From Candidatus Nanoarchaeia archaeon (GTDB taxonomy: Archaea > Nanobdellota > Nanobdellia > Jingweiarchaeales > Jingweiarchaeaceae), in assembly GCA_038874075.1 (NCBI GenBank), contig JAVZDD010000001.1:8701-72700 (forward strand): DNA of 64,000 nt, in the 5' to 3' direction. Positions 1 to 64,000 of this stretch are shown piece after piece. Positions within the stretch are counted from its first letter, which is position 1, and every line of letters starts with the position of its first letter. A model generated the notes under the pieces. It made no database searches, was not told the origin of the DNA, and saw nothing but the letters and a program-made list of their open reading frames with translations. The translations under genes and the position numbers were made by a program.

Positions 1-489
1 GGACCTGCAATTGCATTGAGTATGGAGCCACCAGAAGAAGACGTAATGAAGAGACCACCAAGAGATCCAAAACAAGGCGTGTTGTATGGTAGATTTGCTT
101 CGATACTTGCATCATTCTTCACACAATTTTTTGGAACAGCAGGCATCTTTTGCTTATCCTATTACATTTGGAAAGAGCCATTGCAGGAGGCAATGACAAT
201 GGCATTCATACAAGCAACATTTCAAGAGTTGGCAACGGTATGGAATTGTAGGTCTGAAAAGAAATCTGTGTTTAGAATGAATCCATTCACAAACAAATTC
301 CTAGTAATTGCTGTCTTAGCTTCCTTGGTTTTAACTGCATCTCTAACGATCGTTCCAGTATTCCAGCAAATGTTTGGTACTGTTGCATTAAGTCTCACTG
401 ATTGGATCATAGTAATTGCAATTGGCAGTGTCGGATTTTTAATCGTACCTGAAGTATTTTATGGTAGAAAAATTTGGAAATGGGTTTAA
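1..489 (+). CDS. C-terminal fragment of a cation-transporting P-type ATPase (type II, Ca2+/Na+K+-like); 5' end lies outside the window
   Basis: Translation from base 1 reads GPAIALSMEPPEEDVMKRPPR, the conserved TM5-6 motif of type II P-type ATPases, followed by hydrophobic C-terminal TM helices; stop at 489. Confidence 0.7.
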   Translation, partial: GPAIALSMEPPEEDVMKRPPRDPKQGVLYGRFASILASFFTQFFGTAGIFCLSYYIWKEPLQEAMTMAFIQATFQELATVWNCRSEKKSVFRMNPFTNKFLVIAVLASLVLTASLTIVPVFQQMFGTVALSLTDWIIVIAIGSVGFLIVPEVFYGRKIWKWV

Positions 490-516
490 GTAAAATATTT
501 AATGTTATGAAGGTAA

Positions 517-1074
517 GTGATTAATATGTATAAAATCTTAACAATAAGAGACAGGATAAGAGTACCACCAGAATTATTTAGTAAAGATATAGAAGAAGCT
601 GTGGGTGAATCGATTAAGAAAAGTTATGAAGGTGTATTGGATAAAACACATGGGCTTTTTCTTGCACTCACAAAAATAAATGAAATAGGTGAAGGGGTAA
701 TAATTCCGGGTGACGGTGCTGTTTATTACAATGTAACGTTTGAAGTGTTAGTTTATAAGCCAGAATTGCATGAGGTTGTTGAAGGTAAAGTGAATGAGAT
801 AGCGGAATATGGTGCCTTCATAAAGATTGGGCCATTGGATGGACTCGTTCACGTATCGCAAGTAATGGATGATTACGTGAGTTATAGCAAATCACAAAGT
901 TTGTCTGGAAAACAGACAAAGAGAACGCTAAAAGTGGGTGATGTCGTGCTTGCAAGAGTAATCGCAATAAGTTTAAGAAGTTTGCAGGATGCAAAGATAG
1001 GATTAACGATGAGGCAAGAAGGACTTGGAAAAGCAGAGTGGTATGAAGAAAAGAAAAAGGGTGTGAAGAAATGA
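517..1074 (+). CDS. rpo7: DNA-directed RNA polymerase subunit E' (Rpo7/Rpb7 homolog, S1 domain)
   Basis: 185 aa. N-terminal Rpb7-like fold followed by S1-like segment (GAFIKIGPLDGLVHVSQVMDDYVSY). Conserved archaeal gene order with spt4/S24e/S27ae downstream. Confidence 0.85.
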   Translation: MINMYKILTIRDRIRVPPELFSKDIEEAVGESIKKSYEGVLDKTHGLFLALTKINEIGEGVIIPGDGAVYYNVTFEVLVYKPELHEVVEGKVNEIAEYGAFIKIGPLDGLVHVSQVMDDYVSYSKSQSLSGKQTKRTLKVGDVVLARVIAISLRSLQDAKIGLTMRQEGLGKAEWYEEKKKGVKK

Positions 1075-1262
1075 AGGAAGTTGCATGTAAAAGATGTTTA
1101 CGCATTGTACCAAAAGGAAAAGATTGCCCAATATGTAAAGGGAAGGACATGAGTGAAAATTGGAAAGGTTTTGTTGTAATTATAAATCCTGAGAAAAGTA
1201 AAATTGCGAACATACTTAAAAGGGATTTGCCTGGCGAGTATGCACTAAAGGTGAGTAAGTGA
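1071..1262 (+). CDS. spt4: RNA polymerase subunit E'' / transcription elongation factor Spt4 (zinc ribbon)
   Basis: 63 aa, C-x2-C...C-x2-C zinc ribbon (CKRCLRIVPKGKDCPICKGKD); 4-nt overlap with rpo7, typical archaeal operon partner. Confidence 0.75.
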   Translation: MKEVACKRCLRIVPKGKDCPICKGKDMSENWKGFVVIINPEKSKIANILKRDLPGEYALKVSK

Positions 1263-1583
1263 ATGGATATCGAGATTAAAGGAAGAAATGAGAATAAACT
1301 CTTCAATCGCGAAGAGATAAGTTTTTCTGTTGAATTTGATAAGATTCCAAAAAGGAGTGAGATAAAAGAGAAGTTATGTGAGAAGTTAAATCTACAAAAA
1401 GATTTGTGTGTTTTAAGGAGATTGAAAGGTGGTTTTGGTTCAAGGAGATTAATCGGAGAGATTTTTGTTTACAAAAACAAGGAAGAACTGATGAAATACG
1501 AACCAAAGTTTTTTTTGATAAGAGATGGTTTTCTAAAGAAAGAGGAGAAGGTAAAGAAGGAGGAGAGTAAAGAAGAGAAGTGA
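1263..1583 (+). CDS. rps24e: 30S ribosomal protein S24e with K/E-rich C-terminal extension
   Basis: [25 protein letters not shown]...[20 protein letters not shown] matches S24e family core; C-terminal [15 protein letters not shown] tail. Confidence 0.85.
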
Positions 1584-1588
1584 TTCAG

Positions 1589-1861
1589 ATGGTAAAAGAA
1601 GATGAAGAAGCAAAAGAAGAAAAGAAAGAGGAAAGCTTAGAGAAAGAAGGGGAGGAAAAGGTAAAAAAGGTCGAGAAGAAGGGTAAGAAAAAAAGAAAAA
1701 ATAGAAAGCCGAGTGAAAAGTGGAGGATGTACAGTATTTCTGGTGAGAAAGGTATTAAAAGGAAAAACAAGTCTTGTCCGAAGTGTGGCGAAGGTGTTTT
1801 CTTGGCAGAGCATAAGGACAGGTTCTCTTGTGGAAAATGTGGATACACAATTTTTAAGTAG
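1589..1861 (+). CDS. rps27ae: 30S ribosomal protein S27ae (C4 zinc ribbon) with K/E-rich N-terminal extension
   Basis: C-terminal [25 protein letters not shown] zinc ribbon typical of S27ae; ATG at 1589 preferred over GTG at 1580 that overlaps S24e stop. Confidence 0.8.
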
Positions 1862-1911
1862 TTTTCTATTCGTTTGATATCATTAATTTATAAAAAATGA
1901 AATACTAAAAA

Positions 1912-2895
1912 TTGATGATGATATGTCTTGGGATTGAAGGAACGGCACATACATTTGGTATAGGGATTTTAAGTGAAGATGGTAAAGTGCTAGCAAACGC
2001 TAAAAAGGTATATTCGCCGCAAGAAGGATTTGGAATCAAGCCAGTCGAAGCAGCTGAGCATCATAAAAAATTTTCGGAAGATGTGTTGAATGAAGCATTG
2101 GAAAGGGCAAAGATAAAATTGAGTGATGTTGATCTGATTGCATTCTCGCAGGGTCCTGGTTTACCTCCTTGCTTGAGCGTTACATTAAAAAAGGCAATAG
2201 AGATAGCAAAGAGAATAAAAAAACCAATTGTTGGTGTGAATCACTGTATCGCACATTTAGAGATTGGTAGGTTAATTTGTAAATGTAGTGATCCTGTAAT
2301 GTTATATGTTTCTGGAGGTAATACACAAGTAATCGCATTTAGCGAAGGTAAGTATCGTGTTTTTGGTGAGACATTGGACATCACAATAGGAAACCTGCTC
2401 GATTGTTTTGCAAGGGCAGCAAATCTACCTTTTCCTGGTGGACCAAAAATAGAAGAACTTGCAAAAAGAGGGACAAAATACATACAATTACCATACAGGG
2501 TTAAAGGTATGGATGTGAGTTTTACAGGTATCCTAACACTCTTGGAAAAAAAATTGAAAGAAAATAAAATAGAAGACCTTTGTTATTCACTGCAAGAAAC
2601 TACATTCGCAATGTTAGTTGAAGTGAGTGAAAGAGCGATTGCTCATTTAAGAAAAAATGAGTTGTTGCTTACTGGTGGAGTTGCAGCAAACAAAAGACTA
2701 CAAGAGATGTGTGAAGTAATGTGTAGAGAAAGGGGGGCTGGGTTTTATGTTGTTCCTCATGAATATGCTGGTGATTGTGGCGCTAATATAGCCTGGACTG
2801 GTATACTGGCAAAAAATAATTCAACAAGGAATTTTGGAAAGATTAAGATAAAGCCAAAGTGGAGGACAGATGATGTATCTGTAGACTGGAGATGA
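1912..2895 (+). CDS. kae1: tRNA N6-adenosine threonylcarbamoyltransferase Kae1 (KEOPS catalytic subunit), not fused to Bud32
   Basis: 327 aa; ICLGIEGTAHTFGIGI N-terminus, metal-binding HCIAHLEIG motif, ASKHA fold signature GGVAANKRL; follows the rpo7-spt4-S24e-S27ae block as in many archaea. Confidence 0.9.
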   Translation: MMMICLGIEGTAHTFGIGILSEDGKVLANAKKVYSPQEGFGIKPVEAAEHHKKFSEDVLNEALERAKIKLSDVDLIAFSQGPGLPPCLSVTLKKAIEIAKRIKKPIVGVNHCIAHLEIGRLICKCSDPVMLYVSGGNTQVIAFSEGKYRVFGETLDITIGNLLDCFARAANLPFPGGPKIEELAKRGTKYIQLPYRVKGMDVSFTGILTLLEKKLKENKIEDLCYSLQETTFAMLVEVSERAIAHLRKNELLLTGGVAANKRLQEMCEVMCRERGAGFYVVPHEYAGDCGANIAWTGILAKNNSTRNFGKIKIKPKWRTDDVSVDWR

Positions 2896-2896
2896 T

Positions 2897-3730
2897 TTAT
2901 TTCCTTTCTCTTCTTCTACTTTTCTTCTTAACCTTTTCTTCCTTTGGTGGTTTTTCTACTTTAACTTCTATTTTTTCTGATGGTACTTTTCTCTTTTTAT
3001 AGAATTCTAGCAGATATGATAAGAGTATAAGCACGATGCCAATGATCAAAAATATTGTAAAATTGTTCATTGTCACGGATAAAATGTTGATCACGATCTG
3101 TGATATCTCAGCTCTTCCTATAAATGGTGATTTTTCTAGATAAGAATTGATACTTGCTACAACAATAAAACCTAAGAATCCAACAACTCCAAAACATATT
3201 CCTATTGTCCTTAATTTCCAGTACTTTTCTGTGAGATAAATCAGTACTAATATGATCAAGAATGATATTAGTACCATATACGAAAAAAAGCTGAATATTG
3301 TTTTGTGTGTTTTTTCTGTGAGAAACGCCAATAAAGCAGTTGTGCCTCCTTCTCTAAGACATTCAAGTATCTCACATTTTGGTTCGGTATAGTATATGGA
3401 ATTAACTATTTTATCAATGATGTGAGAGACGAATCCATCATAATTTAGGGGGAGTATCTCACTGCATTTGATTGTGATGGTAGTTATGCCTGCATTTATG
3501 TTGTCAAACTCCATGTTTGGATCCAATTCACATACTTGTCTCATTGAAGTGTATACTTCGATCGTCGAGTTAGAAACCTCTGGTGATTGTAGAATCACGC
3601 TTTTTAATATGTCTTTAACTGTCTCTACGGATGTAAGCTGATAGCCTGTAAGACTGAAAAGTGATAGAAATAAGAATAAACATAGGAAAATGCCAAGTAC
3701 AAATTCAACAAATTTTTTAATTGTACTCAC
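2897..3730 (-). CDS. Hypothetical polytopic membrane protein with basic C-terminal tail
   Basis: 277 aa; N-terminal hydrophobic helix, several internal TM-like stretches, lysine/arginine-rich C-terminus; no recognisable catalytic motif. Confidence 0.45.
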   Translation of the reverse strand: MSTIKKFVEFVLGIFLCLFLFLSLFSLTGYQLTSVETVKDILKSVILQSPEVSNSTIEVYTSMRQVCELDPNMEFDNINAGITTITIKCSEILPLNYDGFVSHIIDKIVNSIYYTEPKCEILECLREGGTTALLAFLTEKTHKTIFSFFSYMVLISFLIILVLIYLTEKYWKLRTIGICFGVVGFLGFIVVASINSYLEKSPFIGRAEISQIVINILSVTMNNFTIFLIIGIVLILLSYLLEFYKKRKVPSEKIEVKVEKPPKEEKVKKKSRRRERK

Positions 3731-3769
3731 ATTATTTATACAAAATTCTTAAATTATAAATTTATCTCA

Positions 3770-4945
3770 TTAAGTAAAAATTGGATGTCTATCTTGTACT
3801 TCTTTGTGTGTTATACCCTCTAAATTTAAGAAATAATGGATGAACACATCATCAGCGATCAATGTTCTTATTTCAAAAACTAATTTTTCTAATGAAGATG
3901 GTACTGCAGTTTCACCGAGTTCTTTTTCTCTTTCGATTATCCTACCAGGGATTTGTATCAACAGGTCATTTGCATTTAATTTCATTGCTGCTAATGAAGT
4001 TTTATATGACGTAATTAAATTAATGTTGGCTCCTGAACTGTGAATTAAATCGATCTTTTCAGCCCAATATTTTCTTCCAGATCCAGAAATTATTTCAATT
4101 AAATCGTCTTTTTTTATCGTGGACAAGCCAGCATCTGATTTATGGTACACGTGTATGTCATCGTCTTTTTTTGCGCAATGTGCCAATCTTTTTGCATAGA
4201 ATTTTGCAACGACATTACTCATACCCACACCAACGGTAACAATTTTTTTGTTGTTTTCCTTAGTTTTATGAATCCTTAATGCTCTTTTTAAAAATTGATT
4301 TGAATCAAGCTTTATATTTTTTATATAATCGATGAACTCGCTTTTTCTTTGATTGATGTTTTTATCTGAATTGAGTATATCAATTAAACATAATCCAGTC
4401 AAAAGGGCTGAGTGCTCAAATTCTGAACCGAGAATGTCCAATGGATTGTTGATTAGTTGTCTCGTATCTAAATCACGTTCATCAATCTTTGTTCTACCAG
4501 GTATGTGTATTTTATAATCGGAGAGCTCACCTATTTTTTGTTGCGGATATGAAGTAAAACAGATTAATTTTGAACCTGCTTCTCTTGCTTCACTTGCATA
4601 ACCTACTGTTTCTGGTGTTGTGCCTGTACCTGTAATCAACAATAATGTGTGGTCTTTGTTAAACTCGGGTGATAAAGTGGATTCCTCGGTGATCCAACCT
4701 GAGTTAAAACCATTTATCCTTGCATATGCAGACAGGATAACACCAACCAAACCTGACCTACCAACTCCAACAAACCAAATTGGTTTTTTTTCATCCTTAA
4801 CTTTTCTCAGATGAGACTTGACTTCATCAATCGGACCACTTATTTGATTCATCTTTAAACGTTCACAAGCAAATTGAAAGGAATCATTGAAGTAATCAAA
4901 AATTTTGATTTTTTCTGAAAGTTTATCATCAAGTGTCATGTTCAT
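3770..4945 (-). CDS. Tandem SIS-domain sugar-phosphate isomerase-like protein
   Basis: 391 aa with two SIS-type phosphosugar-binding motifs (WFVGVGRSGLVGVILSAYA and IVTVGVGMSNVVAKFYAKRL), as in bifunctional PGI/PMI or GlmS-C-like proteins. Confidence 0.55.
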   Translation of the reverse strand: MNMTLDDKLSEKIKIFDYFNDSFQFACERLKMNQISGPIDEVKSHLRKVKDEKKPIWFVGVGRSGLVGVILSAYARINGFNSGWITEESTLSPEFNKDHTLLLITGTGTTPETVGYASEAREAGSKLICFTSYPQQKIGELSDYKIHIPGRTKIDERDLDTRQLINNPLDILGSEFEHSALLTGLCLIDILNSDKNINQRKSEFIDYIKNIKLDSNQFLKRALRIHKTKENNKKIVTVGVGMSNVVAKFYAKRLAHCAKKDDDIHVYHKSDAGLSTIKKDDLIEIISGSGRKYWAEKIDLIHSSGANINLITSYKTSLAAMKLNANDLLIQIPGRIIEREKELGETAVPSSLEKLVFEIRTLIADDVFIHYFLNLEGITHKEVQDRHPIFT

Positions 4946-4979
4946 TTAAGAAATGTTTGATTATTTAAAAAACTTTTTA

Positions 4980-5465
4980 CTATAATTTTAATTTCTGGAA
5001 TTCTAATAGGTTGTGAATCGTTGCATTTGCATGACTTGTACCTAATGAGATGCACGGTATATAAACTGAAAGCTTCCTAAAAATATATGGTACTTTTCCG
5101 TATTTTTTATTGAATGATTTATCTATTATTCTTGATGTGGTGTAACCAAATGCAAATGTGCCTGCAAATTCTAGTGCAGCAAATAATGTCAACCCTGCAT
5201 GGAAGCCAAAATTTTGGATAAAGAAATTCACAAAGGGATTGAGCTCTTTAAATTCTCTTGAAAGCGCATGACCCATGTAAGTGGTTACATAGTCACTGGT
5301 CAAGTTAAATGTATAATAGCATGTGGAAATCGCCTCAAGAATTTCTTCTAAAAACTTTGCTTTTTTGTTACTTAATTTATCAACGAGGCATCTGTTGAGT
5401 TTGTCTTCTAAATTATTTAGCTTTTCCTTTGTTCTTCTACTAATTTTATTTATGCTATCAAACAT
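4980..5465 (-). CDS. Hypothetical protein
   Basis: 161 aa ORF in good coding context between two minus-strand genes; no recognisable motif. Confidence 0.3.
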   Translation of the reverse strand: MFDSINKISRRTKEKLNNLEDKLNRCLVDKLSNKKAKFLEEILEAISTCYYTFNLTSDYVTTYMGHALSREFKELNPFVNFFIQNFGFHAGLTLFAALEFAGTFAFGYTTSRIIDKSFNKKYGKVPYIFRKLSVYIPCISLGTSHANATIHNLLEFQKLKL

Positions 5466-5515
5466 AGAATCTGTGAGGTAATATACAATTATATTTTTTA
5501 CTAAATAGTGATAAA

Positions 5516-6340
5516 TTAACCTAAATATGACATTTTCACGTAAAAAGTTCTCGGAACTCTTTTTAGCACATGCTCAACCATTTTGTCATCGATTGGTCTT
5601 ATACCCTCATTTGCATAGAATCTACAAACTCGCTCGCAATTGACAAGTATCTCTCTTGGAATATATGAAGACAGGTGAAAAATCTTATTCAATGCTTCTT
5701 CGCTGAATGGGTTACTCTCTTCTTTGCTTTGCATTGAGTTTAAAATTCTCAGTTGGATCATTCTCGTTGCTTCATCACTCTGCATCGGTCTCAATGCATT
5801 TTCCCAAACAATTCTATTTCTAAACGCATCTTTAAAAGGTTTATGTGATTTTATCCGCTTCGTTGAAGCCATTATGATACTTGCACCTAGATGATCATGG
5901 AATGCTCTTAAAAAATGATAAACATTTTGATTGTTTACCAAATGTGCTTCATCAAGAAAAATGATTGGTCTTCTGTCGCCAAGCTTCATTTTTAAAAAAT
6001 TTAAGAATCCAATCCTCTCTGGTGTTCTTCTTAGAATAATATCTAGGATGTTTTGCTTACCGATCGTATTTGCAAACTCATATACTAGAGAATTCTCAGT
6101 ACTTATAACAGGATCAATGAATATCGTCGCATACTTTTTCTTGTCTAAAAGTTTTTGGAAATGTAAGAGTAATGAGCTCTTACCGCTACCAGGTGGTCCA
6201 AAAATGTTCATTGAATCTCCAGAAATTATAATTTCGTGAAGGTCTCTCTTTATGTCATCAAATCCAACAAAGATTTGAGGGTCAGCACTAATAATGAATG
6301 GATTGGATTTCCATCCATATCTAACGAACCATGTGTCCAT
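5516..6340 (-). CDS. AAA+/P-loop ATPase (archaeal ATPase family), divergent from the giant surface-protein gene
   Basis: 274 aa; Walker A GPPGSGKSSLL, Walker B IIFLDEAH; N-terminal W-x-NPF segment as in ExeA/TniB/ORC-like AAA+ proteins. Confidence 0.6.
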   Translation of the reverse strand: MDTWFVRYGWKSNPFIISADPQIFVGFDDIKRDLHEIIISGDSMNIFGPPGSGKSSLLLHFQKLLDKKKYATIFIDPVISTENSLVYEFANTIGKQNILDIILRRTPERIGFLNFLKMKLGDRRPIIFLDEAHLVNNQNVYHFLRAFHDHLGASIIMASTKRIKSHKPFKDAFRNRIVWENALRPMQSDEATRMIQLRILNSMQSKEESNPFSEEALNKIFHLSSYIPREILVNCERVCRFYANEGIRPIDDKMVEHVLKRVPRTFYVKMSYLG

Positions 6341-6485
6341 TTTTTTGCTTTTTAAACATAACTCTCATCTAATCATCCATTTGTCCTATCCAGTTATGAT
6401 TTTATATGCGATGTTAGTTTTTAACTTTGTCGGATGATGTTCTATATACAATGAATCATACAAAGTCCTTTATCGATAACTTTTT

Positions 6486-6506
6486 TATTTCTGAGTAGTA
6501 TTATAA
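6486..6506 (+). promoter_or_regulatory. Candidate archaeal TATA/BRE region upstream of the giant ORF (possibly leaderless transcript)
   Basis: ttttttatttc / tattataat AT-rich boxes 10-35 nt upstream of the ATG at 6517 in a 176-nt intergenic gap. Confidence 0.25.
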
Positions 6507-6516
6507 TGCTTATTAA

Positions 6517-9500
6517 ATGGTCAACATGAAGAGAGATAAAGCTTTTTATGTAGTGTTAGTCTTAGTTCTTTTTATATTTCTTTCCATCTCATTCACTAAT
6601 CAAATGATAGCTCAAATTCTACTTCTATTGGTTTTATCTAGTTTTATCTTCATCAGAGTCAATGTTATTCCAAACAAAAAAGCAATTTCAAGAGTGGTGC
6701 TCTATTTAATTGTGATCATTTTTTTCGTTTTCTATCAGTTTTACTTCTCAAGGCTCATTGACGTTGTTTTTGCTGCCACTGTATGGAATTTTGTTTCTCC
6801 AACACCCACAAATAATACTTGCACCACGCAAGGACCAATAAATGCAACTGTGATCGATGGAAGTCCAAGTCTATGTAAGTTGTACGTAAGCCAAAATCCA
6901 GGTTCCGGCTGGAGTATACATGAAATGAGCTTGACACTAGGCTCACCAAACTATTGTTATAACGGCACTTGGTGGCAGAGTGTTAGTAATGGGAGATGGT
7001 ATTACAAGGTCAACATGACGGATGTAAATGGAGTCTCAAGCTTTTCTAACGGTGATTATGAAAGGACATTCGTTTTAGATACTGCAAATCCATCTGTGAC
7101 AGCGAATCCAACCAAATATCCACCTGGGCAAACAAGAGCCAAGAATGGTGATAATGTCACGTTCAATGTAACTGTTATTGATTCTACGATTGCTCCTTGT
7201 GGTGTAAAAAATGTAACCGTACACTTGAGTCTTGGATTTAATTGTACTCAAGGTGAAATTTTGAATTTAATAAAATATGGTGCAACGGATTATTACGTTG
7301 GGAATTGTACTGTAGATGCAACAAATGAGGGTACATATTACCTTCCTGTATATGCATATGATAATGTTGATCACTTGAATGATAGCGTACAGGTGACAGT
7401 CTCAGTAGATTATACGCCACCAACTGTAACAATAACATCTCCCACGAACACACAATACAATACGAGTAGTATAAACCTAACATTCACTGCTAATGATAAC
7501 ATAGCGTCAACGATGACTTGTCAGAGGACTTTGGACGGAGTAACAACATTGATTGGTGCAGTAAACAATAATACTGAAAATACGACAATAATGAACCTAG
7601 AACCTGGAGTACATCAAGTAAATGTAACTTGTTGGGATGATGCTTACAACAATGGAACTTCTTCAACGATCACATTTGGGGTATGGCGTTATATTTACGC
7701 GAATGTGACGCGGAATCCGGAAGCGCCTGCAAATTTATCAAGAGTTCCTGGTTGCTCAATACCAACTTCAATTACGTGGAATGTGACAGATATAAAAGAT
7801 GAGTTTGATAACCCAATTAATGGAACTCTCTTGAATGTAACATGGCGTGGAAACACGGTATGGAATGGGAACATTTACACGTGGTGGAACAAAAGTTGGC
7901 AGAGAAGGAAACCAATCACAATTTCAAATGTTAACACCTCGGATCTAATCGATTATCAAGTCGTAATGAACATTACATATGATAATGATATGCAAAGCGA
8001 TTTTTCAGACATCAGATTTACTTGGTATAATAAAACAAGTGGTGTAGAAGTAGAAATACCATATTGGATTGAAAACAAATCTGATTCTAATTGGGTTTAT
8101 GTTTGGGTCAAAATACCTATCATTTATGCTAGTTCAAATACCACAATTTATGTTTATTATAAAAATACCACTCTCGTAAGTTCAAAAAGTAACGGTAGAG
8201 ATACATTTGATTTATTTGATGATTGGGAAAGCGGGATTGTAAACACAAGTTATTGGACTACTGGTGGTAGTGTTTCACCATATTGGATCACTCACACATC
8301 AACAAAATACCAGGGAAGCTATTCTTCTGGTAATAATGATATTGGAGATTTACAGATATCATGGATTAAAAAAAGTATTAATCTTTTGATGCCTGGAAAA
8401 TTGGAATTCTATTGGTCAGTTTCTTCAGAATCTTGCTGTGACTTCCTTTATTATTGTATAGACAATGATGGTTGTACGAGAACTTCTGGTTATATAAGTA
8501 GAATTGCTGGTACGGTGGGCTGGACATTTGTGAATTATAACTTGACAGCTGGCACCCACAGTATAAAGTTCGCGTATGAGAAAGATATAAGCGTATCCTA
8601 TGGTTCGGATACTGGGTGGATTGATTTTGTGAAAGTCAGGAAATATGTTTATCCTGAACCGACTAGTTCCATTGGGACAGAAGAGCAAATAGAAAATTTA
8701 AATCTTTTACCACTAAGTGGGGTGTTTGATATTCCCAATGATAACGTTCTTGGAGAAAGTGATGATTTCTTAAACATTACGATCACAAAACCATATTACT
8801 TTGCTTACACAAACAATTCTTCTGATTATCATATACAGGGCGTCCTGAATCAAAGTGGTTCGTTGATCTCATGGACACCAAGTGGAAGTGCAATAGATAA
8901 TTTTGAACCTTCTATTGAAGGAGGACCATCAGTCAGTGCTAGTTATTTGATAAGGGATGATTTGAGTGTAACCTTAACAGAAAATACACATTATATAAAA
9001 ACAAATTATGGAGATTGGAATGCAAGTGATAATAATGCTGGTGATACAATTATACCGAATACCACATTTACTGGTATAAATAATTACTGTGGTACTGTCA
9101 CGTTCTCAAAGAGCTATCTCGTGCATGGAAAGATAAGTGATATATCCAGCATTATCTGGTCTCCTTCTGGGAATAATATAGATAGATTTTATGGTGGAAG
9201 TTATGGTGGTCCAGATGTAAGCTATGGTAGCTTGGTAGTGATTGACAATAAAGGTAATGTGGTAGCACCAACGAATTACTCAGAAAATAAAATTGGAGAT
9301 TGGAATGCAAGTGATAATAATGCTGGTGATGTGATAATATCAAATTTAAATATCACATCAAAGCTCGATGCTGGTAGTTGTGGTACATTAAATTGTTATT
9401 GGCACGGTTATGTGAATCAAACAAAGAGCTATACTGTCTGGGCAAATTTAACAATTAAGAGTGTGGCACCGCCAAATGCTACAATTGTCTATAGATCAAA

Positions 9501-12500
9501 TTGTAATACGCCTTATAATGTAACTTTAAGAGTAAACTTAACTGATGATAAGGGTAACTTGGTTTCGGGAGCGAATACAATTATATATCATCCAAGTGGT
9601 ACATGCAGCGTGAATGATGAGAATAATGGATATTATAATTGTACCTATGATCCAAGCGATACGATAGTGCCTGGGCTCTATACATGGACAGCAGAGGCAA
9701 GTAAAAATTATTATTATAATACTGGTAATGCAACACTTTTGTATTTGGAAATCAGAGGTTGTTCTAACATTAACATTACCCAGCCATTAAATACTTCTTC
9801 CTTTAATCGATCACAAACAATGGATATTAAGGTTAACATAACGGATGAATTCAATCAACCAGTAAGCGATGTAGGCGTTACTTGTGAGCTCACAAAAGCA
9901 AATGGGGTGAAAGTTTATCCAAATTGTATTTACAATCTTTCATCATATCTTTGGGAAGCTAATTACACATTTGCAAATGATGATCCGGTTGGAATTTGGT
10001 ATTTGAAAGTGAATGTAAGTGGAAGTTATTCTTACGCTGAGAAAATATACGAAATCACTTTGTTCGGAAAGTTGAATGTTACAAGTGTCTTAACAAAAGA
10101 TAAAGTAGATAGGGGTTCTGATTGGGGGTATGGTACGATAGCATTGTTGAATGCAAGTATCAATGATGAGAGTGGCCCAGTAAGTGATGTATATGTAAAA
10201 TTTTATGCAAATGATAATTTCATTGGTGAAAACACGACAGATAGTAGTGGAATTGCAAGATTGTACTGGGATCCAGATGATAATTTAAATGTGGGTGCAT
10301 ACAAGATCGAGGTGGAAGCGTACAAGACTTATTATTATAATGATACAAGTAAAAGTTTGAACAATTATACAGATGTTTATGGCAAGTTATTTGTCAGAAA
10401 TGTTTCATCACCGGTAAATGTTGATAGAAAAAATAATTATGGTTATGGTACAATTGCGATTCTTGAGGTAAATGTGAGTGATGATTTATATGTTCCAATA
10501 AATGCATCAACAGTAGAATTTTACATTAATACTAGTGTTGTGGGAACAAACACAAGTGGTGTGAATGGATATTATAAATATAACTGGGATCCAGATAACA
10601 ATCTAAATCCTGGAATTTATGTTTTCTATGCAAATGCAAGAGATGTGCAATACTATCACAATTATACAGATACTGTACCTAATAGTACAATTACTGTTTG
10701 GGGTAAATTAAACATTACTTCTTTCGGATTTACTGATAAAGAAATTTACAGGATTGGAGAATCAACAGTTCTAAGCGTAAATGTGAGTGATGAAAATGAT
10801 GTTGCTGTAAATAATGCAATAGTTTCATTCGTAAGAGATTCAAGTATCATAAATGTGACCAACACTACAAATGGTTATGCAAGTTACACTTATGATCCAA
10901 GCGATACGATAACGCCAAACAACTATACTATGTATGTAAATGTGAGCAAGCAGTACTATTACAATGATTCAAAGCAAGATTGGCTTTTAATAAAAGGCAA
11001 GATAAATTTAACTATCATTTCGCCAAACACAGGTCAGAAGTTCTATAGAAATAATACAGTACAATTAAATTCAAATGTGACAGATGAAAATAATGTTGAA
11101 GTCTCTCCTGATTGGTCTGAATGGAAGAAGATATTTCCCACGCAAGAAGTGATTTCAAATCAACCCGATTATGATTGGAATATTCCATACAACTATCCAA
11201 AAGGATTGCTTTCAATACAATTTAATGCAACTAAAATGTACTATGATATTGTAGGTGCAATTCCAAGTGTTGACATTACAATATGGTCTAAAGCAAATGT
11301 CACAATATTAAACTCTCCTCAAGATTTGAATAGGGGAAACAATATAACAATTGTTGCAAGGGTTTCAGATCATTTCACGAATGAGAACTTGGGTGGTTAC
11401 GATATTGGTTGGTTTGTGAATGATGTTAATATAGCAAATTACACAACTGCCCCTGATGGAACTTCTTCTTATTATTGGATAACGAATTGTTCATATGATG
11501 TTGGTGTGAATTGGATAAATGCTACGATTGGAAATGATACAAGTAATTACATTGATGCTAACATAGCAAACAGTAAAATAGATATCCACTTAATTGGAAA
11601 CCTATCCACATCAATCATTTCACCTCATCTGGATTCACTCTACCATATAAATGATGTAATACAATTAAATTCAAGTACAATTGATGATTGTAACAATTAT
11701 GTCATACCAGTTGTTACATGGAGAAATGAAACAGATGTCATTCAAAGTGGTATAAATGCGACATGGACGATTCCGTTGACCTACAATAAGGGACCAACAA
11801 ATATCACTATTTATGCGAATAAAAGTTATTATTATAATGCAACAAATTCGACACGGATAATCATATATCGCTGGGTAAACATCACGGACTTAAACCCAAT
11901 AAATGTTACTTATCCTGTTGGAACAATCATAAACTTTACATGTTTTGTTAGAGATGCAAATCTTTCACTAGGAATCGAGAATTATCCTGTAAACTTCTAT
12001 AAAAATGGAGTACTTCAGAATGTTAGTTATACAAATACAAGTGGTCTCGCACTTTGGATATGGAACACAACGAATGAACTAAGTAACAATTACACAATAA
12101 AATGTAATATTACGGACAATGCAACGCTTTATTTAAATAAGAGCCACCCATATGAGCAGCAAGGTAATATCACGATTGAAAGAAGATTGTGGATTATAAA
12201 CATCTCAGTTGATAACAGAACGATTTATAGAAATGATACTTGGGCAATATTAAACAATCTACCATATGCCACAAATATTACGGTCGAGGTCTGGGATGCG
12301 GCAATAAATCCTGCTTCAAATGTAATCGTACATTTCTTCAATTCGACAAATGAAATGGGTAATTGTACTACAAATTCAGATGGTAAGTGCAGTGTCATAT
12401 TTAATCCACCTGATACAATCATTGTACAAAATTACACAATTTTAATTAATGCAACAAAGATAGGTAATGATCCATCTTTCACTGAAAATACAACAATTGA

Positions 12501-15500
12501 AATATTGGGTGTCTTAAGGATAAATGCGAGTAATTACCCAACAGGGTTGGATGTAAATTATGAAAATGAGACGATAGAGGCAACGATAGAGCATGATATT
12601 TTAATTACAGATGTGATTTTGAACATTACACTCCCAAATAGTACTGTTATCTCTTCCCAAATGCAATCAATGGGAAATAATAATTATGTATTAAATTATA
12701 CACCTAAAATAAATGGTACGCATTCTTACTTTGTTTATGCGATTGACGCATCTAACTTTTTGAATCAAAGTTCAACCGCTTATTTCACTGCTTATAGAAA
12801 TACAACACTTTCGACAAAGCATGCACCACAATTGATCACGATCACGAACATGACATACTTTAATACTCAGCAATTACAAGTAAGTTTGAATGTAACTAAC
12901 CTGGGCCCATCAAGTGCTTATTACACAAACCTAAGTGTACAAACACCAAGTGGTTGGATCTCTAATTACAATGGTAATTGTGGTTTAATAAAAGATGGAG
13001 AATCATGCCTAAGAACTGTTGATATTACAGTACCTTCAAATACTTCACCCGGTATTTATTATCTAAATTCAAATACAACATGGATGAATCCTGATAATAC
13101 ATATAGTTACATTACGAATGTTACAACAGTGAATGTAACTTCAAATCCATTGTTAAACATCTCACAGAATAGTATTGGGGTTGTTGTCCAGCACAATTCT
13201 TATAATATAACAATATTCACAGTTCAATCAATAGGCAATGACAATTTAAGTAACATTCAGTTTGATTGTTATACTGGAATTGTTTGTACAAATTTTAGTG
13301 TCTCTTTCTCACCTTCAAGTATTAGCTTTCTAGGAAGAGGAAATTCACAAGATGTAAATGTAAATGTAAGTGTGCCGCTTGGATTTGCAATGGGTAATTA
13401 TACTGGAATTATAAGGGCGAATGCGACAAGTAGTGTTTGTAATCCAAGTAGTAATTGTTGGGATGAAGTGGAGATAAATATAGAAGTACCACCATCATCG
13501 ACTTGGTATGCTGAAGAGAAGAACTTTTCATTAGCAAGAGTAAATACATCATCTACTGGATTTATTGGTAATATAACAATAAACAATACTGGAAACACAC
13601 CAATACAATTCACATGGGAAGCTTATGGAAACATTTCTTACATGCTCATCGGTGAAAATATCACAGTAGAAAATCAAACTGTAAAAAACATGACAATTAG
13701 TTATTCCATACCCCATACCCTAAACGATACAAACAATACACCAGCATTCTACGCTGGTGGAATAAGGATCATTGCAATAAATGGAGTTCCACAATCGATG
13801 AATTTCTCTGTTAACTTTAGCGTTTATGATACGTTTGCACCAAACATAAACAACTTTAGCTTAGATTCAAATTTCATTGATATAAATTATGGTGTACTTG
13901 GCATTACAGCAAATGTGACAGATAACGTTAAAGTACAATCTGTGTACGTGGAATTTAGTAGACCTGGGAAAAAGTTTAGCAATTTGATGACAAATGTATA
14001 CGATGACATTTATTACTATTCTTGTAAAGCAGATGGAAGTTGTATCGATGCACTTGGAATATGGAACATAAAAATTTCGACATTTGATACTGCAAATAAT
14101 CCTGAAAATCCACCCCCAGGCTATAATGTGAACAGTAGTGGGTATTTACAAGTAGAAGTTGTTGGAAATACAAGTGTAGATATCCTAACAATCCCTGTAA
14201 TAAATGTATCAAATATAACACAAGGTTACGTTTATGAGTTTAATATAACTCCAATATTCAACAACACATTCAAGGGAACTGCATTTTATTCAAATTTGTC
14301 ATTGAATATTAGTTACCCACTCACAATTGATAATGTAAGTACAAAAACAATTAATTTTGGTAATGTTTCAAGATACAGTGCAGTAAATCAGACACTTCTA
14401 GTAAAAATACCGTCTGGAACAGTACCTGGAACTTATCTAATTAACTACAACGCTAGTTGGATGAATGCAGATAATACTCATAATTCAAACATAAACCAAA
14501 CAACAATAAATGTGCTATCAAATCCATTACTGAATATCGTCGAAGATTATATTTTGACTACAATTGCACATGGTTCTTCTAATGCAACGACCTTCAATCT
14601 AAGTTCATATGGTAATGACAATTTAAGTAACATTGAGATAACATGTGTTTCAGGCACTGTATGTACCAATCCTTGCTTTGATGTTCTGTTTGATAAAAAT
14701 TACTTAAACTTGAGCGCTGGAAACAGTTCAATTGTTACAGTAAGTGTGAATGTGGGTTTGGGATGCAGTCCTGGTAATTATACTGGAATTATAAGGGCGA
14801 ATGCGACGAGTAGTGTTTGTAATCCAAGTAGTAATTGTTGGGATGAAGTGGAGATAAATGTAAGTGTCTTAACTTCACCAACATGGGGAATAACACCAAA
14901 TTACCTTTCTCAGATTGTTTATGATAACTCAAGTGGTAATTTAATTGACATATTGGTAAACAATACTGGTAATGTACAAATTAATTTATCAATCACACTT
15001 TCTGGTAATGCAACGACGCCAACACAATTAATTAATGTCACAGAAACAGATGTAAGCGTAGATAAGGTAAGTACAAAAAATGTGACGGTTACTTATGATA
15101 TTCCCAACAATCAAATACCGGGCATATATCAAGCAATTATAACCTTCACAAATACATCTTCTCCAGCAAATCCAACACAAGTAAACGTCACAATTTATAT
15201 TGATGTGAGGGATCCGTATTCTCCTACAATTTCAAATCCGAACCTATCAAAAACAGCACTTGAGGCAAACTTCGAATCTCTTACAATAAATGCAACCATT
15301 ACTGATAATGTTGCAATCTCAGAAGCTTGGGTAAATATCACATTACCAAATATGAGCAATAATATTATTTTTATGAACAATATTGGAGATAATCTATACA
15401 GCACTACATACAAACCACCAATTGGTGGAAGTTACGGTGTAACAATTTATGCAAATGATACATCAAATAACATTGCTTCTATGTATGCAGGCTCGTTTAA

Positions 15501-18500
15501 TGTAATTGGTAAAACAACTGGTAATTTGAAACAAACACCAACGAGTATTAGTTTTAACAACATCACGTACTTACAAGGAGCTCAATTTGATGTTCACTTG
15601 AATATCACGAATGTTGGGAATACAACAATGCGCTACTTGAACCTGACAGTTTTGGTACCTCAAGATGAATATGACTGTGAGAATGGGAAATGCAAGTGGA
15701 ACTTCACATGTAGTGGTCTTAATTGTAATGGCAGTGGAATAAGCTGTGGTAATTTAACGATAAATGAAAGTTGTGATGGTAATTTTACAATATTTGTACC
15801 AAAAGGTACAAGCGGTGGTACTACAAATAATATATTCGGAGCCGCATTTTGGCTCGATCCAGATCTTACAATTGGAAACACAACCAATTATACATCTGTG
15901 ACAGTTGCATCGAATCCTGTTATCAATGTCACCCCATTGGTGGTTAGTAACAGTATTGAACAAGGAAAAATAAGTGTGCTTGGTTCAATTAATATTAGCT
16001 CATATGGTAATTCACCACTTTATACAATGAATTATACAAGTGTTGGGGGAAATTTACCTTATGCTTGGTTATCATTCGCACCAGAGATCGTAAATATACC
16101 TGTTGGTGTAAGAAGAAATTTAGACATAAGTGTAAGTGTTCCCTTTGGTCAAAATCCTGGTATCTACAACACGACACTCATTGTAAACGCAACTGGTTCC
16201 GCCCCATTCTGTGATCCAAGTTCAAGTTATTACAATCCTAATAGTAAGTGTTGGGAATTTGTGAATTTGAGTTTAAATGTACCTGAAAATTGGTCCTGGA
16301 GCAGGTATCCAAGCTCAGATTACATCATTGTTCCAATCACCACGAGTGGACAAATAAACATCACGGTAAACAATACTGGAAACATGGATATTAACTTTGA
16401 AGTTCAATACAGTGGTGATACTTCAATACTTGATCCATTCAGACCAACTTCTTTATTTTCACCGAAGCAAAGCAGTAACTTATTACAAGTGGGTTACAAT
16501 GGTACGATTTCAGGACTTTATAATGTGTTAATAAAATTGGTGAATCTATCCATCCCTTCACCATATCCAAAAGAGCAAACAACAAATATCACATTGAATG
16601 TAACAAATGTTCCTCCTAATATCCAAAATGTGAGTATTGCACCTAGTATCTTGGATGTGAATTATCAAAAAGTGAACATAAGTGCTGTGGTGACGCACCC
16701 AGCATCAAGTGTATATGTCTGGGCTAATATAACAAAACCAGACAATTCAATCACAACAATTCCAATGTCTGGTGTTGGAAATACTTACAGTGCTACCTAC
16801 ACACCGGAACAGGAAGGGATGTATGGTGTTACAATTTATGCGAATGAAAGTAGGGATGGTCTAATGAGTTCTTCTGGAATATATAATTTCTTAGCGTTTG
16901 CGACCACATCACTTGAACTCATTTCGATTCCAAACGAAACAGCAGTTTACAAGATAACACAGTACGATGGAAACATCACAAACTTGAACATTACAGTAAG
17001 AAATACGGGTATGGCAACTGCATACAATACTGTAGTCTCATTACAAGCTCCTCAAGGTTGGACTTTAATTCCAACAATGATAAATTACGGAAATATCACA
17101 AGAAATTCTGCAAATTCAACAATTGTAACAATTACGATACCTAAAGGTACACCACCCGGTAATTATTATGTGAATTTAAATTTGAGCTGGATGAATCCAA
17201 ATAATGTTGTTTCAACTGTCACTTCAAATGTAAGATTTGAAGTTGCACAAAATCCGTTCGCTAACTTTACAACAAAGGAAGCGAGTTCAGTAACATTGGA
17301 TGGGTACTCGAATTATACTATATTAACCTTAAATTCAACGGGTAACATAGATGCAACTGACATTTCAATTTCATGCGTATCTGGACCATGTTCAAATTTG
17401 AGTACCACGATTTCGCCTCCATTTATCTCTTATCTTGCAATTGGAAATACAAGAGATATAAATATAAGCTTCAGCGTTCCAGTTGGATATCCAGCTGGAA
17501 CTCATGTGATTGGTATAAACGCATTCACTCCTATCAACTCAGATGCTGCGAATATCTCGATCACCGTACCACCAAATTACTCATGGAATAGGACACCTAG
17601 TTCTATATTTGCAAGGGTTGGGGTGAGTGAAAACTACACAACGACTGAAATCGGGAGGATAGAGGTAGATAACCTAGGAAACATTGAAATGTTCTTTAAT
17701 ATAACAATCGATAACTCAACATACATCTATCCGAATGTAACGGTCTTGCAAGTACCTAGACAATCAAAGGGTGTTGTTGGTGTGAGGACAGTCGTACCGT
17801 CTGAAAGAGGAACGCACAATGCAACAATTACGATTATAAACAACCTGACAAAAGAGGAAATGAATACAACCGTGAATCTGGAAGTAACAGAACTTAGGGT
17901 GAATGTGATAAGTCCAATTTCAAATGAACTTAGGCCTGTGAAGTTGAATGATACGCTGGAAGTTTTTGCGAATGTAACTTATCAAGGAGTACCATTAACA
18001 GATGGTGTGAATTGGACGATTGAGTTGAGCAATGCAATATATGGTATTACGAAGCAATGTGATGTAAATAACGCAACTTATCAAACAGACCGTTGGAGAA
18101 TTACATGTATAATTCCTGAGACAAGAGATGCAACTTTATATGATTTGGTTGTAAGCGCATATGCATATGATCCATCAATCAACACGATTTCATCAAGTAC
18201 AAGAACAAATGCAATATTTTATGAAGATATCACACCACCCAAATTTGTTGGCGTAAACATCAGTTCTGTGCAACCAAATGAAATTGCTGTTATTAAAGTG
18301 AATGTAACTGATAACGTTGCTGTTTCAGATGCTTGGGTAGAAATAATGTATCCAAATTACAGTACTACAAGTGCAAATCTCACTTATATTGAAAATTTGT
18401 GGCAAATGAGTTTTAATGACACATCACAGATAGGAGATTATGAACTAAAAATCTACGCAAAAGATAATTCGAATAATCTGAATCAAACATATAGTTGGTT

Positions 18501-21105
18501 TGGTTCGTACTACCCGATGAGATTTTATGGGGAAGCGAAGGATGTCGCTGGCAATCCTTATTACATCGAATTTAATTTCTACAGACCTGGAAAAACAGAT
18601 CTACTTTTCAATGTCACAAGCAATCAAACAGGAATCTATGATAAGAACATTAGTGCTAGATTGTATGATATTGAAGTAAAAGCATTTGGAAATAAAATTA
18701 AGTTATATGGTACCAATCTGACAAAGTTCAACAATAGTGGTCTATACTCACCTTTAATATTGGATGATATTGCTGGTGCTTATATTGGCTATGGTGCACT
18801 TAGAGGATTATATGTTGATATAATAAACACAATTTATTACGTTAGTGGTAGTTTAATGATCGATTTTGCTGGAATACCCATCCATTCAATAAATTGGGTT
18901 GGAGTGTATAAGTGTAATAGCTTTGATAGATACAACAAAAAATGTAATCCTAGCGGTAATATTACAAATCCTTGGAATAGGATTGGTGGAGCAATCATTG
19001 GATATACAGCAAATATAAACTTGAGCTCATTTTCAGCATACGCTGCTGCTGAATATATTTGTGGAAATGGAATTTGTGAAAGTGGTACTGGTGAGAGTAG
19101 TGCAAATTGTCCAATTGATTGTCCAACCGAAGTTCCAACACCACCAGGTGGTGGTCCTGGAGCACCGGTGATACCAACACCAACAGTAAATCTAACAAAC
19201 ATCACAGAGGCACTTGTCAATATCACAGAGAAGATTGAGGAACTTATACCAATTCCATCAATGACTGTGATCACAAAATCAATATATGTTGTTTTGTATC
19301 CTGGTGAATATAAAATAGAGTCGATTGATATCACAAACAATTTGAATAGGAAGATAAAAGTAAATATTTCAGTCGAAGGTGCTGCATGGGAATTTGTACA
19401 ATTCGAGAAAACTGAATTCGAAATTGATCCGAGAAGAATTGAGACGATTAATATAAAATTGTATGCATTACCAACTGCACTACCTGGCATTTACACAGGT
19501 AAACTAATTGTTAAAACTGAAAACTTGACAAGCATCATTCCAATTACAATAAAAGTTGAGCTCGCAAGGGAAGCACTTCTTGATATCAAAATTGAGACAA
19601 TAACAAAGGTAATTAAACCAGACGAGCCACTACAATACCGTGTATCATTGTATAATATGGGTACTACAAAGAAGGTGGATGTAACGATAAATTACTCGAT
19701 TAGAAGTATTGAATTTAATAGAACAATATTGAGTCAGCAGGAAACACTAGCGATAGAGACTTCGCTCTCATTCAGAAGATCAATAAAACTACCAAACGAC
19801 ACAAAGCCTGGCAAATTCATCATAGAAGCAGTCGCGTATTATGACAATAGAACTGCAAGTTCCATCGACACATTTGATATTGCTGTAACTCCGTTCGTCG
19901 TTAATATATTCTGGCAGATTTTCACATCACCCTTCACTTATGCAATCATTGCAATTGTCATTGCGATTTATTATGGCAGAAAGTACTATTTGATGTGGCT
20001 CGCAAAGAAGAAGGCAGCAGCTAGATACATCTTCCCTGTTAGCTTCAATAAATTACCAAAGGCAGGTAGAAGATCCATACTCGTTGGTAAAATTGCTGAA
20101 ACAGAATATCCTGCTTATTTTGACATAGACAACCTGACAATGCACGTTGTAGATGCTGGAGGTACTGGTGCTGGAAAATCAGTTTCAGGAATGATAATTG
20201 CTGAAGAACTGTTGAAGAAGGGCATTCCTGTAATCGTATTTGATCCAACACTGCAATGGACTGGTTTTATAAAACCTTGTAGAGATAAGAAGATGCTGGA
20301 GAAATATCCAAAATTTGGATTAAAAACGAGTGATGCGAGGGCATTTCCAACGAACATAATTGTAGTCACAGACCCTGAGATGGATATTAACATAAAGGAA
20401 ATTGCAGCCAGGAAAGGTGAAATAACGGTGTTTTGTTTGAGTAAGCTCACGCCTGAGCAGTTGGATAAATTTGTAAGAAGGACGATAGATGCAATATTTG
20501 ATGTTAGTTGGAGTGAATCAAAGGAATTGAGATTATTAGTTGTTTACGATGAGGTGCATAGATTACTGCCGAAATACGGTGGAAAGGGTGGTTACACCGC
20601 GCTTGAGAGGGGATGTAGAGAATTTAGGAAATGGGGAATTGGATTGTTCATGATATCGCAGGTATTGATGGACTTTAGAGGAGCGATAAGGGCAAACATT
20701 GGGACGGAGATACAGCTAAGGACGAAATACGAAGGTGATATTGGAAGAGTGAAACAGAAATATGGTCCAGAGTATTCAGCAACACTTCCAAAATTAAGAA
20801 TAGGTAGTGCAATGGTGCAGAATCCGGATTACAACGATGGTAAACCTTATTTCATTGAATTTAGACCATTATTACATGATACATTCAGGATAACAAATGA
20901 AGAATTAGAAACGTATAAGAAATTACAAGAATCAATTAGTGAAATAGAGAAAAAAATTAAAGATTTGAAGGATAAAAAGATAGATACATATGATATAGAG
21001 ATAGAATTGGGACTTGCAAAAGAAAAATTGAAACAAGGTTTGACACATATGGCCGAAACTTATATTGAATCGATGAAAGAAAAATTAAAGCGTTTGGAGA
21101 AGTGA
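6517..21105 (+). CDS. Giant (4862 aa) glycosylation-sequon-rich surface protein. It has an N-terminal triple-TM anchor, a DUF2341/LamG-like head, tandem repeat modules, a penultimate TM helix and a C-terminal cytoplasmic HerA/FtsK-type (DUF87) ATPase domain with a coiled-coil tail
   Basis: Uninterrupted 14.6 kb ORF in an AT-rich genome where stop codons are frequent by chance; consistent codon usage; very high density of N-x-S/T sequons; repeated domain architecture; motif details listed in the sub-features below. Confidence 0.85.
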   Translation: MVNMKRDKAFYVVLVLVLFIFLSISFTNQMIAQILLLLVLSSFIFIRVNVIPNKKAISRVVLYLIVIIFFVFYQFYFSRLIDVVFAATVWNFVSPTPTNNTCTTQGPINATVIDGSPSLCKLYVSQNPGSGWSIHEMSLTLGSPNYCYNGTWWQSVSNGRWYYKVNMTDVNGVSSFSNGDYERTFVLDTANPSVTANPTKYPPGQTRAKNGDNVTFNVTVIDSTIAPCGVKNVTVHLSLGFNCTQGEILNLIKYGATDYYVGNCTVDATNEGTYYLPVYAYDNVDHLNDSVQVTVSVDYTPPTVTITSPTNTQYNTSSINLTFTANDNIASTMTCQRTLDGVTTLIGAVNNNTENTTIMNLEPGVHQVNVTCWDDAYNNGTSSTITFGVWRYIYANVTRNPEAPANLSRVPGCSIPTSITWNVTDIKDEFDNPINGTLLNVTWRGNTVWNGNIYTWWNKSWQRRKPITISNVNTSDLIDYQVVMNITYDNDMQSDFSDIRFTWYNKTSGVEVEIPYWIENKSDSNWVYVWVKIPIIYASSNTTIYVYYKNTTLVSSKSNGRDTFDLFDDWESGIVNTSYWTTGGSVSPYWITHTSTKYQGSYSSGNNDIGDLQISWIKKSINLLMPGKLEFYWSVSSESCCDFLYYCIDNDGCTRTSGYISRIAGTVGWTFVNYNLTAGTHSIKFAYEKDISVSYGSDTGWIDFVKVRKYVYPEPTSSIGTEEQIENLNLLPLSGVFDIPNDNVLGESDDFLNITITKPYYFAYTNNSSDYHIQGVLNQSGSLISWTPSGSAIDNFEPSIEGGPSVSASYLIRDDLSVTLTENTHYIKTNYGDWNASDNNAGDTIIPNTTFTGINNYCGTVTFSKSYLVHGKISDISSIIWSPSGNNIDRFYGGSYGGPDVSYGSLVVIDNKGNVVAPTNYSENKIGDWNASDNNAGDVIISNLNITSKLDAGSCGTLNCYWHGYVNQTKSYTVWANLTIKSVAPPNATIVYRSNCNTPYNVTLRVNLTDDKGNLVSGANTIIYHPSGTCSVNDENNGYYNCTYDPSDTIVPGLYTWTAEASKNYYYNTGNATLLYLEIRGCSNINITQPLNTSSFNRSQTMDIKVNITDEFNQPVSDVGVTCELTKANGVKVYPNCIYNLSSYLWEANYTFANDDPVGIWYLKVNVSGSYSYAEKIYEITLFGKLNVTSVLTKDKVDRGSDWGYGTIALLNASINDESGPVSDVYVKFYANDNFIGENTTDSSGIARLYWDPDDNLNVGAYKIEVEAYKTYYYNDTSKSLNNYTDVYGKLFVRNVSSPVNVDRKNNYGYGTIAILEVNVSDDLYVPINASTVEFYINTSVVGTNTSGVNGYYKYNWDPDNNLNPGIYVFYANARDVQYYHNYTDTVPNSTITVWGKLNITSFGFTDKEIYRIGESTVLSVNVSDENDVAVNNAIVSFVRDSSIINVTNTTNGYASYTYDPSDTITPNNYTMYVNVSKQYYYNDSKQDWLLIKGKINLTIISPNTGQKFYRNNTVQLNSNVTDENNVEVSPDWSEWKKIFPTQEVISNQPDYDWNIPYNYPKGLLSIQFNATKMYYDIVGAIPSVDITIWSKANVTILNSPQDLNRGNNITIVARVSDHFTNENLGGYDIGWFVNDVNIANYTTAPDGTSSYYWITNCSYDVGVNWINATIGNDTSNYIDANIANSKIDIHLIGNLSTSIISPHLDSLYHINDVIQLNSSTIDDCNNYVIPVVTWRNETDVIQSGINATWTIPLTYNKGPTNITIYANKSYYYNATNSTRIIIYRWVNITDLNPINVTYPVGTIINFTCFVRDANLSLGIENYPVNFYKNGVLQNVSYTNTSGLALWIWNTTNELSNNYTIKCNITDNATLYLNKSHPYEQQGNITIERRLWIINISVDNRTIYRNDTWAILNNLPYATNITVEVWDAAINPASNVIVHFFNSTNEMGNCTTNSDGKCSVIFNPPDTIIVQNYTILINATKIGNDPSFTENTTIEILGVLRINASNYPTGLDVNYENETIEATIEHDILITDVILNITLPNSTVISSQMQSMGNNNYVLNYTPKINGTHSYFVYAIDASNFLNQSSTAYFTAYRNTTLSTKHAPQLITITNMTYFNTQQLQVSLNVTNLGPSSAYYTNLSVQTPSGWISNYNGNCGLIKDGESCLRTVDITVPSNTSPGIYYLNSNTTWMNPDNTYSYITNVTTVNVTSNPLLNISQNSIGVVVQHNSYNITIFTVQSIGNDNLSNIQFDCYTGIVCTNFSVSFSPSSISFLGRGNSQDVNVNVSVPLGFAMGNYTGIIRANATSSVCNPSSNCWDEVEINIEVPPSSTWYAEEKNFSLARVNTSSTGFIGNITINNTGNTPIQFTWEAYGNISYMLIGENITVENQTVKNMTISYSIPHTLNDTNNTPAFYAGGIRIIAINGVPQSMNFSVNFSVYDTFAPNINNFSLDSNFIDINYGVLGITANVTDNVKVQSVYVEFSRPGKKFSNLMTNVYDDIYYYSCKADGSCIDALGIWNIKISTFDTANNPENPPPGYNVNSSGYLQVEVVGNTSVDILTIPVINVSNITQGYVYEFNITPIFNNTFKGTAFYSNLSLNISYPLTIDNVSTKTINFGNVSRYSAVNQTLLVKIPSGTVPGTYLINYNASWMNADNTHNSNINQTTINVLSNPLLNIVEDYILTTIAHGSSNATTFNLSSYGNDNLSNIEITCVSGTVCTNPCFDVLFDKNYLNLSAGNSSIVTVSVNVGLGCSPGNYTGIIRANATSSVCNPSSNCWDEVEINVSVLTSPTWGITPNYLSQIVYDNSSGNLIDILVNNTGNVQINLSITLSGNATTPTQLINVTETDVSVDKVSTKNVTVTYDIPNNQIPGIYQAIITFTNTSSPANPTQVNVTIYIDVRDPYSPTISNPNLSKTALEANFESLTINATITDNVAISEAWVNITLPNMSNNIIFMNNIGDNLYSTTYKPPIGGSYGVTIYANDTSNNIASMYAGSFNVIGKTTGNLKQTPTSISFNNITYLQGAQFDVHLNITNVGNTTMRYLNLTVLVPQDEYDCENGKCKWNFTCSGLNCNGSGISCGNLTINESCDGNFTIFVPKGTSGGTTNNIFGAAFWLDPDLTIGNTTNYTSVTVASNPVINVTPLVVSNSIEQGKISVLGSINISSYGNSPLYTMNYTSVGGNLPYAWLSFAPEIVNIPVGVRRNLDISVSVPFGQNPGIYNTTLIVNATGSAPFCDPSSSYYNPNSKCWEFVNLSLNVPENWSWSRYPSSDYIIVPITTSGQINITVNNTGNMDINFEVQYSGDTSILDPFRPTSLFSPKQSSNLLQVGYNGTISGLYNVLIKLVNLSIPSPYPKEQTTNITLNVTNVPPNIQNVSIAPSILDVNYQKVNISAVVTHPASSVYVWANITKPDNSITTIPMSGVGNTYSATYTPEQEGMYGVTIYANESRDGLMSSSGIYNFLAFATTSLELISIPNETAVYKITQYDGNITNLNITVRNTGMATAYNTVVSLQAPQGWTLIPTMINYGNITRNSANSTIVTITIPKGTPPGNYYVNLNLSWMNPNNVVSTVTSNVRFEVAQNPFANFTTKEASSVTLDGYSNYTILTLNSTGNIDATDISISCVSGPCSNLSTTISPPFISYLAIGNTRDINISFSVPVGYPAGTHVIGINAFTPINSDAANISITVPPNYSWNRTPSSIFARVGVSENYTTTEIGRIEVDNLGNIEMFFNITIDNSTYIYPNVTVLQVPRQSKGVVGVRTVVPSERGTHNATITIINNLTKEEMNTTVNLEVTELRVNVISPISNELRPVKLNDTLEVFANVTYQGVPLTDGVNWTIELSNAIYGITKQCDVNNATYQTDRWRITCIIPETRDATLYDLVVSAYAYDPSINTISSSTRTNAIFYEDITPPKFVGVNISSVQPNEIAVIKVNVTDNVAVSDAWVEIMYPNYSTTSANLTYIENLWQMSFNDTSQIGDYELKIYAKDNSNNLNQTYSWFGSYYPMRFYGEAKDVAGNPYYIEFNFYRPGKTDLLFNVTSNQTGIYDKNISARLYDIEVKAFGNKIKLYGTNLTKFNNSGLYSPLILDDIAGAYIGYGALRGLYVDIINTIYYVSGSLMIDFAGIPIHSINWVGVYKCNSFDRYNKKCNPSGNITNPWNRIGGAIIGYTANINLSSFSAYAAAEYICGNGICESGTGESSANCPIDCPTEVPTPPGGGPGAPVIPTPTVNLTNITEALVNITEKIEELIPIPSMTVITKSIYVVLYPGEYKIESIDITNNLNRKIKVNISVEGAAWEFVQFEKTEFEIDPRRIETINIKLYALPTALPGIYTGKLIVKTENLTSIIPITIKVELAREALLDIKIETITKVIKPDEPLQYRVSLYNMGTTKKVDVTINYSIRSIEFNRTILSQQETLAIETSLSFRRSIKLPNDTKPGKFIIEAVAYYDNRTASSIDTFDIAVTPFVVNIFWQIFTSPFTYAIIAIVIAIYYGRKYYLMWLAKKKAAARYIFPVSFNKLPKAGRRSILVGKIAETEYPAYFDIDNLTMHVVDAGGTGAGKSVSGMIIAEELLKKGIPVIVFDPTLQWTGFIKPCRDKKMLEKYPKFGLKTSDARAFPTNIIVVTDPEMDINIKEIAARKGEITVFCLSKLTPEQLDKFVRRTIDAIFDVSWSESKELRLLVVYDEVHRLLPKYGGKGGYTALERGCREFRKWGIGLFMISQVLMDFRGAIRANIGTEIQLRTKYEGDIGRVKQKYGPEYSATLPKLRIGSAMVQNPDYNDGKPYFIEFRPLLHDTFRITNEELETYKKLQESISEIEKKIKDLKDKKIDTYDIEIELGLAKEKLKQGLTHMAETYIESMKEKLKRLEK
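6544..6780 (+). other. N-terminal triple transmembrane anchor of the giant protein
   Basis: Three hydrophobic helices (FYVVLVLVLFIFLSISF; IAQILLLLVLSSFIFI; VVLYLIVIIFFVFYQFYF) separated by short basic loops; positive-inside rule places the following ~4400 aa outside. Confidence 0.6.
7870..8660 (+). other. DUF2341-like domain followed by LamG/concanavalin-like domain
   Basis: WWNKSWQRRKPITISN...DFSDIRFTWYNKTSGVEVEIPYWIENKSDSNWVYVWVKIPIIYASSNTTIYVYYKN matches the W-W-x-YR...DIRF...YWIE...VWVK...YVYYGN signature of DUF2341; the following ~150 aa has the LamG-like pattern usually paired with it. Confidence 0.55.
13393..13479 (+). repeat. 87-bp near-identical direct repeat, copy 1 (in-frame, encodes GNYTGIIRANATSSVCNPSSNCWDEVEIN)
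   Basis: ggtaattatactggaattataagggcgaatgcgacaagtagtgtttgtaatccaagtagtaattgttgggatgaagtggagataaat recurs at 14773 with one mismatch. Confidence 0.9.
14773..14859 (+). repeat. 87-bp near-identical direct repeat, copy 2
   Basis: One mismatch (acaag vs acgag) relative to 13393-13479; flanking sequence diverged. Confidence 0.9.
19061..19135 (+). other. Cys-rich knot module (CGNGICESGTGESSANCPIDCP) followed by a Pro/Gly/Thr linker
   Basis: Pattern C-G-N-G-x-C-E-x-G-x-x-E-x-x-x-x-C-P-x-D-C; the same pattern occurs three times in the Cys-rich protein at 54130-55269. Confidence 0.5.
19921..19980 (+). other. Penultimate transmembrane helix separating the extracellular region from the cytoplasmic ATPase domain
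   Basis: FTSPFTYAIIAIVIAIYYG followed by basic RKYYLMWLAKKKAAAR (positive-inside). Confidence 0.7.
20020..20880 (+). other. Cytoplasmic HerA/FtsK-superfamily P-loop ATPase domain (DUF87/AAA-like, related to VirB4/TrbE/CedB-type ATPases)
   Basis: Walker A VDAGGTGAGKS (20155-20181) followed by GIPVIVFDPTLQW; Walker B LLVVYDEVHRLLP (20534-20560); EFRKWGIGLFMISQ (the EGRK-G...SQ motif of DUF87); terminal PYFIEFRP beta-strand pattern. Confidence 0.8.
20881..21102 (+). other. C-terminal coiled-coil tail of the giant protein
   Basis: Heptad-like K/E-rich sequence NEELETYKKLQESISEIEKKIKDLKDKK...KEKLKRLEK. Confidence 0.5.
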
Positions 21106-21110
21106 TAAGG

Positions 21111-22532
21111 ATGGAATTAAATTTACCTTTTTTGAAGAGGGAGGAAAAGGGAGAAAGCGAAGAGGAGAAAAGGAAAGATAGGGATAATAATAAAAAGGAG
21201 GAGGAAAAGAAGAAGAAATTGACTGAAGCAAAGACTGTGGGTGAGATGGCTGCAATCTTGCAGGAAATTCCAGTGGAAGATGAGGAAGTGAAAGAGGAAG
21301 AGAAAAGGGAAGAAAAAGCTGGCATAGAAATTGATCCAAAGCAATTGTTTATAGAAATTGAAAAAATGAAGGTTGAGATTGATGGAATAAAAGAAGATAA
21401 GACAAGAATTGAGGAAAAAATTGATAGATTCGTTGAGAGTATTGGTGAGCTTAGAAGTCTGTTATCACAAAGGGAAGTGTCATTCAAGGAACAGGAAATA
21501 AAGCTCAATAAATTAGTTGAAATTGTGGGTGAAATAGACCCAACAAAGTATGGCGTAGAGCTAAAAAAAATTGAAAAGGATGTTTCTATTCTACAAGCAA
21601 GAATAGAAAAATTGGAAAGAATAAGTGTTGATTTAGTTAAAGACTTACAATCGCTACGGGATATCTTGGATAAAGTGAAGGACATCTCTACTATAATGGG
21701 AATGAATAGGGAATTAAGTGAAAAATTAGCGAAGATTGAGGATATTGGAAGTAAAGTGGAAAGAGATACAAATAAAGTTGAAAAAATGTACGCTGAAATT
21801 GATAAAAAAATTATGGATATACCGATGCTAAAAGAAAAAAATGAGAAGTTGGATGGACTTTTAAAGGAGCTTTTGATGAGTGTTGATGAAATTAAAATCA
21901 GATTAGATGCTTGTATAAGTAAAGATGACCTTGATTCATTAAGAGAAAGTATGAGGGAAGAAACGAGAGTACAAGTCGAAGATTTAAGGAAAGAGATTGA
22001 GGAAATGAAAATATCAAAACCTGTCGAAGAAAAAATCGAAGAGATTAAGAAATTTCCAAGTGAAAGTGAGATCGAGGAATTAAAGAGGGAGAGGGAAGAA
22101 ATAATCAGGTTTTTGAGCGCGCTTGAAGATGAATACAGGGAAGCCACAATCTCTGAGAAGAGTTATCAAGAAGCAAAAGAAAAAAACACGGTAAGATTGC
22201 ATCAAATTGAAAAGAGATTGAAGGAAATAAAGGAGATGGAAGAACAGATGGAAATTGAGAAGCAAATATTTACTGCGAAAAAAGCAATTGATGAGATAAA
22301 TCGGGTGAGTGAAGAGTTAAATAAGAAACTTACTGATATTGAGAAAAAATTAACAAGTGTTGATTTACTTGTATCTGACATCCAGAACATTAAAAATAAA
22401 TTAACGCAGTTGGAGGAAAGCGATAAAAAAATTATAAGTGATAGCACAGCATTATCAAATCAATTTAATCAAATAAAATCGATCTTTGAAAAAAGACTAA
22501 AAGAAATGTCAAAAATTGTGGAAGAGTTATAG
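21111..22532 (+). CDS. Long coiled-coil protein (E/K-rich), immediately downstream of the giant gene
   Basis: ~474 aa dominated by heptad-like E/K/L/I repeats, no TM; ATG at 21111 preferred over GTG at 21102 that overlaps the giant gene's stop. Confidence 0.6.
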   Translation: MELNLPFLKREEKGESEEEKRKDRDNNKKEEEKKKKLTEAKTVGEMAAILQEIPVEDEEVKEEEKREEKAGIEIDPKQLFIEIEKMKVEIDGIKEDKTRIEEKIDRFVESIGELRSLLSQREVSFKEQEIKLNKLVEIVGEIDPTKYGVELKKIEKDVSILQARIEKLERISVDLVKDLQSLRDILDKVKDISTIMGMNRELSEKLAKIEDIGSKVERDTNKVEKMYAEIDKKIMDIPMLKEKNEKLDGLLKELLMSVDEIKIRLDACISKDDLDSLRESMREETRVQVEDLRKEIEEMKISKPVEEKIEEIKKFPSESEIEELKREREEIIRFLSALEDEYREATISEKSYQEAKEKNTVRLHQIEKRLKEIKEMEEQMEIEKQIFTAKKAIDEINRVSEELNKKLTDIEKKLTSVDLLVSDIQNIKNKLTQLEESDKKIISDSTALSNQFNQIKSIFEKRLKEMSKIVEEL

Positions 22533-22541
22533 TGATTTTTA

Positions 22542-25500
22542 ATGCTAAGATCATGGAAAAGATTGGTTATATTAGCGATATGGTGCTTATTCTTAATTAG
22601 TTTTTCAAAGGCTGAATGGTGGAATACTTCATTTCATTACAGAGTACCAGTTAATATAAGTACTGGAAACTATAACAGGACTGAATGGCCGATTGAGATA
22701 AGAATAAACTTTACACAATTAATTTATGATCTAAAGGGTAGATATGAGATATTTGATAATAATTCTATTCGTGTCATAGAATATGATTCAGATGGTTATG
22801 TAATAAATGATAACAACGGACTTGGAATCGTCTCACAATTTGACGAAGATGAAGATTACGATGCAACTTATAATGCTGTTGGTGAATTGGTCTTTCTATT
22901 AAATGGAACAACACCTGCTAATACCACCAGGTACTTTTACATTTATTTTGATACAATGGAAAATCAAAAACAACCTCCAAGCTACCAGACAAATTTGACA
23001 TATGTGTGGGATGATGAAGAATTTAATGTGAATAACTCAATTTACAGACTTTGGATTGATACGCTTAGAAACGATAATACATCCGGAATATATAAAGTAA
23101 ATTTTACAGATGGTAGACTGCTCACCGAAATTGCGCCAAGCGGAAGAACGCTTGAGTATGTTAGTTATTGGAATTCAACAAACCAATTCATGTATAACCT
23201 TTCCCACCAAATGAAAATTTTGTATGCAGGACCGGTAAGAATTGTTGTAGAACAGTTGGGAAATGAATCACTTTGGAACTCTAATGTTCAAACAAACCAA
23301 ACAAAATTAAGGAAGAAGTATGTCTTCTATGAGAAAAATCAGTGGATAAGGATAAATGAAACATTAAGTAATGTGCATACGACAGATATAGATAGGTGTT
23401 CGAACGATCCAACATATATACCTGGTGCTCCTGGAACAAGTGATTATATATACGCACTTGCGATTGACGCGAGGAGAGGAAATTTCTATGGAAATGCATA
23501 CGTAATAAATGATTGGGTATCTGTCTTTAATTCAAGTACTGCTGTTGGTATGGGTGTAATACTTTTATATAATTCAACACCAAACTATTTTGTAGACTAT
23601 AGTGACACTTGGGGTAGGATTGGAGTACAGTTGGACAATACAACAATTCCAATTAATGAAAGCATTTCTTTCTCTGCTATTTTGTATTTTAATAACATTT
23701 CTTCGCATAGCCCAATTGAAGAATTGAGGAATAGAGTATTTGCTCCTGTTTCCATTTCAATGGGCAATGCAAGCGCATGGTATATAAACATCACAACGAT
23801 AACTAATCACGACGTTTACAATCGAAAAGAAATGGTAAGTATAATTGCAAATGTCACTTCTGATCCTTGGAACCTTGTAAACTATGTAAATGCTACGCTT
23901 GATTTAAATTCTCTTTTAATGCAACTTACTTATGCTGGATTTAAGTATTATACTGGTAATTACACGTTTGCAAACAACGATACGACGGGTGTTTGGAACA
24001 TTACAACAATTGCTTACGATTCATCTTGGCAATTTTTAAATCAATCTTCAAAATTGATAAACCTAACAGATATTTACAACATGAACTTGACGATAAGAAA
24101 CAAGTATGGACCGATCTCAAGAAAGTTGATTACTGATGTGGGTATAAAAAATTATAGAAATGATACAAACATTGTTGGTATTCCGCAGTCAAATTTCAGT
24201 TGTAATTTAACAATTTTAGAATTTTCTGAAATCGGAAATGGCTTATACAACCTAAATTTTACTGCTCCAATTGAAATCGGTAATTATACATTATTCTGTA
24301 ATATAAATTTCAACGGAAACGTTGGCAATTCAACTGACAGCTATATTACAGAAGAAAATAAGACGCAAGTGAGTATTGAACTTTTACCAGACAATATCAC
24401 AGCCACAAATATCACTTCAACGAATTCACAGATTTTTGAGATGAATTTAACAGCAATTAACCTCAGAAATGGTACGGCATACAAAGCTAACATCACGATT
24501 TCTCTACCAACAAATTGGAGTGCAACGCAAACATTTTTCAATTGTGGTGATATTGCACCGAGTAACAATTGCACTATATATTTCAATGTGACGATTCCAA
24601 GTAAGACCCATTCTGGAAATTATGTAGTAAATGCGACGATTGCTTGGATGAATCCTGATGGATCAATAAATCAAACGAGTGACTTTTCGAATGTAAATGT
24701 TACATCGAACATTACTCTCTATATTCCTGAAAATGAACTAATTGCAGTGGTTGAGCATGGGAGAAATATGCAGATTGGAAACTTTACCTTAAATTCGCTT
24801 GGCAATGATCCTGTATCAAATATTAGTTTTTCATATCAAATTGCTGAAAACATATCCATCATCTTCACACCAAGTGATATTTCTTATTTGGATTCTGGAG
24901 AATCTATTGTTGTATTTGTAAACGTTTCTGTTCCGGCTGGCTACGCACCTGGAAATTACATAGGAAACATCACAATAGATACCGAAAACGATGGAAGCAA
25001 AACATTGTTATTGAACATAGATGTGCCATTGAACAGAACTTGGACAAGGATCCCAAGCGCATGTTATAAATATATAGCTGCACCTGTGGGTTTTGCATGC
25101 AATATCACAATAAATAACACAGGAAACGCTGAATTAAATTTTACCATACATCCAAATGCGACTTCCGATTCAATGGTAAATCAAACATGGCCGAATGTGA
25201 CGAGCATCTTCTTAGAAAAACAGACTTCTTATGTGCTGCCAATCTTTTATAATATCACTGGATTAAACAATGGAACATTTCAAACGACATATACAATAAC
25301 AGCAAACCAATCGGATGCAATTCCACAAAATTTAACAACGATCGTTAATATCACAATTTCACTTGGTCCTGAAATAAACATCACAATTTATCCAAGTTTA
25401 ACAGAACAGATGAGTGATATCGTAATAAATGCGAGTTTATATGATAGGTCTTATACTGGGATATCTTGGGTAAAAATAAATGTGACGAGACCCAATGGAA

Positions 25501-27680
25501 CGATAGATACAACAGAAATGATCCTTGTGAATTCAAGTGGTGATTTCTCAAACTGGACGATCACATATCCCCATAACTGGGGTTCTACATTGTTGAGGGG
25601 AAGATATGATGTGATAGTATACTCAATGGACAACACGGGTGCAATTAACAATGTGACTGGAAACTTCACAATACATGCAAACTTATCGATAATAATGAGG
25701 ACTGGAGCTAGTTCATATTTCCAAGGCGAAAATGGCATTATAAGATACAATGTATACGACTCAAATCAAATACCACTACAAAATGTGAGTGTTTGGATAA
25801 ATATTACAGATCCTGAAGGTAATCGATTGCAAATAATACCTTCCTCTCCATATATCACAAATTCAAACGGTACACTGGATTATTTGCCTCAATTTGAAAT
25901 CACTTCGGATGCGAAGCCTGGAAATTATACTTTAAGTTCATATTCCTCATTCTTTGACCCCATCACAAACACAAGTACAAACAAGATGAATTCAACAATC
26001 TTCTTCGTTTATCCGGTGCTTAGTGCTGATTTCATCACTGTGATCAATTGGTTTCCCAACAATTTGATGCGTTTTATAATATCTACCTATGAAAGAGGCA
26101 TACCCGCTGATCCTGAACAAATGAATTTGGTTGTTTATGACCCAAATTTGGTTGTATATATAAATGCTTCTTCGCTCAATAACTTTACAAGAAGGAGTGT
26201 TGGGTCTTACATTTTTGCGTACATGATGCCATCAAGTCCACCATTGGGACAATACACTGCCTTTCTGAATGTATCAAAAGATGGATTCAGGATTGAGAAA
26301 ACAATTGTCTTCAACGTGGTTCAGGGTCCCCAGTTGATTTTGTATGATATCATATTGATGCTCTTAAAGTCAGAGGTAAATCAAAGTGAAAATCTACCCT
26401 TTGAACTCACGATCATAAACAAAGGTAATGTAAATCAAGATGTTTATGTTGATTATTGGATAAGTACGAGCCCTCTTGGGATACCTTGTAGCAATTGCTG
26501 GGTTGCAAAAAATGCAGATGTTGTATTTGTACCGGTAAATTCGAGTGTCACGTTAAGTAGAAGTGCACCAATTTATTCAACACAAGCTCCAGGTACTTAT
26601 TATTTAAACACAAATGTGACTTATGGAATCAATTTTACTGATTCAAAGACGATCCAACAATCAAAGAGTTTTATTGTTAGAGGAGCCCAGCCAACGAATG
26701 TAACACCAATTACGAACATTACACCTCTCTTGATCATTCCAAATCCAAGAATAAGCATCATTGGTTATCCATCAGTTATTGATATTGAGAAAGGATGGAC
26801 AAAATATGTAAGTGTTGAAATTAAGAATGTTGGTAATACAAATCTAAATAATATTTCACTTCAGATTGCCGGAATTCCTTTTTCATGGTTTGAAATAACA
26901 CCAAGCTTAATTGGCATCTTGTATCCAGAAAATTCAACCACATTTTTGATAAAAATTTCTCCTCCAAGTGATACTGAAACGGCTGAATTCAACGTTACAT
27001 TGATAGTCACATCTGACTTGGCAAGTGATAGTAAAAGATTTGTTTTGGGTGTTTTTTCCACTTTACAAGAGATGTTAAAGAGACAGATAAGTAGATTATG
27101 GGAACAATATAATCTGGTGAGGGGAAAAGCGGGTGTTGCTTCAAGCGAAGGAAAAAATGTTACTGCTGTACTTGATCTATTAAACCAGGCAAAGATGGCG
27201 CTTGAGAATGCTGAGAACTATTTGAACATGAAGATGTACGATGAATGCATCGCTTCGATTGGAAGAGCTAGAGATTTGATAGATAAGGCTGAGCAAGCAC
27301 TTTTAATTGCTCCTGTCATACGTGTCATTCCGGAGAAACCAGTTGAAGTATTACCAAACTGGATTCCATACATATTTTCGTTCTTGTCACTACTCATTTT
27401 AATTATTGTTTTAACGATGATCATATTTTATTTATTAAAGAGAAAAAGAGAGGAAGAGATAAGACCTAGCATTGAAGAGATAAAAAGGGTTAAGGAAGTG
27501 ATTGAAAGGGAACCAAAAGATATACTTGAGAGAAAAAGGGATGCGATCAAAGAAGCATTAAAAGTGATTGAAAGGGAGCATAGGATGGGTCTATTATCAA
27601 CTGAGAGTTATGGTGAATTGAAAAGAAAGAATGAGGAGAAGCTAGCAATTATTGAAAGAAAACTTAAAGGTGAATATTGA
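22542..27680 (+). CDS. Second giant surface protein (1712 aa) with signal peptide, N-terminal DUF2341-like domain, the shared A/B/C module, Ig-like repeats, a C-terminal TM helix and a cytoplasmic coiled-coil tail
   Basis: Signal peptide MLRSWKRLVILAIWCLFLISFSKA; WWNTSFHYRVPVNIS...EWPIEIRINF (DUF2341-like); N-x-S/T sequons throughout; module with TIAWMNPDGS and LGNDPVSNISF; TM WIPYIFSFLSLLILIIVLTMIIFYLL (27361-27440) then KRKREEE... coiled coil. Confidence 0.8.
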   Translation: MLRSWKRLVILAIWCLFLISFSKAEWWNTSFHYRVPVNISTGNYNRTEWPIEIRINFTQLIYDLKGRYEIFDNNSIRVIEYDSDGYVINDNNGLGIVSQFDEDEDYDATYNAVGELVFLLNGTTPANTTRYFYIYFDTMENQKQPPSYQTNLTYVWDDEEFNVNNSIYRLWIDTLRNDNTSGIYKVNFTDGRLLTEIAPSGRTLEYVSYWNSTNQFMYNLSHQMKILYAGPVRIVVEQLGNESLWNSNVQTNQTKLRKKYVFYEKNQWIRINETLSNVHTTDIDRCSNDPTYIPGAPGTSDYIYALAIDARRGNFYGNAYVINDWVSVFNSSTAVGMGVILLYNSTPNYFVDYSDTWGRIGVQLDNTTIPINESISFSAILYFNNISSHSPIEELRNRVFAPVSISMGNASAWYINITTITNHDVYNRKEMVSIIANVTSDPWNLVNYVNATLDLNSLLMQLTYAGFKYYTGNYTFANNDTTGVWNITTIAYDSSWQFLNQSSKLINLTDIYNMNLTIRNKYGPISRKLITDVGIKNYRNDTNIVGIPQSNFSCNLTILEFSEIGNGLYNLNFTAPIEIGNYTLFCNINFNGNVGNSTDSYITEENKTQVSIELLPDNITATNITSTNSQIFEMNLTAINLRNGTAYKANITISLPTNWSATQTFFNCGDIAPSNNCTIYFNVTIPSKTHSGNYVVNATIAWMNPDGSINQTSDFSNVNVTSNITLYIPENELIAVVEHGRNMQIGNFTLNSLGNDPVSNISFSYQIAENISIIFTPSDISYLDSGESIVVFVNVSVPAGYAPGNYIGNITIDTENDGSKTLLLNIDVPLNRTWTRIPSACYKYIAAPVGFACNITINNTGNAELNFTIHPNATSDSMVNQTWPNVTSIFLEKQTSYVLPIFYNITGLNNGTFQTTYTITANQSDAIPQNLTTIVNITISLGPEINITIYPSLTEQMSDIVINASLYDRSYTGISWVKINVTRPNGTIDTTEMILVNSSGDFSNWTITYPHNWGSTLLRGRYDVIVYSMDNTGAINNVTGNFTIHANLSIIMRTGASSYFQGENGIIRYNVYDSNQIPLQNVSVWINITDPEGNRLQIIPSSPYITNSNGTLDYLPQFEITSDAKPGNYTLSSYSSFFDPITNTSTNKMNSTIFFVYPVLSADFITVINWFPNNLMRFIISTYERGIPADPEQMNLVVYDPNLVVYINASSLNNFTRRSVGSYIFAYMMPSSPPLGQYTAFLNVSKDGFRIEKTIVFNVVQGPQLILYDIILMLLKSEVNQSENLPFELTIINKGNVNQDVYVDYWISTSPLGIPCSNCWVAKNADVVFVPVNSSVTLSRSAPIYSTQAPGTYYLNTNVTYGINFTDSKTIQQSKSFIVRGAQPTNVTPITNITPLLIIPNPRISIIGYPSVIDIEKGWTKYVSVEIKNVGNTNLNNISLQIAGIPFSWFEITPSLIGILYPENSTTFLIKISPPSDTETAEFNVTLIVTSDLASDSKRFVLGVFSTLQEMLKRQISRLWEQYNLVRGKAGVASSEGKNVTAVLDLLNQAKMALENAENYLNMKMYDECIASIGRARDLIDKAEQALLIAPVIRVIPEKPVEVLPNWIPYIFSFLSLLILIIVLTMIIFYLLKRKREEEIRPSIEEIKRVKEVIEREPKDILERKRDAIKEALKVIEREHRMGLLSTESYGELKRKNEEKLAIIERKLKGEY

Positions 27681-27693
27681 TTTAGGTGAGCAA

Positions 27694-28404
27694 ATGGTAA
27701 GGATAATAGGTGTGATATCTGGTAAGGGTGGAGTTGGTAAGACAACGGTCGTTGCTAATCTTGGACTAGCGCTTACTACAAAATTCAATAAAGAAGTGAT
27801 AATCATCGATTGTAACATTACAACATCTCATTTGGGTCTATACTTTGGTTTACATAGCGTGACAACGACATTAAACAATGTATTAAGGGGAGAAGCGATC
27901 ATTGAGGATGCAATTTATATGCATGAAAGTGGATTAAAAATCGTTCCTGCCTCTTTGGCAGCACATGATTTGATTGGTGTTGACATCATCATGCTTGAAA
28001 AAACATTGGAAAGATTATTCGGAAAGGCTGATTTTGTATTATTGGATTCTGCGCCTGGTCTTGGTAGGGAGGCATATGGTACAATAATTGCGAGCAAAGA
28101 AGTAATAATGGTCACGATTCCATATTCACCAGCAATAATTGATTTAATCAGATGTAATCAAGTGATCAAGGAGCTTGGTCCAAGGGCCCTTGGCATCGTA
28201 TTGAACATGGTCACTAGGGACAGATATGAGCTAACGGAGGAGGAAGTAAGTAATATCGTTGGGTTACCTGTGATCGGATCGATACCATATGATAAAAACA
28301 TACTGAAATCCCTTGCATTGAGAACACCTTTACTTAACTATAAACCAAAATCTAGAGCAAGTAAAGAGTTCATAAAACTTGCGAATAGGATTTTAGAACT
28401 ATAA
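27694..28404 (+). CDS. minD: MinD/ParA-family (SIMIBI) ATPase
   Basis: Deviant Walker A GKGGVGKTT near the N-terminus (MVRIIGVISGKGGVGKTTVVANLG), Walker B FVLLDSAPG; ATG at 27694 has a GGTGA Shine-Dalgarno-like motif 7 nt upstream, and the in-frame extension to 27652 overlaps the upstream gene. Confidence 0.85.
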   Translation: MVRIIGVISGKGGVGKTTVVANLGLALTTKFNKEVIIIDCNITTSHLGLYFGLHSVTTTLNNVLRGEAIIEDAIYMHESGLKIVPASLAAHDLIGVDIIMLEKTLERLFGKADFVLLDSAPGLGREAYGTIIASKEVIMVTIPYSPAIIDLIRCNQVIKELGPRALGIVLNMVTRDRYELTEEEVSNIVGLPVIGSIPYDKNILKSLALRTPLLNYKPKSRASKEFIKLANRILEL

Positions 28405-29490
28405 TCTCATTAATTCATCTTTTATTTTCTTTGCCTCATCTTCGAACATCTTCTGTAAGTTACTTACCTGTTCTCCTGTCTTTGAAATTTTTGTGTTTAA
28501 TTCATTTATTTTATCTGTGATCAATGTTATCTGCTGATTGAAATTCAAAATTTTCTCTTCATTTGCGGAGATCCTCTTGTTAATTTTGTCTATATCGTTT
28601 CCAAGTCTCTCAATTATTTCAGAAAACTTCTTGCCGTAATCCCTCATTTCGCTTTCCGTCTCCCCAATCTTCTGCACCGAAGCTTTTTGCTTCTCAATCG
28701 CCCCTTTCAATTCATCTATGTCCTTCCTTATGGAATCAAGCTGATCTGACACAAGTGAGAAATTAGATTGAAAATTCTTAAATAAATCTGCAATCTTTGC
28801 TTTACTCACTTCCTCTATGTGTTTTTGTAATTCTGTCTCAAATTTTGATGTCTCACTCTTCATTTCTTCTACTAATTTTTTTGCAATTGAAACTAATTCC
28901 TTCTCCACACGTTCCTTAACTGCATTCTTTATCCTTTCTTCCTTAAATTTGAAAATTTTTTTCAAATCCAATATTTCTTCATTTATTTTTTCAATTGCTC
29001 TTTTAGATTGTTTGGCTTCGTCTTGTAGTGTTGTGAGCGTCTCCTCAACCTTCAAAACTCTGTCCTGAACTTTTCTAATTTCTGTATGGGTATTTTTATA
29101 CTCATCGTCGCTTGCTTTCTTTATTTCGTTTATGAGCTTCTCTATATCTTCAAAACTTTTTTCTGTGGTAATTGCTTCTGGCTTTCTTTCTATTGGTATC
29201 ACTCCTTCTTGTTGTTGGACTTTCCTATTAAGAAGTTTTCTTGATATTGCATCAAGTTGGGAAGAAATTTGATTTATTTTTTCTGACTGCATGTTTGATG
29301 CATTTTTCAATTGTTGAATCTCTGGGAGTGAGGATAATGAATTCTCAATCTTCAATAATCTTTCATTCATCGCTGTTATTTGATTTCTTACTTCATCTAT
29401 CTCCTTCTGCCTCAAAGATTTTAACTTTCTCCTGAACTTCTCTTCTATTTTTTCATATTCCTTGATCCATTCTGGAATTTCTTCTTCCAT
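28399..29490 (-). CDS. Coiled-coil protein (E/K/Q-rich), convergent to minD
   Basis: 363 aa of near-continuous heptad-like repeat, no TM, no catalytic motif. Confidence 0.5.
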   Translation of the reverse strand: MEEEIPEWIKEYEKIEEKFRRKLKSLRQKEIDEVRNQITAMNERLLKIENSLSSLPEIQQLKNASNMQSEKINQISSQLDAISRKLLNRKVQQQEGVIPIERKPEAITTEKSFEDIEKLINEIKKASDDEYKNTHTEIRKVQDRVLKVEETLTTLQDEAKQSKRAIEKINEEILDLKKIFKFKEERIKNAVKERVEKELVSIAKKLVEEMKSETSKFETELQKHIEEVSKAKIADLFKNFQSNFSLVSDQLDSIRKDIDELKGAIEKQKASVQKIGETESEMRDYGKKFSEIIERLGNDIDKINKRISANEEKILNFNQQITLITDKINELNTKISKTGEQVSNLQKMFEDEAKKIKDELMRL

Positions 29491-29576
29491 AATAATTTAT
29501 TGTTTTAAAAACTTAAAACCTTTACTTACTACTCTATTTAGAAAATTTTATTATTGGTAGTAACAAATTAAAAAAT

Positions 29577-30407
29577 ATGCCTGCGAATTTACCACCTGAA
29601 TACTACAAAGCAGAGAAAGAATATAAAAAAATTAAAGGAACCAAGGAAAAGATAGAGTTCCTGAAGAAAATGATATCGTTAATACCGTTGCACAAAGGTA
29701 GCGAGAAGCATGTGGCACAGTTAAAACAGAGATTATCAAAGTTAAGAGAAAAGCTTGAGCGTGAAGAGGAGCAGAAGAAAATAGTCAGTAGAAAAAGTTT
29801 TGGAATAAAGAAAGAGGGTGCTGCCCAGGTTTGCTTGGTGGGATTACCAAACACTGGAAAATCGTTCATTTTGAATAAGTATTGTAATAAAAAGATTGAA
29901 TCGAGCGAAAAACCATTTGAGACAAAAATACCTCAAGTTGGAATGTTAGATTACAATGGGGTAAAAATACAGTTGATAGAAATACCAAGTTTCTTTGAGG
30001 GTTTTGCAGATAAAAATAGAGAAATGATGGCCATCATAAATAATTGTGATCTCGTAGTTGTTCTTGGAAACTATGAACCGATCGAGCGTGAATTTAAAAA
30101 AGCAAATATTAGCAAGAAAGTAATAAGAGCAAGTAGCAATGAAGTGATTGATGAGAAGATATGGAATTCGCTGGATTTAATTAGAGTATTCACAAAACCA
30201 GTTGGTAAGAAACCTGAAGATAAACCAATCACACTTAAAAAAGGATCAAATGTTTTTGATCTTGCGCAAAACATACATAAGGATTTTGTGAATAAATTCA
30301 AGTTTGCAAAGGTCTGGGGAAAGTCTGTAAAGTATGATGGTCAGTTCGTTGGTATGGACCATGTGCTCGAGGATGGTGACATTATAGAGTTCCATCTACA
30401 TAAGTGA
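29577..30407 (+). CDS. Shortened DRG-family GTP-binding protein with C-terminal TGS domain and degenerate G3/G4 motifs
   Basis: N-terminal helical region (HVAQLKQRLSKLREKL) as in DRG; G1 VGLPNTGKS; G3 position reads EIPS instead of DxPG; no NKxD found; C-terminal TGS-like LIRVFTKPVGKKPEDKPITLKKGSNVFDLAQNIHKDFVNKFKFAKVWGKSVKYDGQFVGMDHVLEDGDIIEF. Confidence 0.7.
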   Translation: MPANLPPEYYKAEKEYKKIKGTKEKIEFLKKMISLIPLHKGSEKHVAQLKQRLSKLREKLEREEEQKKIVSRKSFGIKKEGAAQVCLVGLPNTGKSFILNKYCNKKIESSEKPFETKIPQVGMLDYNGVKIQLIEIPSFFEGFADKNREMMAIINNCDLVVVLGNYEPIEREFKKANISKKVIRASSNEVIDEKIWNSLDLIRVFTKPVGKKPEDKPITLKKGSNVFDLAQNIHKDFVNKFKFAKVWGKSVKYDGQFVGMDHVLEDGDIIEFHLHK

Positions 30408-30411
30408 GAAT

Positions 30412-31014
30412 ATGGAAATTGGAAGAGGAGCTGAGGCGATATTGTTAAGAGAAGGTAATAAATTAGTCAAGCATCGCATAAAGAAAAGCTATAGGATTAG
30501 GGAGATAGATGAAGAATTAAGAAAAAGAAGAACAAAAAATGAGATGAAGCTCTTAAACGAAGCAAGAAGAATTGGTGTGAATGTACCAATGGTCGTGGGT
30601 GTCGATGAAAAAGAAATGAAGATAGAAATGGAGTTTTTGGAAGGAAAAGTGCTGAAAGAATGGTTGGATAAATTGGGGAAGGATAGGGAAAGCATTTGCA
30701 GAGAGATAGGGAGACAAATCGCATTGCTCCATAAGGCAAATATTATTCATGGAGATTTAACAACAAGTAACATGATTTTGAGTGATGGAAAAGTTTATTT
30801 TATTGATTTCGGGCTTGGTTTTTTTTCAAATAAAATTGAAGATAAAGCGTGTGACTTGCATCTCTTAAAAGAGGCATTGATAAGTGCGCATCACAATATT
30901 TGGAAAAAATGTTTTAATCTCATATTGAAGGCATACAAGAAAGAGCTTGGTAGCGAAGCTGATGACATATTCTTGAGACTTAAAGAAATTGGTAGTAGGG
31001 GTAGATATTTCTAA
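30412..31014 (+). CDS. bud32: Bud32/Kae1-associated atypical protein kinase (KEOPS subunit)
   Basis: 200 aa; kinase catalytic loop IHGDLTTSNMIL and DFG-equivalent YFIDFGLG; size and motifs of archaeal Bud32 (RIO-like). Confidence 0.8.
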   Translation: MEIGRGAEAILLREGNKLVKHRIKKSYRIREIDEELRKRRTKNEMKLLNEARRIGVNVPMVVGVDEKEMKIEMEFLEGKVLKEWLDKLGKDRESICREIGRQIALLHKANIIHGDLTTSNMILSDGKVYFIDFGLGFFSNKIEDKACDLHLLKEALISAHHNIWKKCFNLILKAYKKELGSEADDIFLRLKEIGSRGRYF

Positions 31015-31080
31015 GTGTTTATAGGACAATGTTTATAAAATTGGATAATATCAAATGAAAAGCTGTAGATAAAATAAATA

Positions 31081-31094
31081 AAATATTTAAATAT
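31081..31094 (+). promoter_or_regulatory. Candidate TATA box upstream of rps15
   Basis: aaatatttaaatat located 21-34 nt upstream of the ATG at 31115 in a 100-nt intergenic gap. Confidence 0.25.
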
Positions 31095-31114
31095 GTAAGT
31101 ATTGGAGTGATAGC

Positions 31115-31573
31115 ATGGCAAGAATACATACAGCAAGACATGGTAAACATGGATCAAAAAAACCGATAAAGAAGATACCGCCAAGCTGGCTTAGATACAA
31201 ACCTTTTGAAGTTGAAAAGTTGGTGGTTAAACTAGCAAAGGAAGGATATCAAAGTGCGCAGATAGGTAGTATTTTAAGAGACAAATATGGAATTCCAAGT
31301 GTTAAAAACATCACAAACAAAAAGATTACAAAGATAATGAAGGAAAATGAATGCTATTCAAAACTTCCTGAAGACCTAATAAATTTAATTAAAAAAGCTG
31401 TTAGGGTAAGAACGCATATTGAAAGGAATAAGAAAGACAAGGTTTCAAAGAGAAATCTAGTTCTAATTGAATCAAAGGTAAAGAGGCTTGAGAAATATTA
31501 TAAGAGAAAAGGTGTAATTCCAAGAACATGGACTTATGATCCGGAGAAAGCGAGATTGTTAGTTAGTGAATAA
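31115..31573 (+). CDS. rps15: 30S ribosomal protein S15 (uS15/S13e)
   Basis: [17 protein letters not shown]...PSWL N-terminus typical of archaeal S15P/S13e; conserved S15-RecJ-S3Ae neighbourhood. Confidence 0.85.
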
Positions 31574-32975
31574 AATGTCTATTTCTGATTTTAAATTAAG
31601 AATTAATGAAATTGCAAGGGAAGTGAATAAGTACTTAGAAAATGTTGAGACTGTGCGAGTCATATCTCACTACGATACAGATGGTATTTGTGCGGCAAGC
31701 ATCATTTGTAAGATGTTGCTCAGAAAAAACAAAAAATTTCATATCTCACTAATAAAGCAACTTGAAAAAGAAAAAATAGCTGAACTTGAGAAAGAAACCT
31801 ACAGTTTCTTTATTTTTACTGATTTGGGTGCTGGACAAATTGAAAATCTGATAAATCTATCAAAGTCAAGTAAAATACTCATACTCGATCACCATCAATT
31901 AAAAGATTCTATCAACAATGAAAACATAATCCATATAAACCCACATTTATTTAACATCGATGGTTCAGAAATATCTGGTGCAGGCGTATCTTATCTGTTT
32001 ACTAAAGAAATTGATGAAAAAAATTCAGATTTGGTCCATCTTGCAATAATTGGAGCTATAGGTGACAGACAGGAAAAAGATGGTAAATTCTTTGGAATCA
32101 ATGAGATGTTATTAAGCGAAGCAGTCAATTCAAATATAATGGAAGTGAAAAAAGGACTGAGAATTTTTGGTAGAGTATCCAGACCCATACACATTGTTTT
32201 ACAGTATTCAACAGATCCATTTATCCCTGGCGTTTCTGGAAATGAATCTGGTGCTGTACGTTTCCTCTCAGACATTGGGATAAAGATAAAGGATGAAAGT
32301 GGACGCTGGAGAAGAATGTGTGATTTGAGTGAAGAGGAAGAAAGAAAGTTAGTCACTGCTGTTATAATGCGCAGGTTGGATACTTCGGAAAAACCTGAAG
32401 ATGTGCTTGGAAATGTTTATACGATTAAGGGTGCATCTGACATTCTTTCTGATGCACATGAATTTTCATCTCTGCTAAATGCTTGCGGCAGGATGAACTC
32501 AGCAAGTATTGGGGTAATGCTCTGTATTGGAAGCAATGGAAATTTGATTGAGAATGTGAGAGAAATAATGCAACAATATAAAATCAAGATACTAAACGCA
32601 TTGAATTGGGTATTGGAGAATTTGAATAACAAAGAAAGGATAATCACAACAGATAAATGTTTTTATATCATTGGTAAAGGAGACATAGACGATAACATTA
32701 TCGGTACAGTCTGTTCAATCATACTTGAATCTGGAACAATAACAACAAAAAGGATAATCGTGGGTTTTGCAAACAGGGAAAATAAAGTTAAAGTTTCTAT
32801 AAGATCTAAGGATGAATATGTGAACATTGGAAAAATATGTGGCCAAATTGCAAAAAAATTAAACTTTGAAGGTGGAGGTCATAAACATGCCGGTGGAGCT
32901 AGAATAAATTTAAATAGTGAGAAAGAGTTTATAAATGAGTTTGAAAAGTATTTAAATGAAGATTTACAGAAATAA
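31566..32975 (+). CDS. DHH-family phosphoesterase, archaeal RecJ/Cdc45/GAN-like nuclease
   Basis: DHH motifs [16 protein letters not shown] and ILILDHHQ; DHHA1 motif [12 protein letters not shown] near the C-terminus; 469 aa. Confidence 0.8.
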
Positions 32976-33546
32976 AGTGAAGAAAATGGTAAAGGCACTG
33001 AAGACAAAGAAAAAAGAATGGTATACCATACATGCACCAAAAGTATTTAATGAGATAGAGATAGGTGAAACGCTTGCTGATGATCCAAACAAAATAATTG
33101 GTAGGAGTATATACACAAACATTAGCAATTTGATTGGTGATTTCACAAAGGATTACATGAAGCTCCGATTGAAGATAAATGAAATTAAGGACCATGATGC
33201 TTATACAATCATTGACTCATTCATGCTCGCAACCCCATATCTGTTAAGATTAATTAGGCGAAGAACTTCTAAACTTGATATCGTTGAAAAGGTGGAGACT
33301 AAAGACAATAAGAAACTTGTGGTCAAGACATGGCTCATCACGTTCAGAAAAACACAAGCACCAAAGAGAACAAAATTAAGAAAGTTTTTTGTGACTGAGA
33401 TAAAAAAGATTGCAAAAGAGAATACATACGATGCGCTGATTCTTAACATTATAACAGGTAAAATACAGAAGGACTTGATGAATAAAATGAAAGTAATATA
33501 TCCATTAAGACATTTGGAAATTAGGAACACCAAATTATTAAAATGA
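32956..33546 (+). CDS. rps3ae: 30S ribosomal protein S3Ae (eS1)
   Basis: [36 protein letters not shown]... characteristic S3Ae N-terminus; 196 aa. Confidence 0.85.
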
Positions 33547-34958
33547 TAAAACTTTTTGATACTTTTACTCGAAAAAAAAGAAAATTTGTTCCAATAGAGA
33601 AGGGCAAAGTGCGCATGTATTGTTGTGGATTAACGGTTTACAATTATGCGCACATTGGAAATTTGAGGACATATATTTTCGAAGATGTGCTTAGAAGAAT
33701 GTTTGAATATAATGGTTTCCAAGTGATACATGTAATGAATGTGACCGATGTCGGTCACCTAACTTCTGATGCTGACACTGGTGAAGATAAGGTAGAGATG
33801 GGTGCAAAAAGGGAGGGAAAGACTGCCTGGGAAATTGCTGAATTTTACACGAAGGCTTTTCTTCTTGATATGGAGCGATTGAATATCTTGAAACCAACAA
33901 TCTTGTGTAAAGCAACTGACCACATAAAAGAAATGATTGAATTAATAAAAAAACTTGAAGAGAAAGGATACACTTACTTGACGGATGATGGTCTTTATTA
34001 TGACACATCAAAATTCAAGGAATATGGAAAGTTAACTGGAATGACATTCAAGGAATTAAATGAGAAATTGAAGGCTGGAGCAAGAGTTGAATTCAATCCA
34101 CAAAAAAGAAATATAACTGATTTTGCGCTCTGGAAATTTTCACCAAAGGACAAAAAAAGACAGATGGAGTGGGATTCTCCCTGGGGTGTAGGATTCCCTG
34201 GATGGCACATTGAGTGTACCGCGATGAGCATGAAATACCTTGGCGAGCACTTTGATATACATTGTGGTGGTATAGACCACATTCCGATACATCATACAAA
34301 TGAAATAGCACAAGCAGAAGCAGCGACTGGAAAAAAATTTGTTAATTACTGGCTACATGGTGCTTTTCTCGTATTGGGTCCAGGAATCAAAATGGCAAAA
34401 TCTGCCGGGAATTTCATTACATTGCAGACATTGATTGACAATGGGTACGATCCACTAGCATACCGTTATTTGTGCTTAACAGCACATTATCGCTCGGAAC
34501 TCAAGTTTGAGTTTGAAAATATGAAAGCTGCGATGAATTCACTTTCCACATTGCGCGAGAATGTAAGGATAATGAAAGGCAATCTAGAGAGTAAAGTAAA
34601 CAAGAGGAAAATAGCAAAATACAAGAAAGAATTCTTAAATGCGATTAATGACGATCTAAACATGCCACTTGCGCTTTCAATTCTGTGGAAAGTAGTAAGA
34701 AGCAAAGAATTGAATAATCAAGAAAAATATGAATTAGTATTGGACTTTGATAGGGTGCTCGGATTAAATTTGGATGTTGAAGTAAAGGTTGAATTAACAG
34801 AAGAGCAAAAAAGATTGATAGAGGAAAGAGAAAAAGCAAGAAAAGAAAAAGATTGGAAAACAGCAGATGAAATAAGGGAAAAGCTGCGAAAGCAAGGTAT
34901 AATCTTAGAAGACACAGATAAAGGTGTTGTGTGGAAGAAAATTCATTCTTCTTCGTAA
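33543..34958 (+). CDS. cysS: Cysteinyl-tRNA synthetase
   Basis: Class I motifs HIGN ([17 protein letters not shown]) and KMSKS (KMAKSAGNF); 471 aa. Confidence 0.9.
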
Positions 34959-35710
34959 ATTTCATTCAATATATTCAGAAGATTTCTATCATTTCTTGAA
35001 AGTGAATAATTTGAAGATGGTACACTTGAAACTCTATCTATGAATCTACTTAAGAGTCTAAATTTACCGCTTTTCTCCTTGACTACACCTTTCTTTAACA
35101 ATTTTTCCAATGCATTTTTGTACATAATTACTCCTCTTTCAATTGGAATGAAGGAAAAGCTCCGATAATACGTTTCTGGAAGCGGTTTTTCGTTTGCTTG
35201 CAATAAGAAACCTTTACTTCTTATTTTATCAAATATCTCTTCAATTGTTTTTGCTCCGTCTTTAAGTGCAAAGTAAACATTGAAACAACTTACGTACTCT
35301 TGGTATTTTTTTATTCTACCCTCATCGTCCTTTAGTACATTAACTGGGAATGACATCATATTCCTTAGTTGGATTAATCTTTCATCGTATGGCATCGGTG
35401 GTCCATCAAAGACATCAAAGCTTATCGTCACAATTGGTCTACTTGGTAAACTCCAGAAATCTAATGATAAATCTACCTTATCCTGCAATTCATTTATTTC
35501 TTCTTCTCTAATTTTTTTTGTGAGGATAATGTCCAAATCTGGTGCTCTTTTTCCCAATTCCCTTGCAAGTCTAAATTGAATTTCTCTGTCATCAAAGTAG
35601 GCCCAAGAACCTGAAATTGCAGCATCATATCCTCTCACTAGTAACATCTCCTTTACAAGATTGACATCTTGCTCTGCCTTTTTAATTTTCATAAAAATCA
35701 CGATTTGCAT
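34943..35710 (-). CDS. Hypothetical protein
   Basis: 255 aa ORF with coding-like composition, overlaps neighbours by a few codons at each end; no recognisable motif. Confidence 0.4.
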
Positions 35711-36513
35711 ATGGTCGTTCCAATTACTTTCTCGCCTAGAAGTGCTTTTTTTATCCTGTCTTTTTTCCTCGCATTCACGATCAATGATTCTATGCCAATT
35801 TCACTTAACTTAAGCAATTCTTCGATCTTTCTCCTCATACCACCGGTAACATCGATTTTCATTGAACCTCTTATTCCCTTTTCTATCGATTTGAAGTTCT
35901 TTGGCGTAATTTTTTCAATTAGCTTTGCATCTGGATTAATTTTAGGATCAGAAGTGAAAACACCATCTACATCCGTACCATGTATGATTTTCTTGGCATT
36001 CAAATACTTAGCAAGAAAAGGAACGATATCATCCCCAGATAATATTGAACACCCGCGTTTCTCATCGTATGCTGGAACTCCATATAGTGTTGGCACTAAA
36101 CCAAGTTCAACTAGTCCTTTTTCCACTTCAATGAACATCTTTTTTATTTTACCGTCTGACATAATCGCAGAAGCACTTGCTTGGCAAGGTATCGCTGGCA
36201 CACCCAAATCAATTAATTCCTTTGTCACGATTGAATTCAAATCATTTTGAAGTCTTTGCGTTTCAGCGAATGCCACTAATTGTTTTTTATTTTTAATTCC
36301 TTTATCAATTTTTGTTCTCTTCACGATTGGATGTCCGTATGATCCTGCCCCATGCACAAGAATTAATTTTACTCCTCTTTTATATGCGACTGCGATCTCC
36401 CTAGCTATCCTTCTCAGCACATCCAAATCAACACGTGGTACCTTGCTTTCTTTGCATGCAAATACGCTCCCACCGATTTTTAAAATTATTAATTGTTTGA
36501 TCACAATCACCAT
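35698..36513 (-). CDS. Amino-acid-kinase-fold protein, probable isopentenyl phosphate kinase
   Basis: N-terminal LIILKIGGSVF glycine-rich loop and LILVHGAGSYGHP motif of the AAK/IPK family; 271 aa; located in an isoprenoid-lipid gene neighbourhood. Confidence 0.6.
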   Translation of the reverse strand: MVIVIKQLIILKIGGSVFACKESKVPRVDLDVLRRIAREIAVAYKRGVKLILVHGAGSYGHPIVKRTKIDKGIKNKKQLVAFAETQRLQNDLNSIVTKELIDLGVPAIPCQASASAIMSDGKIKKMFIEVEKGLVELGLVPTLYGVPAYDEKRGCSILSGDDIVPFLAKYLNAKKIIHGTDVDGVFTSDPKINPDAKLIEKITPKNFKSIEKGIRGSMKIDVTGGMRRKIEELLKLSEIGIESLIVNARKKDRIKKALLGEKVIGTTICKS

Positions 36514-36549
36514 TAATTTTTAATCTAACTTTAATTTAAAAACTTATTT

Positions 36550-37479
36550 TCAAGTCAAGTTTAAAAACCTATTTTCATTTCCTGCGCTCAGTAAAACAAC
36601 CCTACTATCTTTTTTATCATCGATGATTTTATACCCTGAATAATCTGAAAGTTTATCAGCAAAACTTTTTATTTCTTCGAATCTTGGCATCGATTCTTCT
36701 CCTAACCTTTCTCTTGAAAAACCAACCCTCATATACGCCTTAACCTCAACAAAATTGGGAGAAGCTTTCTTTATCAGTTCAGCATAACCTTTAACACCAG
36801 TCATGTTAAGACCTTTCACAAGCGTTAATCTAATCACCTTCCTTGTTTTTATAGAGGGTAAAATCTCGAGGGTTTTGTTTAATCTATCCCAATTTCCTGG
36901 AACCAGTGGTTGACATGTTTTCTTGTATATGTTTTCATTTGGTGCAGCTAGAGTAATATAGAGCTGTGTTGGTGGTTCCATTTTTAGGAGCGCATCTGGA
37001 TTCGTACCATTAGAAACTAAAAAAGTGGTCATCTTCCTTTGATGGAAATATTTGATCAATTCCGATATCTTCGGATAAAGTGTAGGTTCTCCTGCCAGCG
37101 AAATTGCAACATGTTTTGGTTCAAATGCTTCTTCAACCTTTTTTTTATCCGCTTTCTCATCTCCTTTATAACCAATCAGCAAACTTCTCTGGGCTTCAAT
37201 TGATTTTTCAACAATTTCTTGTGGCTCATCAAAATCCCTCATTTTTATTTCTGTTCCTTGAAAACTCCTCCAACAAAAAATGCAGCTTTGCGTGCAGTAA
37301 GTAAGATTTGGTGTCATTTGCAAGCAACGGTGTGATTGGATACCATAAAATTGCTGTTTATAACAAAAACCGCGGTTCAGAATACTTTTCTTTGTCCATA
37401 AACAAAGCTTTACAGCACCATATTTGCCAATTATTTTATACCCTTGTCTTTGATACAATTTTATGAGTGCTTCATCCAT
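36550..37479 (-). CDS. taw1: Radical SAM tRNA 4-demethylwyosine synthase (Taw1/TYW1-like)
   Basis: C-x3-C-x2-C radical SAM motif within TYCTQSCIFCWRSFQG; N-terminal cysteine set (CLWTKKS...GFCY...HRCLQMTP) consistent with the auxiliary cluster of Taw1; 309 aa. Confidence 0.7.
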   Translation of the reverse strand: MDEALIKLYQRQGYKIIGKYGAVKLCLWTKKSILNRGFCYKQQFYGIQSHRCLQMTPNLTYCTQSCIFCWRSFQGTEIKMRDFDEPQEIVEKSIEAQRSLLIGYKGDEKADKKKVEEAFEPKHVAISLAGEPTLYPKISELIKYFHQRKMTTFLVSNGTNPDALLKMEPPTQLYITLAAPNENIYKKTCQPLVPGNWDRLNKTLEILPSIKTRKVIRLTLVKGLNMTGVKGYAELIKKASPNFVEVKAYMRVGFSRERLGEESMPRFEEIKSFADKLSDYSGYKIIDDKKDSRVVLLSAGNENRFLNLT

Positions 37480-37530
37480 ACAGTTTTAAAATCAAATTAC
37501 ATTATTAATATTTTTGAAAGTATAGAAAAA

Positions 37531-37538
37531 TTTAATAG
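37531..37538 (+). promoter_or_regulatory. Candidate TATA box for the tRNA-Gly gene
   Basis: tttaatag located ~24-31 nt upstream of the tRNA 5' end (archaeal TATA consensus TTTAWATA at about -26). Confidence 0.35.
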
Positions 37539-37561
37539 AATTTATTTCATTATTAAATCGT

Positions 37562-37633
37562 GCGGTTGTAGTCTAGCGGTTAGGACTTGTCCCTGCCACG
37601 GACAGAACCCGGGTTCAAATCCCGGCAACCGCA
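37562..37633 (+). tRNA. tRNA-Gly (anticodon GCC), no encoded CCA, no intron
   Basis: Acceptor stem GCGGTTG/CAACCGC, D-arm TAGTCTAGCGGTTAGGACT, anticodon stem TGTCC/GGACA with loop CTGCCAC, T-arm CCGGGTTCAAATCCCGG, discriminator A. Confidence 0.85.
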
Positions 37634-37644
37634 TTGTTGAGAAT

Positions 37645-38289
37645 ATGGGTGAAATTGAAGGTATTATTTTTGATATCGATGGTGTAATAATAGATTCTGA
37701 AGAAGCGCTTTATAGATACTATCGTGATTTGTTCTTACAATTTGGTTTCAAAGAGATTAAAAGAGAAAGAATAATGAAATTCAATGGTTATGCTGATAGA
37801 GATTGGATTACTGCACTTCTTCCAAAAAGTGAAAGGAAGAACAAGAACTTAGTAAATGAGATGGTGAAAATTGGTGTGAGGATATATGGTCCTTACTATT
37901 TGGCTAAATATGCTAAATTGTTTAATGGTGCAAAGCAGATACTTAAAGAATTGAAGAAGAGATATGAATTGGCAATTGTTACAAACAACACGAGAGGAGA
38001 TGTACGAATCATAATAAAGAAATTTGGGCTTGGTGGAATCTTCGATGCCATAGTCACAATTAATGATGTGAAAAATCCAAAGCCATCACCAGAACCTCTC
38101 ATCCTAGCATCTAAAAAACTAGGAATTCCGAGGCAAAATTTGCTTTATATTGGGGATACTAAAGTAGACAGAGAAACAGGTAGAAGGGCAAAGATAAAAA
38201 CAATCATTATAAACAAGAATGGTAAACCAGATTACAGCTTATTGAGAAAGTATTTACCCAAATATTTGGCACCTAAGTACAATAAGTAA
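37645..38289 (+). CDS. HAD-superfamily hydrolase (phosphatase/beta-phosphoglucomutase-like)
   Basis: Motif I IIFDIDGVIIDSE, motif III K...VTNNTRGD region, motif IV YIGDTKVDRETG; start moved to ATG 37645 because the 37444 in-frame extension runs through the tRNA gene. Confidence 0.7.
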   Translation: MGEIEGIIFDIDGVIIDSEEALYRYYRDLFLQFGFKEIKRERIMKFNGYADRDWITALLPKSERKNKNLVNEMVKIGVRIYGPYYLAKYAKLFNGAKQILKELKKRYELAIVTNNTRGDVRIIIKKFGLGGIFDAIVTINDVKNPKPSPEPLILASKKLGIPRQNLLYIGDTKVDRETGRRAKIKTIIINKNGKPDYSLLRKYLPKYLAPKYNK

Positions 38290-39290
38290 TCGTTCTTTTC
38301 GAATACCTTATACAACAAAAGTGCGATTCTTCTTGTTTTTTTGAGTTGTGGTAGTATTAATTGATTAACCCTCTCCTCATATTCATGTAAGTTCGCAATT
38401 GTGTAGTCTAAATGCTTCTTTGATGTTTTTATGATTGCTTCGCTTGCCATTTTAGCGCAGGCAGTTGAGATATTAATGCCTCCGCCTGTCAAACAATCAA
38501 TCTGGGAGGCTGCATCTCCGACCAGAATCCCATGGTTAAAAACACACCTCATGGGCAAACTTGCAGGTAAATATGCACCCCTCAGCTCCTTAGCACCAAA
38601 TTCTTTTTTTATAAATTCCATCCTTTCTCTAACCTCTTCTGCTGTAAGAGCTCCTGTTCCTATATTATATTCATTCTTTTTTGGGAATTTCCATGCATAT
38701 CCACTACTTGAGTATTTTTTACCAAAGTAAAATTTAATCTCGTGATCATCAACTTTTTTCTTTGCTTTACCTTCTACGGCAAAACCCAACATTGGATCTG
38801 GCATTCCAAAAAATTTCCTGACAATTGAAAGTGCACCATCACAACCAACAATAAGTTTGCATTTTATGTTCTGGGGCTCAACGACAATACCATCACTTTC
38901 CTTTCTAATCCGATTAACCCTTTGCCCCATCCTTATTTCTCCTCCTTTTTTTCTTACTTGCTTCGCTATCTCGGCTTCAACTTTTTCTTTATCAAGCATC
39001 CAATATTCATGATCAATTTCTGCTCCGATTTCAAATTTATTTGGGAAGAACAATCTGAATTTTGTTATTATGTTCTCAATTCCTTTTTTTGATTCGTAGA
39101 GTGATGGGAAGGAATAACCAAATCTACTTGTAGTACTTACGCATTCACCGCATGCTTTTTGAAAAAATTTTTTATGCTCTTCAAGTAAAACAAAATCCCT
39201 TTTTTCCTCGGCTAGGAACTTTGCTAGGATGAGCCCAGCTGGTCCACCTCCAACAACCACTATTTCCCGTTTCTCCATCATTCCACGCAT
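38232..39290 (-). CDS. FAD-dependent geranylgeranyl reductase (digeranylgeranylglycerophospholipid reductase family)
   Basis: N-terminal FAD-binding VVVGGGPAGLILAKFLAEE...LLEE, conserved C..C segment (KACGECVS); 352 aa; adjacent to GGGPS. Confidence 0.75.
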   Translation of the reverse strand: MRGMMEKREIVVVGGGPAGLILAKFLAEEKRDFVLLEEHKKFFQKACGECVSTTSRFGYSFPSLYESKKGIENIITKFRLFFPNKFEIGAEIDHEYWMLDKEKVEAEIAKQVRKKGGEIRMGQRVNRIRKESDGIVVEPQNIKCKLIVGCDGALSIVRKFFGMPDPMLGFAVEGKAKKKVDDHEIKFYFGKKYSSSGYAWKFPKKNEYNIGTGALTAEEVRERMEFIKKEFGAKELRGAYLPASLPMRCVFNHGILVGDAASQIDCLTGGGINISTACAKMASEAIIKTSKKHLDYTIANLHEYEERVNQLILPQLKKTRRIALLLYKVFEKNDYLLYLGAKYLGKYFLNKL

Positions 39291-40003
39291 TTTATAAATT
39301 TCTTCATTAGTTTTAAAATTTTCGTTGGCTCTTTTTTCTCGAGAACGGTGCTGAGAACTACTTTATCACTACCGCATTTGAAAAACTTTCTTACCTGAGA
39401 AGGATTTCTAATTCCTCCGCCAACAATCAATACACATCTTTTTAGCATTCTCCTTGCCCTCTTTACAATGTTATAATCAACCGGTTTTTTTGCTCCTGAT
39501 CCTGCCTCTAAATATAACACATTTGAATCTTTTCTTAGCCTAAATTTTTTGATTATCTCGAGTACCTTTTCCTTGCTTATCTTTTTAGCACCAACTTTTT
39601 TACCAACCCTACTGAATGGTCCAAATATTAGATATCCAAAATTTATTGTCTTCTCACTACTTTTAACGATGAATCTACCAATTAAACTACGAATGTATGT
39701 AAAATTAAATGAATAATTGAGGAGAATCGGTGCCATTATTTTGTCTACATAATCATAAGCCAGTATACCTTGCATTATCCTACCTGGAAAGAGTATGATT
39801 GGAGAAAGACGCTCCTCTTTCAGCTTCCTTGCCCACTTCATCACTTCAAAACCACTTTCTTTTGTGCAACCAATCCAAAATTCAACGTGTTTTTTTAAAA
39901 AGTTCTTATTATATTCATTCTTCAACATACGACACGCTTTAAAAAAATTTCCAATTTCTTTTTTACTTGGATCCAACAAAAAACATATTTTTTTTGTTCT
40001 CAT
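39278..40003 (-). CDS. Geranylgeranylglyceryl phosphate synthase (GGGPS/PcrB family TIM barrel)
   Basis: FLLDPSK N-terminal motif, YLEAGSGAKKP and C-terminal GGGIRNPSQV phosphate-binding motifs; 241 aa. Confidence 0.75.
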   Translation of the reverse strand: MRTKKICFLLDPSKKEIGNFFKACRMLKNEYNKNFLKKHVEFWIGCTKESGFEVMKWARKLKEERLSPIILFPGRIMQGILAYDYVDKIMAPILLNYSFNFTYIRSLIGRFIVKSSEKTINFGYLIFGPFSRVGKKVGAKKISKEKVLEIIKKFRLRKDSNVLYLEAGSGAKKPVDYNIVKRARRMLKRCVLIVGGGIRNPSQVRKFFKCGSDKVVLSTVLEKKEPTKILKLMKKFIKCVE

Positions 40004-40092
40004 AATATTTATAAGTAGCCCGGACTTTTTTTATTTTATGTATTTAAAAAAATATCGCCCAGTTTCTTTTATTAAATTTAAATTTATATAAA

Positions 40093-41187
40093 ATGGTGAG
40101 TAGGATGGGTAAAAAGATAGATATTCAAAAAATTTTGAAGCAAAAGACACCTTTAATAGACAAGAAAATTGAGGAGTTTATCCCAAGAAAATTTAATGAA
40201 GCTAAGCTTGAATTCATCGCTGGAAAGCCATCTTATAAATATGATGTCGATGCAATTACGAAGGCAATCTCGCTCCCTGTTTGGGATTTTCTAGATAGGG
40301 GTGGAAAAAGATGGAGACCCACGCTTTTCCTACTATTTCTAGAAGCGCTGGGTAAAAATCCAGAGAAATACATTGATTTCGTTTTGATACCTGAACTTCT
40401 ACATAATGGAAGTATAATAATAGATGATATTGAGGACATGAGCGAGGAGAGGAGGGGTAAACCTGCACTTCATAAGATATTCGGTGAGGACATCGCAATA
40501 AATGCAGGTAATTGCCTCTATTATCTATCACTATTGCCTTTATTAAAAAATAGGGCAAAGCTTGACCAAAAAACACTTTTGAAGATTTATGAGATGTATG
40601 CGCAAGAGATGATAAGAATACATCTTGGGCAAGCAACGGACATTGCTTGGCACCGAGGTCTTGCAAGTGCAAATGAAATATCTGAAGAAGAGTACTTGGA
40701 GATGTGTTCAAATAAGACAGGTTGCATTTCCCGAGTTGCAGCTAAGCTTGCAGCAATTATTGCTGGAAAAAGCGACGAAGAAATTGAAAAAATTGGAAAA
40801 TTTGCGGAAATGATTGGAATTGCGTTTCAAATCCAAGATGATATACTAAATCTCGTGGGTGAAGAATTCGCAAGGGGGAAGGGTGGGCTAGGAGAAGACA
40901 TAACGGAGGGGAAAAGGAGTTTATTAGTAATTCACACGCTAAAAAAAGCGAATGAAAGGGATAGAAATAGGCTCATAGAAATATTGGAAATGCACACAAC
41001 AGACCAAAGAATTAGGAATGAGGCAATAGATATCATAAAAAAATACCATTCAATTGAATATGCAAAAGAAAGAGCGAGGGAACTGGTAATGAAGGCATGG
41101 AATGACATTGACAAGATTCTGCCTGCATCAAAAGCAAAAGAAGAGCTGAGAGCTTTTGCGTATTACTTAATTGAAAGAAAGATATAG
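40093..41187 (+). CDS. idsA: Polyprenyl (geranylgeranyl) diphosphate synthase
   Basis: First Asp-rich motif IIIDDIEDMSEERRGKP, second Asp-rich motif FQIQDDILN; 364 aa trans-prenyltransferase fold. Confidence 0.85.
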   Translation: MVSRMGKKIDIQKILKQKTPLIDKKIEEFIPRKFNEAKLEFIAGKPSYKYDVDAITKAISLPVWDFLDRGGKRWRPTLFLLFLEALGKNPEKYIDFVLIPELLHNGSIIIDDIEDMSEERRGKPALHKIFGEDIAINAGNCLYYLSLLPLLKNRAKLDQKTLLKIYEMYAQEMIRIHLGQATDIAWHRGLASANEISEEEYLEMCSNKTGCISRVAAKLAAIIAGKSDEEIEKIGKFAEMIGIAFQIQDDILNLVGEEFARGKGGLGEDITEGKRSLLVIHTLKKANERDRNRLIEILEMHTTDQRIRNEAIDIIKKYHSIEYAKERARELVMKAWNDIDKILPASKAKEELRAFAYYLIERKI

Positions 41188-41490
41188 GTGTTCATAGTGG
41201 AAGAGGAAGCAAGAGAATACGTAAATTCAATCAATAAAAATGGGTTGAAAGCAGCTTTTACTTATGGTGATCCTGCTGGAAAGGACATAGATTTGTGTAT
41301 TGTCTCTGAAAAACCAGAACTCATTACAAAACCTCCTGAAGGTATAGACTTAAAGGTTCTAAAACCAAAAGAATTTGAAGAAAAGCTAAATCACTTCGGT
41401 AAACAAGCAGTCGAATTCAGAACTATCATAGGTAAAGAGTATCTCGCTGACATTATAAAAAAACTCAGTTTAAAGATATCTCTGAAGTAG
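41188..41490 (+). CDS. Small hypothetical protein (possible minimal nucleotidyltransferase-like)
   Basis: 100 aa, start overlaps idsA stop; weak G-x...DID pattern (TYGDPAGKDIDLCIV). Confidence 0.3.
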   Translation: MFIVEEEAREYVNSINKNGLKAAFTYGDPAGKDIDLCIVSEKPELITKPPEGIDLKVLKPKEFEEKLNHFGKQAVEFRTIIGKEYLADIIKKLSLKISLK

Positions 41491-41495
41491 CTCAC

Positions 41496-41906
41496 TCATC
41501 TCTTCAAAGCTTCCTTAACATCTTTTTTTATTCCTTCATGAATTTTATATTTTCCTATATCCTCTGGTTTTATCCATTTATAATCATCATGCTCTTTACT
41601 TAGTTTTATTTTTCCCCCACTATATCTGCAGAGGAGCGTTATACCAATTACTTGTGTTTTTCTGTTTTCTTTAAAAAATGTCCAGATCCTAACTGGTCTA
41701 ATAATCTTAACTTTTATTCCAGTTTCTTCCTTTATTTCTCTTTGTAGTGCTTTCTCAGGCTCTTCACCGAATTTAATTTTACCACCAGGTATATCCCATT
41801 CCTCTTTAAAAACATCTTCGGTGCTACTTCGCCTAAGTATTAGAATCCTCCTACCTTTGAAAATGACTGCTTTTAAAGCAAGATAAATTTTTTGCAATTG
41901 AATCAA
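41496..41906 (-). CDS. NUDIX hydrolase
   Basis: Nudix box GGKIKFGEEPEKALQREIKEETGI (G-x5-E-x7-REU-x-EE-x-G-U); 136 aa. Confidence 0.75.
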   Translation of the reverse strand: MIQLQKIYLALKAVIFKGRRILILRRSSTEDVFKEEWDIPGGKIKFGEEPEKALQREIKEETGIKVKIIRPVRIWTFFKENRKTQVIGITLLCRYSGGKIKLSKEHDDYKWIKPEDIGKYKIHEGIKKDVKEALKR

Positions 41907-42529
41907 CTTTCAATCTCTTCTAATATCCTTTCAATAATTTCCTGGTCAACTTCTTCAATTTCTTTATTAGTCGTGTCTATCTTAATAACCTTACGATGTC
42001 TCTTTAATTTTTCCTCCAATTTTTCCTCCATCTTGTTCATCAATTTTTCATTTTTCAAATCGGTGATGTCTATTTTTGTTAGATCTTTTTTCTTGAGCAT
42101 TCTATCTTTTTTTTCCTCATTGCTACATACCAAGTAAATTACAATGTCCGGTTTAGATGAAAGTCTTTGTAGTTTTTCGGCAATTTTTTTATCGATTTCT
42201 CTAATCACGTTTCCCCTGTGTACATCACTAAAAACCTCTAATGATGGTAGGTACCTATCAGCAACGACGATGTAATTATTTGATACTTCTTTTCTTATGT
42301 TTAAATCATTTAGATAAAAATCAGTAAAGTAAAGAACATCATGTAGTAATTCTGGGGTAGGAGTCCTAACAACTTGCCTAACCAAACTACCAAACTTACT
42401 GTTGGAAAGTGCATTTTTTTTATAAACGGCATTGTAACCTAATTTATTGAGTGCTTCCACTAAATTCTTTGCGTGTGTTGTTTTTCCCGCACAAGTAACT
42501 CCTTCAAACACGATGTATTTACCTCGCAT
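41903..42529 (-). CDS. P-loop nucleoside/nucleotide kinase (thymidylate-kinase-like)
   Basis: N-terminal KYIVFEGVTCAGKTT Walker A in the position seen in dTMP kinases; 208 aa. Confidence 0.5.
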   Translation of the reverse strand: MRGKYIVFEGVTCAGKTTHAKNLVEALNKLGYNAVYKKNALSNSKFGSLVRQVVRTPTPELLHDVLYFTDFYLNDLNIRKEVSNNYIVVADRYLPSLEVFSDVHRGNVIREIDKKIAEKLQRLSSKPDIVIYLVCSNEEKKDRMLKKKDLTKIDITDLKNEKLMNKMEEKLEEKLKRHRKVIKIDTTNKEIEEVDQEIIERILEEIES

Positions 42530-42544
42530 TTTTCATCACTTTTA

Positions 42545-44203
42545 CTACCAATAAATAGTATAATTTATATTTTTAGCTTTTTCGTATTCTGAAATAAGGT
42601 CTTTTTTACTCACCTCTGTTTTTATGATGTTCCACGGAAGTACTTCAGCAAATTCTCTTTTTCTGAGATAGAACCTTAAGCTCCTCTTGTTCAATTTGAG
42701 TGCTTTATACCATGCGTCCAAATCATTCCCAAGTTTGTATGCATCATAAAGAATTTTACCTGCGATTCTGTCACCCCTAACCAGAATACCCTCAATGACA
42801 AGTTGTTCTTTTGTCATTAGTTCCACTTTTGTATTTTTCATTTTTCCTACTTTACTTTTTATAAAATTGATTTTTTTCATGTATTCGTTGTAACTTAATT
42901 GTCTATCCCATTGAAAGGGAGTAAATGGTTTTTTAATGTGGCAATTTATGTGAAGGATTAATTTTATTCCTTTTCCACCATACTCATCCAATTTCTTTCT
43001 AACTTTTTTTATGAGATCTGCTAATTCTTCTAGGTCTTTTTTTGTTTCGAATGGAAATCCTATAATTAGGAATAATTGTAATTTTGGAATTCCCATTTTA
43101 ACAAACATTTTAATTGAGTTAAACAGTTGATCATCGCTAATCATCTTATTTATCTTATACCTCAATCTTAAACTTGTCTCCGGAGCAATCGTGAATATGT
43201 CATTGTCTATAAGCTCCAAAAATGATGCTGAAAGCATATCCGCACGTTGTGATCCAACAATTATCTTATATCCCATTCCCTTAAGCTTTTTCAATACATA
43301 CAAAATGTCTGGATGTGCATCTTCTGATGGAGCAATCAATCTTATTTTATCTGTGTAATTTCTCAATTTTCTTGCTATTTTTATGATGATCTCTTTCTTT
43401 CTGAAACGTTGAGGTCTGAACATATAACTCAACATACAAAATCTACACCCTCGATTACAACCTCTTGCGATTTCAATCGAACAAAGATTTGATTCAAGAG
43501 AAAAAGGAGAAACAATGAAATGTTGGAAATAGTTTATGTTGTTTGTATATCTTTTTTCTACTTTACTTGCAGCTGGCGCTATAGTTACTATTCTACTTAT
43601 TTTATTGTCGTTTGAATATTTGATCTTGTATAAGGATGGTACATAAACACCTTTTATTTTTGCGAACTCTCTCAAAATTTCACTTTTCTTTTTGTTTCTA
43701 TACTTTTTATACACTTTCAATAATTCTTTAATTGTATCTTCGGCCTCTCCTATTACAAATACATCAAAAAAAAGTGAAAGTGGTTCAGGGTTATATGATG
43801 CACATGTACCTCCGCCAATTATGATTGGTCTCTCTCTTTCACTTGCAAAGACCGGTATTCCGGTGTTTTCTAGTATTTTTAATATATTTGGATATAACAA
43901 TTCATAATGCAGCGTGAAACTGATAACTTCAAATTCTTTGAGTTTCGTCTGTGTTTCTATGGTTAATACTTCCTTCTCTTTTTTCTGTAAGAAGAATCGT
44001 TCACAAAAAGTATCTTTATCTCTGTTCAACAGAAAATAAATCAGCTGAAATCCAACACATAACATCCCATACTTGTATTCATCTGGATAACCATGGGCCC
44101 ATCTAATCAAATTTTTTCTTTTCAAAAGTGCAATCTTATTTTTAATATTAACTGGGTTACCTTTTTCTGATCTCAATAATTTCTTTAAATATTCCCTATA
44201 CAT
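42545..44203 (-). CDS. Radical SAM protein with N-terminal B12-binding-like domain (class B-like)
   Basis: 552 aa; CNRGCRFC (C-x3-C-x2-C) about 230 aa from the N-terminus, preceded by a Rossmann-like region (VFVIGEAEDTIKEL). Confidence 0.6.
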   Translation of the reverse strand: MYREYLKKLLRSEKGNPVNIKNKIALLKRKNLIRWAHGYPDEYKYGMLCVGFQLIYFLLNRDKDTFCERFFLQKKEKEVLTIETQTKLKEFEVISFTLHYELLYPNILKILENTGIPVFASERERPIIIGGGTCASYNPEPLSLFFDVFVIGEAEDTIKELLKVYKKYRNKKKSEILREFAKIKGVYVPSLYKIKYSNDNKISRIVTIAPAASKVEKRYTNNINYFQHFIVSPFSLESNLCSIEIARGCNRGCRFCMLSYMFRPQRFRKKEIIIKIARKLRNYTDKIRLIAPSEDAHPDILYVLKKLKGMGYKIIVGSQRADMLSASFLELIDNDIFTIAPETSLRLRYKINKMISDDQLFNSIKMFVKMGIPKLQLFLIIGFPFETKKDLEELADLIKKVRKKLDEYGGKGIKLILHINCHIKKPFTPFQWDRQLSYNEYMKKINFIKSKVGKMKNTKVELMTKEQLVIEGILVRGDRIAGKILYDAYKLGNDLDAWYKALKLNKRSLRFYLRKREFAEVLPWNIIKTEVSKKDLISEYEKAKNINYTIYW

Positions 44204-45429
44204 ATCTGCTCCCTTGCTTTTTTAAAATCTGAGATTATCCTTTTCTCATTTAGAAAAACTTTTTTATTTTTCATCAAAAATTTACCATTTACTAAAAGGT
44301 CTTCTGGTGCTGGTGACAATGAAATTATTTTTTTAATTAAAGATTGTTTTGAAAAAACATGGAATTTATTATTAAAAAATACAAAATCGGCACTCTTACC
44401 CACTTCAATGCTCCCGACTTCTTTCTCTACACCCAAACATTTTGCAGCATCTATTGTTATCAAATCTAATAGTTTTTGGTGATCTAAATTGTAATGTTCA
44501 TATGAGAAATTAGCGATGCTAAGTAAATTACATGTTTTTCCAGTTGCTAAACCATCACTAGCCAAAGAAATTTTTATTCCCTTCTCTAAAAATTTTTTAA
44601 TAGGTGGTAATTTGTTTTTTAGAAAAACATTTGAAATTGGACAAAACGAAACATTTGCGTTATTCTTTTTAATGATCTGAATTTCATTCTCGTCAACGTG
44701 AACACAATGGACAAGTAGAGTCCTGGATGAAATAAGTTTGTAAGATTCCATCACTTCGATTGGGTATTCACCATAAACTTCTTTTACTTTTTTTCTTTCA
44801 TCAAGTGTCTCATTTATGTGAATGGTTAGGAAGATGTTGTCATATTCATAAAATTTTTCCGAAATCATCTCTAAAATTTTTTCGTTTAAGAAGGGTAAAG
44901 AATGGAGCCAAATGCCAACTTTTATATTATTTGAATTGAATTCTTCAAATGTTTTATCAAATTTCTCTGGAAAATCTTTTAAATAAGTGCTTAATTTGTC
45001 AGAAAGCATTATTGGATATCCAAGAAAAGCCTTAAGATTCGATTTTTTCACATTTTCCCAGTTTCTTGCTGCTACAAAGAGAGATGTACCTGATTTTATT
45101 AACTCAAGCAATGAGTAATTAACTGTGGAGTTTTGAACAAATTTTTTATTTTTCACCTTCTTCCACATTTCCTCAGTTTTTTTGATGTAGTCATCCAACT
45201 TCATCTTTTTAATTAATCCTTTATATATCGTTTCACCAAGATGGAAATGTGTGTTTATGAAACTCGGAAGGACAATTTTTTTATTAAGATCAATGACAAT
45301 CTTTGCTTCTGATTCAGAATAATTACCAACTTTTTTTATTTTACCATCTTCTATCAAAATATCTCCTTCTATTACTTCCCTCTTTTTGTTCTGTGTAACA
45401 ATAATTCCATTCTTTAATATGAAGTCCAT
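44185..45429 (-). CDS. Metal-dependent amidohydrolase (MTA/SAH/5'-deoxyadenosine deaminase-like family)
   Basis: N-terminal ILKNGIIVTQN...GDILIEDGKI and metal-binding SFINTHFHL (HxH) motif; 414 aa; overlaps the upstream radical SAM gene by 19 nt. Confidence 0.65.
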   Translation of the reverse strand: MDFILKNGIIVTQNKKREVIEGDILIEDGKIKKVGNYSESEAKIVIDLNKKIVLPSFINTHFHLGETIYKGLIKKMKLDDYIKKTEEMWKKVKNKKFVQNSTVNYSLLELIKSGTSLFVAARNWENVKKSNLKAFLGYPIMLSDKLSTYLKDFPEKFDKTFEEFNSNNIKVGIWLHSLPFLNEKILEMISEKFYEYDNIFLTIHINETLDERKKVKEVYGEYPIEVMESYKLISSRTLLVHCVHVDENEIQIIKKNNANVSFCPISNVFLKNKLPPIKKFLEKGIKISLASDGLATGKTCNLLSIANFSYEHYNLDHQKLLDLITIDAAKCLGVEKEVGSIEVGKSADFVFFNNKFHVFSKQSLIKKIISLSPAPEDLLVNGKFLMKNKKVFLNEKRIISDFKKAREQICIGNI

Positions 45430-45432
45430 AAT

Positions 45433-46488
45433 TCACCTATGGATTGGCACGTATACAGTACACAAATACAATTCATGCACATTCCATTTTTTTGGTACAA
45501 AAATTTCAGTACTTTTAACTTCATCTGTCTGGAGAAAACAAAGTGGATCTGGCCCGTCAAAATGACCATATTCTAAATAAGAAGAACCAGCGCATCCTCC
45601 TTTACATTGTTGATAGATACTGCAGTTTATACATTTACCCCTTGGATTTCTTTCTCTAATTCTCTTGAAGATTTCCGAGTTCATTATTTCATCGATTGCT
45701 TTTTCTTTGATATTCCCACCACTTTCTTTGAGATATATACATGGACTTACCTCACCATCTGGTTGGATCCTAAAAGAGTAAGTGCCACAAGGGCAGCCAG
45801 CGAATGCCCCCTTGATTCCTGCATATGCTCTGAAAATTGGGTCAGATATACTTACTGTATCCATGCTAAGGGAAGCAAGGAATTGGTAAACTTTTTTTAA
45901 TGTTTCCTTATCCAACCTTAATTTTTCTATCATCTCTTCTCTACCAGTTGGTCTATATCTATTTATCCTCCAAGAATCAACTCTGAGTTTCTTACAAAGT
46001 TCATACATTTTTTCTAATGTTTTGATGTCAGAGTTCAATTTTGTTATGCAGGTAACTATCTCTACCTTTACACCATTTTCAACGAGTTTTTTAATCGTCT
46101 CTGTTGCTTTTTTGAAAGTCCCATTTACTCCTCTAAACCAATCATGTCTCCTCGCATCTGGAAAATCTAAGGAAACCCCGATGTCGTGAAATAGATTTAA
46201 GTTATGTTTTATTAATGAAAAGGTTGTTCCATTGGTCGTCAATGAAATTTTTATTTTAGAATTTTCAGCAATATATTTGCAAAGAGGAATAAAATCTCTT
46301 CTCAGTGGACATTCACCTCCACCAAAATTAATTGCAACCGTACCTGCACTTTTTAATTTTTTAACCACTTGTTTTGACTCTTCAAACGTGAGCTCATTCC
46401 TTCTAATGATGCCAGAATTGTTATAGCAATGTCTGCATCTAAGATTGCACAAATTAGTGAATGACCATCCGGCTATTAACATGGTCAA
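45433..46488 (-). CDS. Radical SAM/SPASM-domain protein
   Basis: CNLRCRHC radical SAM motif near the N-terminus; C-terminal Cys-rich SPASM-like region (CPCGTYSF...SPCIYL...CINCSIYQQCKGGCAGSS); 351 aa. Confidence 0.7.
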   Translation of the reverse strand: MTMLIAGWSFTNLCNLRCRHCYNNSGIIRRNELTFEESKQVVKKLKSAGTVAINFGGGECPLRRDFIPLCKYIAENSKIKISLTTNGTTFSLIKHNLNLFHDIGVSLDFPDARRHDWFRGVNGTFKKATETIKKLVENGVKVEIVTCITKLNSDIKTLEKMYELCKKLRVDSWRINRYRPTGREEMIEKLRLDKETLKKVYQFLASLSMDTVSISDPIFRAYAGIKGAFAGCPCGTYSFRIQPDGEVSPCIYLKESGGNIKEKAIDEIMNSEIFKRIRERNPRGKCINCSIYQQCKGGCAGSSYLEYGHFDGPDPLCFLQTDEVKSTEIFVPKKWNVHELYLCTVYVPIHR

Positions 46489-46563
46489 AATATTTTTTGT
46501 ACTGTATATTTAAATATTTTACCATTAAATTTTTTATTAAGAAAAAACATATTTTTAGCAGAA

Positions 46564-47295
46564 ATGGAGAACATATTAGCAATATTTGTCAGTGTGGATT
46601 TGAATAGAAATTTGTACGGTATAAGTAAATATATTGGAGAAAAAAAGATAGAGAAGGTTTATCTGCTTTACAATAAATTGAATAACTTCTTTGGAAGAAA
46701 TTCAAGAGAGATCACAGATATTATTCAAGAAAAGTTGAATGGGATTATTGAATGCGAAAAATTTCCAATAAATCCAGAATCATTCGAAGAATGTTTTAAA
46801 GAACTTTATAAATTGATTAAAAAAGAAAGAAACAAAACCATTTATGTTGACGTTTCTTCAACCACTAAATCAGCTACAGTTGCCACATTTTCTCTTGCAT
46901 CAGTATTCAACATCATACCGTACATCGTGATTCCTGAAGAAAATAAAGAGACAAGTGAGGCATATATAAAAGTATTGAAAAAAATGAAGTATAGAAAAGG
47001 TATTGCGCTCTATGAAATACCAATTATCAAGAATGAAAAGATAATGAATGATAAGGAAGCAATGGTCCTAAAAATTTTGAAGAAAAATAAGGGAAAAGTG
47101 GAAGGGATGGGAAAAATATTGCGTCTATTTGGTAAAAAGGTAACAAAAAAAGAATTGACAAAACTTGGATATCTTTTAGAGAAAATGGAGAAAAAGAACT
47201 TGATAATTACAAAAAAAGAGGGAAGGATAGTAATCATCAAAATGACTCATTTTGGTAAACTTATAAGTGAGACGATACTAGAAGCAATGGAATAA
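46564..47295 (+). CDS. Hypothetical regulator with C-terminal winged-helix, possibly CARF-wHTH (Csa3-like) architecture
   Basis: 243 aa; N-terminal alpha/beta region with DVSSTTKSATV motif (resembles the CARF D-x-T-x-G-x-R region), C-terminal wHTH-like KEAMVLKILKKNKGKVEGMGKILRLFGKKVTKKELTKLGYLLEKMEKKNLI. Confidence 0.35.
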   Translation: MENILAIFVSVDLNRNLYGISKYIGEKKIEKVYLLYNKLNNFFGRNSREITDIIQEKLNGIIECEKFPINPESFEECFKELYKLIKKERNKTIYVDVSSTTKSATVATFSLASVFNIIPYIVIPEENKETSEAYIKVLKKMKYRKGIALYEIPIIKNEKIMNDKEAMVLKILKKNKGKVEGMGKILRLFGKKVTKKELTKLGYLLEKMEKKNLIITKKEGRIVIIKMTHFGKLISETILEAME

Positions 47296-47354
47296 ACTTT
47301 ATTATACACGATTTACCGAAAGATATTTAAATAAAAAGTTATTACTTTAAAGTA

Positions 47355-48578
47355 ATGATAAAGAAATGCATTTTTTCAATCGTAATTTTATTACTCTTGA
47401 TTACTCCAGCGTGTGCTGTAAACTTCAAGCTAATTGATATCTCAACTGAAAGTGATGTAGTTCCACCTGGAAAGATATTCCTAACGAAATTGGATATCAA
47501 AAATTTCGACACGAGAAGTGCATATGTGTTCGTGAAATTCAAAGTGAACGATGATGTTTATGAGCAGGGACAGATTCTATACTTGCCTTCACTAGTTGAG
47601 ATTTTTCCAGCATTTTATGTACCCGCACCAAAAGAGCCTGGTTTTTTCAAATTAGAAGCGATTATCTATGATTACCAGAATTCATCGAATGTTTCTAAGA
47701 TGATGATCGTAAAGCCACTCATGTATGACTTCGCAGTAAGCCTTTATCCAATAAAAAATGGTACTTTTTCTGGTGAGAATACCTCATTTGTGCTTGAAAT
47801 GGCGAACATCGGTAATTATAATGATGTGTATACGATTGACCTATACGGTTGGGATAATTTTAAAATTGAAAATAGTAAAGTGAGCTTATATGCGAATTCT
47901 AAAAAAGATATAAGAATAGACGTCTATGTACCTCCTGAGACAAAGAAAGGAATTTACACAATAAGCGCGAAGGTCTGTTCGATAACAACACAAGTTTGTA
48001 AGATTGTGGAATCAAATTTATCTGTTGTGGCTTCAGAAAAAGAACAGAATATCGTGAGACTTGAGCAAACCACAAGTATAATAAAAAAAGATGAGAAAGC
48101 AATTTTTTCTTTCAGCATAAGAAACAAAGGAAATAGCAACAAGAACTACCTTATTCTCGTTGAACCAGCTCTTCCAGAAAATGAAACATGGGATGGGGAA
48201 TTAAAAATTGAACCCAATTCGTTTGTATTAAAGCCAAATGAAGAAATGAAGATTGGAGTTGAAATTGAGCCGAAGAAAATTGGAAATTTCAGCTTTTCTT
48301 ACCAGATATTTTCAAATGGTGTGATGATAGATGATGGAGTGCTTTCATTTGAATCAGTTGAAGTAATACCAATTGGATATGCTATAGCAAATATCTTCAA
48401 GCCATCCCCGACATCAATCTTAATTGCGCTTGTTTTAATCATTGCCATATTATTATACCTAAGATGGAGGGGAGTAATTTTTAAATCAAAGGGAGAATTA
48501 GTGGGTGAGCTTGAACCAATTACTGAGGAAAATGAAAAAACAGAAGAAACACCAATAAATTTCCCGCAAGAAAAATAA
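47355..48578 (+). CDS. Secreted beta-rich protein with signal peptide and C-terminal TM anchor (CARDB/Ig-like)
   Basis: Signal-like MIKKCIFSIVILLLLITPACA; C-terminal TM ILIALVLIIAILLYL followed by acidic tail; 407 aa. Confidence 0.5.
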   Translation: MIKKCIFSIVILLLLITPACAVNFKLIDISTESDVVPPGKIFLTKLDIKNFDTRSAYVFVKFKVNDDVYEQGQILYLPSLVEIFPAFYVPAPKEPGFFKLEAIIYDYQNSSNVSKMMIVKPLMYDFAVSLYPIKNGTFSGENTSFVLEMANIGNYNDVYTIDLYGWDNFKIENSKVSLYANSKKDIRIDVYVPPETKKGIYTISAKVCSITTQVCKIVESNLSVVASEKEQNIVRLEQTTSIIKKDEKAIFSFSIRNKGNSNKNYLILVEPALPENETWDGELKIEPNSFVLKPNEEMKIGVEIEPKKIGNFSFSYQIFSNGVMIDDGVLSFESVEVIPIGYAIANIFKPSPTSILIALVLIIAILLYLRWRGVIFKSKGELVGELEPITEENEKTEETPINFPQEK

Positions 48579-48612
48579 AGTTTAATAACTACTTCTTCTT
48601 TTTCTTATTAAC

Positions 48613-49131
48613 ATGGTGAAAGGGATACTGGTAGACAAAAAAGTAATCGTTGAAAATGAAGAGGATGCCAACACAATCTATAATAGAGGTAAGTATGGTG
48701 TAATAAAAAACAGAAAGCTTGAACTCTCCTTGGTTGAAGCATTATATCTGATTGAAAAAGGTGATTTGGAAGTTTACGATGAAAATGAGAATAAATTAGA
48801 ATTCAAAGAATTTATGAAAATAGCAAGTGAAAGAATTCCAAGATTTTACACAATATTTTCTGTTTATCGAGACATTAGATCAAGAGGTTACATCACGAAA
48901 ACAGCACTCAAATACGGTGCTGATTTCAGGGTATACGAAAGGGGTGCTGAGCCAGGAAAAGAGCATGCAAAGTGGATTTTATACTGCGTGCATGAAAGTG
49001 AGGAGTTTGATTGGAAGAAATTTAGCAGTATGAACAGAGTTGCGCATAGTGTAAGAAAAACATTATTAATAGGTGTTGTCGATGATGAAGGGGATGTAAC
49101 TTATTGGAACACAACTTGGTTGAAACCGTAG
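48613..49131 (+). CDS. endA: tRNA-splicing endonuclease catalytic subunit
   Basis: 172 aa; YRDIRSRGYITKTALKYGADFRVYERG...HAKWILYCVHE...LIGVVDDEGDVTYW matches the EndA catalytic domain (Tyr, His, Lys triad region). Confidence 0.8.
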   Translation: MVKGILVDKKVIVENEEDANTIYNRGKYGVIKNRKLELSLVEALYLIEKGDLEVYDENENKLEFKEFMKIASERIPRFYTIFSVYRDIRSRGYITKTALKYGADFRVYERGAEPGKEHAKWILYCVHESEEFDWKKFSSMNRVAHSVRKTLLIGVVDDEGDVTYWNTTWLKP

Positions 49132-49159
49132 GTGATGAAAAATAAAGAAAATTTATTTT

Positions 49160-49699
49160 TTGACTGGGAATAAAGAAAAATTTAAGGAAGCAAGTTCAAT
49201 ATTGGAAGCATATGGCGTATGTTTGGAACAAGTTAGTCTAGATATAAGGGAAGTACAGGAAATAGACGTTGAGGTCGTGACAAAGAAGAAAGCAGAGGAA
49301 GCAGTTAAACGACTTAGAAAACCTGTGATCGTTGAAGATACTGCACTTTATTTGAGAGCATTGAATGGATTTCCAGGTGCATTGATTGATTGGATGTTAA
49401 AAAGTATTGGGAACAATGGAATCATCAGGATCGTGAATGAATTTAAAGAAAGGAAAGCGATGGCTGTGACTTGTGTTGCGTTTTGCAAACCAGGAAAAAA
49501 ACCAGTCACTTTTGTCGGGGAGATAAACGGGAAAATAGCAAAGAAAGCAAAGGGTAAAGGTTTTGGCTGGGATCCAATATTCATACCAACTGGTCACAAA
49601 AGGACATTTGGTGAAATGAGTAAAAAGGAGAAGAATAAGATTTCAATGCGCAGAATTGCACTAGAAAAATTTGCCAAGTGGTTTCTAAGAGCCAGGTAA
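49160..49699 (+). CDS. Non-canonical purine NTP pyrophosphatase (Ham1/RdgB/ITPase family), TTG start
   Basis: N-terminal TGNKEKFKEASSIL and C-terminal FGWDPIFIP motifs of the Ham1 family; no in-frame ATG upstream after the stop at 49136. Confidence 0.8.
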   Translation: MTGNKEKFKEASSILEAYGVCLEQVSLDIREVQEIDVEVVTKKKAEEAVKRLRKPVIVEDTALYLRALNGFPGALIDWMLKSIGNNGIIRIVNEFKERKAMAVTCVAFCKPGKKPVTFVGEINGKIAKKAKGKGFGWDPIFIPTGHKRTFGEMSKKEKNKISMRRIALEKFAKWFLRAR

Positions 49700-49704
49700 A
49701 ATGA

Positions 49705-50280
49705 ATGAGGAAAATAATACTTGCGTCCAGTTCTCCAAGAAGAATTGAACTATTGAAAAAGCTCGGTATAAAATTTGATGTGATTCCAAGTAGAATCAGG
49801 GAAGCTGAAATTAAGATTAGAGACCCAATTAAATTTGCGAAGGAGCTAGCAGTCAGAAAGGCAAAAAGTGTTGCAAGGAAAGTTAAGAATGGAATCGTGA
49901 TTGGTGCTGATACTGTTGTTGTTCTTGATAGAGAGATAATTGGTAAACCAAAGAATGAGGAAGATGCAAAACAGATTTTAAAAAAATTGAGTGGTAGGAC
50001 ACACAAAGTTATCACAGCTTTGGCTGTAATTGATGCAAAAACAAAAAGGTTGGTCTGCGATGTTGAAATCACAAAATTGAAGTTCAGAAAAATGAGCGAG
50101 GAGAAGATAAAAGAATACGTAAAAAGTGGGGAAGGAATGGACAAGGCAGGTGCATATGCAATCCAAGGTAAAGGTATCTCTTTTTTAGAAAAAATTGAAG
50201 GCTCCTATTCAAATGTAATTGGACTGCCAATTTCTAAATTAGTTAGGTTACTAAAAAAATTTAATATTGAAGTTAATTAG
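49705..50280 (+). CDS. maf: Maf-like nucleotide pyrophosphatase
   Basis: IILASSSPRRIELLKKLGIKFDV N-terminus and AGAYAIQG motif typical of Maf; 191 aa. Confidence 0.85.
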   Translation: MRKIILASSSPRRIELLKKLGIKFDVIPSRIREAEIKIRDPIKFAKELAVRKAKSVARKVKNGIVIGADTVVVLDREIIGKPKNEEDAKQILKKLSGRTHKVITALAVIDAKTKRLVCDVEITKLKFRKMSEEKIKEYVKSGEGMDKAGAYAIQGKGISFLEKIEGSYSNVIGLPISKLVRLLKKFNIEVN

Positions 50281-50644
50281 TATAAGAGGTAAGATGGTCG
50301 AAATTACAATTGTTATGTTGTCGTTGGTCATTGAAATAATAATTTGGGGTGTCGTCGGTTATTTCTGGTCAAGAGACAAAAAAGAATCAATAATAAATGC
50401 TTTAATAATTGCATTTTTAGGTTCTTTGGGTATTGGATTAATTACAAATTATGTCGTATTAACAACTCAAAACATCATCTTTCTAGTCATCGGTTTTTTC
50501 CTGAGTTTGATTATGGTTCCTTTGATTAGTGGTGTCATTGTCTTTGGTGATCTTAGAATTACAGTCTATTCATGGATAACAGTGATGGTAATCAAGTTCA
50601 TACTTTTTTTCGTAGGTGTGAGTTTATTCATAAGAACAAGTTGA
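50267..50644 (+). CDS. Small hypothetical membrane protein
   Basis: 125 aa, four hydrophobic helices. Confidence 0.4.
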   Translation: MKLISIRGKMVEITIVMLSLVIEIIIWGVVGYFWSRDKKESIINALIIAFLGSLGIGLITNYVVLTTQNIIFLVIGFFLSLIMVPLISGVIVFGDLRITVYSWITVMVIKFILFFVGVSLFIRTS

Positions 50645-50646
50645 CT

Positions 50647-51540
50647 TCACATTGCTCTGAGGATTCTTATCCTTTCTTGGATTGGTGGGTGTGTGGCAAA
50701 TAATGCATCTAATGGACTTCTATTTGGATCAACAAAGAAAAGGTGAGAAACCGCCTCACTCACATTCATACTTTTACCCATATTCATCTTCATTATTTTC
50801 TCTAATGCGCTTGCTAGCCCTTCTGGATACCTCGTCAATTTTGCAGCATCTGCATCTGCCAGAAATTCTCTTCTTCTGGATATCGCTGCTTGAACTAATC
50901 TCGTGGCAATTGGTGCAAATATCGCAAGAATAAGACCAATTATCAGGATTAAACCGGCACCTCTTTCTCCCCTTTCCCTTCTAAAACCAAACCTATAAGA
51001 GCGAAGTAACATGTGGCTAACAATTGCAACCAAACCAACTAACACAGCAACGAGTGTGGCGAACCTTATATCATAGTTTTTTATGTGTGAAATCTCATGA
51101 CCTATCACACCCTCTAATTCCATCCGATTCAGATTTTTCAATAGTGCCGTTGTAACTGCAATTGAAGAATGCGCTGGGTCCTTACCTGTTGCGAATGCAT
51201 TCATTTCATCACTTTCGATCACATATACCTTTGGTTTTGGTATCCCAGCAGCGATGCTCAAACCTTCAACAGTATTTATCAGATAAGCGTGTTCCCTTTC
51301 ATTCGCAGGTTTGGCATCTGTGGCAGCGAGCACAATCTCATCTCCGTAGTTGTAAGAAATAAAGATGTATGAAATTGCGATAATAAAAGCAAAGATGATG
51401 AAGATTGCGCTGAGCTCGGGTGCAAATATCAAACTGATCACATAAAAAAGAGCAAGAAGAAATATGAAAACAAGAATTACAAGAAAGATCGAGTCCCTCT
51501 TATTTTTCTCTATTTGTTCATAAAAACTTATTCTTTCCAT
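50647..51540 (-). CDS. htpX: HtpX-like M48 zinc metalloprotease
   Basis: HEXXH motif GHEISHIKNYD, N-terminal TM helices; 297 aa; adjacent to lemA. Confidence 0.85.
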   Translation of the reverse strand: MERISFYEQIEKNKRDSIFLVILVFIFLLALFYVISLIFAPELSAIFIIFAFIIAISYIFISYNYGDEIVLAATDAKPANEREHAYLINTVEGLSIAAGIPKPKVYVIESDEMNAFATGKDPAHSSIAVTTALLKNLNRMELEGVIGHEISHIKNYDIRFATLVAVLVGLVAIVSHMLLRSYRFGFRRERGERGAGLILIIGLILAIFAPIATRLVQAAISRRREFLADADAAKLTRYPEGLASALEKIMKMNMGKSMNVSEAVSHLFFVDPNRSPLDALFATHPPIQERIRILRAM

Positions 51541-51542
51541 TT

Positions 51543-52097
51543 CTATTCAAACTTCACTTTCACTGGCTCTCTCTCTTTTTCTTCTATCTCAAAAAACGGT
51601 CTCGTCTTCCTTCCCATCAATGAAGCAAACCAAACCCCAGGTATTGTTGTGACTAGGTTGTTATATTCAAGTGTTGAATCATTGAAAAACTGCCTGGCAT
51701 ATGCAATCTTGCTCTCAATCCCATCCAATTGTTCCTGCAGAAGCTTGAAATTCTCGCTTGCTCTCAATTGTGGATAGTTTTCAGCTATTGCAAATATCGT
51801 TTTTAATGCCCTTGTCAACTCTCCCTCTGCTCTTATTCTTTCACTTATGTTACCTGCCTTCATCATGTTTTCTCTTGCCTTTGTTACCATCTCAATTGCT
51901 TTCTTTTCATGCGCCATGTAACCCTTCACTGTTTCAACTAGATTTGGAACTAGGTCTGCCCTTTTTTTTAACTGCACATCTATCTGTGACCAAGCATTGT
52001 CAATCCTGTTTGAAAGCACAATTATTTTGTTTATGTAGTAAACACATATGAATGCTAGAATGACAACCACGCCAACAATTATCCAAAACAAACTCAT
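51543..52097 (-). CDS. lemA: LemA family protein
   Basis: N-terminal TM (FWIIVGVVVILAFICVYY) then LSNRIDNAWSQIDVQLKKRADLVPNLVETVKGY, the conserved LemA core; 184 aa. Confidence 0.85.
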   Translation of the reverse strand: MSLFWIIVGVVVILAFICVYYINKIIVLSNRIDNAWSQIDVQLKKRADLVPNLVETVKGYMAHEKKAIEMVTKARENMMKAGNISERIRAEGELTRALKTIFAIAENYPQLRASENFKLLQEQLDGIESKIAYARQFFNDSTLEYNNLVTTIPGVWFASLMGRKTRPFFEIEEKEREPVKVKFE

Positions 52098-52193
52098 GCA
52101 ATCACCTTTTATTTAAGGTGTTATATAAACTTAAATATTTTATGCGTACGTTAAACGATAAGTTAAAATTTTCATTTTTACTATTAAATTCAC

Positions 52194-54023
52194 ATGAATA
52201 AGAAACTGATCTTATTCTTAATGATCTCTTTTTCATTTATTTTGATTAATCCAGTTTACGCTGCATCAAAGTCCAAGACCTATTCTTTTCCTTCGATTTA
52301 TATTAACTTGAATTTACAAGAAGATGGTTCTATCATCGTTGCACAAAACAGAACTTATCTTTTCAAAGGAAGTTTTTCCTGGGCATATCTGGATTTTTTA
52401 AAGAAAGGTGCAAAGGACATTGATCTGATCGGTATTTACAATCCATATACGGGTGAGCTATACAGATACAATGTGGAAGAAGATTCAACACACTTGAAGG
52501 TGACTTGGTATTACACTGCAAGCAATGAACTCAAAACGTTTCTCATCGTTTACAAGATCATTGGTGCTGTGAAGAGATATGAGGACGTTGCTGAGTTTTA
52601 TTGGAAAGTGATTGAGGATCAGCATCCATATATTAACAATCTTTACGTGAATGTCACACTTCCAAAATCAAGTTCAAAGTTGTTCAAGATATTTGTGCAT
52701 GGTAAGGGAACACCAGGTGATATCAAATTTTCAAAAGACAACAGTTCAGCAATTGTAAGCTATCGCAACATACCACTGGACACTTTTGTTGAATTTAGAA
52801 TTCTTGCTTCACCAGACATTTTTCCAGACGTCCCATTAATAAATCAGAAGGCATATGAAAAAATCTTGGAGGAAGAAAAAACAAATTTCATTCTTAGCTC
52901 TATTGCCCCGCTACTTTTATTCATCATCCTGCCTTTATGCATGGTTATATTATACATCTATTATTACAAGAAGTATGGTACTGAATACAAGGTTGAGTAT
53001 GATCTCAAATACGATCCTGAGATACCAAGAGACATTCCTCCATTGGCGCTAGTGAACTTTTTTGAGGAAGAAAAAGAAGCACCGATCAGTCTAGCAGCAA
53101 GGGCATTCTTAGCCACAATATTTGATCTTGCAAGGAGAGGGTACATTGAAATAATTGAAGAGAAGAAAGAATCACTTTTTGGTTTAATTAAAAAAACAGA
53201 GCAACGATTTGTATTAACGAACAAAGGTAGAGAAGCTTATTATTCAAGATTGACTCCTCCCCAGCTCCTGCCATTCGAAAAGGATGTACTCCATTTATTA
53301 TTTACAACGATTTCAGAAAATGGAAATGAAGTTACAAGTACTGATATTACAGAATGGTGCAAGAAACACCCCCATCTGATACAGGGTAGGATTAAGAGCT
53401 TAGATGAGAGCGCGAGACATTGGTTCGAGCAAAATTATTTCAAAATATATGAGAGTGTTAGCGAGAAGAAGAGAGAAAAATATATATTATTCTTTACTGT
53501 TAATTTTACGATTCTAACTTTACTTTTCTTCTGGATATTGTTACCTAACATCCGCATACTCATTCAAGGTCTAATACTTGGACCATTTCTGGGTTATTTT
53601 ATTGGTAAGGCAATTACAAGGCCATTATCAAGACATACAAGGGAAGCGATGCTTGATAAAAAGAAGTGGGAAGCATTCAAAAGATACATTTCTGATTTTT
53701 CAGCAATGGAAAGCGCTCCATCTGTATTGATTCATCTCTGGGACAAATACTTGGTCTATGCAATTGTTTTGGGAGTAGCTGAGAAGTTACTTGAAAACAT
53801 AAAGAGATTGAGTGAGGAGAGAAATATCACATTCACACCTGTTGTTTGGTATCGTGGAACAACACCACTACACATAGGAGCCATGTCTCCTCAAGCCTTT
53901 TCCTCCTTCATTAGTAGCATGTCAGGTACAATAAGCTCCCTCAGTTCAGCTTCATCTGTTGGCGGTGGATTTGCTGGTGGGGGCGGTGGAGGTGGAGGTG
54001 GGGGTGGGGGTGGAGCTGGATAG
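52194..54023 (+). CDS. DUF2207-like membrane protein with C-terminal poly-glycine tail (typical LemA neighbour)
   Basis: Signal peptide, ~230-aa extracellular domain, TM helices (IAPLLLFIILPLCMVILYIYYY; ILTLLFFWILLPNI), C-terminus GGGFAGGGGGGGGGGGGGAG; 609 aa. Confidence 0.65.
   Translation: MNKKLILFLMISFSFILINPVYAASKSKTYSFPSIYINLNLQEDGSIIVAQNRTYLFKGSFSWAYLDFLKKGAKDIDLIGIYNPYTGELYRYNVEEDSTHLKVTWYYTASNELKTFLIVYKIIGAVKRYEDVAEFYWKVIEDQHPYINNLYVNVTLPKSSSKLFKIFVHGKGTPGDIKFSKDNSSAIVSYRNIPLDTFVEFRILASPDIFPDVPLINQKAYEKILEEEKTNFILSSIAPLLLFIILPLCMVILYIYYYKKYGTEYKVEYDLKYDPEIPRDIPPLALVNFFEEEKEAPISLAARAFLATIFDLARRGYIEIIEEKKESLFGLIKKTEQRFVLTNKGREAYYSRLTPPQLLPFEKDVLHLLFTTISENGNEVTSTDITEWCKKHPHLIQGRIKSLDESARHWFEQNYFKIYESVSEKKREKYILFFTVNFTILTLLFFWILLPNIRILIQGLILGPFLGYFIGKAITRPLSRHTREAMLDKKKWEAFKRYISDFSAMESAPSVLIHLWDKYLVYAIVLGVAEKLLENIKRLSEERNITFTPVVWYRGTTPLHIGAMSPQAFSSFISSMSGTISSLSSASSVGGGFAGGGGGGGGGGGGGAG
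53961..54019 (+). repeat. G-rich GGN codon tract (poly-Gly) on the + strand
   Basis: ggcggtggatttgctggtgggggcggtggaggtggaggtgggggtgggggtggagctgg. Confidence 0.9.
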
Positions 54024-54129
54024 GTAAGTAGATGAACGAGTTGATATAAGTATATTATATTCATTCTAATTCAGCGCTTCTCGTGATCTTCCTTTCAATT
54101 TTAATAACAAATTTAAACAAAGAAAAAGT

Positions 54130-55269
54130 TTATTCTTCTTTCTTCTTCTTGTAGAAGATTAGGTAGATTGCGTACACCACGACCAAGAACAGTACTAATG
54201 CACCTAAATTTGCAGGTTGTAACGCTCCTACGAAAAATCCAGTTGGCGCTACTTCTTCAGATGCTGGTGTGATTACTAACCCAGTTGTTCCTGGAGCACA
54301 GGTACCACAATCTTCCGCGCAGCTATCACAACTTTCCCCATTCTCACATATCCCATTACCACAAACAGCTAAGCAATCATTATCACTTAAAGAATTACAA
54401 TTAACTGGGCAACATCCATCTCCATTTGCACATGTAGTGATGGGTATGTTTGAACATGAAGCTATGCATGTGTTCGGATAATTGCAGACATCTAATGTGC
54501 ATGCATTGTTATCAACACAATCTAAATCCGATGTACAAAGTGGAGTAACACAAATACTGTCACATCTTATTTTCCCCTCCTCACAAGGTGGAATGCATGG
54601 TCTTGTCTCAGTTTCATTCGGTTTGTTCTTGGTTGTGTTGCAATTATTTAAGTCATTACATGTTCTAGTTCTTGTTTGAACATTGTTTATGCAATCTGAC
54701 CAGTCTGACCAACTTGTACATGTCCAATTCTCTTGGCATGGTGGTGGAGGTGGGGGTGGAGGCGGAGGTGGACAAGTTCCACAATCTTGAGGACAAGATG
54801 AGCATGTCTCTGCACCATTACAAGATCCATCTCCACAGTACGGTGTAGGTGGAGGACAAGTTCCACAATCTACTGGACAATTTGAACATGTTTCACCAGA
54901 TTCACATACACAATTACCACATTTATTTGTTGTAACAGTTAGGTTCAAATTCATCAAATTACCTGAATAACAAATTTGTGGTGCTTCATTCACACAGTAT
55001 CCTGCAACTTTAAAAGTAACAGTTTCATTAACCGCATCCACTTGCAATCCGTAATAACCTTGACCATTCCAAGTAATCGTATTAAAACTTGATTTTAATA
55101 CACCGTTCACATATGCTGCTACTAATGTGCCATCAGGAACCGGATTTCCATCAATAGAGGCATAACCTTCAAATGCACAAGGTATTGCAAAAGCACTAGA
55201 AATACTAAAAACCACCAATGCAATCAAAATTGCAATTAAATCCTTTTTTTTCATTTTGACCCTCATCAA
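54130..55269 (-). CDS. Secreted Cys-rich protein with three CG(N/D)G-x-C-E...C-x-x-C-P-x-DCGTC knots, a poly-Pro linker and a C-terminal TM anchor with basic tail
   Basis: Signal peptide MMRVKMKKKDLIAILIALVVFSISSAFA; CGNCVCESGETCSNCPVDCGTCPPP, CGDGSCNGAETCSSCPQDCGTCPPPPPPPPPPP, CGNGICENGESCDSCAEDCGTC; C-terminus APTGFFVGALQPANLGALVLFLVVVYAIYLIFYKKKKEE. Confidence 0.6.
   Translation of the reverse strand: MMRVKMKKKDLIAILIALVVFSISSAFAIPCAFEGYASIDGNPVPDGTLVAAYVNGVLKSSFNTITWNGQGYYGLQVDAVNETVTFKVAGYCVNEAPQICYSGNLMNLNLTVTTNKCGNCVCESGETCSNCPVDCGTCPPPTPYCGDGSCNGAETCSSCPQDCGTCPPPPPPPPPPPCQENWTCTSWSDWSDCINNVQTRTRTCNDLNNCNTTKNKPNETETRPCIPPCEEGKIRCDSICVTPLCTSDLDCVDNNACTLDVCNYPNTCIASCSNIPITTCANGDGCCPVNCNSLSDNDCLAVCGNGICENGESCDSCAEDCGTCAPGTTGLVITPASEEVAPTGFFVGALQPANLGALVLFLVVVYAIYLIFYKKKKEE
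54739..54772 (+). repeat. G-rich tract on + strand (encodes an 11-proline run on the - strand)
   Basis: ggtggtggaggtgggggtggaggcggaggtgga. Confidence 0.9.
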
Positions 55270-55325
55270 CTCAATTATTTTCTTCTTTTTAAATGTTTTT
55301 GATTACCATAAAAAAGATAAAAAAT

Positions 55326-58300
55326 TTATTCTATCTCTAACCTGTCACCCTGTGTCATATATATCCAGTATGGTCTATTTTGTTGGTCATTAAATTCAGT
55401 CAATGCCCATGGTAGTGGTGGTGGGTTGTTGCCCCATTCTGGATTGTAATACTTCCACATCGTTCCATCATAATACCATATCACTGTGTAATTCCCACTT
55501 ATTGATTCAAGCACATTCCAAACCGAGTAATCGCCACCCAACGAATCAATGTCTTCCAAGACCAGTCTTGGTAGGAAGAATCCATTCCATCCTGCATGTA
55601 GATTAATCGTTACATTGTAGTTCCCAGTTGTATCGAGCACGAATATTATCATTTCTGAATTTGTCATCACGTTTCCTGCAACATCCTTACATTTCACGTG
55701 ATATGCATACATCCCATCCTGCAATCCTGATAATTCATAGTAATGGTAAGTGCCATCTCCTTCTAATGTGTTCATTATGTAAGCCATTGTATCATATGAC
55801 CTACTCAAAACATCGAACTTGCATGTTGCTGGTTCATTTGTGAATACTTGCAACATAATACCTTCGCTTCCATCCAAGATTCCGCCTGGCGCTGAATTTA
55901 CGATCTCTGGTGGTGTAAAGTCAATTGGTACTCCTCTCTCTATTCTTCTCGTCACATTCCATCCTGCATTGTCTCTTATATTTATGTCCAACCAGTTACC
56001 TCCGCCGAGCGTGGTAATCACATAACAATATCCAATTTTTGTCAATGAATTGAAGTAACAAAGTGGGGGCAATGTGGCGTCTGTACTGTAGATTGGTTCT
56101 TGCAATCCTGAACTAGGTGTTAGATCAGTTATTGTGAAGTTCACAAACCAACCTAACATTGGTACGCTGTACTGTGTATCGGGTGTAATTGAAGGTGCAT
56201 ATGTATCAACAAACACATTCACATGCTCCGACCAGGTTGTCTTTCCAGCTTTGTCAACTGCTCTAACTCTGTAAGTGTGCATTCCATCTGAACTTACACC
56301 TGTGTAAGGTGATGTTACACTATTGACAATACTTCCATCAACTTCAATGTCAAACCTATCAAAGTTCGTGTCACTCCCACCGTTCCATATTACTTTATAA
56401 TCTCCATCTCTATCATACGGTGGATTATCAACATTCTGTGTTCCTATATTCACTGGTTGTGGTAGATAATTGTCTATCTTAACAACACCCCAAGCTATGT
56501 CATTTTTTCCATTTCCTGCCTTGTCATACACATAAACTTCCAAATGATAAGTGCCTTCTGGGGTACTTTCATAGATTGGAACCATGTATGTGATTGGTTC
56601 TGTTCCAGCATAGCATCTATACAACATGCTTGAATCTTCACTATCAATGTGACCAACAATTGTTCCTCCTCCACCTGTGAATACCATTATCTTAAAGCTC
56701 TTAGGATTGTCCTCTTTACATAAGAAGGAAACTTCTAACATCTCACCTGCTTTCTTCCAAACTGGTGTCAGTGGACTCTGTATCTCAACGGATGGCCACA
56801 CATTATCATATGTAAATCTAACATCTCTTGATTTCAAGCTATTTCCAAGATTGTCATAAGCGACTGCATATATCGTGTAGGTATCGGTCTGTTCTGGCAT
56901 CCATGTGATCATCCAACCATCTTGCTGTGAATCATCTAATCCTATTAGTTCTGGGTATTCACTTTCGTCTTCTCCATAAACCATCCTGTAGAACTCAACT
57001 CTTTCAATTCCGCTAACTGCATCAGCAGTTACGGCTTCTATTTCTATTGCAGCTTCGGAACCGCTTATATATTCATTATTGAGTGGTCTTATTATCGCAA
57101 CACTTTCTGGTTCTCCATTATCAACGATGACGATCACTTGTTCCGAATATCCTGTGTTTCCTACGTTGTCTGTCAATCTCGCAATTATACCATATGCCAA
57201 ACCATCTGTTGCTGTGGTCGTGTCCCATGAGTATGTACATTTATATTCATAACCAGGACTCGGACCTATGTATTCACAATCACTAACTTCATTCCATGTT
57301 TGTCCATTGTCTGTTGAAATTTCTATCTTCATCGGTTCTGGCACATTTGCTTCATCTACCAAAACTTGTATGTCAATTGTTCCTTTCACAAACATGTTAT
57401 TTTCTGGGTATTGAATTTCCAATGCTGGTGCTATTGTGTCAACATTTACCATGACCGAATCACTTCCAATATTTCCTGCATTGTCTGCTATTTCAACTTT
57501 CAGCTCTTGCTCTCCTTGGGGCAGTTCCTTATCGTTCGGTACCATTATCGTTCCATAACACATTCTATTCGTATTATCGTATGGTACGGATCCTAATGAT
57601 ATGCCACCAAGTGTTATATAGCAAGGTGTACCTGTTGTTATCCCTCCTGTAACTTGTCCTTCATACGAATCTAAAATATCTGCACTTATTTGGATCGGAT
57701 GACTACCTAAAAGATCATTTTCAAATGGTAAAGTTACCTCCACTTCTGGCGCATGATTGTCTATGCCAATCTTCGGTAAGTTCCAGATTGTTACTATATC
57801 TTGGATTACATCTGCTATGCAAGTTGGTGGACAGTTTTCCATGTATCCATCTTCACATCCGCACTGCATCATAATTGAGTGATATACTTCTCCTAAGCTA
57901 TTTCCCATGTTTCCAAGATTGTCATCAACTGAGACAGCTAAAAACACTACACCATCTGGTATCCCACTTGGATTTGGTATGGTTGCATAACCTTGACATT
58001 CTTTTGCTTCAGCATTATATACGAGTGTTCCATCCGTCTCAAGTTCTACGATCTTAAATTCTGGTAACAAATCAATCAAGTAAGCATAGCACTGCCTACC
58101 ATCTTCTATCCCAACATTGCACATTCCACTTAATGGATTTTCACAAGGTCCGTGTGGATTTGTCAAGTCTTCTGCTAATGTTACGATTGGTATATCTTCT
58201 CCGTCAGAATACCAACCATCAACTGGTTTCAAAATTAGGATGTGCGGTGGTGTGTTGTCTACTTTATGATATTGCACATGTTCTTGTTCAACATTGCCAA

Positions 58301-61300
58301 GCGCATCCTCAGCATACCACCTTATCTCATGTAAGCATTCCTCTCCTAAATAGAATGTTGTTTTAAGATTGCAATTCTCATCTGTGTAGATATCCTTTTC
58401 CTCTATTTTTGTATCAACTTCACCATCACAGTTTGAATCCCACCATATCTCATAATGTAATTTCTCAGGTCCTGCAGCACACATTTCTTGTTTATCGAGA
58501 GCTGTTAATGTTATTGGTGTTTGGGATGTTATCCAGTAACCATTATCCCATTGGGGTTGTCCGATGCTCTTGGTTGTTTCTGGCGGTGTGGTATCCACTC
58601 TCTCAACTTGTGTATGTGTATCTTCTTTATTTCCCAATGCATCTACACAATACCATTCTAGGGTGTGTTTGGAATCTTCACTATATTGTATTGGCTCTGT
58701 GTACAAAGTCCAATCTTGCTTCAACACATCATCCAAGTAGTATCTATAGTAGATTTTTACATCATCTACTGGATGTGGTGATTGGTCTTCACACGTCAAT
58801 ACTATCTTTGTGTTTTGTTTTATGTAATAGTCACAATCTCCTGAAGCAGCACAAGGTAATTCATCGCAAGGTTTGCTAAACCCATCGAAGTACTTTGTTG
58901 AAACTGGTGGTTTGTTATCAACATAAACACATTGTCTTTTTGTTTGTTCAGTCTTATCAACATTATCAACGGAATAAAACTCTATTAAGTGGCAGGAATC
59001 TTCTGTGATTTTGAACGGACCAGTATAGGTCAACCAATCTCCTGAACCAGTTGCATCTTCGCATGCTGTTTGGCTCTCACAATAAGTATCATCAACTAAA
59101 GTCACTCTATACTTTGTTTCCTTTATTCCTGATTTGTGAGGTCCTGTGTCCTCAACTGTTAATGTGATTGGAGTTTGCGATGTAATCCATTTCGGATAGC
59201 CACCTTGTCCTTCAACTAGTGGTTGACCATACGTCTTGGTTGTTGTTGGTGCTGTCTTGTCAACATAGAATACCTCCACATCTTCTATCATTTCATTTCC
59301 TAATGCATCCCAGCATCTTATGTGGAGTTCATGTTTGGTTTCTTCTGGGAAGCTTATCGGGAATTTATCATACCATCCGTAAAATTTCTGATAGTCATCA
59401 TCAAGATAATAACCCCACTCACAGTAGACACCGCCTACATTGCAACCTCTCCCTGTTGGATCTGGATCTGTCATTTGTACATCTATAGTTGTAATACCAT
59501 CGATAAAGCAGACATCATTTGGATTTTGTGGCAAGCAATCTCCATGATGAGGACCTACTATTGTCTTGGTTATTTCTGGTGGGACTGAATCGACTCTGAA
59601 GTATTCAACATCAACTTGGTTTTGATTACCAAGTGCATCCACACAATAATATTCTAAATCATGTAATGAGTCTTCTTGGAATGTGAAAGTGTATTTGGAT
59701 TCTCCAGACACATCAGCACAGCAATAATCACCTTCCATTGTTCCTCCAAATTGAGTACAGTATTGAGTTGTTAACCATGGTTGTTGTGGATCATCGAATG
59801 ATATTCTATAGCACATCTTCTCATGGTCAACTGGATGTGGTACTTGGTTATCCCAGCTGTCGTCGCAATCCAAGGTTATTGTTGTTACTTTGTCACTAAC
59901 CCAGTAATCGCAATTCTTAATATTAGTTATTTCTATATCGTCCACATACCAACCTTCATAATTGTTAAACAACGAATCTATTGTATCAAACCTGAACTTT
60001 ATTTTTACATTTTTTCCTGTATATGCGGACAAGTCAATCGTTACTTGACGCCATTGGTCTTCTGGGCCGGTTGAAGTCCAAACTTTAACCCAACCTGAAC
60101 CGTCATTCACGTAAACTTCTCTTGCATCGTAAGGAGAAAGTTTCTCTGTATTTTCATAGCTCCAGAATGTCAATTGTGAATTATCACCTAAGATAATGTC
60201 TTTTGAGATCAACTCTCCAGAATTTTCAAAACCTGTATCATAATTGTGGTCTGATTCTTTATTGTAAGCCCAGCTGTGAGTTGGACTGTGACTTCTGTAT
60301 TCAGTTATGTGCCACAAGCCTGTGGCAGTCCATTCACCTGCTCCGTTTTCTACATTATCACTAAAGGTTGTTGATTCACATTTTATCTTTGGCTCTCCAA
60401 TTGTTTTTATTCCCTGTGGTGGGACTGAATCAACAATGTCATATTCCACATGCAACTGCTCAGTATTGCCCAATTCATCCACACAGTACCACTCTAATAC
60501 ATGAGCTGAATCTTTTTCTTTATATATCACCAAAGGTTCATTGTCGTATACAACATATTCCTTGAAATCTCCTGGCTGTTCTCCTACAAGGTAGTCTCTA
60601 TAATATATTTTGACATGATTTACTGGATGTGGATCTTGATCTGAGCAACTAACTGTTATTAGAGTTTTTTGTGTTATGAAATAGCATCCGTCGGTTGGAT
60701 TTGGCATATTTGGATAATACAATGCTTGCTCGTCTGATGTGCAAGCATGCTTAGGATTGTCTAATGTTTTTTGTGAAACTGGTGGTTTAGTATCAACTAT
60801 GTCCAATTCTACATGTTCGCTTTCTTTGTTACCTAAAGCATCAACACAGTACCAAGTAAGTCTGTGATAGGATTCATAATTTGGTAAATCTTCGTAATAG
60901 AATTTAATATAATTACCAACAGTTTCTTCTTTTACAGTTTGCCAATTATCTTCCCAATTCATCTTCCATTCAATCTTATAGTGAATCTTCACGTCATCTA
61001 CTGGATGAGGTTGTTGATCAGCGCAAGAAAGTTCTATAGGGGTTTCGTCTGTCATAAACCAGCAATCGTTGATTCCGTACTGCGTCTTTTCTTCTTGTGT
61101 ACACTCATGTTTTGGGGTTCCTAGTGATTTCTGTGAAACAGGAGGTGTGTTCTCGACGAATACACATTGAGTTTTTATTGGTTCTTTGTTTCCAAGCAAG
61201 TCAACACTATAATATTCTATCATGTGACACGACTGCTCAGTTTTGTAGAAAGGTCCTGTATATTCGTTCCATCCTTCACTTTCATAGCTGTGAATGGGTT

Positions 61301-64000
61301 GACAGTAGGTACTTGGATCAAGACAATAATTATCATTAACAAGTGTGTTCATCCAATAAATCTTGTACATGCCAACAGCGCATATTTCTCCGCCATCTGT
61401 TGCTGCGAGTGTTATTGGTGTCTGACTCGTTATCCATTTCGGATAGCCACCTTGTCCTTCAACTAGTGGTTGACCATATGTCTTGGTTGTTGTTGGTGGG
61501 ACTGTATCCACTTTATCAATTTCTACATGGATTTGTTCTGTATTGCCTAAAACATCCACACAATAATACTCTAATGTGTGTACAGAATCTTCTGGGAAGG
61601 TGAATTCTACATTACCATCTTCATCAACAAACCATTGTGTAAATTGACCATCATCGACTTTATATCTCCAATAAACTTTAACATGATTTGATGGGTGTGG
61701 TTCTTGGTCAACGCAATCTAATGTTATTTTTGTCTGTTGCGTTATCCAATAATCACAACCTTGGCTTTCTCCACATTCTATCTTTGGTTCCCCTATTATC
61801 TTTGTTGTTACGGGTGCTTTATCATCAACAATATCCAATTCAAAATGATGATTCTCTTCCCATCCGCAGCCATCTACTGCCCAGTATTCTATTAAATGGT
61901 AAGACTCTTTGCTCAATGTGATTGTCACGTCTTGGTTTTCTTCACCCATACCTTCCTGATCCAATAGCCATTGATCATTTGGATTGACCTTGTAGTAAAC
62001 TTTCCAATATATTTTTGTCTTGTCTGCATGCTCTCCTGTTTTTTGTGGGTCAGGGTCTTCAGCATGAAGTGTTATTTGAGTCCCTGTTTTCACAAATTGA
62101 CACCCATTTGTTAATTGAATACCTTGAGGTAGATTAGCGGCTGTTATTTCATCACTTGTGCATTCATGCGATACTCCTCCTGCAGGAATCAAAGTTTTAG
62201 TTGTTATTGGGGCAAGCGTGTCTCTGACAAATGAAACACCCAGACACTCAGAAATCTTTCCCCAATTCTCTGCTGTGTCCTTTCCTCTTAATCTTATGTA
62301 ATGTGTTCCATCTGATAACTTACTTGCATCAACGAAAGCACCTATGTATGCACATTTGTAACCATCCCACCTCGTGAAGTTATAAGAAGTGTCCATCCAA
62401 ATTCCGCTCCAAGGAGCTGGAATTGGTGGTATCACAACATCAATAAAGTATTCTCCACCTTGGATCTTTGATTCTTGATCACAAACTGTTGCATTGAGCC
62501 ATGTATTATTTCCACAAATCAAGTATTCATTCGGATATAGAACATTATCTAAGTAAATATCATAAGCACAATCTGGTGGGAGTATGTCCTCTTCAAAATA
62601 GGTACATTCACAGTTACCCCAATTCCCAGCATTATCTTGTGCTCTCACACAAACCCAATTCACTCCATCACTCTTAAAAACAATGTTCTTCTTCAAAAGG
62701 TATTCTACTAATTTGTCTAAATCAAAACTACCATCATCCGCTGGATATATCGTGCCTTTAACAGGTGCCTCGGGGTCGCATGAGGCATAGGAATCCGGAC
62801 CAACGAAAAATTCAGCTGTTTTTATCACTGTACAAGTATCCTCTGTCTTGGCTGTTAAGTTGAATACTCCATTGTTGTAATGTGGAGTCACGACAACATT
62901 CGAAGTTGTTGGACCAATCGTGTCTCTTGGACCCAATAACGGATCACAATAATCATTGCAACCCATTCCACTCGTTAATAAGCCACAACCATTCTCTGTA
63001 CATGTTTGATATCCATAATAACATATCCCATCTTTTACCGTGCCAGGTTCCGGACAATATTGAGAGTCGCGATAGTCACATACACACTCAGTATCACAAC
63101 TTCCACTATAATAGCAAGTATCATCAATTATCTTGGGTTGACATTCTATTCCAAAACCATCACACTCAGCTGAACAAGTTCTTATGCCATTGCCTATTGG
63201 TATTACTGGACCACCATCCTGCCCATCAGAATCAGCACAAGTGTGGGAAATTTCTTGTTGTTTTGGAACACATTCAAGTATTTTCAGGTTACACTCACCA
63301 GGCACCTCTGGCCTATAATCAAATGTTAGTAAGTAATTGTCTGGGTTATAATCGCACACTGCTATTTCAGGATAAAAGTATGGTTCACCAAAAGATTCAC
63401 AATCTGAATCGCTTGAACAACAAAAATTTCCATTAGTTCCATTTTTTCCTATACAGTCTAAGTCAGCGCAGTCTATGTAACCATCACAATCATTATCATA
63501 ACCATCAGTACAGTTTGTCTCAAGAGGTGCTGGTTCTTCATTCCATATCAAGGTGAATAAGCCACCTGTTTCAAAACATATAAGTTTAACTCCTCCACAT
63601 TCCTTTTCAAAGCATGAAGGACACTCTATGCTCCCGCACGTCCAATTTTTACTACAGGGTTTCTTACCCACTACATAACAACCATTAGGCCCGCAAGAGT
63701 AGTCATCTCCCCATTCTTGAATCTCTCCTGTTCCGACACCGATGCATTCTATACCAGTAGTGCAATCTAATTCGTCACAGTCTTGCGTATCGCTATACTG
63801 GCAAGTACAATCTTGTAAACATGTTCCACTATGATACCAAACATTTCCAACACACTCACCTTCACAATCGTCATTTGAATCACACTCAGCATCACATTTC
63901 TCTACGCTACAAGTGTGTGTTATTGTTGGGTCTCCTTGCGTGCACGCATCCTTATTTTCATCACAAACGCTTATGAAAGCATTTCTAAAATCCCAAGTTG
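55326..64000 (-). CDS. Third giant secreted/surface Cys-rich repeat protein (>2890 aa), N-terminus beyond the window edge
   Basis: ORF called 55326-63671 from a GTG; reading frame stays open on the minus strand to base 64000. Cys-rich N-terminal region with acidic DNDCDGYIDCADLDC (TSP3/Ca-binding-like) motif. More than ten repeats of a ~110-130 aa beta-sandwich-like domain (recurring PP...TK..G.P and HxxEYYCVDxLGN motifs). No C-terminal TM. Confidence 0.8.
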   Translation of the reverse strand, partial: TWDFRNAFISVCDENKDACTQGDPTITHTCSVEKCDAECDSNDDCEGECVGNVWYHSGTCLQDCTCQYSDTQDCDELDCTTGIECIGVGTGEIQEWGDDYSCGPNGCYVVGKKPCSKNWTCGSIECPSCFEKECGGVKLICFETGGLFTLIWNEEPAPLETNCTDGYDNDCDGYIDCADLDCIGKNGTNGNFCCSSDSDCESFGEPYFYPEIAVCDYNPDNYLLTFDYRPEVPGECNLKILECVPKQQEISHTCADSDGQDGGPVIPIGNGIRTCSAECDGFGIECQPKIIDDTCYYSGSCDTECVCDYRDSQYCPEPGTVKDGICYYGYQTCTENGCGLLTSGMGCNDYCDPLLGPRDTIGPTTSNVVVTPHYNNGVFNLTAKTEDTCTVIKTAEFFVGPDSYASCDPEAPVKGTIYPADDGSFDLDKLVEYLLKKNIVFKSDGVNWVCVRAQDNAGNWGNCECTYFEEDILPPDCAYDIYLDNVLYPNEYLICGNNTWLNATVCDQESKIQGGEYFIDVVIPPIPAPWSGIWMDTSYNFTRWDGYKCAYIGAFVDASKLSDGTHYIRLRGKDTAENWGKISECLGVSFVRDTLAPITTKTLIPAGGVSHECTSDEITAANLPQGIQLTNGCQFVKTGTQITLHAEDPDPQKTGEHADKTKIYWKVYYKVNPNDQWLLDQEGMGEENQDVTITLSKESYHLIEYWAVDGCGWEENHHFELDIVDDKAPVTTKIIGEPKIECGESQGCDYWITQQTKITLDCVDQEPHPSNHVKVYWRYKVDDGQFTQWFVDEDGNVEFTFPEDSVHTLEYYCVDVLGNTEQIHVEIDKVDTVPPTTTKTYGQPLVEGQGGYPKWITSQTPITLAATDGGEICAVGMYKIYWMNTLVNDNYCLDPSTYCQPIHSYESEGWNEYTGPFYKTEQSCHMIEYYSVDLLGNKEPIKTQCVFVENTPPVSQKSLGTPKHECTQEEKTQYGINDCWFMTDETPIELSCADQQPHPVDDVKIHYKIEWKMNWEDNWQTVKEETVGNYIKFYYEDLPNYESYHRLTWYCVDALGNKESEHVELDIVDTKPPVSQKTLDNPKHACTSDEQALYYPNMPNPTDGCYFITQKTLITVSCSDQDPHPVNHVKIYYRDYLVGEQPGDFKEYVVYDNEPLVIYKEKDSAHVLEWYCVDELGNTEQLHVEYDIVDSVPPQGIKTIGEPKIKCESTTFSDNVENGAGEWTATGLWHITEYRSHSPTHSWAYNKESDHNYDTGFENSGELISKDIILGDNSQLTFWSYENTEKLSPYDAREVYVNDGSGWVKVWTSTGPEDQWRQVTIDLSAYTGKNVKIKFRFDTIDSLFNNYEGWYVDDIEITNIKNCDYWVSDKVTTITLDCDDSWDNQVPHPVDHEKMCYRISFDDPQQPWLTTQYCTQFGGTMEGDYCCADVSGESKYTFTFQEDSLHDLEYYCVDALGNQNQVDVEYFRVDSVPPEITKTIVGPHHGDCLPQNPNDVCFIDGITTIDVQMTDPDPTGRGCNVGGVYCEWGYYLDDDYQKFYGWYDKFPISFPEETKHELHIRCWDALGNEMIEDVEVFYVDKTAPTTTKTYGQPLVEGQGGYPKWITSQTPITLTVEDTGPHKSGIKETKYRVTLVDDTYCESQTACEDATGSGDWLTYTGPFKITEDSCHLIEFYSVDNVDKTEQTKRQCVYVDNKPPVSTKYFDGFSKPCDELPCAASGDCDYYIKQNTKIVLTCEDQSPHPVDDVKIYYRYYLDDVLKQDWTLYTEPIQYSEDSKHTLEWYCVDALGNKEDTHTQVERVDTTPPETTKSIGQPQWDNGYWITSQTPITLTALDKQEMCAAGPEKLHYEIWWDSNCDGEVDTKIEEKDIYTDENCNLKTTFYLGEECLHEIRWYAEDALGNVEQEHVQYHKVDNTPPHILILKPVDGWYSDGEDIPIVTLAEDLTNPHGPCENPLSGMCNVGIEDGRQCYAYLIDLLPEFKIVELETDGTLVYNAEAKECQGYATIPNPSGIPDGVVFLAVSVDDNLGNMGNSLGEVYHSIMMQCGCEDGYMENCPPTCIADVIQDIVTIWNLPKIGIDNHAPEVEVTLPFENDLLGSHPIQISADILDSYEGQVTGGITTGTPCYITLGGISLGSVPYDNTNRMCYGTIMVPNDKELPQGEQELKVEIADNAGNIGSDSVMVNVDTIAPALEIQYPENNMFVKGTIDIQVLVDEANVPEPMKIEISTDNGQTWNEVSDCEYIGPSPGYEYKCTYSWDTTTATDGLAYGIIARLTDNVGNTGYSEQVIVIVDNGEPESVAIIRPLNNEYISGSEAAIEIEAVTADAVSGIERVEFYRMVYGEDESEYPELIGLDDSQQDGWMITWMPEQTDTYTIYAVAYDNLGNSLKSRDVRFTYDNVWPSVEIQSPLTPVWKKAGEMLEVSFLCKEDNPKSFKIMVFTGGGGTIVGHIDSEDSSMLYRCYAGTEPITYMVPIYESTPEGTYHLEVYVYDKAGNGKNDIAWGVVKIDNYLPQPVNIGTQNVDNPPYDRDGDYKVIWNGGSDTNFDRFDIEVDGSIVNSVTSPYTGVSSDGMHTYRVRAVDKAGKTTWSEHVNVFVDTYAPSITPDTQYSVPMLGWFVNFTITDLTPSSGLQEPIYSTDATLPPLCYFNSLTKIGYCYVITTLGGGNWLDINIRDNAGWNVTRRIERGVPIDFTPPEIVNSAPGGILDGSEGIMLQVFTNEPATCKFDVLSRSYDTMAYIMNTLEGDGTYHYYELSGLQDGMYAYHVKCKDVAGNVMTNSEMIIFVLDTTGNYNVTINLHAGWNGFFLPRLVLEDIDSLGGDYSVWNVLESISGNYTVIWYYDGTMWKYYNPEWGNNPPPLPWALTEFNDQQNRPYWIYMTQGDRLEIE
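59185..59251 (-). repeat. 67-bp near-identical intragenic repeat, copy 1 (encodes YGQPLVEGQGGYPKWIT)
   Basis: atccatttcggatagccaccttgtccttcaactagtggttgaccatacgtcttggttgttgttggtg recurs at 61432-61498 with one mismatch. Confidence 0.9.
61432..61498 (-). repeat. 67-bp near-identical intragenic repeat, copy 2
   Basis: One mismatch (atacg vs atatg) relative to 59185-59251; flanking sequence within the repeated protein domains is much more diverged. Confidence 0.9.

What the first reader, a model, noticed from the sequence alone, without database searches (positions are those of the whole stretch)
22542..27680. Second giant surface protein shares the DUF2341-like head and the A/B/C repeat module with the 4862-aa protein but carries a coiled-coil instead of an ATPase on the cytoplasmic side
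Both proteins begin their extracellular portion with a W-W-N-x-S...YR-x-P-x-x-I segment (DUF2341-like; in protein 1 it is followed by DIRFTWYNKTSGVEVEIPYWIE...VWVKIP...YVYYKN and a LamG-like domain). Both contain the P-G-x-Y-Y-x-N...W-M-N-P-D module followed by G-N-D-x-L/V-S-N-I...G-N-Y-x-G. Protein 2 has one module copy, a C-terminal TM helix and a short cytoplasmic coiled coil that could pair with the coiled-coil tail of protein 1 or the intervening coiled-coil protein. This looks like a paralogous partner (hetero-oligomeric fibre or cap) rather than an independent adhesin.
Basis: seen in the sequence. Interest (0 to 1): 0.6.

Follow-up and report, generated by a model that had tools for sequence, protein, structure and literature searches.

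The report
Conserved partner of a giant archaeal surface protein
This 1712-residue membrane-anchored surface glycoprotein of a tiny symbiotic (DPANN) archaeon is a real, widely conserved partner gene of the neighbouring giant motor-anchored surface protein, which gives a concrete handle on how these cells may grip their hosts.

Summary
The ORF at 22542-27680 (+) is real and encodes a type I membrane glycoprotein, P2. The genome is Candidatus Jingweiarchaeum tengchongense (DPANN).

The shared repeat module is true homology. P2 has one B-C-D unit and the 4862-aa neighbour P1 has four (BLASTP 32% identity, E 5e-36).

The "DUF2341-like" head is a remote but specific relative of DUF2341 (HHalign 93%, E 4e-7; controls at most 5%). 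Pfam's own model does not detect it. In P1 the motif sits at residue 455, not at the start of the ectodomain.

The cytoplasmic tail is a conserved helix-turn-helix hairpin rather than a long coiled coil. It is homologous to a segment of the coiled-coil protein encoded between P1 and P2 (37.6 bits; shuffles at most 8.8).

The arrangement of P1-type HerA-anchored giant, coiled-coil protein and P2, often with MinD, recurs across DPANN phyla. It is seen in 5 of 6 contigs examined, and about two-thirds to three-quarters of species-level loci with enough upstream sequence carry the upstream genes.

P1 matches the published "SPEARE" giant-protein architecture. I found no paper describing the P2 family or the shared hairpin.

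The partner reading is well supported genetically. Physical assembly and function are inferred.

The parts
22542..27680 (+). P2 gene: 1712-aa type I membrane glycoprotein (the finding)
   Evidence: ORF. Identical to NCBI MCW1296998.1. About 70 full-length collinear homologues in DPANN archaea.
22542..22610 (+). Signal-peptide-like N-terminus (residues 1-23, MLRSWKRLVILAIWCLFLISFSKA)
   Evidence: Read from the sequence. This is the least conserved region of the family at 20% identity. A cleavage site was not predicted with any tool.
22611..22991 (+). Head domain 1 (residues 24-150): 'WWN' beta-sandwich, a remote DUF2341 relative
   Evidence: HHalign against a DUF2341 alignment gives probability 92.8%, E 4e-7 over 98 columns; controls reach at most 5.2%. 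Pfam DUF2341 is not detected. It is the most conserved part of the family at 48.6% mean pairwise identity.
22992..23756 (+). Head domain 2 (residues 151-405): galactose-mutarotase-like beta-supersandwich
   Evidence: AF2 model of residues 24-430 has pLDDT 86.2 and pTM 0.87. Foldseek PDB hits are GH38 mannosidase 5kbp (E 5e-9), PL26 lyase 5xq3, the YidC periplasmic domain, GH36 enzymes and aldose epimerases.
23757..24386 (+). Residues 406-615: family-conserved segments (HMMs 430-556 and 558-614), including the 'A' segment that precedes the shared module; fold not modelled
   Evidence: Family HMMs. BLASTP alignment with P1 starts at P2 residue 556-560.
24387..25361 (+). Shared module B-C-D (residues 616-940): NEW3/NPCBM_assoc-type domain with WMNPD, GND..SNI...GNY.G domain, and NNTGN domain
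   Evidence: Pfam NPCBM_assoc scores 70.1 bits against a cutoff of 24.4, best stretch 633-702. BLASTP E 5e-36 to P1. One copy in P2, four in P1. Members of about 1950 aa have two copies.
25362..26741 (+). Stalk (residues 941-1400), conserved and collinear across the family; weak MG2-like match, fold not modelled
   Evidence: Sub-threshold Pfam MG2 match at 1067-1133. Family HMMs. Collinear in all homologues.
26742..27062 (+). Membrane-proximal NEW3-like beta-sandwich (residues 1401-1507), homologous to P1 4258-4366
   Evidence: HMM hit on P1 at E 1.2e-7. AF2 gives a beta-sandwich with pLDDT about 96. Foldseek returns generic Ig-like linker domains.
27063..27311 (+). Extracellular juxtamembrane three-helix bundle (residues 1508-1590)
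   Evidence: AF2 helices at 1508-1535, 1541-1562 and 1566-1588 with pLDDT 93-98. Conserved GKDVS motif. No counterpart was detected in P1.
27360..27449 (+). Transmembrane helix (residues 1607-1636), followed by KRKREEE
   Evidence: Hydropathy peak 3.06. AF2 helix. Present in nearly all family members.
27516..27665 (+). Cytoplasmic helix-turn-helix hairpin (residues 1659-1708) with motif L..(L/I)E.E...G(L/I)(I/L)S..(A/S)Y.ELK....KL
   Evidence: AF2 pLDDT about 90. Motif conserved across the family. Homologous to CC476 296-375. Weak sub-threshold GvpG and SHOCT matches.
6517..21105 (+). P1: 4862-aa giant with three N-terminal hydrophobic helices, an ectodomain of about 4380 aa, a C-terminal TM and a cytoplasmic HerA-clade ATPase
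   Evidence: The C-terminal ~2000 aa are collinear at 34-39% identity with the giants next to P2 orthologues.
7876..8271 (+). P1 DUF2341 domain (residues 454-585)
   Evidence: Pfam PF10102 scores 57.6 bits against a cutoff of 23.4. It is the best site in P1 for the P2-head HMM.
12799..17880 (+). P1: four tandem copies of the B-C-D module (residues 2095-2436, 2543-2896, 2971-3361, 3462-3788)
   Evidence: hmmsearch with P2-family module HMMs. BLASTP.
19975..21102 (+). P1 cytoplasmic part: HerA/DUF87 ATPase plus a conserved C-terminal helical tail (KKIDTYDIEIEL...MAETYI)
   Evidence: Pfam DUF87 scores 44.7 bits and HerA_C 32.9 bits. PDB 8wiv 1.7e-9 and HerA 4d2i. Homologues are 47-69% identical. 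The tail is conserved among giants but unrelated to the P2 tail.
21102..22532 (+). CC476: 476-aa cytoplasmic coiled-coil protein. Its GTG start overlaps the P1 stop by 4 nt and it ends 9 nt before P2
   Evidence: Only generic coiled-coil matches. Orthologues of 470-766 aa sit next to the giant, between it and P2, in L001 and L004-L007.
21987..22226 (+). CC476 residues 296-375: copy of the P2-tail hairpin module (LSALEDEYREATISEKSYQEAKEKNTVRLHQIEKRL)
   Evidence: The P2-tail HMM scores 37.6 bits, E 5.4e-13. 1000 shuffles reach at most 8.8 bits.
27694..28404 (+). Archaeal MinD-type ATPase, ATG 14 nt after the P2 stop and preceded by GGTGA
   Evidence: NCBIfam TIGR01969 scores 212.3 bits against a cutoff of 201.75. 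Start read. Exact protein in NCBI named 'cell division ATPase MinD'. MinD lies next to P2 orthologues in L001, L007 and 7 of 42 GTDB loci.

Best explanation
P2 is the second, shorter extracellular subunit of a conserved DPANN envelope system. The core of that system is a giant surface protein fused to a cytoplasmic HerA-type ATPase (P1, the 'SPEARE' architecture).

Shown:
- P2 is a Sec-type, N-glycosylation-rich, C-terminally anchored protein made of many beta-sandwich domains.
- Its membrane-distal head is a DUF2341-related sandwich followed by a galactose-mutarotase-like supersandwich. That fold serves as a carbohydrate-binding or accessory domain in glycosidases and lyases.
- It carries one copy of the B-C-D module that P1 carries four times, and the same type of membrane-proximal domain as P1.
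- Its 50-residue cytoplasmic hairpin is homologous to hairpins repeated in the coiled-coil protein encoded between P1 and P2.
- The genes form a tight operon with an archaeal MinD, and the arrangement is conserved across DPANN phyla.

Inferred:
- The coiled-coil protein is a cytoplasmic scaffold that binds P2 tails through hairpin-hairpin packing. It ties them to the (probably hexameric) P1 ATPase.
- MinD places or organises the assembly at one membrane site.
- Outside the cell, the homologous modules of P1 and P2 pack side by side.
- The conserved P2 head binds a glycan, or a conserved partner surface, during contact with the host cell.

What the ATPase moves (DNA, protein or only mechanical work) is unknown.
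For: - Real gene and topology.
- Module homology: E 5e-36; four hits in P1, one in P2; membrane-proximal domain E 1.2e-7.
- Head: pLDDT 86.2; E 5e-9 to GH38, PL26, YidC-P1 and GH36 supersandwiches; DUF2341 probability 92.8% against controls at most 5.2%.
- Tail: conserved motif; hairpin, pLDDT about 90; 37.6 bits to CC476; 1-3 copies in each of the five orthologues; other coiled-coil proteins of the loci give no hit; shuffles at most 8.8 bits.
- Operon.
- Synteny: the giant, middle protein and P2 occur together in 5 of 6 contigs from different lineages. In GTDB species loci, 17 of 27 with at least 1.5 kb upstream carry the middle protein. Of 18 with at least 3 kb, 13 carry the middle protein and 14 the HerA ATPase.
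- P1 ATPase is HerA-clade.
- The published SPEARE architecture is the same as P1's: PMC6642349, PMC10266531.
- The flanking genes are housekeeping genes and GC content is uniform, so this is chromosomal core, not a mobile element.
Against: - No experiment or complex prediction shows that P1, CC476 and P2 touch each other.
- About a quarter to a third of P2 orthologues have no giant or middle protein immediately upstream (for example L002, L013, L022, L046). P2 may therefore function without an adjacent partner.
- The tail profile does not match P1's own tail.
- The head is the most conserved part of the family. That argues against host-specific recognition and is equally compatible with a structural or enzymatic role.
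- Glycan binding is inferred from fold alone.
- The literature search covered only open-access papers.
Confidence: 0.6

Rival explanations
1. P2 is the main envelope (S-layer-like or sheath) glycoprotein of these archaea. On this reading it is a structural coat protein anchored by its C-terminal helix. It is co-transcribed with P1 only because both are surface proteins, and it does not form a specific complex with P1.
For: - It has a signal peptide, heavy sequon load, C-terminal anchor and a juxtamembrane helical bundle.
- It appears as a single copy per locus and is collinear across phyla with even 30-49% conservation. That is unlike fast-evolving adhesins.
- Some orthologues stand alone.
- An S_layer_C protein lies near the cluster in L007.
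Against: - The conserved cytoplasmic hairpin shared with the operon's coiled-coil protein is hard to explain for a passive coat protein.
- Synteny with the giant and the middle protein holds in most lineages.
- No S-layer Pfam or NCBIfam family matches P2.
Confidence: 0.2
2. P2 is a surface-anchored carbohydrate-active enzyme or lectin acting on host or environmental glycans. It works independently of P1.
For: The best structural matches of the head are domains of GH38, GH36, PL26 and aldose epimerases. NEW3 domains are typical of glycosidase accessory regions.
Against: - No catalytic domain or family was detected by Pfam or NCBIfam.
- The matched parts are supersandwich accessory domains, with TM-scores around 0.5 and sequence identity of 11% or less among the top hits.
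- This reading does not explain the shared cytoplasmic hairpin or the synteny.
Confidence: 0.1
3. The resemblance between P1 and P2 is a compositional artefact of Asn/Thr/Ser/Ile-rich glycoprotein sequence, with no true homology.
For: Both proteins are about 11% Asn and carry more than 5 sequons per 100 residues.
Against: - BLASTP with composition adjustment gives E 5e-36 over 436 aligned positions.
- Profile hits fall in register four times in P1.
- HHalign controls between unrelated domains of the same composition give probability of at most 5.2%.
Confidence: 0.01
4. The operon is an anti-virus defence or DNA-uptake system built around HerA, with P2 as a receptor or decoy.
For: The P1 ATPase matches HerA models of defence systems in PADLOC (53.3 bits). 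It also matches CedD, TraC and TraD weakly.
Against: - Only the generic HerA core matches.
- No SIR2, DUF4297, nuclease or Ced/Ted partner is present.
- P2, CC476 and MinD have no specific PADLOC hits; the only match is a generic MukB-like coiled-coil hit for CC476.
- The locus sits among housekeeping genes and is conserved across phyla rather than patchy.
Confidence: 0.08

Closest known systems
SPEARE giant proteins of Nanohaloarchaeota (Hamm et al. 2019, PMC6642349; re-analysed in PMC10266531)
   Same: P1 has the published architecture: a huge adhesion-domain ectodomain, a C-terminal TM, a cytoplasmic ATPase and a terminal coiled coil. Precomputed Pfam annotation lists ResIII on many homologues of P1's ATPase domain, and the Pfam scan of the domain gives a sub-threshold ResIII hit; that match would fit the original restriction-enzyme call. 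The cytoplasmic part is the most conserved. A giant from a Nanohaloarchaea-labelled MAG is 34% identical to P1 over about 1960 aa and sits next to a P2 orthologue.
   Different: P2 itself has no ATPase and is much shorter. Those papers do not describe a P2-type partner, the middle coiled-coil protein, or MinD linkage. In the cultured nanohaloarchaea the gene downstream of the giant is reported as a VirB4/TraG-like ATPase instead. Hamm et al. found no similar sequences in Parvarchaeota or Nanoarchaeota, whereas this genome is from that group. I did not align P1 directly with NAR1_1133.
DUF2341 (Pfam PF10102), often followed by LamG-type domains
   Same: P2 head domain 1 aligns over the whole domain, from WWNxSWxYR to the (F/Y)Y(I/V)Y(F/Y) strand, with an alignment of P1's DUF2341 and 20 DUF2341 proteins. 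Probability is 92.8% and E 4e-7.
   Different: Pfam's model finds it in none of 27 family heads and none of 10 other proteins carrying the domain. In P2 it is followed by a supersandwich rather than LamG.
NEW3/NPCBM_assoc (PF10633) and CARDB-type archaeal membrane-anchored surface proteins (JGI 'uncharacterized membrane protein'; Alph_Pro_TM-like C-termini)
   Same: P2 scores 70.1 bits on NPCBM_assoc and is annotated 'NEW3 domain-containing protein'. It is a stack of such sandwiches ending in a TM helix.
   Different: Those families describe single domains, not this collinear architecture of about 1700-2050 aa with its specific head, three-helix bundle and cytoplasmic hairpin.
SHOCT (PF09851/PF20612) and GvpG (PF05120) short helical motifs
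   Same: The tail motif (E/D)G(L/I)IS..(A/S)Y.ELK at a helix-turn-helix resembles them. GvpG matches 15 of 31 family tails, SHOCT 6 and SHOCT_2 3.
   Different: All matches have weak E-values (best 4e-4 and 2e-3), and P2's own tail matches none of them. The module is longer and also occurs internally in the coiled-coil protein.
HerA/FtsK-VirB4 superfamily motors of secretion, conjugation and archaeal Ced DNA import
   Same: P1's cytoplasmic domain is a HerA-clade P-loop ATPase placed directly after a TM helix.
   Different: No other type IV secretion or Ced component was detected. The CedD, TraC and TraD matches are 12-28 bits against cutoffs of 366-600. P2 has no counterpart in those systems.

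Membership tests
DUF2341 (Pfam PF10102) | Match to the Pfam HMM at or above the gathering score (23.4 bits) | tested here: not met
   P2 gives no hit at E<=0.1. None of 27 family heads hits at E<=1. None of 10 other carriers of the domain hits at E<=0.1. P1 does meet it at 57.6 bits.
DUF2341 (Pfam PF10102) | Remote homology by profile-profile comparison over the whole domain | tested here: met
   HHalign probability 92.8%, E 4.1e-7, 98 columns. A second profile gives 91.6%. Nine control domains give at most 5.2%.
NEW3 / NPCBM_assoc (Pfam PF10633) | Match above the gathering score (24.4 bits) | tested here: met
   70.1 bits in three stretches, the best at 633-702.
SPEARE-type giant protein | Very long ectodomain (published examples 3315-9409 aa, plus short versions) with a C-terminal TM anchor | tested here: inconclusive
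   P2 has the anchor and an ectodomain of 1580 aa. It is well below the sizes that define the group. P1 fits.
SPEARE-type giant protein | Conserved cytoplasmic ATPase domain (HerA/VirB4-like, originally read as ResIII) after the TM | tested here: not met
   The P2 cytoplasmic part is 76-77 aa with no P-loop and no ATPase family hit. P1 meets it.
SHOCT (PF09851) | Match to the Pfam model | tested here: inconclusive
   The P2 tail gives no hit. Six of 31 family tails hit weakly, best E 0.002.
Archaeal S-layer glycoprotein | Forms the 2-D lattice covering the cell; is the most abundant envelope protein | not testable with these tools
   No S-layer family match. Lattice formation and abundance need microscopy and proteomics.
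Conserved P1-CC-P2 operon (defined here) | P2-type gene preceded on the same strand by the coiled-coil protein and the HerA-anchored giant | tested here: met
   Met in the window. Also seen in L001, L004, L006 and L007, in rearranged form in L005, and in 13-14 of 18 GTDB loci with at least 3 kb of upstream sequence.
Archaeal MinD (NCBIfam TIGR01969), for the downstream gene | Score above the curated cutoff (201.75 bits) | tested here: met
   212.3 bits.

The most novel reading that the evidence does not exclude
P1, the coiled-coil protein, P2 and MinD form a previously unrecognised trans-envelope machine found across DPANN archaea. In it, a HerA-type motor is covalently fused to a giant extracellular arm. 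P2 is a second arm, tied to the motor through a cytoplasmic hairpin scaffold. ATP hydrolysis inside the symbiont would then be coupled to gripping, remodelling or transferring DNA or protein across the host cell surface.
Probability: 0.25. Interest if true: 0.85.

Novelty: new variant of a known kind. Interest (0 to 1): 0.6.

Why it matters
How DPANN archaea attach to and exploit their hosts is an open question. The giant SPEARE proteins are the main candidates, but they have been treated as lone proteins with disputed domain assignments.

This analysis shows that the giant is usually accompanied by a conserved second ectodomain protein and a cytoplasmic coiled-coil protein, often with MinD nearby. 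It also shows that the second ectodomain protein shares a cytoplasmic hairpin with the coiled-coil protein. Together these turn the giant into a defined multi-subunit system.

That gives specific, testable contacts (hairpin with hairpin, module with module), a candidate ligand-binding head, and a marker set for finding the system in genomes. If it is only a co-expressed coat protein, the result is still a useful annotation for several hundred 'hypothetical' or 'NEW3 domain' proteins.

Tried and rejected
- The search for related loci with family alignments A3 and A1 failed because no stretch was conserved enough. I replaced it with a degenerate DNA pattern for NGTT-x5-R-x-(F/Y)-Y-(I/V)-Y-(F/Y)-D.
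- A sequence-profile search of the head against the PDB found nothing meaningful.
- The middle protein matched only designed or generic coiled coils in the PDB.
- The test that P1-type giants elsewhere carry the P2-type head was negative. Giants with 2-13 copies of head domain 1 had no HerA domain by my HMM. The visible C-terminal parts of the five orthologous giants had no head hit.
- P1's conserved C-terminal helices are not related to the P2 tail.
- The second coiled-coil gene at 28399-29490 (-) has no detectable orthologue in the other loci and no hairpin hit.
- PADLOC gave only generic HerA and MukB-like hits.
- Rfam and the tRNA scan found only tRNA-Gly.
- The bacterial promoter and terminator scan is uninformative for an archaeon and was at or below shuffle level.
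- The paper on the Nanobdella cell surface (PMC10882981) is not held.
- The MoxR/vWA 'secretion' neighbourhood of Makarova et al. 2015 is a different system.
Full report
**What is at the coordinates**

The window is chromosomal DNA of a DPANN archaeon.
- The flanking genes are Kae1, a DRG-type GTPase, a RIO/Bud32-type kinase, ribosomal proteins S15 and S3Ae, a GAN/RecJ-like DHH protein and CysRS.
- GC content is even at about 0.31-0.40.
- The exact P2 and MinD proteins are in NCBI under Candidatus Jingweiarchaeum tengchongense, also labelled 'Parvarchaeota archaeon'.
- ORF 22542-27680 (+) encodes 1712 aa.

P2 is the third gene of a tightly packed same-strand series.
- P1 runs 6517-21105 and encodes 4862 aa.
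- A 476-aa coiled-coil protein, CC476, runs 21102-22532 and overlaps the P1 stop by 4 nt.
- P2 starts 9 nt after the CC476 stop.
- An archaeal MinD has its ATG at 27694, 14 nt after the P2 stop, behind a GGTGA.

**Check of the observation**

- BLASTP with composition adjustment aligns P2 560-982 with P1 2048-2468 at 32% identity, E 5e-36. It also aligns P2 with two further P1 regions.
- I built HMMs for each P2 segment from 28 family members. The B-C-D unit (P2 616-940) hits P1 four times in register, at 2095-2436, 2543-2896, 2971-3361 and 3462-3788. It hits P2 once.
- The membrane-proximal domain of P2 (1401-1530) matches P1 4258-4366 at E 1.2e-7.

Topology is as claimed.
- There is one strong hydrophobic segment (1603-1635) followed by KRKREEE, and an N-terminal signal-like segment.
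- Sequons number 95 in the P2 ectodomain and 0 in its tail. In P1 they number 256 of 4383 ectodomain residues against 1 of 376 cytoplasmic residues (p 1.6e-8).

Two details in the finding are wrong.
- In P1 the WWN motif lies at residue 455, after about 370 residues of other ectodomain. It does not open the ectodomain.
- P1 also has three N-terminal hydrophobic helices rather than a simple signal peptide.

**The head**

Pfam's DUF2341 model finds P1 at 57.6 bits. It finds neither P2 nor any of 27 family heads at E<=1. It also misses 10 other proteins that carry the same domain.

Profile-profile comparison does link the two.
- The P2-family head profile against P1 alone gives probability 80%, E 1.4e-5 over 70 columns.
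- Against an alignment of P1 450-600 plus 20 DUF2341 proteins retrieved, it gives 92.8%, E 4.1e-7 over 98 columns. The alignment runs from WWNxSWxYR to the final (F/Y)Y(I/V)Y(F/Y) strand.
- Nine other beta-sandwich domains of P2, of identical composition, score at most 5.2%.

Head domain 1 is therefore a divergent relative of DUF2341, not a member by Pfam's criterion.

An AlphaFold2 model of residues 24-430 is confident (pLDDT 86.2, pTM 0.87).
- Its second domain is a beta-supersandwich.
- The best PDB matches are GH38 alpha-mannosidases (E 5e-9), a PL26 lyase, the periplasmic domain of YidC, GH36 enzymes and aldose epimerases. This is the galactose-mutarotase-like fold.
- P1 instead has a LamG-type region after DUF2341. 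This is inferred from homologue P0217, which carries PF13385 and covers 96% of that region.

In a scan of 1.84 billion representative proteins, the head profile finds 1172 proteins at E<=1e-3 and 229 at E<=1e-30.
- About 90 have the whole head at the N-terminus of proteins of about 1700-2100 aa.
- Many others carry only domain 1, sometimes many times in proteins of 4000-6000 aa.
- None of those has the HerA domain by my HMM.

**The C-terminal end**

An AlphaFold2 model of 1396-1712 (pLDDT 87.5) shows, in order:
- a beta-sandwich at 1404-1505;
- an extracellular three-helix bundle at 1508-1588 (pLDDT 93-98);
- the TM helix at 1607-1636;
- a low-confidence linker;
- a helix-turn-helix hairpin at 1659-1708 (pLDDT about 90).

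The hairpin carries a motif conserved in nearly all family members: L..(L/I)E.E...G(L/I)(I/L)S..(A/S)Y.ELK....KL. It gives only weak, sub-threshold GvpG and SHOCT matches. So 'coiled coil' is better described as a short conserved hairpin.

**Link to the intervening protein**

The P2-family tail HMM hits CC476 at 296-375 with 37.6 bits, E 5.4e-13.
- 1000 global or block shuffles of CC476 reach at most 8.8 bits.
- The same module occurs one to three times in each of the five orthologues of CC476 examined.
- It is absent from the other coiled-coil proteins in the same loci, including one of 1132 aa, and from P1.
- P1's own C-terminal helices (KKxDTYDIEIEL...MAETY) are strongly conserved among giants but unrelated to this hairpin.

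**Family and synteny**

P2 has about 70 full-length, end-to-end collinear homologues at 26-39% identity, plus one at 78%.
- They come from MAGs labelled Aenigmarchaeota, Micrarchaeota/Anstonellales, Nanohaloarchaea and Parvarchaeota.
- Most are about 1950 aa because they have two copies of the module.

In six contigs from different lineages, five place the P2 orthologue next to a giant protein, with the orthologue of CC476 (470-766 aa) in between.
- The giants are 4246, 12387, 4396, 7378 and 12172 aa.
- Their last ~2000 residues are collinear with P1 at 34-39% identity, including the ATPase.
- MinD is adjacent in two of the five.

A degenerate DNA pattern for a head motif found 61 loci in one-genome-per-species GTDB data. 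Nearly all are DPANN: Aenigmat-, Woese-, Pace-, Micr- and Nanohal-archaeota.
- 42 of them have the full P2-type head.
- Of the 27 with at least 1.5 kb visible upstream, 17 carry the middle protein on the same strand.
- Of the 18 with at least 3 kb visible, 13 carry the middle protein and 14 the HerA ATPase.
- A minority of orthologues stand alone.

**The neighbour P1 and what is known**

P1's cytoplasmic domain is a HerA-clade ATPase.
- Pfam DUF87 scores 44.7 bits and HerA_C 32.9 bits. PDB matches are 8wiv at 1.7e-9 and Sulfolobus HerA 4d2i.
- Homologues are 47-69% identical, far more conserved than the ectodomains. Many carry a precomputed ResIII hit.

This is the architecture published for the nanohaloarchaeal SPEARE proteins.
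- Hamm et al. described an extracellular bulk, a C-terminal TM and a conserved intracellular 'type III restriction' region. They found no relatives in Parvarchaeota or Nanoarchaeota (PMC6642349).
- A later paper re-read the domain as a VirB4/TraG-like ATPase followed by a coiled coil (PMC10266531).

Neither paper mentions a P2-type partner, the middle protein or MinD. Nor do the paper describing Jingweiarchaeales (PMC10134863) or the other DPANN papers searched. The search covers open-access papers only.

**How it most likely works**

- Shown: domain composition, homologies, predicted folds, operon structure and conservation.
- Inferred: CC476 is a cytoplasmic scaffold whose hairpins pack against P2's hairpin and connect it to the P1 motor. 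MinD organises the site. The homologous extracellular modules of P1 and P2 associate. The head binds a glycan or a conserved partner.

Head domain 1 is the most conserved part of the family, at 48.6% mean pairwise identity against 27-40% for the other ectodomain segments. That fits a conserved ligand or partner better than variable host-specific recognition.

**Rivals**

- A structural coat glycoprotein that is merely co-expressed is plausible, at about 0.2.
- A surface enzyme or lectin acting alone is about 0.1.
- A HerA-based defence or DNA-uptake system is about 0.08. Only the generic HerA core matches.
- A compositional artefact is refuted.

**Verdict**

The 'paralogous partner' reading is well supported at the genetic level and is strengthened by a new link, the shared cytoplasmic hairpin. 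Physical assembly and function remain untested.

Relative to the literature I could search, this is a new variant of a known kind. It is a multi-gene version of the SPEARE-type giant surface protein system, with a conserved second ectodomain subunit.

Noticed in passing
window 55326-63671 (-): A third very large ORF (2781 aa) with Big_13, Big_3 and MAM-like Ig domains. It is not part of the P1-P2 operon and shares none of the family hits examined.
   Followed up: partly
window 28399-29490 (-): A second coiled-coil protein (363 aa), convergent with MinD. It has no orthologue in the other loci by BLASTP and does not carry the P2-tail hairpin.
   Followed up: partly
L055 (ORF residues 2241-2311 and 2527-2581), L024, L010, L044, L051: In other giant DPANN ORFs, the P2-type head domain 1 is split into N- and C-halves by an insertion of about 215 aa. 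This looks like a nested domain insertion. The same ORFs also carry intact copies.
   Followed up: no
proteins P0084, P0093, P0135, P0193 and others: Proteins of 4400-6200 aa carry 3-14 copies of head domain 1 but no HerA ATPase by my HMM. They appear to be a separate class of giant surface proteins built from the same module.
   Followed up: partly
L023, L063 (Promethearchaeota-labelled), L011, L044 (Methanosarcinales-labelled), L024 (Makaraimicrobium); P0344 (Patescibacteria-labelled): The head motif and the P1-type ATPase also turn up in MAGs labelled as non-DPANN archaea or bacteria. The cause could be mis-binning of DPANN contigs or real transfer; this was not resolved.
   Followed up: no
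window 6517-6770 (P1 residues 1-85): P1 starts with three hydrophobic helices (about 9-27, 31-47, 59-78) rather than a cleavable signal peptide. Both ends of the giant ectodomain would therefore be membrane-anchored.
   Followed up: partly
window 2897-3730 (-): A 277-aa ORF has a weak, sub-threshold match to the FlhB/YscU/SpaS export-gate family (20.4 bits against a cutoff of 24.4). This is unexpected in an archaeon and is probably a chance match to a membrane protein.
   Followed up: no
window 20957-22147 (-), 18837-19490 (-): Long antisense ORFs (396 and 217 aa) lie inside P1 and CC476. They are probably artefacts of the purine-rich coding strand, since GC skew reaches 0.42 there.
   Followed up: no
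window 52194-54023 (+): A DUF2207 membrane protein (609 aa) lies between the housekeeping block and the 2781-aa ORF.
   Followed up: no
P0028, P0031 and P0203: Some P2-family members, and some other proteins that carry head domain 1, add a C-terminal zinc ribbon.
   Followed up: no

Follow-up and report, generated by a model that had tools for sequence, protein, structure and literature searches.

A giant immunoglobulin-domain surface protein of a DPANN archaeon and its probable attachment to the cell through the membrane protein of the next gene

The gene running off the right-hand end of the window (the whole 64,000-nucleotide stretch of contig JAVZDD010000001.1 analysed here) encodes a real secreted surface protein of a tiny symbiotic DPANN archaeon, 3,448 residues long and composed mostly of about 21 antibody-like domains. 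As judged from its sequence, this giant lacks a membrane anchor, and the product of the adjacent downstream gene, a small membrane protein, probably keeps it on the cell. The best reading, which we regard as reasonably probable, is that it forms an extracellular fibre that binds a host or glycans and is docked non-covalently on this downstream membrane partner. Taken alone, the giant is unremarkable among DPANN surface proteins; what appears to be undescribed is the docking cassette.

DPANN archaea rely on physical contact with a host, for which their giant surface proteins are the foremost candidate mediators. Little is established about how such giants stay attached, and this locus provides a concrete anchoring scheme. 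If the scheme is correct, it would define two new domain families, would give the polarity of the fibre, with the carbohydrate-binding and Cys-rich end facing outward, and would help to recognize and classify the attachment proteins of uncultured archaea.

Gene and domain organization

Translation of the minus strand between 55326 and 63998 gives 2,890 sense codons and a single TAA stop at 55326-55328. As the original prediction had it, the start codon listed at 63671 is a GTG, upstream of which the frame stays open as far as the window edge. The Cys-rich stretch near that edge had been taken for the N-terminus of the protein, which is wrong, as 558 further residues lie upstream of the window. 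The missing codons are supplied by a near-identical public assembly (record L001), and the full-length product is 3,448 aa, with a mass of 382 kDa and a pI of 4.2. The true start lies 1,672 nt past the window edge, an ATG with a GGGGGTG ribosome-binding site and a TTTATAAA box; an in-frame stop is found 14 codons upstream of it, and the N-terminus resembles a signal peptide, so the feared case of a stop just beyond the window without a signal does not arise. NCBI labels the near-identical genome Candidatus Parvarchaeota. The features within the window are listed in Table 1.

Table 1. Features of the giant gene, the spacer and the partner gene, in window coordinates.
Feature	Position	Strand	Details and basis
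Giant gene, window portion	55326..64000	minus	Codons 559-3448 plus stop; open frame, start from near-identical record L001
Acidic double-disulfide, teneurin C-rich/TSP3-type candidate Ca-binding motif ETNCTDGYDNDCDGYIDCADLDC	63435..63521	minus	NF033662, PDB 7plp
Cys-rich region	62883..63998	minus	Full-length residues 559-930; Cys map
Two Ig-like domains preceding the array (DNAGN, DTAEN signatures)	62226..62882	minus	Signature spacing
Array of 11 OmpL47-type FN3/Ig-like units	58263..62225	minus	Residues 1150-2470; own HMM, NF047446, AlphaFold, Foldseek
Choice-of-anchor-J/MAM-like jelly-roll nested in the Cys19-Cys25 loop of unit 6	59895..60377	minus	NF038128, split unit
DxNxDG-type loop (WDSNCDGEVD) in the last OmpL47-type unit	58413..58445	minus	Regex match
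Eight Ig-like domains of Big_13/Big_3 type	55626..58262	minus	Pfam Big_13, Big_3_2, signature spacing
C-terminal domain (CTD), GWNGFFLP...WYYDG...FNDxxxRPYWI..DRLEIE, ~95 aa	55329..55625	minus	Conservation, AlphaFold; proposed docking module
Spacer, 71 nt: oligo-T tracts after the giant's stop, A/T-rich box, GAGG before the partner ATG	55255..55325	minus	Read from sequence
Partner gene, 374 aa	54130..55254	minus	Translation

The domain order is signal peptide, one or more Ig-like domains, CBM96/DNRLRE, disintegrin-like and other Cys-rich modules, two Ig-like domains, 11 OmpL47-type units, eight Big_13-type domains and a CTD of about 95 residues. The protein is acidic and rich in cysteine, as predicted: the window portion contains 119 Cys (4.1%), with D+E at 16.5% against K+R at 6.2%, and Cys density peaks at 8-15 per 100 aa in the first 400 window residues. 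The only hydrophobic stretch of the full-length protein lies at residues ~20-49, which confirms that a C-terminal membrane anchor is absent. This stretch belongs to a Sec-type signal sequence ending in a cleavage-type motif (VIA/SD, corresponding to P-x-[FIV]-A in relatives), and the signal peptide is predicted to be cleaved after residue 46.

Further modules are recognized in the part upstream of the window, read from L001 and its protein P0001. Residues 248-405 match CBM96 (PF24517, 141 bits, cut-off 26) and DNRLRE (NF033679, 107.5 bits, cut-off 34), and residues 408-470 match Disintegrin (PF00200, 44-53 bits, cut-off 35.1). Neither RGD nor KGD occurs anywhere in the giant, and an RGD disintegrin function is therefore rejected. 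The whole Cys-rich block (residues 405-930) contains 65 Cys in 526 aa and includes two copies of a ~90-aa Cys module at residues ~545-632 and ~773-873, a duplication read directly from the sequence; the part at residues 559-930 has no Pfam match at E up to 10.

Calcium-binding repeats of TSP3 type had been proposed for this region. The proposal fails for repeats, since the DNDCDGYIDCADLDC motif occurs once and the acidic double-disulfide repeat NF033662 is present as a single copy scoring 32 bits, under its cut-off of 41, and it stands for one motif. The segment ETNCTDGYDNDCDGYIDCADLDC (full-length residues 718-746) matches the teneurin-4 C-rich domain (PDB 7plp) with an E-value of 0.002, and all eight acidic calcium ligands as well as an Asn are conserved. 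Because this ligand pattern is fully kept, the motif may act as a single calcium site without the giant being a repeat protein of that kind. Within the family the motif is optional, being present in about 8 of 37 aligned members, the giant included.

Two Ig-like domains precede the array, and their DNAGN/DTAEN columns show the highest conservation among homologues. In the array, the YYCVD-x-LGN ... VD-x-x-PP-x-T-K signature noted earlier does recur. With an HMM made from eight of the repeat units, 11 units of ~105-120 aa are detected. The OmpL47-type domain model NF047446 scores 162.2 bits (E 2.9e-48, cut-off 40) over at least five stretches; the OmpL47 equivalog model NF047441 reaches 140.7 bits of a required 250, so that the giant shares the OmpL47 domain type and is not an orthologue of OmpL47. 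Searches of PDB sequences with these units retrieve no solved relative. An AlphaFold model of two units has a pLDDT of 96, and its best PDB matches by Foldseek are tandem FN3 domains, the phage lambda tail-tip protein and the BIg domains of SiiE, the last with TM-scores of 0.51-0.55. The tandem beta-sandwich build is thereby corroborated; among the folds suggested for the unit, Ig-like is upheld by the FN3 and BIg matches, and cadherin, PKD and HYR are not the best matches.

Two cysteine pairs of the unit, Cys19-Cys25 and Cys39-Cys90, covary among 292 units, with both, neither or one of the residues present in 140, 143 and 9 units for the first pair and 155, 122 and 15 for the second. The HMM search breaks unit 6 in two around a nested MAM-like insert that is shared with one relative only (P0017). 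This insert scores just above the cut-off for NF038128 (31.3 bits, cut-off 30) and below that for InhA-like_MAM (PF20773, 22.8 bits, E 7.5e-5, cut-off 26.9). The DxNxDG-type loop of the last unit is kept in the family consensus as WDxNCDGxxD and is a putative calcium-binding loop. The C-terminal third matches Big_13 (PF19077, 82.1 bits, E 4.6e-23, cut-off 27) and also Big_3_2, with D-x-A/L-G-N signatures spaced every ~95-145 aa. AlphaFold models the last Big_13-type domain as a beta-sandwich, and the C-terminal two-domain profile finds just one weak PKD-domain match among PDB sequences.

The C-terminal domain and the proposed downstream partner

The giant ends in the residues ...YMTQGDRLEIE. 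Over its last 48 residues it shares 98% identity with the orthologue; the CTD is the most conserved part of the protein, and the N-terminal modules, at 32-39% identity, are the most variable. The CTD, which spans full-length residues 3350-3448 and has the invariant residues GWN, FFLP, WYYDG and PYWI, is carried by at least 431 clusters at 50% identity (431 cluster representatives). Among 73 near-full matches, on proteins of 71 to 3,660 aa, 60 stop no more than 10 aa short of the C-terminus. AlphaFold gives a mixed alpha/beta model (pLDDT ~67-94). Three CTDs searched against Pfam at E up to 10 match no family, cohesin and dockerin included, and a Foldseek search of the PDB with the C-terminal model returns generic Ig matches, with PorU the top match for the CTD at a low TM-score. 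The giant contains neither a PGF motif nor a C-terminal hydrophobic helix, and anchoring of the PGF-CTERM/archaeosortase type is rejected on these grounds.

The gene that follows encodes a protein with a signal peptide, a ~90-aa N-domain, CGNGxCExGExCxxCPxDCGxC repeats, a poly-Pro stretch, a W-C-W Cys-knot (E 1.4e-10), a membrane segment and a KKKKEE tail; its hydrophobic segments are at residues 3-30 and 339-371. The intervening spacer may serve as a terminator or promoter, and its oligo-T tract makes separate transcription of the two genes possible. The full-length partner has no Pfam match, and five partner N-domains searched at E up to 10 are assigned to no Pfam family, again with cohesin and dockerin included; one partner gives a hint of CarboxypepD_reg at E 0.02. 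The N-domain (residues 24-115) is 82% identical to that of the orthologue, and its invariant residues include F28, G30, G51 and Y68.

A partner gene is found 5-150 nt downstream and on the same strand at all 27 informative loci with a CTD-bearing giant, a set that forms 21 clusters at 90% identity and in which the loci from DNA-motif scans sample one CTD subfamily. The set comprises 10 loci obtained through proteins or a scan of GTDB genomes for a DNA motif and 18 informative metagenome loci, less one metagenome duplicate. The GTDB scan used a hand-written degenerate DNA pattern, which retrieved loci where a scan of the same genomes with a single protein found no relative. Partner N-domains are recognized across the loci with E-values from 1e-13 to 5e-39, held-out members being recovered, and in all partners whose two ends are present the signal peptide and the C-terminal membrane segment are the only hydrophobic features, with a brief basic or charged tail after the latter. 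The suggestion that the giant might be attached through a partner fits this strictly conserved downstream anchor gene.

Some relatives of the giant are self-anchored, and the CTD is absent from all five of these. No partner gene lies downstream at the three such loci examined (P0021, P0028 and P0029), and in P0026, P0028 and P0029 the partner's W-C-W module (E 4e-11 to 2e-9) forms part of the tail, immediately before their own anchor. A proposal to which we give about an even chance, from these sequence patterns, is that the CTD and the partner N-domain would constitute an undescribed archaeal docking pair, similar in manner to cohesin and dockerin, by which DPANN archaea would mount an entire class of Ig-array proteins on a small membrane pedestal, and evolutionarily interchangeable with direct fusion of such a protein to that pedestal's W-C-W module and membrane anchor. 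The adjacency of CTD and partner could instead reflect a shared role in export or folding.

Proposed architecture and alternatives

A plausible scenario is that the CTD docks non-covalently onto the N-domain of the type-I membrane partner, by which the fibre would be fastened to its cell. CBM96 and the Cys-rich modules, at the variable N-terminal end, would then project outward by ~80-100 nm, assuming about 4 nm per Ig domain, and their putative targets are glycans or proteins of a host cell or of some other surface. Calcium and disulfides may stiffen the stalk.

The polarity could also be reversed, with the N-terminal segment acting as an uncleaved signal-anchor in the protein's own membrane, the CTD forming a distal, host-contacting tip and the downstream protein being a co-receptor or an unrelated neighbour. 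At ~21 residues, the hydrophobic core of the signal sequence could span a membrane, so an uncleaved signal-anchor is conceivable, and a CTD that is the most conserved part of the protein is what would be expected of a binder of a conserved ligand. We nonetheless consider this arrangement unlikely. Relatives have a C-terminal membrane anchor where the giant has its CTD, so that in this family the C-terminus lies next to the cell, and ahead of those anchors stands the W-C-W module of the partner itself. A cleavage-type motif with small residues at -3 and -1 is seen at N-termini across the family, and the high variability of the N-terminal modules is that expected of a ligand-binding tip.

The two genes might encode an S-layer-type pair instead, in which the giant is a SlaA-like canopy or lattice and the downstream protein a SlaB-like stalk, together forming an envelope and not an adhesive fibre. 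The logic and the gene order fit: first comes a large Ig-rich protein that lacks membrane segments, then a smaller one with a C-terminal membrane helix. A preprint on the DPANN archaeon Nanobdella proposes comparable SlaA-like and SlaB-like proteins (bioRxiv 10.1101/2023.10.27.564410). However, known S-layer proteins are far smaller and less fibre-like than this linear run of ~21 Ig-like domains in 3,448 aa, several distinct giants are present per genome region, modules are gained and lost between close relatives, and no coiled-coil stalk is predicted in the partner. N-glycosylation sequons are moreover depleted in the giant (13 observed, 25 +/- 4.4 expected), which is not typical of archaeal surface glycoproteins and weighs against the preferred reading as well; overall an S-layer pair seems improbable.

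Somewhat less probable still is free release, the giant being shed after signal cleavage as a soluble glycan-binding or matrix protein whose neighbour is not its anchor. Apart from the signal sequence it has no membrane segment, and it contains a CBM96 module, from a family whose founding member binds alginate (PMC9971899), but release would account neither for the strict co-occurrence of CTD and partner at the 27 loci nor for the complementary fusion pattern in the self-anchored relatives.

Integrity of the gene

The concern had been raised that the locus might be a collapsed assembly of repeats. The structure recurs in an independent assembly (GCA_025920735.1), which differs by 7 scattered SNPs in 8,458 nt. 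The repeat units share just 22-48% identity at the protein level, intragenic DNA repeats found by blastn are at most 126 nt long and at most 90% identical, and a megablast comparison of the gene with itself finds one 70-nt stretch at 97%. Since the units are this divergent, the DNA repeats this short and the two assemblies in agreement, collapse is rejected. Intact orthologues and paralogues of 1.6-3.9 kaa, typically with ~10 units, are present in 36 other clusters. An artefact or pseudogene, with collapsed repeats or a spurious long frame, has only a negligible probability on this evidence, even though the gene is repetitive, extends past the window and is labelled partial in its NCBI protein record, a label that stems from a 98-N scaffold gap which the window closes with 0 bases missing. 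The gene was also considered as a target of a diversity-generating retroelement (DGR); this is rejected, as it has no DNA similarity to the other 55 kb of the window and the SNPs are scattered.

Comparison with known systems

The SPEARE proteins of Nanohaloarchaeota are described in PMC10266531 (with Hamm et al. 2019 as cited there) as proteins of 8,900-9,400 aa that are themselves membrane-bound and have a VirB4/TraG-like ATPase domain. The giant resembles them in coming from a small-genome DPANN archaeon, in its acidity (pI ~4), Sec signal and long Ig/FN-like runs, and in its proposed host binding. It differs in having no ATPase match in Pfam or NCBIfam and no membrane segment after residue 49, and in ending in a docking-type CTD. 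Membership is rejected for want of a VirB4/HerA-like ATPase family and of an own membrane segment past the signal. The first giant of the window (6517-21105) is the SPEARE-like one.

Leptospira OmpL47 (NF047446; PMC2698987, PMC2935396) is surface-exposed and is discussed beside the elastin-binding adhesin OmpL37 (PMC2935396). Eleven units of the giant match the OmpL47-type model, but the giant is archaeal and roughly ten times longer, most of its units have two disulfide-type Cys pairs, and AlphaFold gives them an FN3/Ig-like sandwich and not a membrane barrel.

Salmonella SiiE (PDB 2yn3/2yn5) and other BIg-array adhesins share with the giant a long rod of tandem Ig domains, a proposed role for calcium and ligand modules at one end. 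Unlike SiiE and the RTX adhesins, the giant is exported through a Sec signal peptide, has no type I secretion signal and would be anchored by a separate membrane protein, not by an outer-membrane retention module. No GGxGxD repeats are found in it, and with its Sec-type N-terminus an RTX adhesin is rejected. The likeness to the teneurin C-rich domain and the TSP3 repeat (PDB 7plp; PMC9058538) lies in the single calcium motif, with its eight acidic ligands and its Asn; the motif forms no array and shares the teneurin Cys pattern only in part.

The proposed arrangement resembles in kind SlaA/SlaB of the Sulfolobales and the cohesin-dockerin pairs of cellulosomes. No sequence relationship to either is detected, the CTD and the partner N-domain having no Pfam match at E up to 10, and binding of the CTD to the partner is a proposal made here. 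What would be shared is the principle that a large extracellular protein is held by a smaller membrane- or wall-anchored one through a modular terminal docking domain, here with the gene for the giant first and that for its anchor second.

The complete gene and its product

The minus-strand frame is open to the window edge, as originally predicted, with translation of 55326-63998 giving 2,890 sense codons and one stop (TAA, 55326-55328); the start tabulated at 63671 is a GTG past which the frame continues. The protein is already present at NCBI in truncated form, as a 3,377-aa entry 100% identical to it (BLASTP) and named 'DNRLRE domain-containing protein, partial [Candidatus Parvarchaeota archaeon]', from contig JAPDLF010000001.1 of GCA_025920735.1 (L001, a near-identical public record). 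A 98-N scaffold gap at L001 20131-20228 (window 55543), where no bases are missing and the window is continuous, accounts both for the shortening to 3,377 aa ('partial') and for a spurious 71-aa ORF. L001 and the window are 99.9% identical over the giant gene (7 SNPs, 3 non-synonymous) and 100% identical over the next 9.9 kb. All seven differences lie within window 57036-63070, and their confinement to the giant gene could reflect strain-level variation concentrated in a surface protein.

In L001 the gene starts with an ATG preceded by GGGGGTG; a TTTATAAA box lies ~75 nt before it, and the frame carries a stop 14 codons above this start. The complete protein is 3,448 aa long, with a mass of 382 kDa minus the signal peptide and a pI of 4.2. 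Its Sec-type N-terminus, MNLPRDLIDFLYDKKANLKASTKLKVFLGLVFTFLVVALALQFVIA/SD, contains the sole hydrophobic segment of the whole protein, in agreement with the reported lack of a C-terminal transmembrane anchor. A hydrophobic start is common to nearly all relatives, and in many the segment closes with P-x-[FIV]-A, consistent with the -3/-1 rule of signal peptidase cleavage; the signal peptide would be cleaved. The upstream sequence thus provides the true start with a signal-peptide-like N-terminus, rather than a stop lacking one. The part within the window contains 4.1% Cys, 16.5% Asp+Glu and 6.2% Lys+Arg and is indeed Cys-rich and acidic, with the cysteines concentrated in its first 400 residues. 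N-x-S/T sequons are depleted in residues 47-3448 (13 seen, compared with 25 +/- 4.4 in shuffled sequence), which is unexpected for an archaeal surface protein.

Features of the giant protein and its partner gene. Protein positions are full-length residues; subtracting 558 gives the window residue.
Feature	Position	Remarks
Weak Big_1-like match	48-103	beyond window
CBM96/DNRLRE module	248-405	141 and 107 bits; beyond window
Disintegrin-like Cys-rich modules	408-530	beyond window
Cys-rich region	559-930	duplicated ~90-aa module and one acidic motif; no Pfam family matched
Acidic motif ETNCTDGYDNDCDGYIDCADLDC	718-746	aligned to teneurin-4 C-rich domain
Two Ig-like domains	931-1149	
11 OmpL47-type units	1150-2470	own HMM; NF047446 162 bits
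Eight Big_13/Big_3-type domains	2471-3349	
C-terminal domain (CTD)	3350-3448	no Pfam match
Partner gene	54130-55254 (minus strand)	374 aa, 71 nt downstream of giant; no Pfam match

Repeat units and the acidic motif

The previously noted signature YYCVD-x-LGN ... VD-x-x-PP-x-T-K recurs every 105-120 aa. An AlphaFold model of two OmpL47-type units (33 aligned sequences) consists of two beta-sandwiches (pLDDT 96, pTM 0.85), and scores best in the PDB against tandem FN3 domains, the phage lambda tail-tip protein and SiiE BIg domains (E ~1e-5, 7-14% identity); a sequence search of the PDB gave no solved structure related to the unit. The modelled fold is a generic FN3/Ig-like one, and the tandem beta-sandwich-like domains of the original prediction are borne out by the model and its FN3/BIg matches. 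The protein forms a rod of ~21 Ig-like domains which, at an assumed ~4 nm per domain, would be roughly 80-100 nm long.

The cysteines of these units covary in pairs. Among 292 units from 35 proteins, both cysteines of the 19/25 pair are present in 140, neither in 143 and one only in 9, and for the 39/90 pair the counts are 155, 122 and 15; the units share descent, and the counts are therefore not independent. The covariation indicates a putative loop staple and a cross-sheet disulfide linking the 'ITLxC' strand to the 'YYC' strand. Unit 6 carries a ~160-aa choice-of-anchor-J/MAM-like domain nested in the 19/25 loop, an insert common to only one relative (P0017), and the last unit has a conserved WDSNCDGEVD loop of the DxNxDG type.

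The acidic motif can be aligned with the teneurin-4 C-rich domain (crystal structure 7plp, E 0.002). There, three calcium ions are coordinated by eight acidic residues and one Asn, and two of the sites resemble thrombospondin type 3 repeats in their geometry (PMC9058538). The giant keeps all nine of these positions as putative calcium ligands. The motif occurs once, scores 32 bits against an NCBIfam repeat cut-off of 41, and is found in ~8 of 37 aligned family members, the giant included, and is therefore an optional module. The calcium-binding, TSP3-like character proposed from the window sequence is thus upheld for the ligand pattern of one motif, but not as a repeat array.

A conserved terminal domain and an adjacent membrane protein

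The most conserved part of the giant is the CTD (GWNxFFLP...WYYDG...FNDxxxxPYWI..DRLEI), whose last 48 residues are 98% identical to those of P0002; elsewhere the two proteins share two main alignment blocks at 60-66% identity and N-terminal modules at 32-39%. P0002 is an orthologue, as its locus is syntenic (66-86% identity), with LemA and M48 falling past the end of that contig. The genes upstream encode Lon-like, 209-aa and flavin reductase proteins, and beyond the partner gene (window 50647-54023) are genes for a DUF2207 membrane protein, LemA and an M48 peptidase. A CTD profile search of 1.84 billion representatives gave 431 proteins at E <= 1e-3; these range from 71 to 3,660 aa, with Big_13 or PKD arrays, and for 60 of the 73 near-full matches no more than 10 aa separate the end of the CTD from the C-terminus. 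In two Aenigmatarchaeota loci (L013 and L014) the CTD is not terminal: a Cys-rich stretch of ~150-230 aa, with a teneurin-like GIDNDGNGLIDCADPGC motif in it, comes after the CTD. The partner gene is still downstream in both.

The partner begins with a signal peptide and a ~90-aa N-domain; CGNGxCExGExCxxCPxDCGxC repeats, a poly-Pro run and a W-C-W Cys-knot module follow, and a membrane segment precedes the KKKKEE tail. Residues 173-220 form a module (CQENWTCTSWSDWSDCINNVQTRTRTC...), undetected by Pfam, that we take to resemble a thrombospondin type 1 repeat (WxxW...RxR...C); it also precedes the membrane anchor of self-anchored giants. The adjacency of this membrane-anchored protein is obligatory: a homologue is the next gene after the CTD giant, in the same orientation, in all seven loci reached via proteins (two of them, held out of the partner model, were recovered at E 1e-23 and 2e-13), likewise in all three Aenigmatarchaeota genomes picked up solely with a degenerate CTD-based DNA pattern (E 4e-27 to 8e-16), and in 18/18 metagenome loci with enough downstream sequence, a nineteenth with only 35 nt being left out. 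One metagenome locus is the same as an earlier contig, so that the total is 27 loci, which form 21 clusters at 90% identity. Two related loci have a giant-partner-giant arrangement, with a second giant gene (CBM96, Golvesin_C, disintegrin-like) after the partner (L003 15912-20832; L006 15808-19735).

Relatives with their own membrane anchor at the end lack the CTD, and no partner-type gene is present downstream of them in the three loci examined. The partner W-C-W module is found in the pre-anchor tail of three of these proteins (E 4e-11 to 2e-9) and in no CTD-bearing giant. A 'giant-CTD' plus an 'N-domain-linker-WCW-anchor' in some genomes thus corresponds to a 'giant-linker-WCW-anchor' in others; at the level of sequence, this split and fused pattern is a classic signature of two proteins that would function as one.

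A candidate docking pair

A plausible arrangement is that the CTD docks on the N-domain of the partner, and we give these two domains an even chance of being a docking pair. Such docking would place the giant's C-terminus near the cell, and the variable CBM96 and Cys-rich end would be an outward, ligand-binding tip. By analogy with other DPANN giants, the target may be a host-cell surface glycan or protein (PMC10266531).

A reversed topology would instead set the end carrying the sole hydrophobic segment towards the cell and the conserved CTD outermost. By analogy, giant and anchored partner could also be an S-layer-type SlaA/SlaB pair, and free secretion of the giant would agree with its missing C-terminal anchor and leave the constant presence of the partner gene to be explained. 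An assembly artefact is rejected, since the repeat units are just 22-48% identical at the protein level, no intragenic DNA repeat exceeds 126 nt or 90% identity except for one 70-nt stretch at 97%, two assemblies agree, and the architecture is common to 36 other protein clusters (1.6-3.9 kaa, typically ten units). The 70-nt stretch (59182-59251 and 61429-61498) codes for part of TKTYGQPLVEGQGGYPKWITSQTPITL in two units whose identity is only ~48% elsewhere, which suggests recent gene conversion within the gene. Attachment through a partner is our favoured reading; the original observation was correct and its interpretation essentially right.

Comparison with known systems

The literature searched contains no description of the giant-plus-partner cassette, an absence that is not proof of novelty. 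RTX, PGF-CTERM, cohesin-dockerin and DGR-target systems are rejected, as their defining features are absent from the giant. The repeat unit is a member of the OmpL47-type domain family; the giant itself is not an OmpL47 orthologue.

Two other giants are encoded in the window. The first (6517-21105, plus strand, 4,862 aa) has NPCBM_assoc, DUF2341, MG2 and Ig-like domains, followed by a hydrophobic segment (4464-4486), a HerA/DUF87 P-loop ATPase domain (4523-4617) and a coiled-coil tail. The second (22542-27680, plus strand, 1,712 aa) has NPCBM_assoc and MG2 domains, a membrane segment (1603-1636) and a short coiled-coil tail; a ParA/MinD-type ATPase gene overlaps its 3' end, and among the genes around it (21102-22532 and 27652-28404, plus strand; 28399-29490, minus strand) are those for coiled-coil proteins of 476 and 363 aa.

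DPANN genomes are known to encode giant acidic Ig-rich surface proteins, among them the nanohaloarchaeal 'SPEARE' giants, which combine an extracellular Ig array with a VirB4/TraG-like ATPase (PMC10266531). The first giant has this same architecture, whereas the Cys-rich giant, with neither a membrane segment nor an ATPase domain, departs from the SPEARE type. As a protein it is ordinary for its kind, which is a known one; what appears new is the conserved candidate docking cassette, which merits a directed test.
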